A stretch of 64,000 nucleotides of DNA from Candidatus Woesearchaeota archaeon (GCA_018653365.1 JABIAG010000003.1:96001-160000), one strand, 5' to 3'. Shown: positions 1 through 64,000, numbered from the stretch's first letter. A program made the numbers and translations. Notes: generated by a model not told the origin, from the sequence alone.

Positions 1-9259: not shown

Positions 9260-10070
9260 AGAATAATAATGCAAGTGCAATTGTTACACAGATTATTATT
9301 GGTAGTGTGTAAATGAATGAAAGTACTCGAGTTATATTCTGGTTAAATATCATGTCGCTCATTACTACTCCTGCAAATAACATTGGAAAAGCTATGTCTC
9401 CTCCACCCAGTATTGCATTTTGTACTTCTGTTTTCTTAACTTTGCCTTTTGTTTTTTTCCCAACCTTCTTAATTCGTTGGTATGGAATTAGTAGTCCTGC
9501 AAATGTTTGAGATTTTGCTTGAAACTTTGCAAGTTTTATCATATGTTTGCTTTTCCAAACTGCATACATATCATATGCGGAAATTAGTAGTAATAACATA
9601 AACATCCAAAATACGTTTAGTATTGGGACGAATAATAATGCTATTCCTGGATAAATTAATAGTTCGGTTATGTTGTGTGTTATTATGCCTGGTTTGAACA
9701 TTTTTAGTATGGTGAGTACTAGTGCAACAAAGAACGCAATTAAACTAGGTAATAGTGTGCCTAACGAGATGGTCATTGCGATTACTATTGCTAGGAAGAA
9801 CCAAATTCTCCAAACTTTTAGTAATTTGAATCTGATTAGTACTAGTGCGAGTGAAGTTCCTACTAGGATTGCAACAATTATTGAAATGAAGGACATTCCT
9901 GGTTGTAAGTCTGGTCTTTCTCCAATTGCAGTTTCTTTAAATTCAAAGCTGATTATGCCATTGGCATCTACGTTTTCATTTATTCCCAGGTTTATTATGC
10001 CTAAACCAATCAATTGTGCTAGTACAAAGAATATGAGAAGCAGAACTGTTACACTGATGGTGTGTTTCAT
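9168..10070 (-). CDS. Presenilin/SPP-family intramembrane aspartyl protease
   Basis: Multi-TM; AYDMYAVW (YD), LGGGD (GxGD), PAMPF (PAL) motifs. Confidence 0.92.
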   Translation of the reverse strand: MKHTISVTVLLLIFFVLAQLIGLGIINLGINENVDANGIISFEFKETAIGERPDLQPGMSFISIIVAILVGTSLALVLIRFKLLKVWRIWFFLAIVIAMTISLGTLLPSLIAFFVALVLTILKMFKPGIITHNITELLIYPGIALLFVPILNVFWMFMLLLLISAYDMYAVWKSKHMIKLAKFQAKSQTFAGLLIPYQRIKKVGKKTKGKVKKTEVQNAILGGGDIAFPMLFAGVVMSDMIFNQNITRVLSFIYTLPIIICVTIALALLFFKGKKDRYYPAMPFLTLGCVAGYVILRILL

Positions 10071-10153
10071 AACTTCTTATTTTTTCTCTTATTTTTAAAT
10101 GTTGCGACGTAACATTTATATAGTCTTTTCCCAATTTTTAGTATGGGGATACA

Positions 10154-10699
10154 TTGACTAACAGTAGAGGAGCATTAGAATTGTCTGTTAAGGCAATCGT
10201 AATATTAATTATAGCCTTAGTTGTTGTAGGCCTTGTTATAGGGTTTTCTGTTGTTAAGTTCACAGATGTGGGTAATAGGTTGGTATTTGATGCACCTACG
10301 CCCGAGCCTGATTCTTATGATCCCATTCAAACTCCTGGGGGAAAGCAACAGTTTGTTTTTGGTAAGGCAGATAAGATTGAGATGGGGTTAAAACTTTACA
10401 ATTCTTTGACAGATGCATATGAGTCTGATTGGACTAATGCTTCGATTATTAATTGTGTTGGTGATTCTGGCACTGTTACGTTTTATCCGGACATTCCATT
10501 TACAGTTATTGATGCAGGGGAAGATGGGGATGTTGCTGCACTGTTTGATGTTGAACCAAGTGTTCAGCCTGGCAGGTATGCTTGTGAAATAACTTTTAAA
10601 ACACGTTCTAAATATGTTGTTCCTAATCCTGGTGATGACCCAGTTTTTGTTCAGGGTGAACCTATTGCCAATAAGTATGTTGAGGTTGATGTTAAATGA
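10154..10699 (+). CDS. Type IV pilin-like protein with class III signal peptide
   Basis: MTNSRG/ALELSVKAIVILIIALVVVGLVIGF: basic-G cleavage site, E near the mature N-terminus, hydrophobic helix, then a beta-rich domain. Confidence 0.75.
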   Translation: MTNSRGALELSVKAIVILIIALVVVGLVIGFSVVKFTDVGNRLVFDAPTPEPDSYDPIQTPGGKQQFVFGKADKIEMGLKLYNSLTDAYESDWTNASIINCVGDSGTVTFYPDIPFTVIDAGEDGDVAALFDVEPSVQPGRYACEITFKTRSKYVVPNPGDDPVFVQGEPIANKYVEVDVK

Positions 10700-13600
10700 A
10701 GAAACTAATTCTTCCCTTGTTTTTTGTTCTTTTTCTTGCTTTTGCAGCTTCCGCAGTTCTTGATTCTAATGATCTTGCTGTTGGGTGGAACCAAGTTTAC
10801 TTTTCTAGTAATATAGGTCCTTCTTCTGCATTTTTTGAGAGTGAATTAAGCACTAGTTGTAATTTAATTCTCGATGAAGATTTAGAGTGTTATGGTCGGT
10901 GTGACGAGCTTGATCGGTTAAAGTTTTTTGATAGGACTAGATTTAATATTTTACAAACAGATAATGTTGTTGCACATACGTATTGGATTAATTGTTATGC
11001 TGAAGTTTTAGATATAAATAATCTGGTGCGTTTAATTGACAGGGATGGCGATGGTTTTTATGCTTTTCCTCCAGCTACTCCTTCTGCAATAATAAATCAT
11101 TTCGGTGGTAATGATTGTGTGGATGATCCGTTAGGAACAAAAGGGGTTCTTGGTGAATTCATTAATCCTGCAGCATCTGAAATTTGTGATGGGGTAAATA
11201 ACGATTGTGATTCTAAGTTTGATGAGGATTTCGATTCTGACAGTGATGGTTATACTGATTGTGATACTGATGTAAATACAGGAAATTATGCACATGATTG
11301 TGATCCTGCTGTTACTTCTTGTCGTGATGATTGTACTACTCAGGCATATCGTGATTCTGATGGAGATACTAAAGGGAATGCGTCAAATCATGTTCGTGCA
11401 TGTGATGCGGGTACAGGTTATGTTTCAGATAATACTGATTGTGATGATTCTAATATATTAATTTGGAAATTAACTAGCGCTTATCCTGATGCTGATGGGG
11501 ACGGGTTTGGTGACGAAACACAAGCAATAGTGCACAATGTTTGTCATGGTACTCATCTTGTTGATGTAGGTTATTCTTTAGATAATACTGATTGTAATGA
11601 TGATCCTGATGGGGATGATGGTTCGCCTTCTGCTACGCCTTTAATTGCTCTTGGTAATGATGATGGTAACCAAACTTATCCAGGTAATGCTGAGCAGTGT
11701 GATAATATTGATCATGATTGTGACGCTATTGGTTCAAATTATAATGGTGTTGAAAATGATACTTGCCAGTTTGCTTGTGAAGATGCATTTAGTGTTGATA
11801 ACTGGGGAGATCATGATAATAATATCTTAACTGGAATACTAACTCCTGGTCCTAACCAAGGAAAATCTTGTTGTGGTGATGATGTTGATGAAAAACCAAC
11901 AGAACTGATTACTGAATTGACGTGTGATGGTCATGATAATAATTGTAATGGGGTTATTGATGAGGGTTTAAAATTAACATTCTATCGGGATAATGATGGT
12001 GATGGGTTGGGAGATGTAAATAATCACCGAGAGGCATGTACGCCTGCGGATTTATTGCCTGATGTGTATGTTGTAGATTTTTCTGATGGGGACGATAATG
12101 ATCGGGATAATGATGGTGTGCAGGATAGTGTGCCTGATAACTGTCCTGACACGCCTAATGGTCCTGTTAAGGGGACTTGTATTTTAGAATTAATTGGATG
12201 TGATTCTGATGTGGATTGTACTCAATTATTTGATTCTTGTTCTAAGGCTCAAGAGAATACTGATGGTGTTGGTTTGGGTGATGCTTGTGATAGTGATATT
12301 GATGGTGATGGTTTTGATGATGTTTTGGATCATTGTCCTTTATTGAGTTCTGTTTCAAATACTAATTCAGATGCTGATGGTTTGGGTGATGCTTGTGATA
12401 ATTGTCCTTTGATTGACAACATTGATCAATTAGATACTGGAGGTGCAGTAGGTGTTGGCGATGCTTGTGATCGTGTACCTGTAGTTAATATTCCTGCGCA
12501 GTCGATTTTAGAAGATCATCGCTTTGTTTTAACCCTTTCTAATGCGGAAATTTCCGATCCTGATTTACTGGTTGGTAATCTTGCTAGTCTTATTGGTTCT
12601 GGAGAGCTTACTTTTGGACCAATAGTAATCGTTGATGTTGGAAATTCACCTATTGATACTTGTTCATTTAGCGGAGTTGATCTTAGTTGTGTTCCCAAGG
12701 ATGATTCGTCAGGTACTGGGCTGATTAGAATAAGTGTTGCAGATGTTAATGGTAATGGTGCGGTGGGAACATTTGCTTTAACTGTGGATCCTGTTAATGA
12801 TCTTCCTACCGCTAATGGTCATGTTACTTCTACTCCTGAGAGTTCTTCTGTTACAATTCCAATTACTGATCTTACCATAAGTGATGTTGAAGATCTTGCT
12901 ACTGATTTAGAGATAGACTCAATTGATGATACTGGAACTACTGGTTCTGTAACCTTTTCTCCAACTGAAATTATTTACGATCCTGATGGCAACTTTGAAT
13001 ATTTAGCAGATGGTGTTAGTGGAACAACTGAATTCGGTTACGCTGTAAACGATACTGATGGAAATGTTTCTATCCCTGCCACTATTTTAGTTACGATTAC
13101 TGGCGAAAATGATGTCCCTGTTGTTTCTGCAATAGCTGATCAGTCTACTGCGGAAAATTCTGCTTATTCTTATCAGGTTATTGCTTCAGATGTTGATGAT
13201 GGAACCACCTTAACTTACTCTCTTTCAAGTCCTCATCCTTTTCTGTCTATTGATTCCGCAGGATTTATTTCTGGAACACCTACTGATAATGATACTTATG
13301 CTGTAGAGGACGTTACAGTTACTGTTAACGATGGTTTTGTAGATGTTACAGAAGTATTTGAGCTTACCGTTACCAACATTCCTGACGCTCCAACGATTAC
13401 CTCTTCTGAGATTACAAGTGCAACTGAAGATGCAATTTACACGTATACTTTTGAGATTGATGATGTTGATGGGGATGTTTTGCCTCTTTCAGCAACCACG
13501 CTTCCTGGCTGGTTAACCTTTGTTGATAATGGAGATAATACTGGAACGCTTTCGGGTATTCCAACTAATGATGAAGTTGGAGACCATGATGTTGTTTTGA

Positions 13601-16600
13601 GTGCGGAAGACACTGCTGCCGTCGCAACAGTTACACAATCATTTACGATCACGGTTACTAACACTAATGATGCTCCTGTTGCTAATTCTGATGCAGAAAC
13701 TACTGATGAAGACACTCCAAAAACTTTTAACATTGTTTCTAATGATGATGACGATGATGGTGACACGCTAACTGTTGTTTCTGTTGTCCAACCCTCAAAA
13801 GGTGTTGTTACAGATGAGGGGGATGGCAATATCACCTTTGATCCAAATAATAAATTTAATTATCTTGCTCCGGGCGATTCAGAAATTATAACGTTTACGT
13901 ACATTGTTAATGATGGCACTGTTGATTCTAACAGTGCAACAGTAACCATTACAATAACTGGAGTTAATGACGCCCCTCTTGCACTCCCTAGATCGTTCCT
14001 TGTTACTGAAGAGGGTAGTTTGTTGTTAAGCAAGGCAGATCTTATTGGGGATGTTGATGTTGATGATATTGAAGCAGATCTTAACTTAATATATGTTGAT
14101 GTTGATTCTATTGTTGATGGGCAAATTGCTGTAGATTATGTTACGCAAGAAATTAGGTACAATCCTAATGGTGATTTTGATGATTTAAAGAGTACTCCGG
14201 TTCTACAAACAGCTACAGAAACTTTCTCGTATACTATTGATGATCCTGATGGTGGATCTTCATCTGAAGATGTAATCATCACAATTAATGGAATCACTGA
14301 CTTCCCAACAGTATCCGATGCAGTAGTTACTGTTGAGCGTGATGATCCTTTAACACTTGTTGCTGATCTTTCAACATTAGTTTCTGAAAATGATGGGGAT
14401 TTAATAACCTGGACTGAAACACATACTTCTGATTTACAAGAGGTTGTCATAAGTGGTACTGATCTTTCTGTTAGTCCGGCTCTTGGTTTTACTGGAACTA
14501 CCTTTATAACGCTTACAGCAAATGATGGAGATGGAACTGACGATGGTGTGTTAACCGTTGAGGTTGTTCCTCCTTTAACTATTCCAACTTTTACTGGAAT
14601 TTCTTTTAGTAATAACCCAATCAAGGGCGGTAATACATTAACAATTGCTGCAATAGGCACCAATGACGCAGATGGAGAACCTGTCAAATTTTATTGTAGT
14701 GAAGACGCATTACCAACAGAATCGAATTCTTTATTTGCAACACATCCGTCATTCTCTTTTCCATATTATAATGTGGAAAACCAATTCAAAGTACATTCAG
14801 ATAATGCAGCACATTTAATTTATTGTAGACTTTATGATGGTATTGATGATAAATATTCGGTAGTTGTTTCCTCAACTTATGATGCAGATTCAACCCCTAT
14901 TGATCTTTCAAGTGTTCTTGTTGATGGAAACCCTTCCCCATTCAAAGATGCATCTAATGATGGTACAACACTAATTCAAATTATTGGAGAAAATAATATG
15001 CAGTGTAAATATCATACTTCGGAGTTTGATTATGCACTTGCCGGAACACTCTGTCCTTTAACTGCTAACGTTGCTGAATGCAGTGTTCCTTCATCTGCCT
15101 GGCAGTCTTACACTGTTCACATTAACTGTTTAGATAGTGTTGGTAACTCTAACGACGGCAATAATTTAGAAGTAACCTGGGATGCTAGTTGGAATACTCT
15201 TCCTGTTGTTTCAAATCTTGCTTTAACTCCATCAAGTCCTAAAAGTTCTAACAATTTAAATGTCAATTACGTATTTACTGATGTTGATGGAGATGCAGAT
15301 AATAGTTTAATTACCTGGACTAAAAATGGTGTCGAATTCCTTGCAGGTGTGGGCATTAAAGCAATATCTTTTACTAGTGTTGCTCGTGGTGAGGAATGGT
15401 CGGTTTCAGTTCTTGCTCGTGATGACGAAACATCTAATAATCTTCTTACTGGCACGTTTCCAACGATTAGAAATTCTGCTCCAATTCCGACTTCGGCAAG
15501 TCTTTCTCCTGCTAATGTATTAGTTGGTGAGGAAGTTGTTTGTAGTGGTACCGCAACTGATGCCGATGGTGATTCAATAGTTGATGAAGAGTTCCAATTT
15601 TTGATTAATGGAGTTACAGCCCAACCGTTCTCAACAGATAATACGTTTACTTGCAGTGCGCCAGATTGTGTAAGAGATAAAAAGTTGAGTTGTCAGTACA
15701 AAGCAGGGGATGGTATTGAATTAAGTTCTTTAGCTGAACATTCTGCAGATTTAATTGTTTCTAATACTCCGCCAACTGTAACTGGTGCCATAATTAGTGC
15801 AAATTCTAATCCTGTAACCAGAGAGTCAAGTATTACATGTACTGGTCAGGGAATGAATGATGTTGATAATGATCCAAACATAGTTCATTATTTCCAATTT
15901 TATTTTGATGGTGTGGGAAGAGGCGGTTTTTTATCTTCTAATTCAAACACGTTAACTGTTAATTGTGCAGATACAACTCATGTGCCTTCTAAACAGGTTA
16001 GGTGTGTTAAGGGAGAACCAGTTCATTGTGAATATTATGCAAATGATCGTCCTGCAACAAGTTCAGTAGTTACTTCTAGTAATGTTTTATCTTTAGTTAA
16101 TGCTATCCCACAAGCTAATGATCTCGCCATTAGTGTGGACGAAGACACATCTGAACTTATCAGTTTAGATACTTATGATGCTGACGGTGATTCATTAACT
16201 GTTTCCGTATCACAACCTGCTAAGGGCGAGGTTACAAATCATAATGATGGTACAGTTACGTTTAATCCCAACAACGAGTTTAATTATCTTGCTCCGGGCG
16301 ATTCAGAAATTATAACTTTTACATACAGTGTTAATGATGGAACTGTTGATTCTAGTATTGGTACAGTAACTCTTACTGTAAGTGGTGTAAACACTCCCCC
16401 AACAGTAACATCTTCTCCAATAACTAGTGCGACTGAAGACACAATTTATTCATATACTTTAATTGCAGGTGATGTGGAAGGGGATGCATTAACGATTTCA
16501 TCAACAACTCTACCTTCTTGGTTAACCTTAACAGATAATGGGGATAATACTGCAACTCTTGTGGGCACGCCTCTGAATGAGGATGTTGGTTCGAATAGTG

Positions 16601-18120
16601 TTTCACTTTTAATAGAAGATGCTGCCTCATCAGTTACACAAGTCTTTACTATTAATGTAATCAATACTAATGACGTCCCTGTCGCATCTAATCAATTAGT
16701 TAAGGTTATCTTACCTAGTACTACTAATCCTGTTATTGCTAATCCCACTAATCATGACGAGTTGTATGCATTCTTTGATTTTGATGATGACGATCTTGAT
16801 CTAGAATCTGACTCAGAAATTTTATGGTATAAAGATAATGTCTTACAATCTGTTTTGGGAACTAACACTTATGTTGTGCCTCCAGCAAAAACAGCGAATG
16901 GTGAAAACTGGCACTTCACTGTTAGGCCTGGTGATGGTATTGGCTTGGGTACATTAGTTACTTCGAATTCTGTTTTAATTGGTTCCGGGAATGCTCCTCC
17001 GTTAGTTGAGGTATCCCACATTTCCGGAACTGATTTTTATGATACATTATCAATTCCTTTCACATATAGCGATACAAATAACGATGTTTTAACTTTTACT
17101 TTAGAAGAAAGTTTAGATCAATTAACTTGGAATGTTGTGGAAGATAATATTGCCTCTTCTCCTTATTCTTGGTCTTTACCAAGCAGGGATGGAGATACTT
17201 ATATTAGAATAAGCGCTAGTGATGGCGTCGACTCAACTGTTTCAAATTCTGTTTTAGTAGTATTAGATAATACTTGCTCGTGTGATTCCTGTGCTTCCTG
17301 TGAACTTAAGCTGTCCAGACCTACTTCTTGGTGTAGTGAGATTAGTTTAACTCAATCCTTAAGTGGGGTTGATACCTGTATAGCTGATCCTAGCAACATA
17401 AATGGCAAAACGTTTGATTGTGATAATAATCCTGTTGTTGGTTTGAATTCAGGTAATTTCTTTGAATTAGATTCAAAGTCTGATGTTACTATTGAGAATT
17501 GTGAACTCTCTAATTTTAGATATGGTTTTGATATTGACAATTCCAATAATATTGACATTGTAGATAACACGGTAAGCTCTACCTCTCGTAATAATATTTT
17601 AATTTCAGCTTCAACAGTTTTTGTTGGAAGAAACATATTGCATGATGCTGGAAGTGGTTTCCAATCAATTTATGTTAGTGAGGGTCTTAATGTTAATTTA
17701 GAAAATAATGAAATATATTCTTGTGATGAAGGAATAATATTAAGTAATTCTAATTCAAATATCGTTAATAAAAATAACATTCATGACGTTTCAGGAGATG
17801 CAATTTCTTTATTTGAAAGTGATGGGAATGTGATTTCTTCAAATAGGTTAATTAATAACGGGCAAGGAATAAATTTAATACAATCTGCAACTAATTTGAT
17901 TTTTGATAATTATCTTTCAGATAACACACGTAACGCGTTTGATGCAGGAAATAATTTCTGGTTTACCTCTCCTGAGTCTGGAACTAATGTTGTGGGTGGT
18001 TCAATTATTGCAGGTAATTATTGGTCTGATCTAACCTGTAATGATGCAGGGGACGGTATTTGTGAAGAAGATTACACAATTGGGGTTAATATTGATGAAC
18101 ATCCTTTGGTTAGTTCATAA
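10696..18120 (+). CDS. Giant secreted surface protein/adhesin: MopE-like Cys/Asp repeats, thrombospondin type-3 repeats, cadherin/Ig-like repeats, C-terminal NosD-like beta-helix
   Basis: Signal peptide; DxDGDG..DCDD..EICDGVNNDCD; DGLGDACDNCP; repeated ITGxND.P/AP.ITS/EDT modules; GGSIIAGNYWSD..D.HPL ending. Confidence 0.88.
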   Translation: MKKLILPLFFVLFLAFAASAVLDSNDLAVGWNQVYFSSNIGPSSAFFESELSTSCNLILDEDLECYGRCDELDRLKFFDRTRFNILQTDNVVAHTYWINCYAEVLDINNLVRLIDRDGDGFYAFPPATPSAIINHFGGNDCVDDPLGTKGVLGEFINPAASEICDGVNNDCDSKFDEDFDSDSDGYTDCDTDVNTGNYAHDCDPAVTSCRDDCTTQAYRDSDGDTKGNASNHVRACDAGTGYVSDNTDCDDSNILIWKLTSAYPDADGDGFGDETQAIVHNVCHGTHLVDVGYSLDNTDCNDDPDGDDGSPSATPLIALGNDDGNQTYPGNAEQCDNIDHDCDAIGSNYNGVENDTCQFACEDAFSVDNWGDHDNNILTGILTPGPNQGKSCCGDDVDEKPTELITELTCDGHDNNCNGVIDEGLKLTFYRDNDGDGLGDVNNHREACTPADLLPDVYVVDFSDGDDNDRDNDGVQDSVPDNCPDTPNGPVKGTCILELIGCDSDVDCTQLFDSCSKAQENTDGVGLGDACDSDIDGDGFDDVLDHCPLLSSVSNTNSDADGLGDACDNCPLIDNIDQLDTGGAVGVGDACDRVPVVNIPAQSILEDHRFVLTLSNAEISDPDLLVGNLASLIGSGELTFGPIVIVDVGNSPIDTCSFSGVDLSCVPKDDSSGTGLIRISVADVNGNGAVGTFALTVDPVNDLPTANGHVTSTPESSSVTIPITDLTISDVEDLATDLEIDSIDDTGTTGSVTFSPTEIIYDPDGNFEYLADGVSGTTEFGYAVNDTDGNVSIPATILVTITGENDVPVVSAIADQSTAENSAYSYQVIASDVDDGTTLTYSLSSPHPFLSIDSAGFISGTPTDNDTYAVEDVTVTVNDGFVDVTEVFELTVTNIPDAPTITSSEITSATEDAIYTYTFEIDDVDGDVLPLSATTLPGWLTFVDNGDNTGTLSGIPTNDEVGDHDVVLSAEDTAAVATVTQSFTITVTNTNDAPVANSDAETTDEDTPKTFNIVSNDDDDDGDTLTVVSVVQPSKGVVTDEGDGNITFDPNNKFNYLAPGDSEIITFTYIVNDGTVDSNSATVTITITGVNDAPLALPRSFLVTEEGSLLLSKADLIGDVDVDDIEADLNLIYVDVDSIVDGQIAVDYVTQEIRYNPNGDFDDLKSTPVLQTATETFSYTIDDPDGGSSSEDVIITINGITDFPTVSDAVVTVERDDPLTLVADLSTLVSENDGDLITWTETHTSDLQEVVISGTDLSVSPALGFTGTTFITLTANDGDGTDDGVLTVEVVPPLTIPTFTGISFSNNPIKGGNTLTIAAIGTNDADGEPVKFYCSEDALPTESNSLFATHPSFSFPYYNVENQFKVHSDNAAHLIYCRLYDGIDDKYSVVVSSTYDADSTPIDLSSVLVDGNPSPFKDASNDGTTLIQIIGENNMQCKYHTSEFDYALAGTLCPLTANVAECSVPSSAWQSYTVHINCLDSVGNSNDGNNLEVTWDASWNTLPVVSNLALTPSSPKSSNNLNVNYVFTDVDGDADNSLITWTKNGVEFLAGVGIKAISFTSVARGEEWSVSVLARDDETSNNLLTGTFPTIRNSAPIPTSASLSPANVLVGEEVVCSGTATDADGDSIVDEEFQFLINGVTAQPFSTDNTFTCSAPDCVRDKKLSCQYKAGDGIELSSLAEHSADLIVSNTPPTVTGAIISANSNPVTRESSITCTGQGMNDVDNDPNIVHYFQFYFDGVGRGGFLSSNSNTLTVNCADTTHVPSKQVRCVKGEPVHCEYYANDRPATSSVVTSSNVLSLVNAIPQANDLAISVDEDTSELISLDTYDADGDSLTVSVSQPAKGEVTNHNDGTVTFNPNNEFNYLAPGDSEIITFTYSVNDGTVDSSIGTVTLTVSGVNTPPTVTSSPITSATEDTIYSYTLIAGDVEGDALTISSTTLPSWLTLTDNGDNTATLVGTPLNEDVGSNSVSLLIEDAASSVTQVFTINVINTNDVPVASNQLVKVILPSTTNPVIANPTNHDELYAFFDFDDDDLDLESDSEILWYKDNVLQSVLGTNTYVVPPAKTANGENWHFTVRPGDGIGLGTLVTSNSVLIGSGNAPPLVEVSHISGTDFYDTLSIPFTYSDTNNDVLTFTLEESLDQLTWNVVEDNIASSPYSWSLPSRDGDTYIRISASDGVDSTVSNSVLVVLDNTCSCDSCASCELKLSRPTSWCSEISLTQSLSGVDTCIADPSNINGKTFDCDNNPVVGLNSGNFFELDSKSDVTIENCELSNFRYGFDIDNSNNIDIVDNTVSSTSRNNILISASTVFVGRNILHDAGSGFQSIYVSEGLNVNLENNEIYSCDEGIILSNSNSNIVNKNNIHDVSGDAISLFESDGNVISSNRLINNGQGINLIQSATNLIFDNYLSDNTRNAFDAGNNFWFTSPESGTNVVGGSIIAGNYWSDLTCNDAGDGICEEDYTIGVNIDEHPLVSS
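13855..13892 (+). repeat. 38-bp exact intragenic repeat (second copy at 16279-16316)
   Basis: tttaattatcttgctccgggcgattcagaaattataac occurs twice. Confidence 0.9.
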
Positions 18121-18155
18121 AAACATTTAAATACTCTTTAGTACAATTTAATATT

Positions 18156-18635
18156 ATGAAAAAGTTATTGTTAATCTTGGCATTGTTAGTGTGTGTTACT
18201 CTTACTTATGCTGCTGTTGATCAGGCGTTAACTAATTCTGAATTAGAAGCTAAACTTTCTGCGATTGAGAAAAGGTTAGCTAATGATTATGTCGCTTTAG
18301 ATAACAGAATTTCTTTATTGAGTCAGGAAGTGGATAGCTTAACTGTTGAAGGGCCTGAATCATTTTCGTTTTCTAGTCCGTCAACGCTTATTTATGGGGT
18401 TTTTCTTGGCCTTATTGCTTTCTTGTTTGTATTGAATGTTACTGCGTTACATAAAGTGCATGCTCTTGCAAATGTAACTCCTAAGTCTGTTGGTGCGATT
18501 AAACGTTCAGTAAATGATCGATTGAAAAAGTATGTTGATTATTGTCGTTTTCAAAAAGGATTATCTAAGACTGAGTGTAAAAGTGAATTAAAGAAGCGTG
18601 GTTGGACAGATTCTCAACTTAAAGGGATTCTTTAA
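18156..18635 (+). CDS. Hypothetical membrane protein
   Basis: Signal peptide, short coiled coil, TM, C-terminal L..Y....KG....K.EL...GW motif. Confidence 0.75.
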   Translation: MKKLLLILALLVCVTLTYAAVDQALTNSELEAKLSAIEKRLANDYVALDNRISLLSQEVDSLTVEGPESFSFSSPSTLIYGVFLGLIAFLFVLNVTALHKVHALANVTPKSVGAIKRSVNDRLKKYVDYCRFQKGLSKTECKSELKKRGWTDSQLKGIL

Positions 18636-18642
18636 TTTTTTT

Positions 18643-18695
18643 GTATGCTCGACTGAAAGGAGACATACTTCGTTTCCCATTGGCGAAAGAATGGA
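18643..18695. repeat. 53-bp structured element, copy 2, flanked by direct repeat acttaaagggattct (18617-18631 and 18695-18709)
   Basis: gtatgctcgactgaaaggagacatacttcgtttcccattggcgaaagaatgga. Confidence 0.9.
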
Positions 18696-18748
18696 CTTAA
18701 AGGGATTCTATAAAAACATTTAAATACATTCTAATTACTCTAACAACT

Positions 18749-19855
18749 ATGACTAAAGTTACTCCTTGGGATGTTGAAGGTAAGATTGATTATGATAAAT
18801 TAATTAGAGAGTTCGGGGTTCAAAAGATAACTACCTCTCTTATTGATAAAATCAATAAAATTGCAGGAAAAAACAACTTCATGTTGGATAGAAAAATATT
18901 TTTTGCTCATCGTGATTTGGAGTTTGCTCTAAAAGAGCATGAAAAAGATAATTTATTTTTATATACTGGTTGTGGACCTTCTGGTTCAATTCATCTGGGT
19001 CACGCAATGGTTTGGAAATTTACTAAATGGTTGCAGGACGTACTGGATGTAGATTTGTGGTTTCAGTTTACTGATGATGAAAAGTTTTTATTTAAGGACA
19101 AGTCTTTTGAGGAAATTCAAGAATTGATGAAGGATAATATGTTGGATGTTATTGCGCTTGGTTTTAATCCTAAAAAAACTCATTTCTTAATTGACACCAA
19201 ACATGCTAGTATAATGTATCCTGAGGCGATTAAGGTAGCAAAGAAATTAACAGCTTCTTCAATCAAGTCTTGTTTTGGTTTGGGCGATAGTGATAATGTG
19301 GGTATGTTTTTTTATACTGCAATGCAGGCAGTTCCAGCATTTCTTCCTTCAATACTTAAGAAAAAGAAAATGGCGTGTTTAATTCCTCATGCTATTGATC
19401 AAGATCCTCACTTTAGATTAACAAGAGATATTCTTCCTAAGTTGGGATTCTTTAAACCAGCTTCAATACAGTGTTCTTTTCTCCCACCTTTAACTGGGGT
19501 GGAGGGTAAGATGTCCTCTTCTGGAGATGCTTTTATTGCACTAACAGACACGCCTGAACAAGTAAAAAAGAAGATTAACAAATACGCATTTTCTGGTGGA
19601 CAGGACACGTTAGAGGAACATCGAAAGAGAGGTGGAAATCCAGATATTGACATCTCATTTCAATATTTAAGATTTTTATTTGAACCTGATGATAAAAAAT
19701 TATCTAAAATAAAATCTGATTACCGTACAGGTAAGCTTCTTTCTGGAGAGTTAAAAAAGATTTTAATTGATAAGATTAATGATTTCTTAAAACATCATCA
19801 AGCTGAGCGTGAAAAGGCTAAGAAAAAGGTTGATCAGTTTGTTCTTAAAATATAA
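18749..19855 (+). CDS. trpS: Tryptophanyl-tRNA synthetase
   Basis: [39 protein letters not shown]. Confidence 0.97.
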
Positions 19856-21365
19856 TTAGTGCTAACAATCCTGCTAATAAACAATATCCCAGTACGGGTA
19901 TTAAATTATATCTAATTATCTTCCCTTCTTGGTGATGTAGCCCAACTGTTGCTGATGCAGCGATTACATTGTGTACTGCAATCATATTTCCTACTGCACT
20001 TCCTATTGCTTGTAAAGATAATATTAGCACTACACTCATTCCTAGAGCAGTTGCGGTCTCTTTTTGAAATACTCCAAATAACAGGTTAGAAACTGTTGAA
20101 CTTCCGGTCATAAAGCTTCCTATGGCTCCAACAAAGGGCGCAACCATTGTGTAAGAACTTCCACTCACGGCTAATCCCTCTCCAATTACTACTGGCATTG
20201 ATTTTTCAATCCCTCCTGAAAACATAAATATCTGAACTACTGCTATTGTGAATATCAATGCAATAAATGGTTTTAGTACATTTTTGGTGGTTTCTTTTAC
20301 TATCTTTTCTTTATTTTTTATTTTAATCAAAATAAAGGCACCAATTAGTATGAATGGGATTATTCCAGGATTTAGTAGTGGTGCAAATGAAAAGTTTACT
20401 CCATTTAACATTCCTTCCCATCTTATTTTTCCGAATAAATCATAAACTCCCCAACTACGTACTCGAGTAATCACTAAAATTACTGCTGCGATAACATAGG
20501 GCATTGCAGCCTTCCAAACCTTCTTAACTTTTTCAACCTTAACTTTTTTGTCGTGGTTAAATCTGTAACATTTATTTGGTACTAAGAACTTTTTCTTGGT
20601 AGTCCATCCCACTATAATCATCCCTATTATTCCCCCAATTAATGAAGGAAATTCAGGTCCAAAATATATTGCTGTTAAGAAGTAAGGTACTGTGAAACAC
20701 ACTCCTGCAAAGAGTGAGAATGGAATCATTTCTCGAAAGCTTTTCCAGTTCTTATCCCCAAAGATCATTACGATCATAAACACAATTAGTAATGGAATAA
20801 ATGAGCCAATGATCAGATGAAATAGTGCTGCTTTTGCTGCGATTAGTCCTATTGGCACTCCCGCGCTTTTCATTCCGATTAACAGTGCAGTTCCAACCGC
20901 TCCAAAGGTTACTGCGGTAGAATTAGCTATTAGTGAAACTACTACTGCAGTTAGTGCAGGAAAGCCCAGCGCTACCAACAAGGGAGCTGCTAATGCTGCA
21001 GGTACTCCAAATCCTGTGGCGCCCTCAATAAAACTTCCAAATAACCACGCAATAAATATTGCCTGTATACGTCGATCACATGTTATGCTGCGAACAAAAT
21101 TGTCGATGGCTTTAATTGCCCCCGTTTTTTGCATCGATTTAAGTAATAATATTGCTCCAAACACAATTAAGATGATCTCAAACGCAACTAACAGTCCTTT
21201 TAATGAGGCTGCAATGATTAGTCCAGTACTCATTCCCCAGAATGCCATTCCAACTATTAGCGTTACAATGAATGTCAGGGGCATAGTGCGTAAAGCCGAC
21301 CATTTGAACACTACCATAAAGAGAAATATGAGAATGATTGGAGTTAATGCTAATAACAGTTGCAT
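19845..21365 (-). CDS. lctP: L-lactate permease (LctP family)
   Basis: [55 protein letters not shown]. Confidence 0.9.
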
Positions 21366-21444
21366 GATTAAAACTTGAATTTAAAATTAATAAATCTTTT
21401 TAAAAAAGTAAAATATATAAACTAAAACAATAATTAGAAGCTAT

Positions 21445-21633
21445 ATGAAGCTTTACCCTTTATCTGATTCGTTTGTAGCAATTTCTTTTTTAGGTTTTGT
21501 TTGGGCAGTGTTATTTACGAACGCAGGAAAGCTTTCACCAACTTGGGGTACAACCATGATTATTTTCTTTGCTATCTTGGTTATTGCATCTTTAGCTACG
21601 ATTAGGGCTGCTGCTGAGCGTTCAGCGAATTAG
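21445..21633 (+). CDS. Small two-TM membrane protein
   Basis: 62 aa, hydrophobic, upstream TATA. Confidence 0.6.
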   Translation: MKLYPLSDSFVAISFLGFVWAVLFTNAGKLSPTWGTTMIIFFAILVIASLATIRAAAERSAN

Positions 21634-21916
21634 TAGAATCAAACTTTTCTTTTGCTTTGCTCTCTTTCCAATATATTTCGTGGGAAGCACGTTTTTCAAA
21701 TAATGATTTAGCAACAGAAATAGTCTCGTCATCTTTCATTCCCACGTCTCCAAGAATTAGTTTTGCATCTTTTATGCACTCTTTCATTAATTTAATGTTT
21801 GCTTTTCGTGCTTCTTCTTCAACCGTAATTTCTTCTTCATAAGTTAGGTATACTTCCACCCATTTAGGATATGTACTTCCTTCTACTTTTTTAGCAAAAC
21901 TTTTACTGAACGCCAT
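21602..21916 (-). CDS. Hypothetical protein
   Basis: MAFSKSFAKKV..YPKWVEV..LFEKRASH; clean ORF downstream of the ATPase. Confidence 0.7.
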   Translation of the reverse strand: MAFSKSFAKKVEGSTYPKWVEVYLTYEEEITVEEEARKANIKLMKECIKDAKLILGDVGMKDDETISVAKSLFEKRASHEIYWKESKAKEKFDSTNSLNAQQQP

Positions 21917-21958
21917 TATATTAGTTATAAATTTAAGAACTTAATAAACTTTTATTTC

Positions 21959-23275
21959 TTAGAATAGTTTCTTTTCTTGTTTGATTGCGGTTGGTGCCTC
22001 TCCGCCGTGCCAGGTTGATCGCGGTCTTATTCTTGTAGAAAATATTCTCTCATTTTTGTCGTCTATTATCAGCGCTGCTCCTGGAACACGAGGTAAAATC
22101 CGTAAGTGATCGTCTATTCCTTTGGTCATATATGACGCACTTAACATTTTAAGAGCGTCTATGTCTAGTCGAGCAGTTATTCTGTGCGCTATTATTATGT
22201 CTGATTGGGTCATTACATCCGTGTGGATTTTTCCGGGTTGTTGTGTTGCTAGTACGAGTGAAATTCCTGGCTGTCTTCCCTCTCTTAAGATTGTAATTAA
22301 TGCTGTTGTTGCTGCGGTTTCACCATGTAATGGCAGGAATTCGTGAGCTTCATCAATTACTAACCATACTAATGGCTTTTCCATTTTGTTGCCTTTCTTA
22401 TTTACTCCAAATGTGGTCATTTGTTGTATAGCTTCAAATTCTTCATTTTTTCTCATTACCATTCGTTCATTGAATAATTTCTGTGCCACTAACCCAATTA
22501 CTAGTGATTTTATTGCCCATCCATTTGGTGAGGTTGCATATGCACTAACGTCAAGTACTGTGACTTGTCCACCGACGGAAAGACTTTCTAGTGAGGTTCC
22601 TGTTTTTGAGAATACTCCCCAGGATGAAGCATTTTCAAACCGGTTTGTTGCTGCAGTTTTTAGACTAGTTTTAGCGTCTGATTTTTTTATCTGGTCAATT
22701 ATTTCTTTTATTCCGTAATTAACTGCAGTTGATTTTAATTCATTTAAGGTATTTTCAATAAATACTGCTAGGGGTTCATTCATGTCTAAATTAAATGTTA
22801 AGAACCAATCTTGAGGTAGTAGTTCTGCAGGTCGGATAGAAAACGGTTCATCTGTGGGAATTCCTTTTTTCTTATAGTCGTCAAAGAAGCCTGAGGGAGT
22901 AAAGATTTTGATATCTAGTCCGTTTCCGTTTAGTCCCCAATCATTTAATAATTCTTTATCTTTTGAATTTGCATACTTCATGGTCCAGTAAATTCCCATC
23001 GTGTCTAATATGATAAAACTTAGATTTTGTGATACTTCTGGGTCCATGTTTGCTGCTCCTTCAGCAATTGCACCCATTGTGTAAGATTTTCCTGATCCTC
23101 TTTTTCCACAAACAAAGACTACGTGTGCTTTTGCTACGTCCATGTAAATTTTGTTGGATAATGAGGTGTTTCTTCCCATGGTTACATATTGTTTTGCTAA
23201 TAGAATTATTCCTTTTTCTCCAAATCGTTCTATGTCATGTTTGTTTCTTCCTAAAATGATGTCATGAACCATCAT
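21959..23275 (-). CDS. HerA/FtsK-superfamily ATPase (DUF87/DUF853-like)
   Basis: GKRGSGKSYT (Walker A), LVIDEAHEF (Walker B), REGRQPG, ATQQP; likely start 23275 or 23272. Confidence 0.88.
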   Translation of the reverse strand: MMVHDIILGRNKHDIERFGEKGIILLAKQYVTMGRNTSLSNKIYMDVAKAHVVFVCGKRGSGKSYTMGAIAEGAANMDPEVSQNLSFIILDTMGIYWTMKYANSKDKELLNDWGLNGNGLDIKIFTPSGFFDDYKKKGIPTDEPFSIRPAELLPQDWFLTFNLDMNEPLAVFIENTLNELKSTAVNYGIKEIIDQIKKSDAKTSLKTAATNRFENASSWGVFSKTGTSLESLSVGGQVTVLDVSAYATSPNGWAIKSLVIGLVAQKLFNERMVMRKNEEFEAIQQMTTFGVNKKGNKMEKPLVWLVIDEAHEFLPLHGETAATTALITILREGRQPGISLVLATQQPGKIHTDVMTQSDIIIAHRITARLDIDALKMLSASYMTKGIDDHLRILPRVPGAALIIDDKNERIFSTRIRPRSTWHGGEAPTAIKQEKKLF

Positions 23276-23364
23276 TAAATTTGAAGAAGTGAGTATAAAT
23301 ATCTTTCTATTATTGTACTTGAGTTTCATAAGTTTTATTAATGATAACTTGATTTGGTTGTTTT

Positions 23365-24672
23365 ATGAATACACACAATCCTGAAGATAAAGTCAAAGTA
23401 GAAGAAAAGAACACCGAAGAAAATACTGAAGTCATTTATGAAGATGATTTTGAAGAACCTAAATCTTCAAAGAAGGGTTGGATTGTTACTGGAGTTGTGA
23501 TTGTATTGCTTCTAATTGCATTTTTGGTTTGGGCTAATGCATCTCCTTCAGAAGAACTTGATGTTTTGGCTTTTGTTAATGGTCAGCCTGTTTATGCTGC
23601 TGAGATTGATGCGCGATTTGAACAATTGCCTGCTGAATATAAAGACGTTGTTGACAGATCATTAGTTTTAAATCAGACTATTGATGAAATTTTATTGGTT
23701 CAAGAAGCTATCACTCAAGGAATTGAAGTGAATGAAGAAGAACTAACGTCTGAATTGAACACAATTCTTCAACAAAGTATGATGAGTAAAGAACAATTTG
23801 AAGAATACTTGGTTAACAATGGTCTGGATTTAGAAACAGCATTGAATCAAATTGAAGTAAATTTAGTTTTAAGAAAGTTATTAAGTGGTGTTGCTAACGT
23901 TTCTGTTTCTGAGGAAGAAGTAGAATTTTATTATGCACAAAATAAAAACTTGTTCAAGACCCTGGAGTCTCGAAAGGTTAGTCATATTTTGATTTGTTAT
24001 GTCGGTGCACAAGGTTGTGAGGCAAATTATACTAATGAGCAAGCTACAGAACTGGTAAATGAAGTTTTAGAAAAGACTAAAACCGAAGATTTTGCATCCT
24101 TAGCAAAAGAATATTCTACGGGACCTTCCGCACCAACTGGTGGGAGTTTGGGCTCTGTTGACGAAACTACAAATTTTGTTCCTGAGTTTAAAGCAGCTGC
24201 TTTAGATCTTAATGCAGGCGAGGTATCTGGTATTGTTGAGACTGATTTTGGATTTCACATTATTAAGGTAAGTGAAGTTACTCCTGCTAACACTGTTGAG
24301 CTGGCTGAAGTAAGTCCTCAAATTGAGGCAGAAATTCTTAATGCTAAGACTTCTCAGTTTGTTGGAATATATTTGGCAACCTTGAGAGAAAAAGCAGACA
24401 TACAATTTATTACTACTTGTGATGTAGAAGGCGTAATCTTTTATTCTGCTGATTGGTGTGATAATTGTGAAGAAGCAGATGCTGTAGTAAACGAGTTAAT
24501 TGCTGAGGGTCGTTCTATAACTAAAGTAATGGTTTCTGATAATGATCTTGTTAAAACTTGTTTTGGCGCGATTATGAAAGAACAAATTCCTCAATTTATT
24601 TGTGGAAAAGAAGCAGTTGTTGGCCAGCTTTCTAAAGAAGAAATAGTTACTCTTGTTGAGAAGTGCGATTAA
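23365..24672 (+). CDS. Membrane-anchored SurA/PrsA-type parvulin peptidyl-prolyl isomerase with C-terminal thioredoxin-like domain
   Basis: TM anchor, SurA-N-like helices, SHILI, FASLAKEYS..GGSLG, VETDFGFHII, C-terminal FYSADWCDNC. Confidence 0.88.
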   Translation: MNTHNPEDKVKVEEKNTEENTEVIYEDDFEEPKSSKKGWIVTGVVIVLLLIAFLVWANASPSEELDVLAFVNGQPVYAAEIDARFEQLPAEYKDVVDRSLVLNQTIDEILLVQEAITQGIEVNEEELTSELNTILQQSMMSKEQFEEYLVNNGLDLETALNQIEVNLVLRKLLSGVANVSVSEEEVEFYYAQNKNLFKTLESRKVSHILICYVGAQGCEANYTNEQATELVNEVLEKTKTEDFASLAKEYSTGPSAPTGGSLGSVDETTNFVPEFKAAALDLNAGEVSGIVETDFGFHIIKVSEVTPANTVELAEVSPQIEAEILNAKTSQFVGIYLATLREKADIQFITTCDVEGVIFYSADWCDNCEEADAVVNELIAEGRSITKVMVSDNDLVKTCFGAIMKEQIPQFICGKEAVVGQLSKEEIVTLVEKCD

Positions 24673-24688
24673 TTTAAAAAAAGAAAAA

Positions 24689-24723
24689 TGCTCAGAAACA
24701 AGTTTCTGGCACCACTAAAGTGG
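24689..24723. terminator. Two hairpins between convergent genes
   Basis: tgctcagaaac-aa-gtttctggca and ccact-aa-agtgg next to an A-run (U-run on the minus strand). Confidence 0.45.
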
Positions 24724-24726
24724 AAT

Positions 24727-26007
24727 TCATAATTCACTTACTGTGATTATGTTGGTTTTTTCTGAAGTCTTAACTTTTGAGTCCATTCCAATTATGTGCT
24801 TTATTCCAGACTTTTCTGCGGTATTAACTAATGCAGAATTTACTTCTCCATCAAATACTACTGCATACATTCCTGTGTTTAAACTTTTAATTGTTGGTTC
24901 TAGTTCACTTAGTGGAACTTTACCCAATATGTTTAGCTTCTCATCAAGTATTGCTGCTCCTCGCGTACCAATAAGTTCTTCAGCCATGTCTTTGAAGGTT
25001 TTTTTCTCTTCAGCATTTAATGTTGCCTTCTTAACACTTGTTCTTGGAGTGAATTCTCTTCGTGCAGGTCTTGGACTTGCAGGTCTAGCAGGTCTTTGAC
25101 TTGTACTTCTTGGGGCAGGTCTACTTGTTGGTCTTGGTCGAGTGCCAAATGTTGGCTTTTTTGAGGTTTCAGAAGGTTTTAGATCCATTTTCAGTTGTTC
25201 AAATGCAATTCTTGATCTAAGAGCTTTGTTTATCTCTTTTTTTGTTAGTTCTTCAACCTCTTTACCGTCTGGAGCTTTTGTTACAAAGTCTATTTCTGCA
25301 ACACTGCTTAACTCTCTAATAATTAGGTCTCCGCCTCGGTCTCCATCAACAAATACGGTTACTGCTTTTTGTTTTGCTAATTCGACTAGTGTTGGTGGTA
25401 CAGATGTTCCGTTCATTGCTATTGCGTTTTTGAATCCGCTTTTCAATAAACTTAATACGTCTGCTCTACCCTCTACTATAATTATGTCTTCACTCTCTTC
25501 AACACCCGGTCCTGCAGGTAATCGGTCTTTACCGTATTCGGTTATTTCCATTACTCTTACAGATTGCGATACTTCTTCAGCAATTTCTTGTGAATCGGGC
25601 ATTACATTGTCCATTAAGTGTTTAAGTAGTTCTTTTGCTCGACCTACGACTTGGTTTCTTTTACTTATTCGTACATCTTCGATTTTTAGAACTTTAACGG
25701 TTGCATTACATGGGCCTATTCTTTGGATTATTTCCAAAGCTGCACCAATTATGCAAGTTTCTGCTTTATCTAATGAAGAAGGGATTAAGATTGTTCCAGA
25801 TGTTTTTCCTGAGTGTACTTCTGAAGTTACTTCTATTCTTCCAATTCGTCCATTTCTTTGTAATTCTCTTAATTCTAGGTCAGAACCTAATAATCCCTCG
25901 GTTTGTCCAAAGACTGCTCCGATTATGTCTGGTTTGTCTACTACTCCTTCAATGTTTATTGAAGCATGAATTATGTATTTTGCTGCCACTTGGCTAATTT
26001 TTCCCAT
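24727..26007 (-). CDS. dnaG: Archaeal DnaG (TOPRIM; primase-like exosome subunit)
   Basis: GAVFGQTEGLLG, GRIGRI, IVEGRADV, FVDGDRGG. Confidence 0.96.
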   Translation of the reverse strand: MGKISQVAAKYIIHASINIEGVVDKPDIIGAVFGQTEGLLGSDLELRELQRNGRIGRIEVTSEVHSGKTSGTILIPSSLDKAETCIIGAALEIIQRIGPCNATVKVLKIEDVRISKRNQVVGRAKELLKHLMDNVMPDSQEIAEEVSQSVRVMEITEYGKDRLPAGPGVEESEDIIIVEGRADVLSLLKSGFKNAIAMNGTSVPPTLVELAKQKAVTVFVDGDRGGDLIIRELSSVAEIDFVTKAPDGKEVEELTKKEINKALRSRIAFEQLKMDLKPSETSKKPTFGTRPRPTSRPAPRSTSQRPARPASPRPARREFTPRTSVKKATLNAEEKKTFKDMAEELIGTRGAAILDEKLNILGKVPLSELEPTIKSLNTGMYAVVFDGEVNSALVNTAEKSGIKHIIGMDSKVKTSEKTNIITVSEL

Positions 26008-26262
26008 TTTTTCCTCCCGGAGAGTTCTCTCCTTTATTTGGGTATTTTTTGTTTAATTTGTTGTAGAACAAGCTTTTTTTGATTAATTAATTACCTATAT
26101 TTGGTTGTTTTTGGCATTTAAAGTGATCGTGATTAAGCTTGTTCTTGAACTGTTTTACCCTTGTTTTTAAGCATAAATGTGACCCGCGACACTAACTCCC
26201 AAGCTCATCGCTTCGGCTTTGCCTTGAGCTCCATTGAGTACTCTCGCGGCGGGCCTCAAGTA
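26008..26262 (-). promoter_or_regulatory. Putative long structured 5' leader or ncRNA upstream of dnaG
   Basis: Nested inverted repeats: ccgcga/tcgcgg, actc/gagt, agctca/tgagct; agaacaagctt/aagcttgttct; ggagag/ctctcc beside the SD; TATA at ~26284-26293. Confidence 0.5.
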
Positions 26263-26314
26263 GGTTTTAAGGAATGGAAATACATTTATAAATCTTTGCA
26301 TTATATGTTATTGG

Positions 26315-27007
26315 ATGGTGGTATCAAAAGACAAATTTAAGGTCAGAGAGGGAGTTTTTGATAGTTTTACCATCAAAACATTGCAGTTTCTTGATTCGAA
26401 GGGTTTTTTTGAGCTAGAAGAGCTTTCGCCGTTGTTTTTGGGTAAAGAATCCAACGTTTTTATTGGAAAGGGCAATAATGGACATGTTGCAATTAAGATT
26501 TATCGTCTTGAGAATTGTGATTTTAACAAAATGTATGATTATATTAAGCTTGATTCGCGATTTAAGGGTGTTAAAAGGAAGAAAAGGGACATCATTTTTA
26601 TGTGGGTTCAACGAGAATTTAGAAATTTGATGAAAGCTAGGCAAAAAGGGGTTAGAGTTCCCACACCTTTAGCTATTCGAAATAATGTGATTATTATGGA
26701 TCTTGTTGGCGCTCCTGCGTCAAAAGTGAAGGATGATTTGCCTAAAAATGTTAAAAAGTTTTATTTGAACATAATTTCGCAGATGAAAAAGCTTCTTAGT
26801 GCTAATTTAGTGCATGCGGATCTTTCTCAGTTTAATATTTTAAATCATAACGATTTGCCTGTTTTTATTGATTTTTCTCAATCAACTACAAAAGATTCGT
26901 TAAGAGCAAGAGAGTACCTTGAGCGTGATTTAAAAAATGTGAATAATTTCTTTAAAAAAATAGGTTTAAAAGAAAAAGAGTTAAAAACAGTTGAGGATCT
27001 CCTCTAA
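26315..27007 (+). CDS. rio1: RIO1 family atypical kinase
   Basis: GKESNVF, AIKIY, EFRNL, LVHADLSQFNIL, IDFSQ. Confidence 0.93.
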   Translation: MVVSKDKFKVREGVFDSFTIKTLQFLDSKGFFELEELSPLFLGKESNVFIGKGNNGHVAIKIYRLENCDFNKMYDYIKLDSRFKGVKRKKRDIIFMWVQREFRNLMKARQKGVRVPTPLAIRNNVIIMDLVGAPASKVKDDLPKNVKKFYLNIISQMKKLLSANLVHADLSQFNILNHNDLPVFIDFSQSTTKDSLRAREYLERDLKNVNNFFKKIGLKEKELKTVEDLL

Positions 27008-27009
27008 GA

Positions 27010-27561
27010 ATGCAAGCTTCATACGATATTAAAATTCCTAAGGAAAGAGTAGCAGTTTTAATAGGTGTTAAAGGAATTGTTAAAAAGAATTTACAGAAGG
27101 CTACTGAAACAATTATTGATGTAGACTCTAGTGAAGGACTTGTTACTGTTTCTGGTGAAGATGCTCTTAAGTTAATGGATGCTCAAAGCATTATCAAGGC
27201 AATTGCTAGAGGGTTTAATCCTGAACTTGCTATGCTTTTACTTAAGCAAGATTATTGTTTTGAATTAATTGATCTTAAACTTATTGCTAGAAACCAAAAT
27301 GATTTAGAAAGATTAAAGGGTAGAATTATTGGTGCGGATGGTAAGTCTAGGCGAACTATTGAAACTTTAACTGAAACTTACATTTCTGTTTATGGTAAAA
27401 CTGTTGCACTTATTGGTGAAATTACAATGGTTCAGATCGCTAAAAAGGCGGTTGCTCTTCTTGTTGATGGTTCTGCGCACTCGCATGTTTTCAAGTATTT
27501 AGAGACTCAACGAAGAAAACTTAAACAACAGGATTTTGAGTCCCAACACAAAGGTTTATAA
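27010..27561 (+). CDS. KH-domain pre-rRNA processing protein Dim2/Pno1
   Basis: [27 protein letters not shown]; rio1-dim2-top6B synteny. Confidence 0.93.
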
Positions 27562-27584
27562 ATGATTTACGAATTCTAGGATTT

Positions 27585-29285
27585 GTGACCCAAACAACAT
27601 TGAACGGAGAAGCACAAAAACCACCAAAACAATCAAAGGCTGAAGAGATGGCTCTGAAGCAAAGAGAGATTTCTGTAGCTGCATTTTTTGAAAAGAATCG
27701 TCACTTATTGGGGTTTGATAATCCAAGAAAAGCACTTTTGACGACGGTTAAAGAGGCAGTTGATAATAGTTTAGATGCTTGTGAGGAAGCTGAAATTCTT
27801 CCTGAAATAATTGTTGAGATGATTGAACTTTCTGAAAATAAGTATAGAATTATTATTGAAGATAATGGGCCAGGGATTGTTAAAGCTCAAATTCCTAAAA
27901 TTTTTGCTAAATTATTATATGGTTCTAAATTTCATAAGCTTTCTCAAAGTAGGGGTCAGCAAGGAATTGGTATTTCGGCATCTGTTATGTATGCACAACT
28001 TACTACGGGAAAACCTGCAAAAATTGTTTCTAAAACTGGTCCAAAAACTCAGGCTCACTTATACGAACTTCATATTGATACTGAAACTAACAAACCAGAA
28101 ATAGTTAGGGATGAAGTTAAGGAGTGGAATAAGGATTCGGGTACACGAATTGAGATTGATTTGGAAGGTACGTACATAAAAGGTAATCAATCTGTTGACG
28201 AATATCTTAAACAAACTGCAATTGTTAATCCTCATGTTACGTTAATTTATACTAATCCTAAAGCTGAACAAATTATTTTTCCAAGGGCTACTGAAGTTGT
28301 TCCAGTTCCTGCTAAAGAGATCAAACCTCATCCGTATGGTGTTGAGCTGGGGGTTTTCATTAGGATGCTTAAGTATACTGAATCTAGAACTTTACAATCT
28401 TTTTTAACAAGTGAGTTCTCTCGTGTTGGTGCGGGGACTGCTAAAGAGATCTGTCAACACGCAGCGTTATTACCAAATACTAAACCTGCTGCTGTTTCAC
28501 GGGAAATGGCAGAATCTTTGATGAAGGGGATTAAGAAAACTAAAATTATCGCTCCACCTTCTGATTGTATTTCTCCAATTGGGGAGGTTAATCTTGAGAA
28601 GGGATTAAGAAAAGAAATTAATGCAGAATTTTATACTACTATCACTAGACCTCCTGCAGTTTATCGAGGAAATCCTTTTGTTATTGAGGTAGGTATAGCA
28701 TATGGTGGTGAACAGCCCTGTGATAAACAAGTTAAATTATTGCGGTATGCTAATCGTGTTCCTTTGTTATATCAACAGGGAGCTGGTGCGGTTGCTAAAT
28801 CAACCGCAGTTACTAATTGGCGACCGTATGGTTTACAACAATCTGGTAGAAACCTTCCTGTTGGACCTCTTACTGTTGTTGTTCATATTGCTTCTGTCTG
28901 GGTTCCGTTTACTTCTGAAAGTAAGGAAGCTATTGCACATTATTCTGAAATTATGAAAGAGATCCGTCTTGCAATTCAAGAATGTGGTAGAAAGTTAGGA
29001 AGTTATGTTAATAAGAAGAAGCGTGTTGGTGCAGAACTTAAAAAACGTAGTTATATTGAAAAGTACATTCCTCATGTTGGGGATGCACTAAAAGATCTTC
29101 TTGAACTTAAGCCAGAAGCTTCTGAAAACATTCAAACTTTGTTAAAAGAGATTTTAGAAGAGCAAAGAGGCAAGGTTGCAACGGTGGGTGTTGTTGACAA
29201 CCCTGATTATGATGAAAATTTTGCGAATATAGGTAAAGAAGATAAAGAAGAAAAACCAGAAGGAGAAGAAAATGAAAGTAACTGA
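27585..29285 (+). CDS. top6B: DNA topoisomerase VI subunit B
   Basis: [40 protein letters not shown]. Confidence 0.98.
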
Positions 29286-30351
29286 TAAAATAAAAGAGGT
29301 AGGAGTTGAAATTTACAATTCTATCCTGAAAAAGAAACAACCCGAACTTTCCTCTCCAATTAGATCTTTATCAAATGTTAAATATGATACCAAAAATGGT
29401 TTTTTTGAATTGACAGGTAAGATGAAATTAAGAACTCTTACTGCTGCTACGATTAAAACTTTTGCCCAAACTCTTAGGATGATGAATCTTTCTAAAGAGT
29501 TAATAGAAAAAGATGATATTGCAACCAAGAGGGAGGCGTATTACGTTTCTAAAAATTGGGGTGATGCTCGTTTTAAAGAACAACCTGAATCTGATAGTGT
29601 GATGGATGATGTTGAGGCAATGTTAGAGGTTAATCGTGAACAGATTGGGTTTATTCCTGAAGAAAAAGGGGGTGATGTTGCGGGTCAATTAATTGTTGTT
29701 GATAAAGACCCTGATACTGGTAAAGAGATTAAGATTGATTGTACAAAGATGGGTACTGGAGCTTATTCTATTCCTTCTTCTGTTGAGCATTTAAAGTTTG
29801 AAACTAATGCTAAATTTATTCTTGCTATTGAAACTGCAGGTATGTTTCAACGGTTAGTTAAACATAATTATTGGAGAAAGTCTAACGCAATTCTAATTTC
29901 TATGGGTGGCGTTCCAACTCGTGCTTGTCGAAGGTTTATTCGAAGAATGAGTGATGAATTAAATCTTCCTGTTTACGTTTTTACTGATGGTGATCCTTAT
30001 GGATTTTTGAACATTTACAGAACTCTAAAGGTTGGTTCAGGTAATGCAGCTCATATTAACAAGTATTTTTGTGTTCCGCAAGCTAAATTTATTGGGGTTA
30101 CACCACAAGATATTGTTGATTACAAGCTTCCGACGCATCCTTTGAAAGATGTGGATATTAAGCGTGTTAAGGATGGTGTTAAGAACGATCCTTTTGTTCA
30201 TGCTCATAAGGAATGGCAGAAGGCGCTTAAACAAATGGTAGCTATGAAGGTTAGGGCGGAACAGCAGGCTTTTGCTGCTCATGATCTGAATTATGTTATT
30301 GATACTTATCTTCCTGAGAAGCTTAAAGATAGTAAAAAGTGGTTGCCTTAG
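29272..30351 (+). CDS. top6A: DNA topoisomerase VI subunit A
   Basis: [20 protein letters not shown]. Confidence 0.98.
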
Positions 30352-30614
30352 TTCTGAAAAACCCACTGGACATTCCGGAAAGTTTTCATACTTAAGCCAC
30401 TGGCCACTGGACAGGTCCTGACACCAGGCTTATAAACAAAACCTAATTCTAAAAAGAGCCTCGCGCGCAACTCTCAACTTAAACCTTTCCCCTTACAGGG
30501 TCGCTTACGCTAAAAGTTTAAGAAGCGTTTCGCTGGTTGAGTCTCTTTTTCCCAGTTAGATTTCTTTACGTTGTGTAAGAAATCTCAACGTAGATTGGGA
30601 TTTGAGTGGGTGTG

Positions 30615-31457
30615 ATGATGAAAATAAGTAATGAAATCGAGTTTAGTCAAAGAGATGTTTTACGAAACATTACTCTTCCAAACAAACTTGATTCTAAACT
30701 TGCCGAATTAATTGGGGTTTTAATGGGTGACGGACATATAGGGATTTATGCTGATAAAACAAGAAACAACAAAGTTTGTCGTTATCAAATCCACATTTCT
30801 GGGCATATGCTTGATGATTATTTACATCACCACTATGTCAATGCATTGTTTAAAGATGTTTTTAATGTACAGTTGAAAATTAATGTTCAAGTAAAGAAGA
30901 ATGCATTGTATTCCACGATAGGTTCAAAAGCAATAGCGTTATTTTTTAAAAGTATGGAGTTTCCAATGCGTAACAAAAGTAATAGCTGTGCAATTCCCCC
31001 ATTAATATTCTGTGCTTCGCAGAACGCAAAAGCTGCTTTTTTGCGTGGAGTTTTTGATACAGATGGTACCTTGACATTTAAAGAACGAAAGAAAACCAAT
31101 CATTCTTATCCAGTAATAAAATTGATATTTAAATCAGAAGTATTAGTGGAAGGTTTAAGAATTTTACTTACTGATTTAAACATTTATTTTACTTCTAACA
31201 TAGAAACATCTTTTGATAAAAGGTTTGATAAATGGTTTACGAAATATGCAATTTACATTAGGGGACATAAAAATTTAAGTAAATGGATAAACCAAATTGG
31301 ATTTAGTAATCATAAACATATCACAAAACATAAGATTTGGAAGAAATTTGGTTTTTGTCCTCCTTATACAACAATCAAACAGCGAGAATATATTTTGATA
31401 GGTATTCTTAATCCGAGCTCATTCTATAAAAATAATGGCGGGCCTGCAGGGATTTGA
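30615..31457 (+). CDS. Free-standing double-motif LAGLIDADG homing endonuclease
   Basis: LAELIGVLMGDG and AFLRGVFDTDG motifs; no intein or intron host; stop codon lies inside the antisense tRNA-Arg. Confidence 0.9.
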   Translation: MMKISNEIEFSQRDVLRNITLPNKLDSKLAELIGVLMGDGHIGIYADKTRNNKVCRYQIHISGHMLDDYLHHHYVNALFKDVFNVQLKINVQVKKNALYSTIGSKAIALFFKSMEFPMRNKSNSCAIPPLIFCASQNAKAAFLRGVFDTDGTLTFKERKKTNHSYPVIKLIFKSEVLVEGLRILLTDLNIYFTSNIETSFDKRFDKWFTKYAIYIRGHKNLSKWINQIGFSNHKHITKHKIWKKFGFCPPYTTIKQREYILIGILNPSSFYKNNGGPAGI

Positions 31458-31535
31458 ACCCTGGGTTTACAGCTTAGAAGGCTCTAGCGGAAGACAAAGT
31501 CCTCTGTCGCCTTATCCAGACTAGGCCACAGGCCC
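31436..31535 (-). tRNA. tRNA-Arg(UCU) with 22-nt non-canonical intron (31484-31505), CCA encoded
   Basis: GGGCCUG/CAGGCCC acceptor, D arm GCCU/AGGC, anticodon arm ACAGC-CUUCUAA-GCUGU after intron removal, T arm CAGGG-UUCAAAU-CCCUG. Confidence 0.92.
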
Positions 31536-31592
31536 ATGCTTATAAAGAAGGCACAAAACTTTTATAAATATATCGGATTTAATTGTAGAAAC

Positions 31593-31664
31593 GCACCCCT
31601 GGCCAAGCGGCTAAGGCAAGTGGCTGCAACCCACTGATCCTGGGTTCGAGTCCCAGGGGGTGCT
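31593..31664 (+). tRNA. tRNA-Cys(GCA), CCA not encoded
   Basis: GCACCCC/GGGGUGC, AGUGG-CUGCAAC-CCACU, CUGGG-UUCGAGU-CCCAG. Confidence 0.96.
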
Positions 31665-31728
31665 CTTTATATTTTATATTTTAGAAATATTTTTAAACTT
31701 AAGTGGGGATTTAAGCAGGGGTGATAAA

Positions 31729-32331
31729 ATGAAATTAATAATTATTTTAACAATTGTTGCGTTAATGCTTCTTGTGGGTTGTTCTCAAGATTCCGCGGTT
31801 ATGACTGATGCCGTTCAAGATTCTGCTTCTGAAGTTCAAGATGTGGTGCCTGAGAGTACGGTTGAGGTTGATACTGATGCTTCTGAGCTTAATGAAGTAG
31901 GTCAGGATAATGCTAGAAAACTTCGTGAAGCTATGACGGTGGCAGAAAGAACAAGAGTTTTCCCTTCTAATAAGAAAATAAGTAAAGGGGACGGTTATCA
32001 GTTTGCGCTTGGATTTGGTAATCCTTTGAATAGAGACCAAGGTTTAAAGACTCAAGTTATATTTAGAAAGGCAATGGGCAGACTTTCAAATGAATTAATT
32101 GTGGATGACGCAGAAATTCAAAAGTGGGTTGTTAATGATGTGATTCCTGATGTAACTGTTGAAGCAGGGAAGATAAGCATGTTACCTTTAACTGTTGCTG
32201 TTCCTAGTGAGGATGTACAAAGTGGAAGTTATACTTTTACTGTTACATCGTATACTACTGAATCTGTGCATAGGGATGTGAGTGGATGGGATGAGTATGG
32301 CAAATTCGATTTTGTTGTGATTGTCTCATAA
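31729..32331 (+). CDS. Putative lipoprotein
   Basis: GGTGA SD then MKLIIILTIVALMLLVGC lipobox; ORF-track start 31660 overlaps the tRNA. Confidence 0.75.
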   Translation: MKLIIILTIVALMLLVGCSQDSAVMTDAVQDSASEVQDVVPESTVEVDTDASELNEVGQDNARKLREAMTVAERTRVFPSNKKISKGDGYQFALGFGNPLNRDQGLKTQVIFRKAMGRLSNELIVDDAEIQKWVVNDVIPDVTVEAGKISMLPLTVAVPSEDVQSGSYTFTVTSYTTESVHRDVSGWDEYGKFDFVVIVS

Positions 32332-32364
32332 GCTTTTTAAACTTCTTTTTTTTAATTTGTTATT

Positions 32365-33117
32365 ATGAATAAAGTTTTAGTTTCAAAAGGTAAAAAACAA
32401 GTTATTGATGGGAAGGAAAGGACTATTAGAAAACCAAGTCAATATTATGTGAAAAATTCTGACTTTAGTTGTAATGAAGGTTATATCAAGTTGTTAAAAA
32501 CAGGCAAGGTTAAAACTAATAAGGGAAAAGACTTTTTTTGTTTTGATTCAACTTTTTATGATGAGTTTAAGCAGTTAAGAAGGGGAGCTCAAATTATCAC
32601 TCCTAAAGATGTTGGCATAATACTAACTGAAACGGGTTTAACTAAATCTTCAACAGTTGTTGAGGGAGGTAGTGGTTCTGGCGCTTTAGCTTGTCGTTTA
32701 GCCTCGTTTATTAAACAAGTCTATTCCTATGATATCGAAAAAGAAAACATAGAACTTGCAAAAAACAACGCCTCTGAACTTAAACTAAAAAACATAACAT
32801 TCAAACTTAAAGATTTAACAAAGAAAATAGATGAGGTCGATGTTGATGCGGTTATTCTTGACATTCCTAATACTGAAGCTGCAGTTAAAACTGCACTGAA
32901 AGCAGTTAAGGTTGGTGGCTTTATTGTTGCTTACACTCCATCTATACCTCAAGTTATGAATTTTGTTGAAGAGGCAACTAAACAAGTTAGTCTTCAAGTA
33001 ATAAAAACAATAGAGTTAGTTGAACGTCAGTGGAAAGTAAATGGTCGAGCAGTAAGACCTATTTCTGAAGCTATTGGTCATACTGCATTTCTTACTTTTG
33101 TTAGAAGGGTTAACTAA
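32365..33117 (+). CDS. trmI: tRNA (adenine57/58-N1)-methyltransferase TrmI
   Basis: RGAQIITPKD, EGGSGSGAL, ILDIP, RP....IGHTAFL. Confidence 0.92.
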   Translation: MNKVLVSKGKKQVIDGKERTIRKPSQYYVKNSDFSCNEGYIKLLKTGKVKTNKGKDFFCFDSTFYDEFKQLRRGAQIITPKDVGIILTETGLTKSSTVVEGGSGSGALACRLASFIKQVYSYDIEKENIELAKNNASELKLKNITFKLKDLTKKIDEVDVDAVILDIPNTEAAVKTALKAVKVGGFIVAYTPSIPQVMNFVEEATKQVSLQVIKTIELVERQWKVNGRAVRPISEAIGHTAFLTFVRRVN

Positions 33118-33118
33118 G

Positions 33119-33724
33119 CTATCTAAAACTTTTCATTTTCTTTTCTAAAGCCGCTTTTTCTCTTTCCAGACTTCTTTTCTTTTGACGAAGTTCAGATCTT
33201 TTTTCCCTAAGTTCATTACGGGTTTCTCTAAGAAGTTTATATACGACGTCTAATTTGGCTGTTAAAGATGCAATATCTTTTGTAAGAGCATCCCAGTCTA
33301 TGTTTTCTAGTTTTTTTCCTGCTTGAGATGTTTTTCCATCTTCTATTTCGTCTCGTAAGTCTTCTAGGTCGTCATAGGTTTTTTCTAATGCTGTTATTTC
33401 TTTTTCAATGCTTGCAATTTCGACTTCTGCTTTTTTAAATTTTATTTCATTTCGCATCATACTTACCTGAAGTGCAAATCGGTTATATTCTGCGCCACTA
33501 ATCTCCCTTTTGGAAGCTTTTTTTCGTAATTCTTTTAGTTTTTCTTGAGCCTCTTTTAATTTTGCTTCTAATGTTGTGAGTTCTTCTACTAATCTTTTTC
33601 CTTTTCCCTGTCCTTGAAATTCAACCATTGCAGTTTTTTTAATATTTTCTACCGCTTGCACTTGATTTGGACCCAATAAAGCTGCAAATAAACTCATTGC
33701 TGTTAGAAGTTTTCTTCCTCTCAT
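33119..33724 (-). CDS. Secreted coiled-coil protein, hypothetical
   Basis: Signal-like N-terminus followed by heptad-rich E/K/L sequence. Confidence 0.7.
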   Translation of the reverse strand: MRGRKLLTAMSLFAALLGPNQVQAVENIKKTAMVEFQGQGKGKRLVEELTTLEAKLKEAQEKLKELRKKASKREISGAEYNRFALQVSMMRNEIKFKKAEVEIASIEKEITALEKTYDDLEDLRDEIEDGKTSQAGKKLENIDWDALTKDIASLTAKLDVVYKLLRETRNELREKRSELRQKKRSLEREKAALEKKMKSFR

Positions 33725-33835
33725 TTTAATAAGTAAGCCCTTATATACTATTTAAGTATTTCGTTTCAGTACAACTCTTCTCTGATTAGACTGATTAAAC
33801 CAAACTTTAATAAACATAACAATGAACTAATTTGA

Positions 33836-34357
33836 ATGGATAATAAAAAGGTTGGAATGTTACTTATAGTGTTGGGAATAATTCTTTTATCTAGTGTTCA
33901 GATTAATAAATCTAGGGATGATCAGTTAATCAGTAAGATTGTTGCTGAGCAGGATACTTGTTTTTTGGATGATGGTACTTGTTTACATGATGATCGTGAT
34001 CTAACTGCATATTTTACTGGAATTATTCTTTCTGCAGTTCTTATTGCCCTGGGGCTTTTTTTAATTTTGTTTGAGAAAGGTCAGAAAGAGATCGTAACTG
34101 CGTTACATGAACAAAAGCACCTGAAGATTGAGGAAGAAAAGTTTTCTATTCTTTTAAGAGGACTTACTAAAGAAGAAAAAAGGGTTATAGTTGCAGTTAA
34201 AAATCAGGATGGAATTACTCAACAAACTCTTAGATTAAGAACGGATCTTCATAAGTCTAAGCTTAGTATTGTTCTTGACGGTTTAGAAAAGAAGGATTTG
34301 ATCAAAAGAGTGGATCACGGTAAGACTAAAAAAGTTTTCTTAAAAATCAACTTGTAA
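33836..34357 (+). CDS. Membrane-anchored winged-helix transcription regulator
   Basis: Two TMs around a TCFLDDGTCLH loop; GITQQTLRLRTDLHKSKLSIVLDGLEKKDLIKR wHTH. Confidence 0.82.
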   Translation: MDNKKVGMLLIVLGIILLSSVQINKSRDDQLISKIVAEQDTCFLDDGTCLHDDRDLTAYFTGIILSAVLIALGLFLILFEKGQKEIVTALHEQKHLKIEEEKFSILLRGLTKEEKRVIVAVKNQDGITQQTLRLRTDLHKSKLSIVLDGLEKKDLIKRVDHGKTKKVFLKINL

Positions 34358-34468
34358 ACGGTCTATCTGTCAAATTTCGCGTTCTCAGAGGTTATAGCCA
34401 CCTCAGTTTCAGCCCTAAAATATATTTACTTCTATAATTTTATGATTTAAAATAAAGGAGGTGAATTA

Positions 34469-34663
34469 ATGAAAAAAGGGATAATTGCAATATTGGTGTT
34501 GACTGCAATTGTTATAGGTGCTGTTTTTGTAACAGCTAATTTAACAGAAAACACCCCTGAGTTGGAAGAAACAGATTCTTCGAATCCTGCGTGTTACAAT
34601 GGTGCATGCAATGGGGATTGTGGAGGAAGTTGTGGAGTGCCAACTTGTGGCTGTGGGAGATAA
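34469..34663 (+). CDS. Small exported Cys-rich protein
   Basis: GGAGGTGA SD; signal/TM; C-terminal CYNGACNGDCGGSCGVPTCGCG. Confidence 0.75.
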   Translation: MKKGIIAILVLTAIVIGAVFVTANLTENTPELEETDSSNPACYNGACNGDCGGSCGVPTCGCGR

Positions 34664-34695
34664 TTTTATCTCCCTTTATAATTACGGAGGCAAAA

Positions 34696-35367
34696 ATGAA
34701 AACAAAAAGATTATGGATGACTACATCAATTATATTATTTATTCTGCTTTTGATATCAGTTTTTACTGGAGGGTTTAAAACTTATTTATTGGCAGATGAA
34801 ACACAACAAGAGGCAGTACCAAAACCCCCTATTGAACAAATCAATCTACAAGATTTGATCGATGATGATACAGTAAAAGGTGATCCTAATGCTCCAGTTA
34901 CAATTGTGGAATGGAGTGATTTTGAATGCCCGTTTTGTGAAAGATTTTATCAACAAACATTGGGACTTATAGAAAAAGAGTATATTGACACAGGGAAAGT
35001 AAATATGGTTTATCGAGATTTTCCATTGAGCTTTCATGAGAATGCACAAAAAGCAGCAGAAGCTGCAGAATGTGCAGGCGAACAAGGAAAATTTTGGGAG
35101 ATGCACGATTCTCTATTTGAGAATGGAGTGGAAGGTGGTGTACGTTCTTTCAAAAAGTTTGCAAAAGATCTTGACTTAAACGATGCAGAATTTAATGAAT
35201 GTCTTGATTCGGGGAAAATGGAAAGCGAGGTGAAGAAAGATATGGTTGATGGACAGAATGCAGGAGTAAAAGGAACGCCAGCATTTATAATAAATGGAAA
35301 ATTACTTTCTGGAGCTCAACCATTTAGTGTGTTTAAACAAGCAATCGATGAGGCATTAACTGAATGA
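34696..35367 (+). CDS. DsbA/BdbD family thiol-disulfide oxidoreductase
   Basis: APVTIVEWSDFECPFC, RDFPL, GTPAF, GAQP; ATG 34696 after GGAGG. Confidence 0.93.
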   Translation: MKTKRLWMTTSIILFILLLISVFTGGFKTYLLADETQQEAVPKPPIEQINLQDLIDDDTVKGDPNAPVTIVEWSDFECPFCERFYQQTLGLIEKEYIDTGKVNMVYRDFPLSFHENAQKAAEAAECAGEQGKFWEMHDSLFENGVEGGVRSFKKFAKDLDLNDAEFNECLDSGKMESEVKKDMVDGQNAGVKGTPAFIINGKLLSGAQPFSVFKQAIDEALTE

Positions 35368-35447
35368 TTTTTTTCTTTTTTTCATTTCAATTTTTTATTT
35401 AACTGTTCAACATCAGTTTATTAACCACTCTTCAAACCCTGCATATA

Positions 35448-36257
35448 ATGGTAAAAAGAAATATTATTAAGATTGATGAGGATAAGTGTAATGGGTGTGG
35501 ATTATGCATTCCTAACTGTCCTGAGGGCGCATTACAAATTATTGATAACAAGGTTAGGTTAGTTTCTGATCTGTTCTGTGACGGGCTTGGTGCTTGTATG
35601 GGACACTGTCCTCAAGGTGCTATTGAGGTTGAAGAACGAGAAGCAGAACCTTATAATGAATATAAGGTCATGGAGAATATTGTTAAACATGGTGAAAACA
35701 CAATTACTGCTCACCTGAATCATTTGCGAGCTCATGGCGAAACTAAATATTTGACTGAAGCCCTAGATTTTTTAAAAGAAAAAAATATTGATGTTAAACC
35801 TGAAGAGGACAAACCAGATCTTGCTTGTGGCTGCCCTGGCACTGCGGTAAGAGAGGTTAATTGTGATGAAGATGTTACTGATACCAATAATTCTTCTGCA
35901 TTAAAACAGTGGCCAGTTCAATTGAGCTTACTTCCTCCAAGTGCACCATTTTTTGATAACTCTCACTTATTAGTTTGTGCAGACTGTGTTCCGTTTGCTA
36001 CTGCTAATTTTCATTCAAAATTGTTAAATGGAAAGTCTTTGGTTATTGGTTGTCCTAAACTGGATGATCCTGATCCTTATGTTGCTAAGCTTTCGGAAAT
36101 ATTCAAGAATAACAATATTAAGTCAATTACTGTTGCGATGATGGAGGTTCCTTGTTGTTATAGTCTTCACTCTATTGTTGAGCGTGCTTTGAGAAAGGCA
36201 GAAGTTGATATTCCGTTAATCAAGGAAACTATTAAACTTAATGGAAATATTGAGTAA
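35448..36257 (+). CDS. 4Fe-4S ferredoxin-domain protein
   Basis: CNGCGLCIPNCP, CDGLGACMGHCP, QWPVQL, ADC, GCPKLD, MEVPCC. Confidence 0.9.
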   Translation: MVKRNIIKIDEDKCNGCGLCIPNCPEGALQIIDNKVRLVSDLFCDGLGACMGHCPQGAIEVEEREAEPYNEYKVMENIVKHGENTITAHLNHLRAHGETKYLTEALDFLKEKNIDVKPEEDKPDLACGCPGTAVREVNCDEDVTDTNNSSALKQWPVQLSLLPPSAPFFDNSHLLVCADCVPFATANFHSKLLNGKSLVIGCPKLDDPDPYVAKLSEIFKNNNIKSITVAMMEVPCCYSLHSIVERALRKAEVDIPLIKETIKLNGNIE

Positions 36258-38177
36258 TTATATTCTTTTTTTACTCCATTCATACACGATTGAAACAAGA
36301 ACAAATAGTATTACAAATTCAATAACAAGCATGAGACTTCCTGAGAATATTTGGTTAAATGATAACTCATAAAGTGTGCTCTTCTTTAGCATTACTTCTA
36401 AAACAATGTATGGGTTGATTGAAAACACTTTTGCAAATGATTGTTTCATAATTTCTAAAGGAAAGATTAATCCTGAGAACATGAATAAGATTAGTGACGT
36501 GACTACTGATGTAATAATTGCAGATTCTTCATTGTTCATTAAGTAACCAATTAGCAATCCAATCAATGAAAATATGGCATTACAAATTAATAATATTAAC
36601 AAGATAATCCAGTAGTTGTAGTGTAGATTAAGTTTTAGAACAAGATTTGAAAAGAGAAAAAGGCTGGTAAGGATTATTGTTGAGGTGAGTGCAGTTGTGA
36701 GTATAAAGCTCCATATTGTGGTAAACGAATTAACTGGCAGGATATGATTTCTGAAGTATGCGTTAGATGCTTTTTCTTTGATTACTAAAACTGATGACAT
36801 TATCAAAGAGATGAACAAGGAAAGCATAACAATCAGTGATGGGAAAAAGAATTCAATTGTGGAAAGTTCTGAATTAATTCCAACAGCTTCAATTGACAGT
36901 GGATTAATAATATCTAATGCATTCGCATTACTAACTTTTTTAATCTTTTCAGCAATATTTTCTGCACTTTTTTGAAATAGTTCTAAATCCTTAAAAACAA
37001 GAGTTATACTTTTTTGTCCTTTAGCTAAATCGTTTAATATTTCAGTTCTTAAAGTTTGAATTTCTTTAATTTTCTTTTCAGATTTGTCTTGTACTTTTTC
37101 AGCTTGTTCTATTGCGTCATGTAATGAGTTAACCTTAAAGTTAATATTATCAAATGTGGTTTCACTGACATCATTAAACTCGTCAACATTCTCTTTTACT
37201 GTTTGAATTCTTTCTTGTAAGTCATCAAGGTTAGAGCTAATTTCATCAAGGTCTTGGCTTAATAACAAAATATTTTGTGAAAGTGTGAATAGCATGGTGC
37301 AGGTAGGATCATATCCTTCATAATTAGAGTCGACAATAACTTCTGTTCCCTGAATTGTTATTGCATTTTTAAAACTTTTAAGTTGGCAGTGTTCACCTGC
37401 CATTTCAGCATTCAGATTGTTAACAATTTCATCTCTTGACTGTTTAAAACCATTAATTCTTGAATGGGTAAGGGCAATTTCTTCTTCTCCCCTAACTAGG
37501 TTGGTTTCAAGTAAGGAGATTATGTTTCTAATCTCTCTTTCATATCTTCTTATGTCTTCAGGATCTATGTCTAATTCATCTAAGTCAATATCTGCTCCAA
37601 AGTCAGACTTTCCTAACTTAAATGAGTTGAGAATGTTTTGAGAGTTGTTTAAGGAGGTTAGTAACGAGTTTGTTTGTGATAGCACGCTAGTTAGAGAGTT
37701 CGATTGGTTTGTTATGCTTGAAGAAGTGTCTGCTAATTCGTTAAGAAGATCGTTTACAATTTCAAAACTTATTATGTCGGTTGTTTCTTCAGTTTTCTTT
37801 TCCAAGAAACGTACGAGTTTGAATACTATACTTAATTTGGAAAAGTCAACATAAACATTTACTTTTTTCTTTGGTGGGTCAGGAAATTCTGCACATAAGT
37901 GGAATTTTTGTATTTTCATGTCTGCAATACATTGTTCAACAGTTGGAACCTCTTCAAGAAAAACGTTTTTGCTTTTAATATTGTCAATTAAGTAATTCAT
38001 CATTGATTCATTGTTTAGGTTGATATGTCCAATGTTAACTTTTTGTAGTTCCATGCTTTCAATTGATAGAGATAATAAAATTACTAAAATTATTGGTCCA
38101 AATAGTATTAAGAGCGTTGTTGTCTTGTTTCGAGACATTCGAATTACATTTTTCTTAATTATTTCTATTAGCTTCAT
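36258..38177 (-). CDS. ABC-2 type transporter permease with large coiled-coil ectodomain
   Basis: N-terminal TM, long helical region, C-terminal TMs with FSGLIFPLE. Confidence 0.85.
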   Translation of the reverse strand: MKLIEIIKKNVIRMSRNKTTTLLILFGPIILVILLSLSIESMELQKVNIGHINLNNESMMNYLIDNIKSKNVFLEEVPTVEQCIADMKIQKFHLCAEFPDPPKKKVNVYVDFSKLSIVFKLVRFLEKKTEETTDIISFEIVNDLLNELADTSSSITNQSNSLTSVLSQTNSLLTSLNNSQNILNSFKLGKSDFGADIDLDELDIDPEDIRRYEREIRNIISLLETNLVRGEEEIALTHSRINGFKQSRDEIVNNLNAEMAGEHCQLKSFKNAITIQGTEVIVDSNYEGYDPTCTMLFTLSQNILLLSQDLDEISSNLDDLQERIQTVKENVDEFNDVSETTFDNINFKVNSLHDAIEQAEKVQDKSEKKIKEIQTLRTEILNDLAKGQKSITLVFKDLELFQKSAENIAEKIKKVSNANALDIINPLSIEAVGINSELSTIEFFFPSLIVMLSLFISLIMSSVLVIKEKASNAYFRNHILPVNSFTTIWSFILTTALTSTIILTSLFLFSNLVLKLNLHYNYWIILLILLICNAIFSLIGLLIGYLMNNEESAIITSVVTSLILFMFSGLIFPLEIMKQSFAKVFSINPYIVLEVMLKKSTLYELSFNQIFSGSLMLVIEFVILFVLVSIVYEWSKKRI

Positions 38178-39123
38178 TTTTCATTTTTTGGTATTCTTTT
38201 GGAGTGCAAATACTGTTTTTTTTCAAGATGTCAAAGATTTTTTGTAACGATGGTTTTTCAATGTCAATAGAGACTAGTTCTTCTTTTTTTGTCATAAAAA
38301 TATGTGCTAGGTTTTGAACGTCTCTTGCACTATCGCTGGTGTAAATGTATAAGAATTGTTCATCTGCCGTATGGTATTGGGTTCTATGGTCGTATTTTTC
38401 TAGGGATTTTAAAATTGGTTCGTATTCTTTAGTTTCAGATTTGACTTTTATTATATCAAAGTCTTTTATTTCAGATTTTAATTTTTTTGGAGTTGTGGAA
38501 TCTAGTATGTGTCCATCTGAGAGTAAGATTACTTTATTACAGTATTCTTCAACCTCATCTAATAGGTGGGTTGCATAAATTGTGGTAACCCCTTTTTTAT
38601 TTATTGTTTTAATTATGTCTAAAATATGCTTTTTTAATCCTGGGTCTAAGCCAGTTGTGATTTCATCTAAGACTAAAATCCTTGGATCTGCCAGAAGCGA
38701 TATTGCGAGATCCAATCTTCGTTTCATTCCTCCACTTAGTTTTGCTGCAAGTAATTTTTCATTTCCTGTTAATTCAACGAGTTCTAATAATTTATTTGAC
38801 TTTTTTAGTGTTTCTTCTTTTGAAAGACCATTCATTCTTCCAAAATACATTAAGTTTTCCATAACGGTCAAATCAAAGTAGAAACTGTTTTCTTGAGTTG
38901 CATACCCTATGTGTTCTTTTTTCAGGGGTTTGTTGTTTAAAAGAATCTCTCCTCGTTCAGGGTCAAAGAATTTTACTAGAAGTCTTAGCAAGGTGGTCTT
39001 ACCACTTCCTGAAGGACCTATTATTCCTAGAAAGTCTCCTCTTCCAATTTCAAAACTTATTCCTTTGAGAACTTTTTTCTTTCCTAATGATTTCTCAACA
39101 TTATTTACGGAAATATAACTCAT
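38155..39123 (-). CDS. ABC transporter ATP-binding protein
   Basis: GPSGSGKTT, LSGGM, LVLDE. Confidence 0.95.
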   Translation of the reverse strand: MSYISVNNVEKSLGKKKVLKGISFEIGRGDFLGIIGPSGSGKTTLLRLLVKFFDPERGEILLNNKPLKKEHIGYATQENSFYFDLTVMENLMYFGRMNGLSKEETLKKSNKLLELVELTGNEKLLAAKLSGGMKRRLDLAISLLADPRILVLDEITTGLDPGLKKHILDIIKTINKKGVTTIYATHLLDEVEEYCNKVILLSDGHILDSTTPKKLKSEIKDFDIIKVKSETKEYEPILKSLEKYDHRTQYHTADEQFLYIYTSDSARDVQNLAHIFMTKKEELVSIDIEKPSLQKIFDILKKNSICTPKEYQKMKNEANRNN

Positions 39124-39165
39124 AACAAAATAAAGAAAAAAGGCTATATAAATTTTGTGAGAAGT

Positions 39166-39774
39166 TTATTGTGTGCTTAAAACGCATTCTGAGCTTACTT
39201 TAAATAAAATTCCTGTCCCTAATCCTGCCTGGGTGTTTATGATGTTTGTGTTACTTACTTCTGCGTACGTTGCAACGCGCCATTGTTGGTCGTTCGTGTC
39301 CCATCTTGCAATTTTTAGTAAGTCACAATTACCTGTGATCTCGTTTGTTTCTTTTCCTAAAATTTCTGGGGAAATGCCCACAAAGTTCCATCCTGGACTA
39401 AGCTCCCTTGCATTCCATTCAATATATGAATTTTCTGGGATGATCAGGTTAGAGTATGATTGGTCATAATTTTCTAAATAAACCCATACTGCCATGTTAG
39501 CCAGCTTGTCATCATCAATTAACGTCAAGGTGTTAACTTCAGGGTTAGGATAAACCCTTGCATATTCTTGAGTTTCGGGTATGAATGCATAAACTACGCG
39601 AACGTTAGCAATGTCTGATGCAAGTTGTGTTTCAACATCAAGAACGCCATAAAGAAGATTCCACCCATTTTGAAGTTGAACTGGAACACTTGTTTGACCA
39701 TTTTCAAAAGTAAAAGCTGAAACTAGAGAAAAACAAAATAATAAAACAATTAAAAAACTGGTTAACTTTTTCAT
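39166..39774 (-). CDS. Secreted hypothetical protein
   Basis: Signal peptide; two L.xGWN repeats. Confidence 0.75.
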   Translation of the reverse strand: MKKLTSFLIVLLFCFSLVSAFTFENGQTSVPVQLQNGWNLLYGVLDVETQLASDIANVRVVYAFIPETQEYARVYPNPEVNTLTLIDDDKLANMAVWVYLENYDQSYSNLIIPENSYIEWNARELSPGWNFVGISPEILGKETNEITGNCDLLKIARWDTNDQQWRVATYAEVSNTNIINTQAGLGTGILFKVSSECVLSTQ

Positions 39775-40193
39775 TCTTGCGGTATTGAAGGAGGTGAAAG
39801 TTCTTCTTCATCACAAATAGCGTCTTTAAACAATTCGCCATTAAATGCAACTAAGTAGTTTGCACCATCAAAGTCAAAGTGTATATCAATCATGATTTCA
39901 GAGCCTTCGGGTAGATCACAGATTGCTTGGAATTGTATTGGGATTTCTAAAACGCCTTCAGCATCAATTGTGCTTTCAACTTCGGCCGAACTAATTACTA
40001 CATCATCTGCTCTTAGTTTAATGTCTTGGACTATTAGTAAATTGTCAACTGCGCTTTCAATTACTAGTTTGTCGCCTTCAGCCCTAACGTCAACTAGTGC
40101 ATTTCCATTTCTGATTTCAGGGTCAACTGAAAAGTTCACGCATCCAACTACTAATGTTAATAACAAAATTCCTAGAATAATTATTGTTTTCAT
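39771..40193 (-). CDS. Putative lipoprotein
   Basis: MKTIIILGILLLTLVVGC lipobox; start moved to 40193. Confidence 0.7.
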   Translation of the reverse strand: MKTIIILGILLLTLVVGCVNFSVDPEIRNGNALVDVRAEGDKLVIESAVDNLLIVQDIKLRADDVVISSAEVESTIDAEGVLEIPIQFQAICDLPEGSEIMIDIHFDFDGANYLVAFNGELFKDAICDEEELSPPSIPQE

Positions 40194-40230
40194 GTTTAAA
40201 AGCTGGCTTGCTAGTATATAAAATTTTCTA

Positions 40231-41982
40231 TTAAACATAATACAGCTTATCTGCTTTCTTTTGTTTTTGATCCAATTGAGAATTCAATTTATTTGCTCGA
40301 GGACGTTTGCTTTCTGGGTCTCTTCTAAAGCTCATTCCTAGGTCTTCTAAGAATTTGTTCATTCCTTCCTGCATTCCAAACGGCCCATGTACTTCGCCGT
40401 GTAGTGCGGGTTCTCCCTCAAATACCATTACCTTATCACTTAAGTAATCTATGAATAATAAATCGTGATCTACTACTATTGCAGTTTTTCCTTTCATTTC
40501 CATGAAGTCTTTAATGACTTTACTTATCAAAAGTCTTTGTTCTACGTCTAAGTATGCTGAGGGCTCGTCAAAAAGATATAGGTCTGCTTCACGAGATAAA
40601 CATAATGCAATAGCAACCCGTTGTAATTCCCCTCCAGATAATTGATTTATCTGTCGCATAAGTAGGCCTGATACGTTTAAAGGAATTATGATTTGGTTTT
40701 TGTATTTCATTGCCTCTTTTAATAAATTTGCAACTAGTACGTTTGAGGATGAATCAATATATTGTGGTTTGTAACTAACTTTTACTTTTATATCTACCTT
40801 TCCCGAGTCTGCCTTCTCCTCCTCAGCCAGAATTTTAACAAATGAAGTTTTTCCTATTCCGTTTTCCCCCAACACACCTATTACATCTTTTCTGTGTACC
40901 TCTCCTGCTGTTGCTTTTAGGTTAAACGTGCCGAATTTTTTGATAATTCCACTCCAGGAGGTCAACATTTCTTTTTCTCCTTCCTGGAATGCTAGTCTTT
41001 TTTCAAATTTTAGTTTTGAATCTCTGAATCTAATGTTGCCGTCTTTTAAATAACCGTCTAAGTAAACATTTATGCCTGTTTTTGTACTTAGTGGATGACT
41101 GACCACTCCGTATACTTGTTCTTTTCCATACATGATGTGAATAAGATCTGTCATGAAATCTAGTATGATTAGGTCGTGTTCAACAACAAGTACTGCAGTA
41201 TCCGCATCTGCTAGTGAACGAATAAATTTTGAAACTTTTATACGTTGTTTAATGTCTAAGAAGGATGTTGGCTCATCAAATACATACAAATTAGCTTTTT
41301 TTAAGACTGTGGCACCAATTGCTACTCTTTGTAACTCTCCGCCAGATAATTGATCTAGTGTTCGATCTTTTACATTAATCAGGTCGAGTTCTTCAATAAT
41401 CCTATCAATCTCTCCTCGTTCATCAACTTTGCTTAGAGTTTCATAAACTGTTCCTTTGGCGGTTTTTGGTATTAATTCTACTTGTTGTGGTTTGTAACTG
41501 ATAACTATTTCTTCTTTTTTTACTTTTTCAAAATATAATTGTGCTTCTGTTCCTTTAAAGTACGCAATTAGTTCATCCCATCCTGCTTCTTCTTTTCCAA
41601 AGTTTGGTTTTAGCATTCCTGCCAAGATTTTTAGTGCAGTTGATTTTCCAATTCCGTTCTTTCCTAGTATTCCTACAACTTTTCCAAATATTGGGATGGG
41701 TAGGTTAAATAAGTGGAATCCATTTTCTCCATATTTGTGGATTGGTTCGTTATCTAATTCTGAGGGTAAATTAATTATTGAGATTGCATCATAGGGACAT
41801 CGGTTTGGACAGATTCCGCATCCTGTACACATGTTTTCGTAGATTACTGGTTTTCCGACATCTCCTTTTACTATGCACTCCTCTCCTGTTCGGTTAATGG
41901 GGCACACTCTCATGCAAAGGAAGTCTCCACAACCCGAAGGGTTGCATTTTTCTTTTTCAATTACCGCTATTCGTTTAACCAT
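40231..41982 (-). CDS. Ribosome recycling ATPase ABCE1/Rli1
   Basis: N-terminal Fe-S cysteines (CTGCGICPNRCP), two ABC domains with GIGKS/T and LSGGELQR. Confidence 0.97.
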   Translation of the reverse strand: MVKRIAVIEKEKCNPSGCGDFLCMRVCPINRTGEECIVKGDVGKPVIYENMCTGCGICPNRCPYDAISIINLPSELDNEPIHKYGENGFHLFNLPIPIFGKVVGILGKNGIGKSTALKILAGMLKPNFGKEEAGWDELIAYFKGTEAQLYFEKVKKEEIVISYKPQQVELIPKTAKGTVYETLSKVDERGEIDRIIEELDLINVKDRTLDQLSGGELQRVAIGATVLKKANLYVFDEPTSFLDIKQRIKVSKFIRSLADADTAVLVVEHDLIILDFMTDLIHIMYGKEQVYGVVSHPLSTKTGINVYLDGYLKDGNIRFRDSKLKFEKRLAFQEGEKEMLTSWSGIIKKFGTFNLKATAGEVHRKDVIGVLGENGIGKTSFVKILAEEEKADSGKVDIKVKVSYKPQYIDSSSNVLVANLLKEAMKYKNQIIIPLNVSGLLMRQINQLSGGELQRVAIALCLSREADLYLFDEPSAYLDVEQRLLISKVIKDFMEMKGKTAIVVDHDLLFIDYLSDKVMVFEGEPALHGEVHGPFGMQEGMNKFLEDLGMSFRRDPESKRPRANKLNSQLDQKQKKADKLYYV

Positions 41983-42055
41983 GGGAATAATTACTTTGGA
42001 AGCATATTTAAAGGTTTAGAAAAACTTTTTAATTAGAGGCAGTTTTATTTAATTC

Positions 42056-42184
42056 ATGGTTTGTGAACATAACGTAAACATTGATTGTACTTGTAAAGAT
42101 ACTTCTTGTGATAAGCATGGCAAGTGTTGTGAGTGTGTCGCATATCATAGAACTAACGGCGATGTACCTATCTGTTTGAGGTAG
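42056..42184 (+). CDS. 42-aa Cys/His-rich protein (DUF6485-like), absent from the ORF track
   Basis: MVCEHNVNIDCTCKDTSCDKHGKCCECVAYHRTNGDVPICLR*; TATA-like sequence upstream. Confidence 0.8.
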   Translation: MVCEHNVNIDCTCKDTSCDKHGKCCECVAYHRTNGDVPICLR

Positions 42185-42214
42185 CTTTTTAAATCACACA
42201 ATCTTCCTCTTCTA

Positions 42215-43081
42215 ATGTCTTTTACAGATCTGTTCAAGTTATTAAGAGCGAACAATTATTACAAGAATTTGTTAATATTTCTCCCCCTGATTTTCATTTC
42301 TCAAATTCTCTCTCCAAATCCTCTTTTAAGAGTGTTCTTGGGATTTATCGCATTATGTGCGGTCTCATCAGCAAATTATATCTTTAATGATATTATTGAC
42401 AGAAAACAAGACATTCATCATCCAGAAAAACGTTTTAGGCCTATTGCGTCAGGCAGGGTTTGGACGGAATTTGCACTATTTATTGGAATCACGCTTCTAA
42501 TAACCTCTTTTCTACTTTCTTATTTATTATCTTTCTATTTTTTCTTATTCGTACTAGCTTTATTCATCTTAACTAATCTGTATTCTCTCTTTCTTAAACA
42601 GATTTTATTCTTGGACATCATTTTCATTTCAATTAACTTTGTGCTAAGAGCTTTAGCCGGCGCATTCATTATTTTTCCTAACAAAATCATACGAATCTCG
42701 CCCTGGCTTGTTCTTGTGCCCTTCTTCCTAGCATTGTTCCTTGCTACAGCAAAGAGAAGATCAAATCTAATCTATCTGGGAGAACACGCCTCTAAGTACA
42801 ACAAGTTACTAGAACATTACGATTATCACACTACTTCATTCTTATTTACTACCTCAACTACGCTATTAATCTTCACGTATGCATTGTTCACTTTTTTCTC
42901 TGATTTTCCCTTGTTAATCATCACAATTCCTATTGTTCTTTACGCAATCTTTCGTTTCTATAAGTTAACTGAATCAGGTAATAGAATTGGTAGAAATATA
43001 ATCCATTCAGTTAAAGATAAAAGCTTACTAATTTCTTTCTTATTGTGGATTTTCGTAACTTTCTTGGTTATTTACCTTTGA
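42215..43081 (+). CDS. UbiA-family prenyltransferase, decaprenyl-phosphate phosphoribosyltransferase-like
   Basis: KNLLIFLP, YIFNDIIDRKQDIHHPEKRFRPIASG, AKRR. Confidence 0.88.
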   Translation: MSFTDLFKLLRANNYYKNLLIFLPLIFISQILSPNPLLRVFLGFIALCAVSSANYIFNDIIDRKQDIHHPEKRFRPIASGRVWTEFALFIGITLLITSFLLSYLLSFYFFLFVLALFILTNLYSLFLKQILFLDIIFISINFVLRALAGAFIIFPNKIIRISPWLVLVPFFLALFLATAKRRSNLIYLGEHASKYNKLLEHYDYHTTSFLFTTSTTLLIFTYALFTFFSDFPLLIITIPIVLYAIFRFYKLTESGNRIGRNIIHSVKDKSLLISFLLWIFVTFLVIYL

Positions 43082-43085
43082 CAAC

Positions 43086-43541
43086 TTACTTCTTTATCAT
43101 ATCGCCAATAGTTAACGCGCCAGATTCTGCTTGCTTTTCAGGTTCGTACTCATAACTTTCGAATTCAACGAGTTTAATTCCCAAAAATCTCTCTAACTTA
43201 CGTGCAAGTGCAATGCTTAATGAACCCTCTGCGTTCTCTGCATGGTGTAATACAGATTCTTTTTCATTTATTTTTTTAGCAACCTCTTCCTGCGTCATAT
43301 TTTTACTCTCTCTTGCTTTTTTGATTAGTGAACTATAATTTGTAACAATGGTCTCTACAGGTTCGTCCTCAACTACAACCTTGCGATTAACACGTTTTGT
43401 TTCTCTTTGAACTTCTTCCTCTGTCTTCACCCTTGAAATAACCGTTCCATGTTTTGCACATTGTGAACAAACAGTGAGCATACTTCCCTCTACTTGGGTT
43501 TTAAATAATTGTTCAGAACTTCCACACATATCGCATTCCAT
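43086..43541 (-). CDS. Archaeal multiprotein bridging factor aMBF1
   Basis: CDMCG..VCSQC zinc ribbon, HTH, LTIGD ending. Confidence 0.93.
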   Translation of the reverse strand: MECDMCGSSEQLFKTQVEGSMLTVCSQCAKHGTVISRVKTEEEVQRETKRVNRKVVVEDEPVETIVTNYSSLIKKARESKNMTQEEVAKKINEKESVLHHAENAEGSLSIALARKLERFLGIKLVEFESYEYEPEKQAESGALTIGDMIKK

Positions 43542-43605
43542 TGGTTTCCCCTCCTTTAAACTATTTTCATAATATTTATATACTTTCTAGTTAATAATTT
43601 TTTCT

Positions 43606-43851
43606 ATGAAATACTTGATACTTTTACTATTTGTACTAGCTTTAACCGCTTGCGCGCCAAAGGAGTGTGAAACCAGTGAAGATTGCATTCCTGCGTCTTG
43701 TTGTCATGCATCAACCTGTACTACACTAACCAACGCCCCGTCAGATTGTGCTTTTACGTTTTGTTCTCAAGAATGTGTGCCTAATACGTTAGATTGTAAC
43801 CAGGGAGGTTGTCAGTGTATTAAGAATAGGTGTTTAGCTGTTCTCAAATAG
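43606..43851 (+). CDS. Small Cys-rich lipoprotein
   Basis: LALTAC lipobox; C...DC.PASCCH..C..C..C..EC..C..C.C..C. Confidence 0.75.
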   Translation: MKYLILLLFVLALTACAPKECETSEDCIPASCCHASTCTTLTNAPSDCAFTFCSQECVPNTLDCNQGGCQCIKNRCLAVLK

Positions 43852-43891
43852 TTCTTTATTACAAACTTTTAAATAATCTGATCAATAAGTT

Positions 43892-44962
43892 GTGCTTATG
43901 AAGGAATTAACAGCCCTAGACATAAATTATTTGGTGAAAGAGTTAAAAGCGTTAGAAACTGCCAAAGTAGATCAGATTTATCAACCCTCCGATCTTTTAA
44001 TTAGATTTCATTCTACCCAGCTTGGCAAAGTTATTTTGAGAATAAACAAAAAGTTCATTTTTCTTACAGAATTTAAAGAATCACAAATTAATCCATCTGG
44101 TTTTTGTATGGCACTAAGGAAGAAGTTAAAGAATTCCCGACTTAAATCGTTTGAACAGGTTGACTTTGAGCGAGTTGTTAAACTAGTTTTTGAGACTAAA
44201 GAAGGGGTGTTAAATCTGTATATTGAACTATTTTCCAAAAGTAATTTAGTTTTAACAAATAAAGACAACCTGATTCTTGCATCATTATCTTCGGAGAACA
44301 CTAAACGGATTATAAAAAAAGGAGAGGAATACATTCTTCCTAAAAAAGAACATAACTTCTTAACATTAAAAGAAAATGAACTAGTCAATATTCTTGCTAA
44401 TTCGGATCTTTCTTTGGTTAAAACACTTGCCACCAAGTTAAGTTTAGGGGGAGTGTATGCAGAATACGTTCTCCAAGATTATAATAAAGACTTAGTTGCA
44501 AACAAGTTTAAAGAAACAAAAGAATTGTTTAAGAAACTTGTTAAATTAAAAAATCAACCAATTTGTCCATCTAAAATTAAGAGTCATTTAGTGCCGTTCA
44601 AGACGGATGTTCAGTTAGAATCCAAAACATACAATGAAGCACTGGAGAAATCATTAACGTCGCAATTAAAAGAAGAACACGCAAATATCTCATTACAACC
44701 GTTTTTAAAAAAGAAGGAAAGGTTAGAAAAGATAATTCAGACCCAGCAAAAAACAATCACTGAATTAAATGACGGTGCAGTCTTAAATACAAAGAAGGGA
44801 GAATTAATTTATAACAACTATCAACTAATTGAACAAATTATTGCTCAATTAAAGTTGGCTAAGAAGTCAATGTCTTGGGGTGAAATAAAAGCTAAAGTAA
44901 AACAAAAAACGTTAAAAAGAATCGATGAAGGACAAGGAAAGATAGTATTAAATTTAAAATGA
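43892..44962 (+). CDS. NFACT/Rqc2 homolog, N-terminal part only
   Basis: LTALDI, PSGFCMALRKKL, FERVV, IELFSKSNLVL; ends after the first coiled coil. Confidence 0.85.
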   Translation: MLMKELTALDINYLVKELKALETAKVDQIYQPSDLLIRFHSTQLGKVILRINKKFIFLTEFKESQINPSGFCMALRKKLKNSRLKSFEQVDFERVVKLVFETKEGVLNLYIELFSKSNLVLTNKDNLILASLSSENTKRIIKKGEEYILPKKEHNFLTLKENELVNILANSDLSLVKTLATKLSLGGVYAEYVLQDYNKDLVANKFKETKELFKKLVKLKNQPICPSKIKSHLVPFKTDVQLESKTYNEALEKSLTSQLKEEHANISLQPFLKKKERLEKIIQTQQKTITELNDGAVLNTKKGELIYNNYQLIEQIIAQLKLAKKSMSWGEIKAKVKQKTLKRIDEGQGKIVLNLK

Positions 44963-45906
44963 AAATATTAATTACAGGTGGTGCAGGATTTATTGGCTCA
45001 CACACAGTTAAAGCACTAGTAGCGCGAGGAGATGAAGTGGTTATAGTTGATGACCTTAATGATTATTATGATCCTAAACTAAAACAGGATCGTTTAGATG
45101 TGTTTCTTAAAGATGTGGATTTTGAGTTTAATAAACTTGATATTTCTGATATGGGTGCGTTGAAAGAGGTTTTTTCAAAACATAAGTTTAATTGTATTGT
45201 TCATCTTGCTGCTCAGGCAGGAGTTAGATATTCTTTAGAAAATCCTTTTGCGTATGAAAAGTCAAATAATTTGGGAACTCTTAACATTCTTGAATTAGCA
45301 AGGCATAATAATGTTAAAAATGTGGTTATGGCATCTAGTTCTTCTGTTTATGGAAACAATCAACCTCCCTTTAAGGAGTCTGATTCTGTTGATACTCCGA
45401 TTTCTCTTTATGCGTCTACCAAGAAATATAATGAGCTTATGGCACATACTTATCATCACTTGTTTGGTTTGAACTGTACTTGTTTGAGGTTCTTTACTGT
45501 TTATGGGCCTTGGGGCAGACCTGATATGGCGTTGTTTTTGTTTACTAAAGCAATTCTTGAAGATAATACTATTGACGTTTTTAATAAGGGTAAGATGAAG
45601 AGAAATTTTACTTATGTTTCAGATATTGTTGCAGGAATTCTTTCTTCTGTTGATCATCACTATCCTTATGAAGTTTTTAATCTTGGTGGAGAAGAAACTG
45701 TTAAGTTAACTTATTTCATTGAGTGTATTGAAAAAGAATTAAACAAAGAGGCTAAGCAGAACTTTTTACCCTTGCAACCTGGTGACGTCTTAGATACTAT
45801 TGCAGATATTTCTAAAGCAAGAGAAATGCTTGATTTTCAACCTAAAGTTAATGTTGAAGATGGCATTAAGAATTTTGTTGAATGGTACAACTCTTATTTC
45901 TCATAA
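44959..45906 (+). CDS. NAD-dependent epimerase (UDP-glucuronate 4-epimerase-like)
   Basis: TGGAGFIG, HLAAQAGVRYS, YASTKK, RFFTVYGPWGRPDMA. Confidence 0.93.
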   Translation: MKILITGGAGFIGSHTVKALVARGDEVVIVDDLNDYYDPKLKQDRLDVFLKDVDFEFNKLDISDMGALKEVFSKHKFNCIVHLAAQAGVRYSLENPFAYEKSNNLGTLNILELARHNNVKNVVMASSSSVYGNNQPPFKESDSVDTPISLYASTKKYNELMAHTYHHLFGLNCTCLRFFTVYGPWGRPDMALFLFTKAILEDNTIDVFNKGKMKRNFTYVSDIVAGILSSVDHHYPYEVFNLGGEETVKLTYFIECIEKELNKEAKQNFLPLQPGDVLDTIADISKAREMLDFQPKVNVEDGIKNFVEWYNSYFS

Positions 45907-46373
45907 TGTTGTTTGTGTCTGAATGGATGTTTTGATGTTCTTAACATGTTAAACCAACTATAAAATCCGAATCTTAAGAAGAATACGGATGTCCAGATTA
46001 TTGGAGTAAATAGTAAGGTGTTAAACTTGCCTACATCAATAACTGCCCAGAATGCAAAAATGGATATTCCTAAAATCACTAATTCAATAAATGCATAAAT
46101 TGCAGCCACGTGTTTTTTCATTTTTGTTAAATCAATTCTTTTGTATACGAAGTATTTTATGAATAGTGCTGCAATGTAAAGTATTGGACTCATTACTGCT
46201 GCTAATACTCCAAATAAGTCCACTGCAAGCCACATTATAATTATGCTAACTGCAGTAAGGATTAGGCTGACGAATGAATATTTTAAGAAGTTTTCGATTA
46301 GTTTATAGAAGGGTAGTTTTTTTAGATATTTATACCCTGGAAGTCTGAACTTTTTTCTTTTAATCATGTGCAT
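45894..46373 (-). CDS. GtrA-like 4-TM protein
   Basis: Four TMs; paralog of the neighbouring gene (VDLFGVLAA). Confidence 0.7.
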   Translation of the reverse strand: MHMIKRKKFRLPGYKYLKKLPFYKLIENFLKYSFVSLILTAVSIIIMWLAVDLFGVLAAVMSPILYIAALFIKYFVYKRIDLTKMKKHVAAIYAFIELVILGISIFAFWAVIDVGKFNTLLFTPIIWTSVFFLRFGFYSWFNMLRTSKHPFRHKQHYEK

Positions 46374-46390
46374 TTAAGCAGTTTAGAACT

Positions 46391-46810
46391 TTATAATACT
46401 TCCTGTTTTTTTAACATTTTGAATATTTTGTAAAAATAAAATCTTAATAAAAAAGTAAAGACTAAAATTATTGGGTTCATTATTATTACAGTTAGTTTCA
46501 TTAGGTCTACTGTTAACCATAATAAACTTGTTGATATGGTAAGAATCAGTAACCAAATTGTAACATACCCAAGAAAAACTTTTTTCCCTTTTCCCAACAT
46601 TCCAGATCTTTGATATAAGAAATATTTAAGAAAAAAGACTAATGCAGATAATGGGGGATTAACAATAGCGGCTAGCACCCCAAATATGTCTACAAATAAC
46701 CAGAGAACTGCAGTGGTGAAAATGGTTATTCCTGCACTTATTACTAAGTATCTTGAAAAGTGATTGTCTGATACTGCATTAACTTTTTTTATGAGTTTTT
46801 TTAAAAGCAT
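46391..46810 (-). CDS. GtrA-like 4-TM protein
   Basis: FSRYLVIS..LWLFVDIFG; four TMs. Confidence 0.7.
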   Translation of the reverse strand: MLLKKLIKKVNAVSDNHFSRYLVISAGITIFTTAVLWLFVDIFGVLAAIVNPPLSALVFFLKYFLYQRSGMLGKGKKVFLGYVTIWLLILTISTSLLWLTVDLMKLTVIIMNPIILVFTFLLRFYFYKIFKMLKKQEVL

Positions 46811-46856
46811 GTTATTAAATTAACCGCATTCATTTATTAATTTTTAGAAAAATAAA

Positions 46857-46969
46857 GGTGGACAGCTTACCGATTTTCCCGCGTAATGCAGTACTCACCA
46901 ATACGGAGACCTTCTTAACTTCTGTGTTCAGGATGGGAACAGGTGAACCAAGTCCCTATGGCCGTCCAA
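46857..46969 (-). rRNA. rrf: 5S rRNA (unlinked)
   Basis: UGGACGGCCAUAG..ACCUGUUCCCAUCCUGAACACAGAAGUUAAG..GUACUG..GCUGUCCA; own TATA (TTTATAAA) at ~46990. Confidence 0.93.
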
Positions 46970-47107
46970 TGTAAAGGAATCCAAATCCCTTTATAAAGCT
47001 TTTGTCTCAAAAACAGAAGTTTTATGCTCGGAACATAGTGACGTTGTATGAGTTTACTAAGAAAACTTTGTGCTTGGTACGGTCTGTCTAGACATAAATA
47101 TTATTTT

Positions 47108-47695
47108 TCACTTTATACAGATTGCAATATTCCATAAAACTACTTTTCTCACAAAAACTTTGCTAAAGTGAGGTTTTAAGAAATTATATAGTTGTTTCTT
47201 GCTCCAATGGTTGACGTGTCCCGGCGTATTACCTAATTTTTTTAAGTATGACCCTCTTAACATGTTTGCAATTCTCCATAATGGTTCGTTTGGAACACTT
47301 ACTAGTACATATCGTTTACTTATTCTTTTTAATTCCATTAATCCTTTTCTAGGTTCATCTAAATGTTCTAATACTTCTGATGATAGAACCAAATCATAAC
47401 TAGCATCCTTTCTGTTTATTTCGTAGATAGAACCTTGTTCAAAATGTATGTCTGGGTGCAAGCTTTGAGCTTTTTTAACCATTTCTTCCCCTAATTCCAT
47501 GCCCTCAATAAGTACTTTGTTGGCGTCTTTTACAGTTTTGGTTGTGTGTCCTTCTCCGCAGCCAACATCAAGAACTGTTTTCGCATGAGATTTTTGTACG
47601 AATTCGTTAAGAACGTGATGAAACTTTTTCATTAATTTTTTGACAATTGGATTAGAACTCCCATGTTTGTCATAATAATTTCCTTCGACGTTCAT
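47108..47695 (-). CDS. Class I SAM-dependent methyltransferase
   Basis: VLDVGCGEG, EVLEHL. Confidence 0.9.
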   Translation of the reverse strand: MNVEGNYYDKHGSSNPIVKKLMKKFHHVLNEFVQKSHAKTVLDVGCGEGHTTKTVKDANKVLIEGMELGEEMVKKAQSLHPDIHFEQGSIYEINRKDASYDLVLSSEVLEHLDEPRKGLMELKRISKRYVLVSVPNEPLWRIANMLRGSYLKKLGNTPGHVNHWSKKQLYNFLKPHFSKVFVRKVVLWNIAICIK

Positions 47696-48567
47696 TTTCT
47701 TTGCATATCTGCTAAAAACCCAAAAGAGATTATTTGTATTCCTGTTAAAATTAATAGTGCGCTTAAAACAACTCGAGGTATTCCGCCTGCAGTTCCAAGA
47801 ACTATAATTCTTCCTAGTATGTACAGTCCAAGTATGCCTCCCAACACAATTAAAGTTATTCCAATTCTTCCGAAGAATTTCAATGGTTCAAAATCTCTAT
47901 AAATTCTTAAAATGTTGATCCATGCTTTTATTGCATATTCAAATGGGTTGTTGAATAATTTACTGGGTCTAGTTTCTCTTGTTGTTATGGGAATTTCTTC
48001 AATTTTCATATTTGCTTTTCCTGCACGAATTAATTGTTCTTGGGTATAGGTGAAACTGTTAATCAAAGGCAGTTCTGCTACCTCTCTTGTAAATACTCTA
48101 AACCCTGTTGTTGTATCGGTTAATTTGGTTTTTAGTAGTTTGGAGAATGCACGGGCGAACATCTTATTTCCCATGCTTTTCATCTTGCTACCTGAATATT
48201 GTCCTTTTTCAAATCTACATCCTAATACTAAATCCGCACCTGCTATAATTTTTTCAATCATTGGAGGGATGTACTTTGCAGGATATTGGCCGTCAGCATC
48301 AGTATGTACAATAATGTCTGCGTTATGTTCTTTACATCGTTTCATTTCATGTTTAAACGTATCTGCCAAACCAAGATTTTTTTTATTTGAGTAAACTATT
48401 GCTCCTGCATTTTCTGCAACTTTTACAGTTTTATCCTCACTTCCATCATTTACAACTAAAATTTCAAATTCGTAAGGCAGTCCTCTCATAAGATCTTTGA
48501 GTTCTTTTATAACTGGAGTTATGGTTTTTTCTTCGTTATATGCAGGAATGGTTATGATTACTTTCAT
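47692..48567 (-). CDS. GT2 glycosyltransferase (DPM synthase-like, 2 C-terminal TMs)
   Basis: IPAYNEE, VNDGS, TDADGQY. Confidence 0.93.
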   Translation of the reverse strand: MKVIITIPAYNEEKTITPVIKELKDLMRGLPYEFEILVVNDGSEDKTVKVAENAGAIVYSNKKNLGLADTFKHEMKRCKEHNADIIVHTDADGQYPAKYIPPMIEKIIAGADLVLGCRFEKGQYSGSKMKSMGNKMFARAFSKLLKTKLTDTTTGFRVFTREVAELPLINSFTYTQEQLIRAGKANMKIEEIPITTRETRPSKLFNNPFEYAIKAWINILRIYRDFEPLKFFGRIGITLIVLGGILGLYILGRIIVLGTAGGIPRVVLSALLILTGIQIISFGFLADMQRK

Positions 48568-48618
48568 AAATACTATAAAACAAGAAACTATTTAAATAGC
48601 TTTCTACTCTACAGTCTC

Positions 48619-50460
48619 ATGGAATTCGTGAGCATATTATTTTTCTTTGTAATGTTTTGGGGATTGGGATTTTCTATAACCTTCTTCATTAAGAAGAAAG
48701 ATGATTTCTTTGAAAAGTTCTTTATGAATCTTGCTTTTGGTATTGCAGTATTCGCTATTCTTGCTGCATTTTTCACTGTAGTTCACATTCCTCTAGCTTG
48801 GTATGTTTTTTTGATATTGTCTTTGATCATTCCTGTTTGGCACTTATTTACAAAAAAGCATTCTTTTAAGTTTAAACTTAAACGTTCTCATCTTTTTTTG
48901 ATTGTTGTTTTGATCTTGTTTATTTTTACTTTTTCTATGTATTTGAAAGGGAGTTTTGCATATCAATTGTATGAGGATGGTGATCCCTGGAAGCACGCAG
49001 GAATTGCTAAGTATATTGCAATACAAAAAACTGCATTAGAACCTTTTGAAGGAGGTAATGTTTTACAGTATGTTGATTCTTACCCTCCAGCATATGATTC
49101 TTTAATGTCTGTTTTGTATCAGGTATCAAATAATTTGGTTTGGACCATGAAATTTTTTAATGCACTTCTGATTTCATTAGGTATTTTCTTTTTTTACTTT
49201 TTTGTTAAGCGTTTCACTGGAAGGGCAGATCGTGCACTTTTTGCAACCTTTATTTTGGCAATGATTCCTGCTTACATGTCTCATTTTATTTGGGCGCATG
49301 CGATTATAACACTATTGCTATTTATTCTGTTTTATTCTATTGAAAGACTTGGAGAAAACAAGTGCTGGTTCTTTCCTACTTTTATTGCGTATGCAGGGGC
49401 AATCTTAATTCAGCCAACTCAAGCCTTCAAATTAACTTTGCTGGTAATAATCTATTTGGTTGTGAAATCTTTATTGATGAAAAAAGTTCAGTGGAATCAA
49501 CTGGGTGCAGTTATTTCAGGGGGAATATTAGCATTTGTTGTTTGGTGGGGTCCAATGATTGTTCGTTACGGCTCACTTAAAAAAATGATTTTGGGGGGCG
49601 GAACATCATTAAGTGTTGCTCGGGGTGTTGAGGGATTCACTCTTAAGTTTCATGGAACTGCAGATAGAATTTATACTTTTGTAGATTTTTTCTTTGCTAA
49701 CAGAGTTAACATGATCAACAATCCAATCGGAATTGGTGTTGTGGTAATGTTATTATTATTCTTTACCATCTTTGTTTTGATTTGGAAGTACAAACATTTG
49801 TTAAAAGAAAAAAATCATTGGGTTATCATTTCAGGAGCGATGTTATTGTTTACTTTCTTAGGTGTTCATGGAGAGAGACTTCCTGTTCAATTATGGGCAT
49901 TCAGGTTTTGGATGTTGTTTGCAGTTTTTCTTTCTATATTTGTTAGTGCAGGCTTTTTTGGTTTGGTTAAGTTATGTAAGAAAGTTAAATTTCCAGTTGT
50001 TTTATTAATTGTTTTAATTGTTTTGGGAGTTTGGTTTACTTCTGGAACCCAAAAGTGGAGTGTTAATACAGGTAGTTGGGAACATACTGCTGGAGAATTT
50101 GCACAGTATGGAAATTTGGATTCTTGGAAGTATGTCGCGGATCTTCCTCAGAATTCTAATGTTTTCTTTCCTTGTCGAAACCATAGGGACTTAGATGTTG
50201 CAATTATGGGTGTTGATCAGAATACTTGTTTGTGGTGTGCAGATGAGAAAGAATTCAAATTAAGGTGGGTGAATGAAACTCCTGAATCTATGGTACGTTT
50301 TGCTCAGTCTAAAGAGTATGATTATCTTTTTTTAGATGGTAATTGTTTTGTTCAATTAGATGAAAATGTTACTTTGTTTGGGAATTATCTTCAAGGAATA
50401 GGTGCAACTGGTGTTTCTTTAGTTCACAAAAGTCAGGGTGGATTCGTTTTTAAGATTTAA
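48619..50460 (+). CDS. Multi-TM membrane protein, probable GT-C fold glycosyltransferase
   Basis: ~13 TMs; DPWKH and YPP in the first large loop. Confidence 0.7.
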   Translation: MEFVSILFFFVMFWGLGFSITFFIKKKDDFFEKFFMNLAFGIAVFAILAAFFTVVHIPLAWYVFLILSLIIPVWHLFTKKHSFKFKLKRSHLFLIVVLILFIFTFSMYLKGSFAYQLYEDGDPWKHAGIAKYIAIQKTALEPFEGGNVLQYVDSYPPAYDSLMSVLYQVSNNLVWTMKFFNALLISLGIFFFYFFVKRFTGRADRALFATFILAMIPAYMSHFIWAHAIITLLLFILFYSIERLGENKCWFFPTFIAYAGAILIQPTQAFKLTLLVIIYLVVKSLLMKKVQWNQLGAVISGGILAFVVWWGPMIVRYGSLKKMILGGGTSLSVARGVEGFTLKFHGTADRIYTFVDFFFANRVNMINNPIGIGVVVMLLLFFTIFVLIWKYKHLLKEKNHWVIISGAMLLFTFLGVHGERLPVQLWAFRFWMLFAVFLSIFVSAGFFGLVKLCKKVKFPVVLLIVLIVLGVWFTSGTQKWSVNTGSWEHTAGEFAQYGNLDSWKYVADLPQNSNVFFPCRNHRDLDVAIMGVDQNTCLWCADEKEFKLRWVNETPESMVRFAQSKEYDYLFLDGNCFVQLDENVTLFGNYLQGIGATGVSLVHKSQGGFVFKI

Positions 50461-51853
50461 GTGACTCTAAAAGTTCTAAGAACCCATTTATGTTCATTTT
50501 TATTCCAGAAATTGAGTTTAGTCTTTTTATTGCTTTCCAAAGGTATCTTAATCTGAAATAGAATTCTTTATTCGCTTTTTTTAATAGTTCTTCTTGTTGT
50601 TTTGGATTTAATCCAGGCAGGGTCATATACCCTAATTGTAAGTGGTATCCCATCCACTTTTCTACTTTTTTCATATACCAATGTTTATTCTTCAATGCAC
50701 CTGTTTCAAGTGCCCAATCGTATAATTCTGTGTTGGGAAAGGGGGTGCAGATGGCAAAGTGCGCAAAATCGGGGTTTACTTTTTTTGCTAGTTCGATTGT
50801 TTTTCTTACGTTCTCAGGGTTGTCGCCAGGGTTACCAATCATAAAAAAGCCAATTGCTCTAATGCCTACCTTATCAATTATTTTAAATGCATCAATTACT
50901 TGTTGAGGGGTTATACCTTTTTTTATTCGGTTAAGTACTTCTTGGCTTCCAGATTCCACCCCTATTCCTAAAACATGACATCCACTTTTTTTCATTTTTC
51001 TTAAGATTGTTTCATCTAATGTATCAACACGTGAGTTACATCTCCAACTTATTTTTAACCCTCTTTTTTGTATGTCGTCACAGATTTCTTCAACCCACTT
51101 CTTGTCTAATACAAACGTACTATCTCTTATTGAGAAATCTTTTACTCCATATTTTTTATAATTATTTTCCATTTCATCAACAATGTTTTTTGGGCTTCTT
51201 ACTCTTGCTTTCCTTCCATGTGTTTTAAATGCATCACAGAACGAGCAACGATAAGGACATCCTCTAGAACAAATCATTGACATGGTTTTGCTATGTTGTG
51301 AGTAGGGCACTCGATACAAGTTTAAATCTATCAGGTCTAAGTCCGGAAAGGGTAACGAATCTAAGTCCTCAATTAATGTTCGCGGAGCATTTTTTATTAT
51401 TTCATCATTTTTTCTCCAGATCAGTCCTTTAACTTCTTCATCCTTTTTCTTTTGTAGCAATTCAAGGAAGGTATATTCTCCCTCACCATGAATTAAGTAG
51501 TCAACATCTTTTGAGAATTGAAATATTTCTTTTCCAACTGAGTTAACATGGCCTCCACCAAGGACAATTTTAGTGTTAGGGATGCGTTCTTTTACTTTTT
51601 TAGAAATTTCAAGAGCTTGTATGATCTGAGGGGTCATTACACTAATACCTAAAAATCTTGGATTCTCTTTTACTATTCTTTCAATTAGTTGTTCAGTTGT
51701 TACACCTTCACTTTCTGCATCGATTATCTTTACACTGAATCCCTCTTTTTTACAAATTGCTGCAATGTATAGTATGCCCAGAGGTGGAAGAGTGAATTTT
51801 GGTTTCTTACCCTCACTCATTGAGGGGTATACTAGAAGTATGTCTAATGCCAT
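50450..51853 (-). CDS. Cobalamin-binding (class B) radical SAM protein
   Basis: PPLGILYIAA, GGGH, SRGCPYRCSFC, GVESGSQ, FFMIGNPG. Confidence 0.93.
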   Translation of the reverse strand: MALDILLVYPSMSEGKKPKFTLPPLGILYIAAICKKEGFSVKIIDAESEGVTTEQLIERIVKENPRFLGISVMTPQIIQALEISKKVKERIPNTKIVLGGGHVNSVGKEIFQFSKDVDYLIHGEGEYTFLELLQKKKDEEVKGLIWRKNDEIIKNAPRTLIEDLDSLPFPDLDLIDLNLYRVPYSQHSKTMSMICSRGCPYRCSFCDAFKTHGRKARVRSPKNIVDEMENNYKKYGVKDFSIRDSTFVLDKKWVEEICDDIQKRGLKISWRCNSRVDTLDETILRKMKKSGCHVLGIGVESGSQEVLNRIKKGITPQQVIDAFKIIDKVGIRAIGFFMIGNPGDNPENVRKTIELAKKVNPDFAHFAICTPFPNTELYDWALETGALKNKHWYMKKVEKWMGYHLQLGYMTLPGLNPKQQEELLKKANKEFYFRLRYLWKAIKRLNSISGIKMNINGFLELLESLKS

Positions 51854-51854
51854 T

Positions 51855-52721
51855 TTAATGTCCTCTGGTTTTAACTATTAGGTCTGCTACAAAACCAAGA
51901 AATATCAATTGAATTCCTACTAAAATTAGTGTTACAGGAGTCTCACCCAGCCCACCTGTACTGATTTGATATCCGCCAAATCCTAATCCTCCTAATAATA
52001 GAACAAATCCGGGAATTAGGAAGAATTTTAGTGGTTTAAAGTAAAAGATTATTCTATTAATTAAGCTTATGAACATGAGAAAATCTTTAGGTTTCATGGT
52101 GGACTTGCCACGCCGCTTATAGTAATTAATAGGTTCATATTTTACTGGATAATCATTGGTTAAGAATGCAAGTGTTATTGTTGAGGTGAAAGAGAATCTG
52201 CTGGGGTACATAGCATAAAATTGCATTGCTTTTTTCCGATCAAAAATTCTTAATCCTGAGTTTAGGTCTGGTATGTCATGATTACATACAAATTTTGCTA
52301 ACTTGTTTAACATTGCTTTAGCAGGCCTTCGCATTAAAGGGATACTAACATTTTTCCCAGTTCTAGAACCCACAACCATATCATAATCTTCAAGGTGTGC
52401 TGCAAGTTTAGGGATGTCTTCTACCGGATATGTCATGTCTGCATCGGTGATTACAACATAGTCTGCTTTAGAGTTTTGTAATGCTCTTTTAATAGATGCA
52501 CTATATCCCAAGTTGTAGGGGTTATTGATTAGGTGTATTCCTGTTATGTCTTGTAAAATTTCTTTTGATTTATCTTTAGAACAATCATTTACAACAACGA
52601 TTTCGTATCTTTCAAAGGTTGCTTGCATAACTTTTTTTAAGTGTTCAATAACCTCTTTTACTGAGTTTTCTTCATTATAAACAGGCACTATTGCAGTTAT
52701 GCTGAAGTTTTTGTATTTCAT
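51855..52721 (-). CDS. GT2 glycosyltransferase
   Basis: VPVYNEE, VNDCS, TDADMTY, DLNSGLR. Confidence 0.93.
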   Translation of the reverse strand: MKYKNFSITAIVPVYNEENSVKEVIEHLKKVMQATFERYEIVVVNDCSKDKSKEILQDITGIHLINNPYNLGYSASIKRALQNSKADYVVITDADMTYPVEDIPKLAAHLEDYDMVVGSRTGKNVSIPLMRRPAKAMLNKLAKFVCNHDIPDLNSGLRIFDRKKAMQFYAMYPSRFSFTSTITLAFLTNDYPVKYEPINYYKRRGKSTMKPKDFLMFISLINRIIFYFKPLKFFLIPGFVLLLGGLGFGGYQISTGGLGETPVTLILVGIQLIFLGFVADLIVKTRGH

Positions 52722-52767
52722 AACTTAAACTAAACAAGGGGTATTTAAATAAGTTTCGTAAACCGAG

Positions 52768-53250
52768 TTATTTCTCTAATAAGAACTTTATTTCTTTAGA
52801 ATATAGCTTTCCTTTAACCTTTTTTATTCTAAATCCTGCTGCTTCTACCAACTGTTTTGTCAGGTGTTTTGTTAGAAGTACATAATGGATTGACCTTCCT
52901 TGTTTGAACTTTCTGTTCATGTACCAATACCAAAATTTGTCTAAGTCAAAGAATAGGTTAATGATTACTAAAGGAAAGTATTGACAGTTGGGTACGATTA
53001 ATCGCATAGTCCCTCCACTTTTTAAGCATCTGTAACATTCTTGTAAAACAAAGTATGGGTTTTTTACATGTTCTATTGAATTGTCTGAGTTAATGAACTC
53101 TAAACTAGAATCCTCAAATGGCAAGCCTTCTTCACAATTATGTAACAGGTCAGGGTTATAATCTGGATTTACATCAAGTCCAAAACAGTCTTTGTATTTT
53201 TGATCGGGCATTCCGCATCCGATGTCAATTTTTGTTACTTTTTGATCCAT
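52768..53250 (-). CDS. SAM-dependent methyltransferase (type 11-like)
   Basis: DIGCG, LPFEDSS, IEHV. Confidence 0.85.
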   Translation of the reverse strand: MDQKVTKIDIGCGMPDQKYKDCFGLDVNPDYNPDLLHNCEEGLPFEDSSLEFINSDNSIEHVKNPYFVLQECYRCLKSGGTMRLIVPNCQYFPLVIINLFFDLDKFWYWYMNRKFKQGRSIHYVLLTKHLTKQLVEAAGFRIKKVKGKLYSKEIKFLLEK

Positions 53251-53348
53251 TTTTTCAACTTAGGTAATCTTTTTATACTATCAACCTTTTTTTTCTTATA
53301 GCTGTGGATTGAGTCTGCATTTAAATATGTTTCGTTGTTTCCATAACT

Positions 53349-55631
53349 ATGTTAAAAATGAAAAAGTCATTCAAAAAGCACATTCCTTTTTTACTTCTTA
53401 TTCTTGTTATTGCATTGGTTTACATGCATCCTTTTTTAAGTTCTAATGCTTCTTATCATCACGGTGATTGGCGGATTTCTCATCAGAATACCCTTGTAAT
53501 AATGGATAAAGCACTTGATGATGGGACTTTACCGTTATGGACTAATTTAGTTGATAGTGGGATGCCGTTCTATGCGATTCCGGATAAACCTTTTCTCTAT
53601 CCTCCTCTTCTTTTATTGCTCTGGTTCTTTGGTGCAGTATTTGCTATGAATATTTTGGTTGTTGCGCATATGGCTATTGCTGGTTTGTTCATGTATTTGT
53701 TGGCATTTCATTTATTTCAGAATAGGTATGTTGCTCTGGGTTCGGCACTCATTTTTATGTTGTCTTCTATTAATTTAATGCACGCCCCTTTTTGGAGATA
53801 TTCCACTGCTTGGATTCCTTTGTTAATGTACTTTGTTATTAGAGCGTTCGAGTCTAAAGATAAACGTATCTTGTTTTCAGTTTTAGCAGGAACAATTTTA
53901 GCATTACAAGCTCTGGCTGGAGGAATTTTCATCTTTTACTATACTCTATTGTTCCTTGTAATCTTGTTTTTAATTTTTAAATGGATGTTGGCGAAGAATA
54001 AAGTGGCATCTCTTTTTTCAGTTTTAATGATTTTCTTTATTCTTTTTGGAGTGTTTTTGGGTTTTTCTCTTGTTCGGCTCGCACCCTCAACAGAGTGGTC
54101 TAACTTAATTAACCGGGCGTCTGGATTGGATGTTGAGCAATCAAAAGGCACCACCCTATCTTCTTCTGATGTTTTTACCACGTTCATTTCAGGTAATGCA
54201 AAGGGGTACTATCGGATTGGTTTTTTGGGAACTATTTTTGTTTTATGTGCATTCTGCTTTTTTAGAAAAAAAGAATTTTTTAAGAATAATAAGAATAAGT
54301 TATTAATATTCTTTATTCTGGTTATGTTTATCAATTTAATCTTTGCTACCGGTCTTTTTTATGAGTTTTTTTGGAAGATTATTCCAGGATTAAACAAACA
54401 GCGGCATCTTATTCGTAGTCTGTTTGTTTACGTTTTCTGTGCTTCTATTGTTGCAGGGTATGGATTATTATATTTGTTTACCGTACTAAAAAAGCGCATT
54501 GGCGCCAAACCCTTCAAAATACTTTTTGTAATTCTTTTAGCATTGTTAGTTGTTGATATGTTGGCATTGTCAAATGTTTCAGAGAGATATCCTGATTTAG
54601 AAGATTACAATATAGTTATTGATAATAATCCTTTAGCACAATATTTGAGCACACAGGAAAAGCCTTTTAGAATTCATGTTTTTGAAGTGAGGGGTATTGA
54701 TTACACAAATATTGAAATTGCGACAATTCCGTTAAATGTGGAGGAGACTAGTCATGCCTTTGGGGGTTTTTGGTTTAATGATTACCTTCATGGTTTTATG
54801 AGTCTTGCTTATCAAGGAGATTATGCAAAAATTATGGGTGTTTTAAATGTCAAGTATATCTCCTCTTCAAAGGAAATTAATATTTCTGGTTTGGATTTGT
54901 ACAAAGTTCTTCCCGAGTATGATGGGGCAATTCCTGATTTTATTGATGGTCCGTATTTATATAATAATACTAAAGCAGTCTCACGCGCATTTTATCCTGA
55001 AAATAAAGTTTTGGTGGTTGGAGATTCTGAAAGTGCAAAGCAAATTGTTAGAGTTATTTTACTTCAAGATTCTTTTAATACGTCTAACACTGTTGTTGTG
55101 AGATCAAATAAAGATCGTGTTTCTGAGTTTAATTATGACTTTTTATCTGGGTTTGATGTAGTTGTTTTGGGAAAAGGATCTGTGGAATCAAATGTACCTT
55201 ACTCTCTTAAAAAATATGTTGAAGAGGGCGGAATCTTACTTCCAAATTTGATTGAGGGCGAAAACTCAATTAGTGCCGAGAATTTGGCAAAGGAATTCAG
55301 TTTATTTTCAGGATCAAACATAAATGTTGATGCTTCATTACATTATTCGCAAAACTCTCTTCTAATCAACAATCCTTCTCCTGGTTGGCTGGTTTTGAGT
55401 GAGAGATACGCATTGTTTCCGGGTTGGAGGGTTCGTGCAGATGGTACCGAACTTGATATTTTCCAGGCAGATGGCATTATTTCAGCAGTTAACGTACCAA
55501 GTAATGTTGCTGAATTAGAATTTGTTTATAGTCCTAAGTTTTTTGTTTCAACGTTTATTTTATTTATTCTAACAACGCTTTTTGTTGTTGTTTATCTTCT
55601 CTTATTCTGGAGAAAGTCATCAAAACAATAG
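53349..55631 (+). CDS. YfhO-like GT-C membrane glycosyltransferase
   Basis: LPLWTNLVDSGMPF, LYPP, many TMs, C-terminal LVLSE...PGW. Confidence 0.85.
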   Translation: MLKMKKSFKKHIPFLLLILVIALVYMHPFLSSNASYHHGDWRISHQNTLVIMDKALDDGTLPLWTNLVDSGMPFYAIPDKPFLYPPLLLLLWFFGAVFAMNILVVAHMAIAGLFMYLLAFHLFQNRYVALGSALIFMLSSINLMHAPFWRYSTAWIPLLMYFVIRAFESKDKRILFSVLAGTILALQALAGGIFIFYYTLLFLVILFLIFKWMLAKNKVASLFSVLMIFFILFGVFLGFSLVRLAPSTEWSNLINRASGLDVEQSKGTTLSSSDVFTTFISGNAKGYYRIGFLGTIFVLCAFCFFRKKEFFKNNKNKLLIFFILVMFINLIFATGLFYEFFWKIIPGLNKQRHLIRSLFVYVFCASIVAGYGLLYLFTVLKKRIGAKPFKILFVILLALLVVDMLALSNVSERYPDLEDYNIVIDNNPLAQYLSTQEKPFRIHVFEVRGIDYTNIEIATIPLNVEETSHAFGGFWFNDYLHGFMSLAYQGDYAKIMGVLNVKYISSSKEINISGLDLYKVLPEYDGAIPDFIDGPYLYNNTKAVSRAFYPENKVLVVGDSESAKQIVRVILLQDSFNTSNTVVVRSNKDRVSEFNYDFLSGFDVVVLGKGSVESNVPYSLKKYVEEGGILLPNLIEGENSISAENLAKEFSLFSGSNINVDASLHYSQNSLLINNPSPGWLVLSERYALFPGWRVRADGTELDIFQADGIISAVNVPSNVAELEFVYSPKFFVSTFILFILTTLFVVVYLLLFWRKSSKQ

Positions 55632-56365
55632 AATTTTGTTTTTGTTAACATAATTCTAAAGTCTTTTGTTCTGTTCCGTAAATAAAGTATCATCCGGGGA
55701 TCGTTTATTATATTATTAATTTTAATTTTTAATGGAATTTTATATATTTGCCAGGGGTGTACAAACATAAACAGGTCTTTTTTGACTTTTTTTAAAACAT
55801 TCTTGCCAAGTAGTGCAAAACAGAATCCTGATCCAATTGGTTTTTTACGTAAGTTTTGCAGGGTTAAACTTTGAGGTAAACTTTTTGAGATCTTTTTAAT
55901 TGATGTTACTGGAATCTCAATAACTTCTTTTTGATATATTTCATTTCCATAAGCAGAAGAGTCATAATCAAATCCTTTATCTTTTAATAACTGCAAACAG
56001 TCGGGAGTCAGAAACATTTGTGGGGCTCTAAACCCTTTTGGTTTGTATTTTTTTATAAATTCTCTTCCTTTTTCTAATTCTTCTATTAACACAGCTCTAT
56101 TTTGTATTATTCTGTGAGTAAATGAGTGGAATCCTATTTCGTGACCTTCTTTTTTTATTTCTTCAATTAGTTTTGGGTACCAGGAGTAAAGCTCTCCAAG
56201 AATAAAGAATGTGGCTTTTGTTTGATTCTTTTTTAATACTGCTAGAATTTTATGCGTTGCTCTAATTATCCAACCCTTATCTGCTTTTTTTCTTTGTTCA
56301 CTAGTTCTTCGATCATTCAAATTCATATGTACAAATGACTCTAAATCTATACTTAAGTGGTTCAT
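55592..56365 (-). CDS. Polysaccharide deacetylase (CE4)
   Basis: SIDLE, ATFFILG, GHEIGFHSFTH, GFRAP, YDSS, HPWQ. Confidence 0.9.
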   Translation of the reverse strand: MNHLSIDLESFVHMNLNDRRTSEQRKKADKGWIIRATHKILAVLKKNQTKATFFILGELYSWYPKLIEEIKKEGHEIGFHSFTHRIIQNRAVLIEELEKGREFIKKYKPKGFRAPQMFLTPDCLQLLKDKGFDYDSSAYGNEIYQKEVIEIPVTSIKKISKSLPQSLTLQNLRKKPIGSGFCFALLGKNVLKKVKKDLFMFVHPWQIYKIPLKIKINNIINDPRMILYLRNRTKDFRIMLTKTKFYCFDDFLQNKRR

Positions 56366-56415
56366 TTAGTGTAATTACGAAAATGTTTTTAAATATCTAA
56401 CGGTTTTTTTGGGGT

Positions 56416-57423
56416 ATGGAGTTCAAGAACCTTGCCACAGGAGTTTGGGATGATTTTGTTAAAACCCATAGTAATACCTGGATTAATTGTTTAAGTAGTT
56501 GGAATACTTTTTTTGAAAACGAGTTTAATTACAATAATTTAAGTTTTGGAGTTTATGAAGACAATAAGTTAGTTGGAGTTTTCCCTTTATTCAAGGTTAA
56601 AAGTTTGATTTTTGGCAATAGGCTGATTTCAGGGCCTGTTCTTGATGTGGGGGGTTATTTCTCAAAAAAGAAAGGGATTCCTTCTGAAGTTAAAAATCAG
56701 GTTATAATTATTGCAAAAAAAGAAAAAGTGGATTGTGTTGAAGTAAGAAACCCTCCTGAAGCCATGTCTGGTTTTGAAAAGAGATCTGATTATGTTGATT
56801 TCGTTCTTGATTTAGCTACTTCTGAAGAAAAGATTTGGACTGGGTTAAATAAAAAGTTACGTAATGGTATCCGAAAGGCACAAAAAAACATTAAGATAGA
56901 AAAAAAGTCTATTGATCAGGGGTTGGATCAATTTTATAAACTTTATTTAATTACAATGAAAGCTCTTGGTTCTCCTCCGATAACCAAGAAATTTTTTCAA
57001 CAAATGAATAAAACAAAAAGTTATTTTCTTTTTGCTAAACTTGGTGATAAAATTGTTGCAGCAATTTTAGTTAATTATTTTAATGGTAAAGCTAAATATG
57101 AAGCTGCAGTTTACCTTCCTAAATTTCGCAATACTCAAGCCAATCCTTTACTTGTCTACGAAGCAATCTTAAATTCAAAGGCAGATAACATGAATTATTT
57201 TATTTTTGGTCGCACTCAACCAGATAGTTCGGTTTATACATTTAAGAAACGTTGGAATGCTGTCGAGATTCCAATAACTTATTATTACAAGTCTTTTAAT
57301 GGAAAGATTCCTTCTGATGTCCGAAGTTCGAAGCTTGCAGTTCTGTCTTTTGTTTGGAAGGTCTTACCTACTTGCATCACTGCATGGATTGGAAATTATT
57401 TTAGAAAGCAATTGGCAATGTAA
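56416..57423 (+). CDS. FemAB-like double GNAT protein
   Basis: GVFPL, LDL..EEKIW..L.KKLRNGIRKA, FGRT, FKKRW. Confidence 0.85.
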   Translation: MEFKNLATGVWDDFVKTHSNTWINCLSSWNTFFENEFNYNNLSFGVYEDNKLVGVFPLFKVKSLIFGNRLISGPVLDVGGYFSKKKGIPSEVKNQVIIIAKKEKVDCVEVRNPPEAMSGFEKRSDYVDFVLDLATSEEKIWTGLNKKLRNGIRKAQKNIKIEKKSIDQGLDQFYKLYLITMKALGSPPITKKFFQQMNKTKSYFLFAKLGDKIVAAILVNYFNGKAKYEAAVYLPKFRNTQANPLLVYEAILNSKADNMNYFIFGRTQPDSSVYTFKKRWNAVEIPITYYYKSFNGKIPSDVRSSKLAVLSFVWKVLPTCITAWIGNYFRKQLAM

Positions 57424-57424
57424 G

Positions 57425-58126
57425 TTAGAGTCTGAGTCTTAATTTAATCATGTCTAATAACATATTTATTGCCGCTTTTATTATTTTTAATTGATTGTTC
57501 TCTGGATTTTCTAGAATTACCGGGATTTCAACAATTTTAATGTTTTTTTTGTTGGCGTTGTAAAGTAGTTCTGTGTCCCAAATGTAACCATGTTCTTTTG
57601 GATATTTTATTTTTTTGAACACATTTCGTTTTATGATTTTCATTCCTGCTTGTATGTCTTTTTGTGGAATTCCAAATATTATTTTTATGATGAGTCTGTA
57701 TGTCCAACTTAAGACTTTTCTCTTCATAGAACTTTGGTACTTTCCCCCTGAAACGTATCTGCTGGCAATTATGATTTCTGCTTCTTTAACATATTTTTCT
57801 ATAGCCAATTTTAAGAATTTGGTAATATCATATGGAATGTCATCATCAACCATTAGCACCCAATCATATTTGGCTTTTCTTATTCCTAAGGTTAAGCCGA
57901 TTCCCTTTCCTTTTGGTTTGATAAACACTGGTTTGATAATGTCGTCTTTAATTGTATTTAAAATTTCAAATGTATTATCTGTACTTGTTTGTGCAGCAAT
58001 TAAGATTTCAAACTTATCTATTTTTGCAGTCTTAATAATATCTTCAATGGTTTTTCTTATTTTTAGAACGTTTTCTTTTATTATCTTTGAGGAGTTTATT
58101 GTTGGAATAACGACTGATAAATCCAT
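57425..58126 (-). CDS. GT2 glycosyltransferase (Dol-P glucosyltransferase-like)
   Basis: MDLSVVIP, GKG, VDDD, ASRY, DIQAGMK, WDTELL; start moved to 58126. Confidence 0.88.
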   Translation of the reverse strand: MDLSVVIPTINSSKIIKENVLKIRKTIEDIIKTAKIDKFEILIAAQTSTDNTFEILNTIKDDIIKPVFIKPKGKGIGLTLGIRKAKYDWVLMVDDDIPYDITKFLKLAIEKYVKEAEIIIASRYVSGGKYQSSMKRKVLSWTYRLIIKIIFGIPQKDIQAGMKIIKRNVFKKIKYPKEHGYIWDTELLYNANKKNIKIVEIPVILENPENNQLKIIKAAINMLLDMIKLRLRL

Positions 58127-58272
58127 GATAGTTTGAACATTAACTCTTTTATAAATATTCTTGTTATGTTGAGTTGTGTTAACAGCTTGACTTTTAAACT
58201 GACTTGTTTGTTTTGTTGTAATCAAATCTGTTTTTGGAAAGCTTTTTAAAATATGTTTTCTGTCTTTGTACT

Positions 58273-58521
58273 ATGAAAATGAAGTATGAGTGGGTTTTAG
58301 TTGTTGTTTTGATTATCATCACATTATTTGTTGTTCTGAGTATAAACCCTAAATCTGATTGTCATAAAGAATGTGTTGTTAAGGGATACGATACTGGGCG
58401 TTGTTTAGACATGCCAAAAGAATTAACATGTGAAAGTAAGTTTAATTATTCGTCATTATCGACTGAGTTTTGTTCACAAAAGAATTACCAAGGTTTTTAT
58501 TATGCTTGTTGTTGTCAATGA
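58273..58521 (+). CDS. Small membrane-anchored Cys-rich protein
   Basis: TM then DCHKECVVKGYDTGRC..C..C..CCC; ATGA overlap with the next gene. Confidence 0.7.
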   Translation: MKMKYEWVLVVVLIIITLFVVLSINPKSDCHKECVVKGYDTGRCLDMPKELTCESKFNYSSLSTEFCSQKNYQGFYYACCCQ

Positions 58522-59885
58522 TTAATCAATTAAAACGTATGGATGCTGGAGTATTAACTTTAATAATACTTTTTATAATTCTTACGCCCATTTTTCTCAC
58601 ACCCATAATTCATGGTTCAGATGGTCCAGGGTATTATTCATATGTTCGTTCAATGGTTATTGATGGTGATGTGGATCTAGAGAATGAATTAACTCATTAT
58701 AAAGAAACGTATGATTATATCAAGATTAATTTTCGTGAGGGTACGGGAAGGGTAAAATCTCAGTATAACGTGGGGGCAGCCATATTCTGGTCTCCGTTTT
58801 TCTTATTGGCTCATGGTTTATCTCATGTGTTTAGTCTTCCCTTGGATGGTTATTCCCAAATGTATGTTACTTTAAGTATGTTGGGTTCTGCAATTTATGC
58901 CCTGATTGGCCTAATTTTGCTTTATAAGATTGCTAAAGATTTAGTTGGTAAGAAGATTGCACTAATCTCTACTCTGACTGTTTGGCTTGCTTCTCATCTG
59001 TTTCATTATATGTACCTTCAACCCTATATGTCTCACGCTATTTCATTTTTTGCGGTTTCTTTATTTATTTGGTACTGGTATTTTTATATGCGTCCAAAAA
59101 ACTCAGCAAAGCTTTCTTGGAAAAAGTGGGTTTTGTTGGGGGTTGTTGCTGCTCCATTATTACTTGTTAGAATTCAGAACATCCTTTATATTTCAATTCC
59201 TTTAATTTATTATATTTTTGAGCTCATTGACCTGTCAGATTGGAAGGGAAGGATTAAAAGCCTTTTAGGACCTTTACTTGCAGCAATAACTTTTATTATC
59301 TTAATTTTGCCTCAACTTATTGTTTGGAAGATTAATGATGGGCACATTCTCGGTTCTTATATTGGGAATTATGCTAGTGCAGAAGGTTCAAGTTTTAGTA
59401 TCTTGAGAATATTATTTGTTCTTTTTTCAAACAAGCATGGTTTGTTTAATTGGACTCCTGTTTTCTTACTTGGTGCTATTGGTTTATACTTTTTATATAA
59501 GCGAAGCAGGCAGGACAAAAAACTTGTTTTGACCTTGACTGTGGCAATATTTCTCCAATTACTTGTTGCAGCTAGCTGGATGAGATGGTGGGGAGGCTAT
59601 TCTTATGGTAACCGATATGTTTTGGGTACTGCTGTTTTGTTAGGGATTGGTTTTGCATATTTCATGAAAAAGGCATATTTATACAAAAAGTTCCTGTTAT
59701 GGCTAATTCCTGCAATCTTGATTGGTTGGAATTTTAATCTTATGTTTCAGTATGGTTCTAGAATGATTTGTCCGGATTGTTCTGCTAGTCCATTAAGAAT
59801 TTTAAGGAATTTAGTTACTGAACTTCCGAAGAAGGCAATAACAATTTTGAAAAAGTTTCTTTTTGATCGTGGTTCTTTGTTATAA
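58518..59885 (+). CDS. GT-C fold (PMT/GT39-like) membrane glycosyltransferase
   Basis: DGPGYYSYVRSMVIDGDVD, HGLFNWTP, WWGGYSYGNRY. Confidence 0.8.
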   Translation: MINQLKRMDAGVLTLIILFIILTPIFLTPIIHGSDGPGYYSYVRSMVIDGDVDLENELTHYKETYDYIKINFREGTGRVKSQYNVGAAIFWSPFFLLAHGLSHVFSLPLDGYSQMYVTLSMLGSAIYALIGLILLYKIAKDLVGKKIALISTLTVWLASHLFHYMYLQPYMSHAISFFAVSLFIWYWYFYMRPKNSAKLSWKKWVLLGVVAAPLLLVRIQNILYISIPLIYYIFELIDLSDWKGRIKSLLGPLLAAITFIILILPQLIVWKINDGHILGSYIGNYASAEGSSFSILRILFVLFSNKHGLFNWTPVFLLGAIGLYFLYKRSRQDKKLVLTLTVAIFLQLLVAASWMRWWGGYSYGNRYVLGTAVLLGIGFAYFMKKAYLYKKFLLWLIPAILIGWNFNLMFQYGSRMICPDCSASPLRILRNLVTELPKKAITILKKFLFDRGSLL

Positions 59886-60575
59886 TTATACAACTTCTTC
59901 TGCTTTTTTTAGGTCTTCTGGGAAGTCTATGTCGATGAACTTTTTGTCTCCTATATTAAATGAGGTGACCTCTTCACCATCTAAGATTATTTGATTTATT
60001 ATATTTATTAATGTGACATTTAAATTTGTTTTGAGCGCTTTTTCTATTTGTTTTATCATATTTTTCGCTCCGCTTTTTGAGAGCTTCATGATTCCTATAA
60101 ATTCACTGCTTTGATCGGGGGAATTTTCTTTACTTATTCCTGTTATTCTTCCGTTGTTTTCGATAACTTTTTCTGCTTCCTCTCTGAGTTCTTGTTTTTT
60201 TACTGCTAAGCAAGCATGTCCTGTACATGTTGGAAGTTCTTTTAGAATCGCTGAGTCAAATATTATGTCTGCATACATTACTATGCATTCCTCTTTTAGT
60301 TCTTCTTTTGCTGTTAAAAGTGTTGCAGCCATACCTGATACTTCAAAGAAAGGGTTGTAAACTGTTTTTATTTTCAATTTATTACATTTAGTTTCAAGTG
60401 CCTCTGATTTATATCCTGACACAACTATGATTTCATTTGTTCCTGCAGCTTTAAGCGCATCTATTTGGTGTTCGAGGATTGTTTTGTTTTTAACCATTAA
60501 CAAGCTTTGGGGGACATCTTTAACAAGAGGTAAAAGTCTTGGCGAATTCCCTGCTGCGATGATTATGGCCTTCAT
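59886..60575 (-). CDS. LicC/PntC-like phosphocholine or phosphonate cytidylyltransferase (NTP transferase fold)
   Basis: MKAIIIAAGNSPRL..P.SLL, YNP.F, YADIIF, EFIGI, IDIDFPEDL. Confidence 0.85.
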   Translation of the reverse strand: MKAIIIAAGNSPRLLPLVKDVPQSLLMVKNKTILEHQIDALKAAGTNEIIVVSGYKSEALETKCNKLKIKTVYNPFFEVSGMAATLLTAKEELKEECIVMYADIIFDSAILKELPTCTGHACLAVKKQELREEAEKVIENNGRITGISKENSPDQSSEFIGIMKLSKSGAKNMIKQIEKALKTNLNVTLINIINQIILDGEEVTSFNIGDKKFIDIDFPEDLKKAEEVV

Positions 60576-60614
60576 TTTTTAATTTTTATTTTTCTAAATA
60601 TTTAATCTTTTTGA

Positions 60615-61415
60615 TTATTCGATTGTTTTTATTCCAACAACGCGTTTTCTTATGGTTGCACTTATTCTGTCGATTAAGATTACCATTCCCACCATGATCA
60701 TTAGAATTGTTAAGACCTCTTGGTTTTTGAATAACCGCATGCTTGTTAAAAGTTCCATTCCAATTCCTCCCGCTCCAACGAGTCCAAGCACTGTGGCTGC
60801 TCTGAAGTTGTTTTCTAGGTAGTAAAGTATGTAGTTTATGAATGCAGGTTTTACTTGAGGAATTATTCCTTTTATAACCACTTGTATTTTGTTTGCTCCT
60901 GTTGAGAGTATGGCTTTTATTATTTTTGGGTCAACAGTTTCTATTGATTCTGAAAAGTATCTTCCTAGTGCCCCTGCAACATGGGCTGAGAGTGCAAGAA
61001 CTCCGGGAAATGGCCCTAAGCCGACCATGGATACAAATATTAGACCCCAAACAATCTCATTTATTCCTCTACAAATGTCAAAAAAGGTTCTTATGGTGTG
61101 ATAAACAAATTTGTTTGGCATTATATTGCGTGCAGCTAAAAATGAAAGGGGTAATGCGATTATGGCACCGATTGTTGTTCCTAAAATTGCCATTTGAAGT
61201 GTTTCCAGCCCTTTTAGTAAAAACGTGCCTATGTTGCTAAAGTCTGGGGGAAACATTCGTCTAATAAAATCCGCCATGTGAGGGATTCCCTGAGCAAAGC
61301 TTGTTGGGCTGGTTCCGGTTCCGCTTATTGCCCAATAATAGACTAGAACTATTAGCAATCCAATTATTAGTTTCTGATATTTTTTCTTTATTATTGTGTT
61401 GGGTATTTTTTTCAT
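60615..61415 (-). CDS. phnE: Phosphonate/phosphite ABC permease
   Basis: ETLQMAILGT, VGLGPFPG, E.NFRAATVLGLVGAGGIG. Confidence 0.93.
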   Translation of the reverse strand: MKKIPNTIIKKKYQKLIIGLLIVLVYYWAISGTGTSPTSFAQGIPHMADFIRRMFPPDFSNIGTFLLKGLETLQMAILGTTIGAIIALPLSFLAARNIMPNKFVYHTIRTFFDICRGINEIVWGLIFVSMVGLGPFPGVLALSAHVAGALGRYFSESIETVDPKIIKAILSTGANKIQVVIKGIIPQVKPAFINYILYYLENNFRAATVLGLVGAGGIGMELLTSMRLFKNQEVLTILMIMVGMVILIDRISATIRKRVVGIKTIE

Positions 61416-61418
61416 TTC

Positions 61419-62192
61419 TTAAAACCCGGTTTTTCCATATAAAAACCACTCTTTTGTTTTTCCGTAAATGTCTACTATGTCTTTTTCTGTTAGTTCTTCT
61501 GGAAGTCCATCAAAGACTATGTTTCCCTCTTTCATTCCAATAATTCTTGTTCCATACCTTTTTGCAAATTCAAGAAAGTGCAGGCTTGTTATGAGTGTTA
61601 TTCCTTTTTCTTTACATATTGTTGTGAGTAGGTCCATGACTTCTTTCATAAGTTTCGGGTCTAGGCTAGATACTGGTTCATCTGCCAGAATCACTGCAGG
61701 GTTTTGTGATAATGCTCTTGCTATTGCAACTCTTTGTTTTTGTCCTCCGCTCAGATTAGATACTCGTTCATTTTCGTATTCTCCTAACCCAACAACTTTT
61801 AGGTTTTCTTTTGCAATCGCAATGTCTTCTTTAGAAAACTTTCCAAATAATGTTTGTACCGTGCTTAAATATTTAAGTCTTCCATTTAGAACATTTTTTA
61901 GTACACTCTCGCTTTCAACAAGGTTGTACTCTTGGAAGATCATTCCTATGCTTCCTCTAATTTTTGTTGCATGGTGTATGTCACAATTTAGAATTTCTTT
62001 TTCTTCAATGTATATCTTTCCTGAGGTTGGGTCAATAAGTCTGTTAATACATTTTAGAAGGGTCGATTTTCCTGATCCGCTTGAACCTATAACTACTAAA
62101 CTCTCCCCTTTTTTTATTTGGAGGTTTATGTTGTTAACGGCTTCTTCTTCTCTACCTTCGTATTTATGGGTCAAGCCCTCTATTCGTATCAT
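61419..62192 (-). CDS. phnC: Phosphonate/phosphite ABC ATPase
   Basis: GSSGSGKST, NVLNGRL, LSGGQKQR, ADEPVSSLDP. Confidence 0.93.
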   Translation of the reverse strand: MIRIEGLTHKYEGREEEAVNNINLQIKKGESLVVIGSSGSGKSTLLKCINRLIDPTSGKIYIEEKEILNCDIHHATKIRGSIGMIFQEYNLVESESVLKNVLNGRLKYLSTVQTLFGKFSKEDIAIAKENLKVVGLGEYENERVSNLSGGQKQRVAIARALSQNPAVILADEPVSSLDPKLMKEVMDLLTTICKEKGITLITSLHFLEFAKRYGTRIIGMKEGNIVFDGLPEELTEKDIVDIYGKTKEWFLYGKTGF

Positions 62193-62224
62193 TTTCTTTC
62201 AAAAAATAAAAAAATAAATTATAT

Positions 62225-63106
62225 TTACTTATTTGCTGCTTCTGCACTGCTAACATCCATGTCAAGTAATCTTGCAGTTTCTCTGATTACATCATAATCG
62301 CTGTCGGATACTTTTTGGTAGCTTGTAATTCCACCCCATCCGTCTACTTTATGGATTGTTTGTTCATCCATTTCTAGTAAGGCAGTTTGTATCCTGGTTT
62401 TTAGTTCTGCCGGTAAGCTCCCCCTTACTACTATTGGTGAACCGGGAATTGGTTCTGATTCGTGGATGATTATGTTTATTTCTGGGTCTATTTCTCCAGC
62501 TTCTATCATTCTTTGGTGAACATTATCTCCTGCTGCCCCCGCGTCTACTTTGCCATTTGCTATTGCGTATTGTACTGCGTTGTGTGTTCCTGCAAAGAAG
62601 CTGGTGCTGAAGTCTTTATCTGGGTCAATTCCGTTTTCGATTAGCATTTTTCTTGGTATTAAATTTCCTGATGTTGATGCAGGGTCTACAAAAGCGAAAC
62701 TTTTACCTTTAAGATCTTCTAATGTTTTAATTCCGCTTTCAGCGTTAACAATTATCACGGATTTATAGGTTGCACTTCCAGTACTTGCTTTTACTCCGTT
62801 AACTATTGCTTCTGCATCTGCAACATTGGCTGCGATTACATATGAGAATGGTCCAAACCATGCCATGTCAATATGTTCTGCTCTCATTGCTTCTATTGCG
62901 GCGGTGTAGTCTGAGGTTACTTGTATTTCAACGGGCATATCTAGTTTTTGTGAAAGGTATTCTTGTATTGGTTCATAATTTCTTAGCATTTCATCTGCAT
63001 CATCTGCAGGGATCAATCCCATTTTTAGAACGTTTTCTTCTTCTTTTTGACATCCCACTAATGCGATTAGTAAGATCAGACAAATAACTAATATTTCTTT
63101 TTTCAT
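62225..63106 (-). CDS. phnD: Phosphonate/phosphite ABC substrate-binding lipoprotein (PhnD/PtxB family)
   Basis: Lipobox LVGC, DYTAAIEAMR, FGPFSY, DPASTSG. Confidence 0.92.
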   Translation of the reverse strand: MKKEILVICLILLIALVGCQKEEENVLKMGLIPADDADEMLRNYEPIQEYLSQKLDMPVEIQVTSDYTAAIEAMRAEHIDMAWFGPFSYVIAANVADAEAIVNGVKASTGSATYKSVIIVNAESGIKTLEDLKGKSFAFVDPASTSGNLIPRKMLIENGIDPDKDFSTSFFAGTHNAVQYAIANGKVDAGAAGDNVHQRMIEAGEIDPEINIIIHESEPIPGSPIVVRGSLPAELKTRIQTALLEMDEQTIHKVDGWGGITSYQKVSDSDYDVIRETARLLDMDVSSAEAANK

Positions 63107-63130
63107 TTTTCCCCACCTCAGTCTGTTGTT

Positions 63131-63532
63131 TTATTGTTTTTTTATTCTATTTTTTATAGCAGTACTTGATTGATTTTTATAGTATGGAAGCATGATGATT
63201 CGTCCATTTGGAAGGGCCTTTTTTAATTTCTTAAGATAAGGATTCCCTATGTGGCTTGTACTTTCTATTGTGATGTCTGGTTGTATGGCTTTTAAGTTCT
63301 CAATTGGAGAATATTCGTTTTGGGGAACTGCACAATCAACACATTTGAGTGCACTTATAAGCTTCACGCGTTCTCTAAATGACAATGCAGGTCTTGCTTT
63401 TTTCTCCATTACGGCTTCATCTGTTAGCACTCCAACAATTAACTTATCTCCAAGCGCTTTTGCATTCTCCAAGAACAGTAAATGTCCTTCGTGCAATATA
63501 TCTCCACATACGTAAGCATATACTATCTTCAT
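63131..63532 (-). CDS. HIGH-family cytidylyltransferase (TagD / Fom1-CyTase-like)
   Basis: GDILHEGH, LIVGVLTDEA, ER, SST. Confidence 0.9.
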   Translation of the reverse strand: MKIVYAYVCGDILHEGHLLFLENAKALGDKLIVGVLTDEAVMEKKARPALSFRERVKLISALKCVDCAVPQNEYSPIENLKAIQPDITIESTSHIGNPYLKKLKKALPNGRIIMLPYYKNQSSTAIKNRIKKQ

Positions 63533-63636
63533 TTTTTTCCCTCTCCCACCTCATAGACTTAAGTTGAGACACTATTTATAAAGCTTACACCAAAACATTT
63601 ATATATGATTGATGATTACTCCTTATTGGTGATAAC

Positions 63637-64000
63637 CTGGATTATGCTACTAAACGCCAAGCAAGCAAAATATTAAGCACGCTTGTGGGTAATAATGATA
63701 CGAATTTTAAAACTCCTTCAAGATTTATAGAACATTCTAAGGAGGTTGCAGGTAATGTTGAAGCGGTTTATGATAGATTAGGATTGCCCGCTCAAGAGGG
63801 TTGGTTAGCTGGTCTATTTCACGATATTGGAAGATGTTTTGCTAAGGATCCCAAAGGACACACATTTCATGAAATTGGGAGTGGTAGAATTATTGAAAGA
63901 GATGGTGTTGAGTTAAAATTGTCTCCTGACCAAGCAATTTGTGATAGACTTGCACAATCCGTTAGATCTCATTTTTTAGTTGCAGAACAGTTTAGGATGC
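63637..64000 (+). CDS. HD-domain phosphohydrolase (partial, runs off the window)
   Basis: Open frame: IEHSKEV...AGLFHDIGR...HEIGS...SH; start probably CTG 63637 after GGTGAT, or GTG 63685. Confidence 0.8.
   Translation, partial: MDYATKRQASKILSTLVGNNDTNFKTPSRFIEHSKEVAGNVEAVYDRLGLPAQEGWLAGLFHDIGRCFAKDPKGHTFHEIGSGRIIERDGVELKLSPDQAICDRLAQSVRSHFLVAEQFRM

What the first reader, a model, noticed from the sequence alone, without database searches (positions are those of the whole stretch)
59886..63532. Cytidylyltransferase-phnDCE-cytidylyltransferase cluster: candidate phosphonate salvage for surface decoration
Seen: five co-oriented genes, a HIGH-type CyTase, phnD, phnC, phnE and a LicC/PntC-type CyTase, directly beside GT-C and GT2 genes. 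No C-P lyase, PhnX/W, PtxD or PEP mutase is in the window. Established: PntC enzymes and the Fom1 CyTase domain make CMP-phosphonates, normally alongside PEP mutase; PhnDCE usually feeds catabolism; the class B radical SAM Fom3 methylates a CMP-phosphonate. Inference: this archaeon imports ready-made phosphonates (or phosphocholine-type head groups), activates them with CTP and attaches them to glycans or lipids, using a nutrient transporter for envelope building or host mimicry. A role for the radical SAM at 50450-51853 is speculative.
Basis: partly seen in the sequence, partly recalled or inferred. Interest (0 to 1): 0.72.

Follow-up and report, generated by a model that had tools for sequence, protein, structure and literature searches.

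The report
Importer-fed phosph(on)ate surface-decoration cassette
A tiny archaeon carries a mobile five-gene cassette, shared with other ultra-small archaea and bacteria, that joins a phosphonate-type uptake pump to two nucleotide-activating enzymes inside a sugar-coat gene island, so it probably scavenges a ready-made phosphorus compound to decorate its surface rather than to feed on it.

Summary
The five co-oriented genes are real: a HIGH-type cytidylyltransferase, PhnD, PhnC, PhnE and a LicC-like NTP_transf_3, convergent with a GT-C gene inside a large glycan island.

PhnD belongs to a tight clade (66-86% identity) found in DPANN archaea, CPR bacteria and Dehalococcoidia. All 16 loci of that clade carry PhnC and PhnE. 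Thirteen have a nucleotidyltransferase orthologue just after PhnE and 10 have a HIGH CyTase upstream. None of 66 more distant PhnD loci has a nucleotidyltransferase within 4 kb.

The binding pocket keeps every phosphorus-head ligand. It lacks the phosphite cap Tyr/Asp, the E. coli AEP pair Glu/Asp and the GpxB Arg/Thr pair. It has an invariant Asn195/Ser223 signature instead.

The genome lacks PEP mutase, PhnJ, phosphonatase, PstS, PiT, LicD and TagF, but three CDP-alcohol phosphotransferases lie nearby. Most relatives also lack Pi transporters, so the pump is not a general nutritional need. The closest fused relatives of both nucleotidyltransferases are joined to PEP mutase.

The import-activate-attach reading is supported, but the cargo (phosphonate or phospho-alcohol) is unresolved. 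This scan has found the same cassette in at least 12 other genomes. I found no paper describing it.

The parts
63131..63532 (-). Stand-alone HIGH-type (HxGH = HEGH) nucleotidyl/cytidylyltransferase, 133 aa; first gene of the cassette
   Evidence: PF01467 at 1.7e-13. Scores are below the cut-offs for RfaE-II (84.9 against 181.5) and TagD (56.6 against 165.4). PDB matches: HldC 5x9q, ECT 3elb and the Fom1 CyTase domain 5x3d, all near 1e-14 to 1e-16. The closest fused relatives are DUF2061 fusions (47-67% identity), a PEP-mutase fusion P0136 (54%) and a methyltransferase fusion (54%); RfaE-type fusions reach only 37-40%.
62225..63106 (-). PhnD-type substrate-binding lipoprotein (lipobox LVGC at residues 16-19) of a distinct specificity clade
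   Evidence: TIGR03431 273.8 bits, above the cut-off of 261.1. Best PDB matches are PtxB and Prochlorococcus PhnD1 at about 1e-50; E. coli PhnD scores 1e-23 and a chain I take (unverified) to be GpxB, 9lf9, 4e-13. The head ligands Y67, Y114, S144-T145-S146 and H175 are kept. The cap Tyr is replaced by S223, its Asp partner by A34, and E. coli E177/D205 by N195/S223. The signature is invariant in 120 cluster representatives.
61419..62192 (-). PhnC ABC ATPase (Walker A GSSGSGKST, signature LSGGQKQR, Walker B ILADEP intact)
   Evidence: TIGR02315 317.9 bits, above the cut-off of 266.1. The motifs were read in the sequence.
60615..61415 (-). PhnE permease
   Evidence: TIGR01097 300.8 bits, above the cut-off of 216.7. 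It is 62-82% identical to the permeases of the other cassette loci.
59886..60575 (-). LicC/IPCT-like NTP_transf_3 nucleotidyltransferase, 229 aa; the constant downstream member of the cassette
   Evidence: PF12804 at 3.8e-15. Best PDB match is LicC at 3.6e-14. Orthologues (35-54% identity) lie roughly 10-100 nt after PhnE in 13 loci. The nearest longer relative is an NTase-PEP mutase fusion, P0149 (36% identity, 98% coverage). The C-terminal DIDFPEDL motif is conserved, and the canonical P-K reads P-Q or P-V in all 13 orthologues.
63573..63582 (-). TATA-box-like element TTTATAAATA about 45 nt upstream of the CyTase ATG, followed by a GAGGTG ribosome-binding sequence (63552-63547)
   Evidence: Read directly from the sequence. 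The promoter function is an inference.
62201..62217 (-). T-rich run between the phnD stop and the phnC start; possible partial archaeal terminator giving excess binding protein
   Evidence: Read directly from the sequence. This is an inference only.
63685..63999 (+). Start of a divergent HD/HDIG-domain gene (runs to genome C2:160287; 200 aa from a GTG start); a recurrent accessory of the cassette
   Evidence: PF01966 at 5.5e-6. Homologues lie inside or beside the cassette in L011 (between PhnE and the NTase), L014 and L008. No PDB sequence match was found.
58470..59885 (+). GT-C-type membrane glycosyltransferase, convergent with and abutting the cassette
   Evidence: PF13231 PMT_2 at 1e-5 and NF047440 at 1.4e-13.

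Best explanation
The five genes form a horizontally mobile 'import-activate' cassette.

Proposed mechanism:
1. The lipoprotein PhnD captures a small organophosphorus compound outside the cell, and PhnC/PhnE import it.
2. One or both flanking nucleotidyltransferases condense it with CTP (or another NTP) to an NMP/NDP-activated head group.
3. Membrane transferases encoded in the same glycan island move it onto a lipid or glycan that ends up on the cell surface. Candidates are three CDP-alcohol phosphotransferase paralogues 8-14 kb away, the GT-C next door and a flippase.

The favoured cargo is a small phosphonate with a polar tail (2-aminoethyl-, 2-hydroxyethyl- or methylphosphonate-like). That would make this an importer-fed version of the phosphonyl-tailoring (Pnt) pathway in an organism that cannot make C-P bonds.

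Shown: gene identities, conserved linkage, pocket signature and genome-wide absences. Inferred: cargo identity, nucleotide used, acceptor and surface location.
For: Linkage:
- PhnD homologues split into a tight clade of 14 genome loci at 66-80% identity; the next best is 42%.
- Of 16 tight-clade loci, 16 have PhnC and PhnE, 13 have the downstream NTP_transf_3 and 10 have a HIGH CyTase upstream. Some have an extra upstream LicC-like NTase.
- None of 66 distant PhnD loci has an NTase within 4 kb.
- The same order is seen on contigs with gene calls.

Phyletic unit:
- None of 60 same-order relatives has the tight-clade PhnD, or an orthologue of either NTase; the best hits are 35% and 40% identical.

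Context:
- CDP-alcohol phosphotransferases occur in 5 loci, a flippase in 4 and B12 radical SAM genes in 7.
- A SAM methyltransferase sits between phnD and phnC in 2 loci.
- A sulfatase-family enzyme is adjacent in 2 loci and fused to the NTase in L010.
- The own genome has three CDP-alcohol phosphotransferase genes in the same island.

Not nutrition:
- The phosphite cap Tyr208/Asp22 is replaced by Ser223/Ala34.
- 27 of 31 genomes searched (own included) lack PstS and PiT, and none of these 31 has a PhnD match.
- The own genome has no C-P lyase, phosphonatase or linked PtxD.

Lean towards a phosphonate:
- The CyTase clade includes a PEP-mutase fusion at 54% identity; RfaE-type fusions reach 37-40%.
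- The best longer relative of the downstream NTase is an NTase-PEP mutase fusion.
- A cassette-bearing Woesearchaeon (G066) has a Fom1-like CyTase-Ppm, Ppd, AEP-transaminase-like gene and the same sulfatase family in one cluster.
- The closest published architecture, the Burkholderiales_CDP-OH core, is Ppm-Ppd-AEPT plus two PntC and a CDP-alcohol transferase (PMC8942020).
Against: - No ligand, product or acceptor has been measured.
- The pocket tail residues Asn195/Ser223 are neutral hydrogen-bonders, closer in kind to the hydroxyl-binding Arg/Thr of the glycerol-phosphate binder GpxB than to the amine-binding Glu/Asp of E. coli PhnD. A phospho-alcohol therefore fits equally well.
- Neither NTase reaches any curated family cut-off.
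- The downstream NTase scores as well against archaeal sugar-1-phosphate NTases (TIGR03992 1.2e-27) as against LicC, and has Gln in place of the canonical P-K lysine.
- The PEP-mutase-fused relatives are single proteins from short contigs.
- No LicD or TagF transferase is present in this genome.
- Possible internal TATA-like and T-run signals mean the five genes may not be one transcript.
Confidence: 0.42

Rival explanations
1. The logic is the same (import, nucleotide activation, attachment), but the cargo is a phosphate ester released from other cells' lipids. Candidates are glycerol-1/3-phosphate (giving CDP-glycerol), phosphoethanolamine or phosphocholine. This would be an importer-fed Kennedy/Lic/teichoic-type head-group pathway.
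For: - A PhnT-family binding protein (GpxB) is now known to bind G1P and G3P, with loss of the cap Tyr and neutral hydroxyl-binding residues at the same two positions (PMC12718374). Here those positions are Asn195/Ser223.
- The genome has no G1P dehydrogenase-type (PF13685) or GpsA-type (PF01210) gene, so glycerol phosphate would have to be imported.
- A TagF-like CDP-glycerol glycerophosphotransferase directly follows the cassette on one CPR contig.
- A LicD gene follows a 57%-identical CyTase on a phage-like contig.
- Human ECT is among the top CyTase PDB hits.
- Methyltransferases fused to or beside the CyTases could convert an ethanolamine-type head to a choline-type head.
Against: - The GpxB signature (S-N-S, Arg223, Thr247) is not present, and the chain I take to be GpxB (9lf9) is a far weaker match (4e-13) than PtxB and PhnD1 (about 1e-50).
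- The TagD model scores 56.6 against a cut-off of 165.4.
- No TagF or LicD is present in this genome.
- The nearest fused relatives of both NTases carry PEP mutase rather than kinases or glycerol-phosphate enzymes.
Confidence: 0.3
2. PhnDCE is simply this organism's phosphorus-uptake system (phosphate, phosphite or mixed). It sits among glycan genes by the accident of island insertion, and the nucleotidyltransferases serve unrelated sugar activation.
For: - The genome has no PstS or PiT, so this is its only recognisable P-oxyanion transporter.
- The closest solved relatives bind phosphite or phosphate, and marine PhnD1 has been argued to be a constitutive Pi transporter (PMC10284923, listed).
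- The downstream NTase resembles archaeal sugar-1-phosphate NTases.
Against: - The NTases are linked to this PhnD clade in 13-16 of 16 loci across Archaea and Bacteria and in 0 of 66 other PhnD loci.
- The cap Tyr and Asp needed for phosphite selectivity are lost in 120 of 120 clade members.
- 27 of 31 genomes searched (own included) have no PstS or PiT, and none of them a PhnD match, so such a pump is dispensable in this order.
- No PtxD is linked.
Confidence: 0.12
3. The imported compound is activated only transiently, as HEP-CMP is in fosfomycin synthesis. It is then remodelled (class B radical SAM or SAM methylation, HD hydrolase) into a soluble metabolite or cofactor rather than a surface decoration.
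For: - B12 radical SAM genes lie within 8 kb in 7 of 17 loci.
- HD-domain genes lie in or beside 4 loci, once between PhnE and the NTase.
- A CyTase-NUDIX fusion exists at 51% identity.
- The Fom1/Fom3/FomD precedent is cited in PMC6697681.
Against: - The radical SAM proteins give only generic class B matches.
- The HD protein matches no solved PhnZ or other chain by sequence.
- The invariant context is glycan and lipid transferases and flippases, not small-molecule pathways.
Confidence: 0.06

Closest known systems
Phosphonyl-tailoring (Pnt) pathway, especially the 'Burkholderiales_CDP-OH' / Group 1 phosphonolipid core (Ppm, Ppd, AEPT, two PntC cytidylyltransferases, CDP-alcohol phosphatidyltransferase; Rice et al. 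2019 PMC6697681; Li and Horsman 2022 PMC8942020)
   Same: It has two nucleotidyltransferases plus CDP-alcohol phosphotransferases in an envelope-glycan or lipid locus. One NTase is LicC/PntC-like and one is the Fom1 HIGH type. The nearest fused relatives of both are joined to PEP mutase.
   Different: There is no Ppm, Ppd or AEP transaminase anywhere in the genome. A PhnDCE importer stands where the C-P-forming genes would be. Neither cited paper mentions PhnD or a salvage route, and their transporter mentions are none (PMC6697681) or a single note that PhnCDE is absent (PMC8942020).
Lic pathway for phosphocholine decoration (LicB permease, LicA kinase, LicC cytidylyltransferase, LicD transferase) of Streptococcus pneumoniae and Haemophilus
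   Same: A head-group precursor is scavenged from outside, CTP-activated by a LicC-fold enzyme and transferred to a surface glycan.
   Different: The importer is an ABC system of the PhnT family that would take up an already phosphorylated or phosphonylated compound, so no kinase is needed. No LicD was found in this genome. LicA and LicB were not searched for.
PhnCDE / PhnT transporter family (TC 3.A.1.9): E. coli PhnD (2-AEP), PtxB and HtxB (phosphite, hypophosphite), marine PhnD1, GpxB (G1P/G3P)
   Same: All three subunits pass the curated equivalog cut-offs. The phosphorus-head ligands (two Tyr, S-T-S, His) are conserved.
   Different: The tail-recognition positions form a signature of their own: Ala34, Asp36, Asp194-Asn195 and Ser223. 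It is invariant in 120 clade members. The operon partners are nucleotidyltransferases rather than C-P lyase, phosphonatase or PtxD.
Fom1 of Streptomyces wedmorensis (CyTase domain fused to PEP mutase; PDB 5X3D)
   Same: HIGH-type CyTase of about 130 aa, with a 2.1e-14 match. A natural CyTase-PEP mutase fusion is 54% identical to the window's CyTase.
   Different: Here the CyTase stands alone and precedes a binding protein. The Woesearchaeal Fom1-like fusions (G066, G032, G038) are only 32-37% identical to it.

Membership tests
PhnCDE phosphonate-type ABC importer (PhnT, TC 3.A.1.9) | The three subunits match the curated PhnD, PhnC and PhnE equivalog models above their cut-offs | tested here: met
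   TIGR03431 273.8 against 261.1, TIGR02315 317.9 against 266.1, TIGR01097 300.8 against 216.7.
PhnCDE phosphonate-type ABC importer (PhnT, TC 3.A.1.9) | Conserved phosphorus-head ligands (Tyr, Tyr, S-T-S, His) | tested here: met
   Y67, Y114, S144-T145-S146 and H175 align with E. coli Y47, Y93, S127-S129 and H157 and with PtxB. They are 120/120 conserved in the clade.
PhnCDE phosphonate-type ABC importer (PhnT, TC 3.A.1.9) | Genomic association with a phosphonate or phosphite catabolic route (C-P lyase, PhnWX, PtxD) | tested here: not met
   No PhnJ and no phosphonatase. The only 2-hydroxyacid dehydrogenase is generic and lies on another contig.
PtxB-type phosphite-binding protein | Capping Tyr (Te_PtxB Y208) with its Asp partner (D22), which gives the P-H...pi contact and steric exclusion | tested here: not met
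   Y208 aligns with Ser223 and D22 with Ala34. In contrast, the Bacillus-type loci in the same alignment keep D...Y.
E. coli-type 2-AEP-binding PhnD | Glu177/Asp205 pair that binds the amino group | tested here: not met
   These positions align with Asn195/Ser223. An Asp (194) sits one residue earlier, so a shifted acid cannot be excluded.
GpxB glycerol-phosphate binding protein | S-N-S head motif with Arg223/Thr247 tail ligands | tested here: not met
   The motif here is S-T-S with Asn195/Ser223. PDB 9lf9, which I take (unverified) to be GpxB, matches only at 4.3e-13.
PntC / LicC-type cytidylyltransferase | NTP_transf_3 fold with N-terminal G-x-G-x-R...P-K and C-terminal (E/D)ID..ED motifs | tested here: inconclusive
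   PF12804 is matched and LicC is the best PDB hit. The C-terminal DIDFPEDL motif is conserved, but the motif reads AAGNSPR...P-Q, with Lys replaced in all 13 orthologues.
PntC / LicC-type cytidylyltransferase | Substrate pocket residues (Tde-PntC E104/E196; LicC D105/D192 and aromatic box) | not tested
   The HMMER alignment to LicC covers only residues 1-144. No structure-based alignment was made.
Pnt (phosphonyl tailoring) gene cluster | PEP mutase in the cluster or genome | tested here: not met
   PF13714 gives no match in the own genome. Only 1 of 14 other cassette genomes has one above the cut-off.
Pnt (phosphonyl tailoring) gene cluster | A transferase for the activated head group (CDP-alcohol phosphotransferase or LicD) | tested here: met
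   Three PF01066 genes lie in the same island, at L001:7660-8418, 12563-13294 and 13291-14067; the first (L001:7660-8418) scores below the Pfam cut-off (20.6 against 22). No LicD was found.
TagD glycerol-3-phosphate cytidylyltransferase / teichoic acid pathway | Match to TIGR01518 above the cut-off, and a TagF-type polymerase | tested here: not met
   56.6 bits against 165.4. PF04464 is absent from the genome.
RfaE domain II / HldC heptose-1-phosphate adenylyltransferase | Match to TIGR02199 above the cut-off, and a partner heptose kinase | tested here: not met
   84.9 bits against 181.5. PfkB-fused relatives are only 37-40% identical and fall in a separate clade.

The most novel reading that the evidence does not exclude
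Ultra-small symbiotic archaea and bacteria (DPANN, CPR, some Dehalococcoidia) share, by inter-domain transfer, a cassette built around a previously unrecognised PhnD specificity clade. The cassette lets cells without PEP mutase display C-P compounds (or other scavenged phospho-head groups) on their envelope. If so, PEP mutase surveys undercount phosphonate-bearing organisms, and 'phosphonate transporter' genes in such genomes report surface remodelling rather than phosphorus nutrition.
Probability: 0.4. Interest if true: 0.75.

Novelty: new variant of a known kind. Interest (0 to 1): 0.6.

Why it matters
PhnDCE genes are routinely counted as markers of phosphonate or phosphite use as a phosphorus source, and PEP mutase is used as the marker of phosphonate-bearing cells. 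A conserved, mobile cassette that wires a PhnD clade to head-group activation in glycan islands would change both readings. In organisms with tiny genomes that depend on other cells, the pump would feed envelope decoration, and cells unable to make C-P bonds could still carry them.

The finding also defines a binding-protein clade with an invariant, untested pocket signature (Asn195/Ser223). It points to a nucleotidyltransferase lineage with a relocated lysine. Both can be tested directly with recombinant protein.

Tried and rejected
- **PhnZ-like reading of the HD gene:** no sequence match to any PDB chain. Only a weak HD/HDIG match was found. Left open.
- **Phosphite assimilation:** the cap Tyr/Asp is absent. 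The only 2-hydroxyacid dehydrogenase is generic and unlinked. Rejected as the main role.
- **Teichoic-acid reading:** the TagD model scores below its cut-off and there is no TagF. Rejected for this genome.
- **ADP-heptose reading of the CyTase:** PfkB-fused relatives are distant and form a separate clade. Rejected.
- **Fom3-like role for the class B radical SAM genes:** NCBIfam gives BchE, HpnJ and PhpK-type matches far below cut-off for all three proteins tested. Not decidable.
- **Sulfatase-family partner:** present in other cassette loci and in the G066 Ppm cluster, but tblastn found no homologue in this genome.
- **Pi-starvation argument:** the lack of PstS and PiT looked like support for a nutritional role until 27 of the 31 genomes searched (own included) turned out to lack them too.
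- **Literature:** searches for PntC/phosphonate/cytidylyltransferase, DPANN/phosphonate/phnD and Patescibacteria/ABC transporter found no description of an importer-fed version. A groundwater virome paper only lists phnD and phnE as viral auxiliary genes.
- **Not run:** structure prediction, because the tools return no coordinates from which a pocket could be measured. Complex prediction was also not used.

Full report
**Observation.** The window is G000:C2:96001-160000 of a 1.09 Mb, three-contig genome that is 95% complete. The genome carries a full-length match to the archaeal SSU rRNA model (1418 bits), and its closest protein relatives are named Woesearchaeota or Nanoarchaeota.

Five minus-strand ORFs occupy exactly 59886-63532:
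- a 133-aa PF01467 HIGH-type nucleotidyltransferase with an HEGH motif;
- PhnD (TIGR03431, 273.8 bits against a cut-off of 261.1);
- PhnC (TIGR02315, 317.9 against 266.1);
- PhnE (TIGR01097, 300.8 against 216.7);
- a 229-aa PF12804 NTP_transf_3.

PhnD starts with a lipobox (LVGC). The gaps between genes are 24, 32, 3 and 39 nt. A TATA-like TTTATAAATA lies about 45 nt upstream of the first ATG. GAGGTG ribosome-binding sequences precede the first two genes, and a T-run follows phnD.

The last gene abuts a convergent GT-C gene, and a GT2 gene follows it. The wider region is one very large glycan island. It holds GT2, GT4 and GT-C genes, methyltransferases, two class B radical SAM genes, a FemAB-like gene, a deacetylase and a flippase. 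Beyond the window end lie a PAPS-synthesis block and three CDP-alcohol phosphotransferase paralogues.

**Is the arrangement more than chance?** Close PhnD homologues are abundant. More than 120 clusters at 68-83% identity come from Woesearchaeota, Nanoarchaeota, unclassified archaeal MAGs and Patescibacteria.

In one-genome-per-species contigs the homologues split sharply. Fourteen loci are 66-80% identical, from Woesearchaeota, Aenigmatarchaeota, Nanobdellati, Nealsonbacteria, Patescibacteria and Dehalococcoidia. The next best locus is 42% identical.

I ran tblastn with the window's proteins and clustered the neighbouring ORFs:
- All 16 tight-clade loci have PhnC and PhnE.
- Thirteen have an orthologue of the downstream NTase (35-54% identity) roughly 10-100 nt after PhnE.
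- Ten have a HIGH CyTase upstream.
- Several have CyTase plus a second, canonical LicC-like NTase upstream.
- None of 66 loci with more distant PhnD proteins has either NTase type within 4 kb.

Contigs with precomputed gene calls show the same order.

Other neighbours recur:
- B12 radical SAM genes in 7 loci;
- CDP-alcohol phosphotransferases in 5;
- flippases in 4;
- SAM methyltransferases, twice inserted between phnD and phnC;
- sulfatase-family proteins, twice adjacent and once fused to the NTase;
- HD-domain proteins, divergent here and inside the operon in L011;
- a TagF-like gene, once.

Among 60 same-order relatives, including two of the same genus, none has the tight-clade PhnD. The best hits to the two NTases are only 35% and 40% identical. 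The five genes are therefore present or absent as a unit. Their 62-86% identity between archaeal and bacterial carriers indicates transfer between the two domains.

**The binding protein.** The best solved relatives are the phosphite binders PtxB and Prochlorococcus PhnD1 (about 1e-50). E. coli PhnD (1e-23) and a chain I take (unverified) to be GpxB (9lf9, 4e-13) are far weaker matches.

The residue-level alignments were read against the published structures (PMC5700983; PMC12718374). They show:
- All phosphorus-head ligands are conserved: Y67, Y114, S144-T145-S146 and H175.
- The capping Tyr208 that gives phosphite selectivity and blocks larger groups is Ser223. Its Asp22 partner is Ala34.
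- The E. coli amine-binding pair Glu177/Asp205 and the GpxB hydroxyl-binding pair Arg223/Thr247 both correspond to Asn195/Ser223.

Ala34, Asp36 and Ser223 are invariant, and Asp194 and Asn195 nearly so, in 120 of the closest cluster representatives. The pocket is therefore built for a phosph(on)ate with a substituent larger than H and a polar tail. It is none of the four characterised types.

**The nucleotidyltransferases.** Neither reaches a curated family cut-off.

The HIGH-type enzyme matches HldC, human ECT and the Fom1 CyTase domain about equally. A search for longer relatives was more informative:
- fusions to DUF2061: 47-67% identity;
- a PEP mutase fusion (P0136): 54%, with the mutase half best matching TIGR02320;
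- methyltransferase fusions: 49-54%;
- a NUDIX fusion: 51%;
- PfkB (RfaE-type) fusions: only 37-40%.

A maximum-likelihood tree of the CyTase domains puts the window's enzyme in a supported clade (95/97). That clade also holds the short CyTases of five other cassette loci and the DUF2061, methyltransferase, NUDIX and P0136 mutase fusions. A second, longer cassette CyTase type is sister to Fom1-like fusions. The RfaE-type proteins lie apart.

The downstream enzyme's best solved match is LicC. Its best longer relative is an NTase-PEP mutase fusion (36% identity, 98% coverage).

An alignment of 13 downstream orthologues and 8 upstream LicC-like paralogues shows the LicC/IPCT-type C-terminal motif in both groups. 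The downstream lineage always reads P-Q or P-V where the canonical P-K lysine stands. All 13 keep the lysine a few residues earlier (PLTK; PLVK in the window's own protein). The critical Arg of the glycine-rich loop is kept.

**Genome-wide context.** The genome has no PEP mutase, PhnJ or phosphonatase. tblastn with the G066 proteins found no phosphonopyruvate decarboxylase or sulfatase-family homologue. There is no LicD or TagF.

The single 2-hydroxyacid dehydrogenase is generic and lies on another contig.

There is also no PstS or PiT, which at first favours a nutritional role. However, 27 of the 31 genomes searched (own included) lack both, and none of them has a PhnD match. Such a pump is evidently dispensable in this order.

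No G1P-dehydrogenase-type or GpsA-type gene was found. This keeps glycerol phosphate in play as a cargo.

PEP mutase occurs in 4 of 60 relatives, each in an ORF of 367-440 aa; in the two I could check (G032, G038) the same ORF also carries the CyTase match, as in Fom1. It also occurs in 1 of 14 other cassette genomes. There the cluster holds CyTase-Ppm, Ppd, a class V aminotransferase and a sulfatase-family gene of the kind seen beside the cassettes.

**Interpretation.** The linkage, phyletic pattern, pocket and context together support an import-activate-attach module. PhnDCE brings in a small organophosphorus compound. The flanking NTases convert it to an NMP/NDP-linked donor. Island transferases, most plausibly the CDP-alcohol phosphotransferases, place it on a lipid or glycan.

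This is the logic of the Pnt and Lic pathways, with the biosynthetic or kinase steps replaced by a PhnT importer. The closest published architecture is the Burkholderiales_CDP-OH core: Ppm, Ppd, AEPT, two PntC and a CDP-alcohol transferase (PMC8942020).

I lean towards a phosphonate cargo because both NTases have mutase-fused nearest relatives and the transporter family points the same way. The neutral Asn/Ser tail ligands and the missing glycerol-phosphate synthesis make a phospho-alcohol nearly as likely. A purely nutritional role is unlikely.

**Prior knowledge.** I found no paper describing an importer-fed version. This scan has met the same cassette before in at least 12 other genomes, with follow-up reports reaching the same general reading. 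Those notes were treated as leads.

**Verdict.** The cargo, the nucleotide and the acceptor are not established. It is a new variant of a known kind (Pnt/Lic-type head-group decoration fed by a PhnT importer), carried by a mobile inter-domain cassette with a distinct PhnD specificity clade.

Noticed in passing
window 63685-63999 (+), continuing to genome C2:160287 (L001:685-1287): A divergent HD/HDIG-domain gene shares the cassette's promoter region. Homologues sit between PhnE and the NTase in L011 and just upstream of the CyTase in L014 and L008. It has an H...HD...H...H...D pattern and no PDB sequence match, so its role (hydrolase or PhnZ-like oxygenase) is open.
   Followed up: partly
window 59886-60575 (-), residues 9-23; orthologues in L006-L022: The downstream NTase lineage replaces the canonical P-K lysine of nucleotidyltransferases with Gln (Val in Dehalococcoidia) in all 13 orthologues. 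All 13 keep the lysine a few residues earlier (PLTK; PLVK in the window's own protein). The upstream LicC-like paralogues keep P-K.
   Followed up: partly
L010:6093-7982 (+); L006:5346-6515; L007:5104-6231; L094:8993-10231: Soluble sulfatase/alkaline-phosphatase-superfamily proteins recur beside the cassette. One is fused to the NTase (629 aa). The same family sits next to a Fom1-like CyTase-Ppm/Ppd/aminotransferase cluster in a Woesearchaeon. They may be the head-group transferases. None is present in this genome.
   Followed up: partly
L097:4834-7768 (+): On another metagenome contig a CyTase, a CyTase-methyltransferase fusion (54% identical to the window's CyTase) and an MFS transporter are co-oriented and overlapping. 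This looks like an analogous import-activate module with a different importer.
   Followed up: no
L096:7001-11028 (+): A DUF2061-CyTase fusion (57% identical) is followed by an epimerase, LicD and a double GT2 on a phage-like contig that also carries terminase, RecT and ParB genes. Viruses of these hosts may carry head-group decoration genes.
   Followed up: no
whole genome G000 and 30 same-order relatives: No PstS-type or PiT-type phosphate transporter was found in this genome, and 27 of the 31 genomes searched (own included) have neither. How these archaea obtain phosphorus is unexplained.
   Followed up: partly
whole genome G000: No G1P-dehydrogenase-type (PF13685) or GpsA-type (PF01210) gene was detected. 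The genome therefore shows no recognisable dehydrogenase route to glycerol phosphate.
   Followed up: no
L001:7660-8418 (-), 12563-13294 (+), 13291-14067 (-) (genome C2:166660-173067): Three divergent CDP-alcohol phosphotransferase paralogues (28-29% identical to each other) are the only ones found in the genome with these queries; the first scores below the Pfam cut-off. They bracket the PAPS-synthesis block. They are distant homologues of the transferases next to the cassette in L013-L016 and L019.
   Followed up: partly
window 48619-50460 (+) and 53349-55631 (+); L001:1284-2066 (-): Large ORFs of 613, 760 and 260 aa in the island have no Pfam or NCBIfam match. The 613-aa protein has a 30%-identical homologue near the cassette in L007.
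   Followed up: no
G001:C2:44050-45512 (same-genus relative; L106): There are two adjacent NTP_transf_3 genes, one inside a 624-aa ORF (a fusion of unknown partner). That genome has neither the PhnDCE cassette nor PEP mutase.
   Followed up: no
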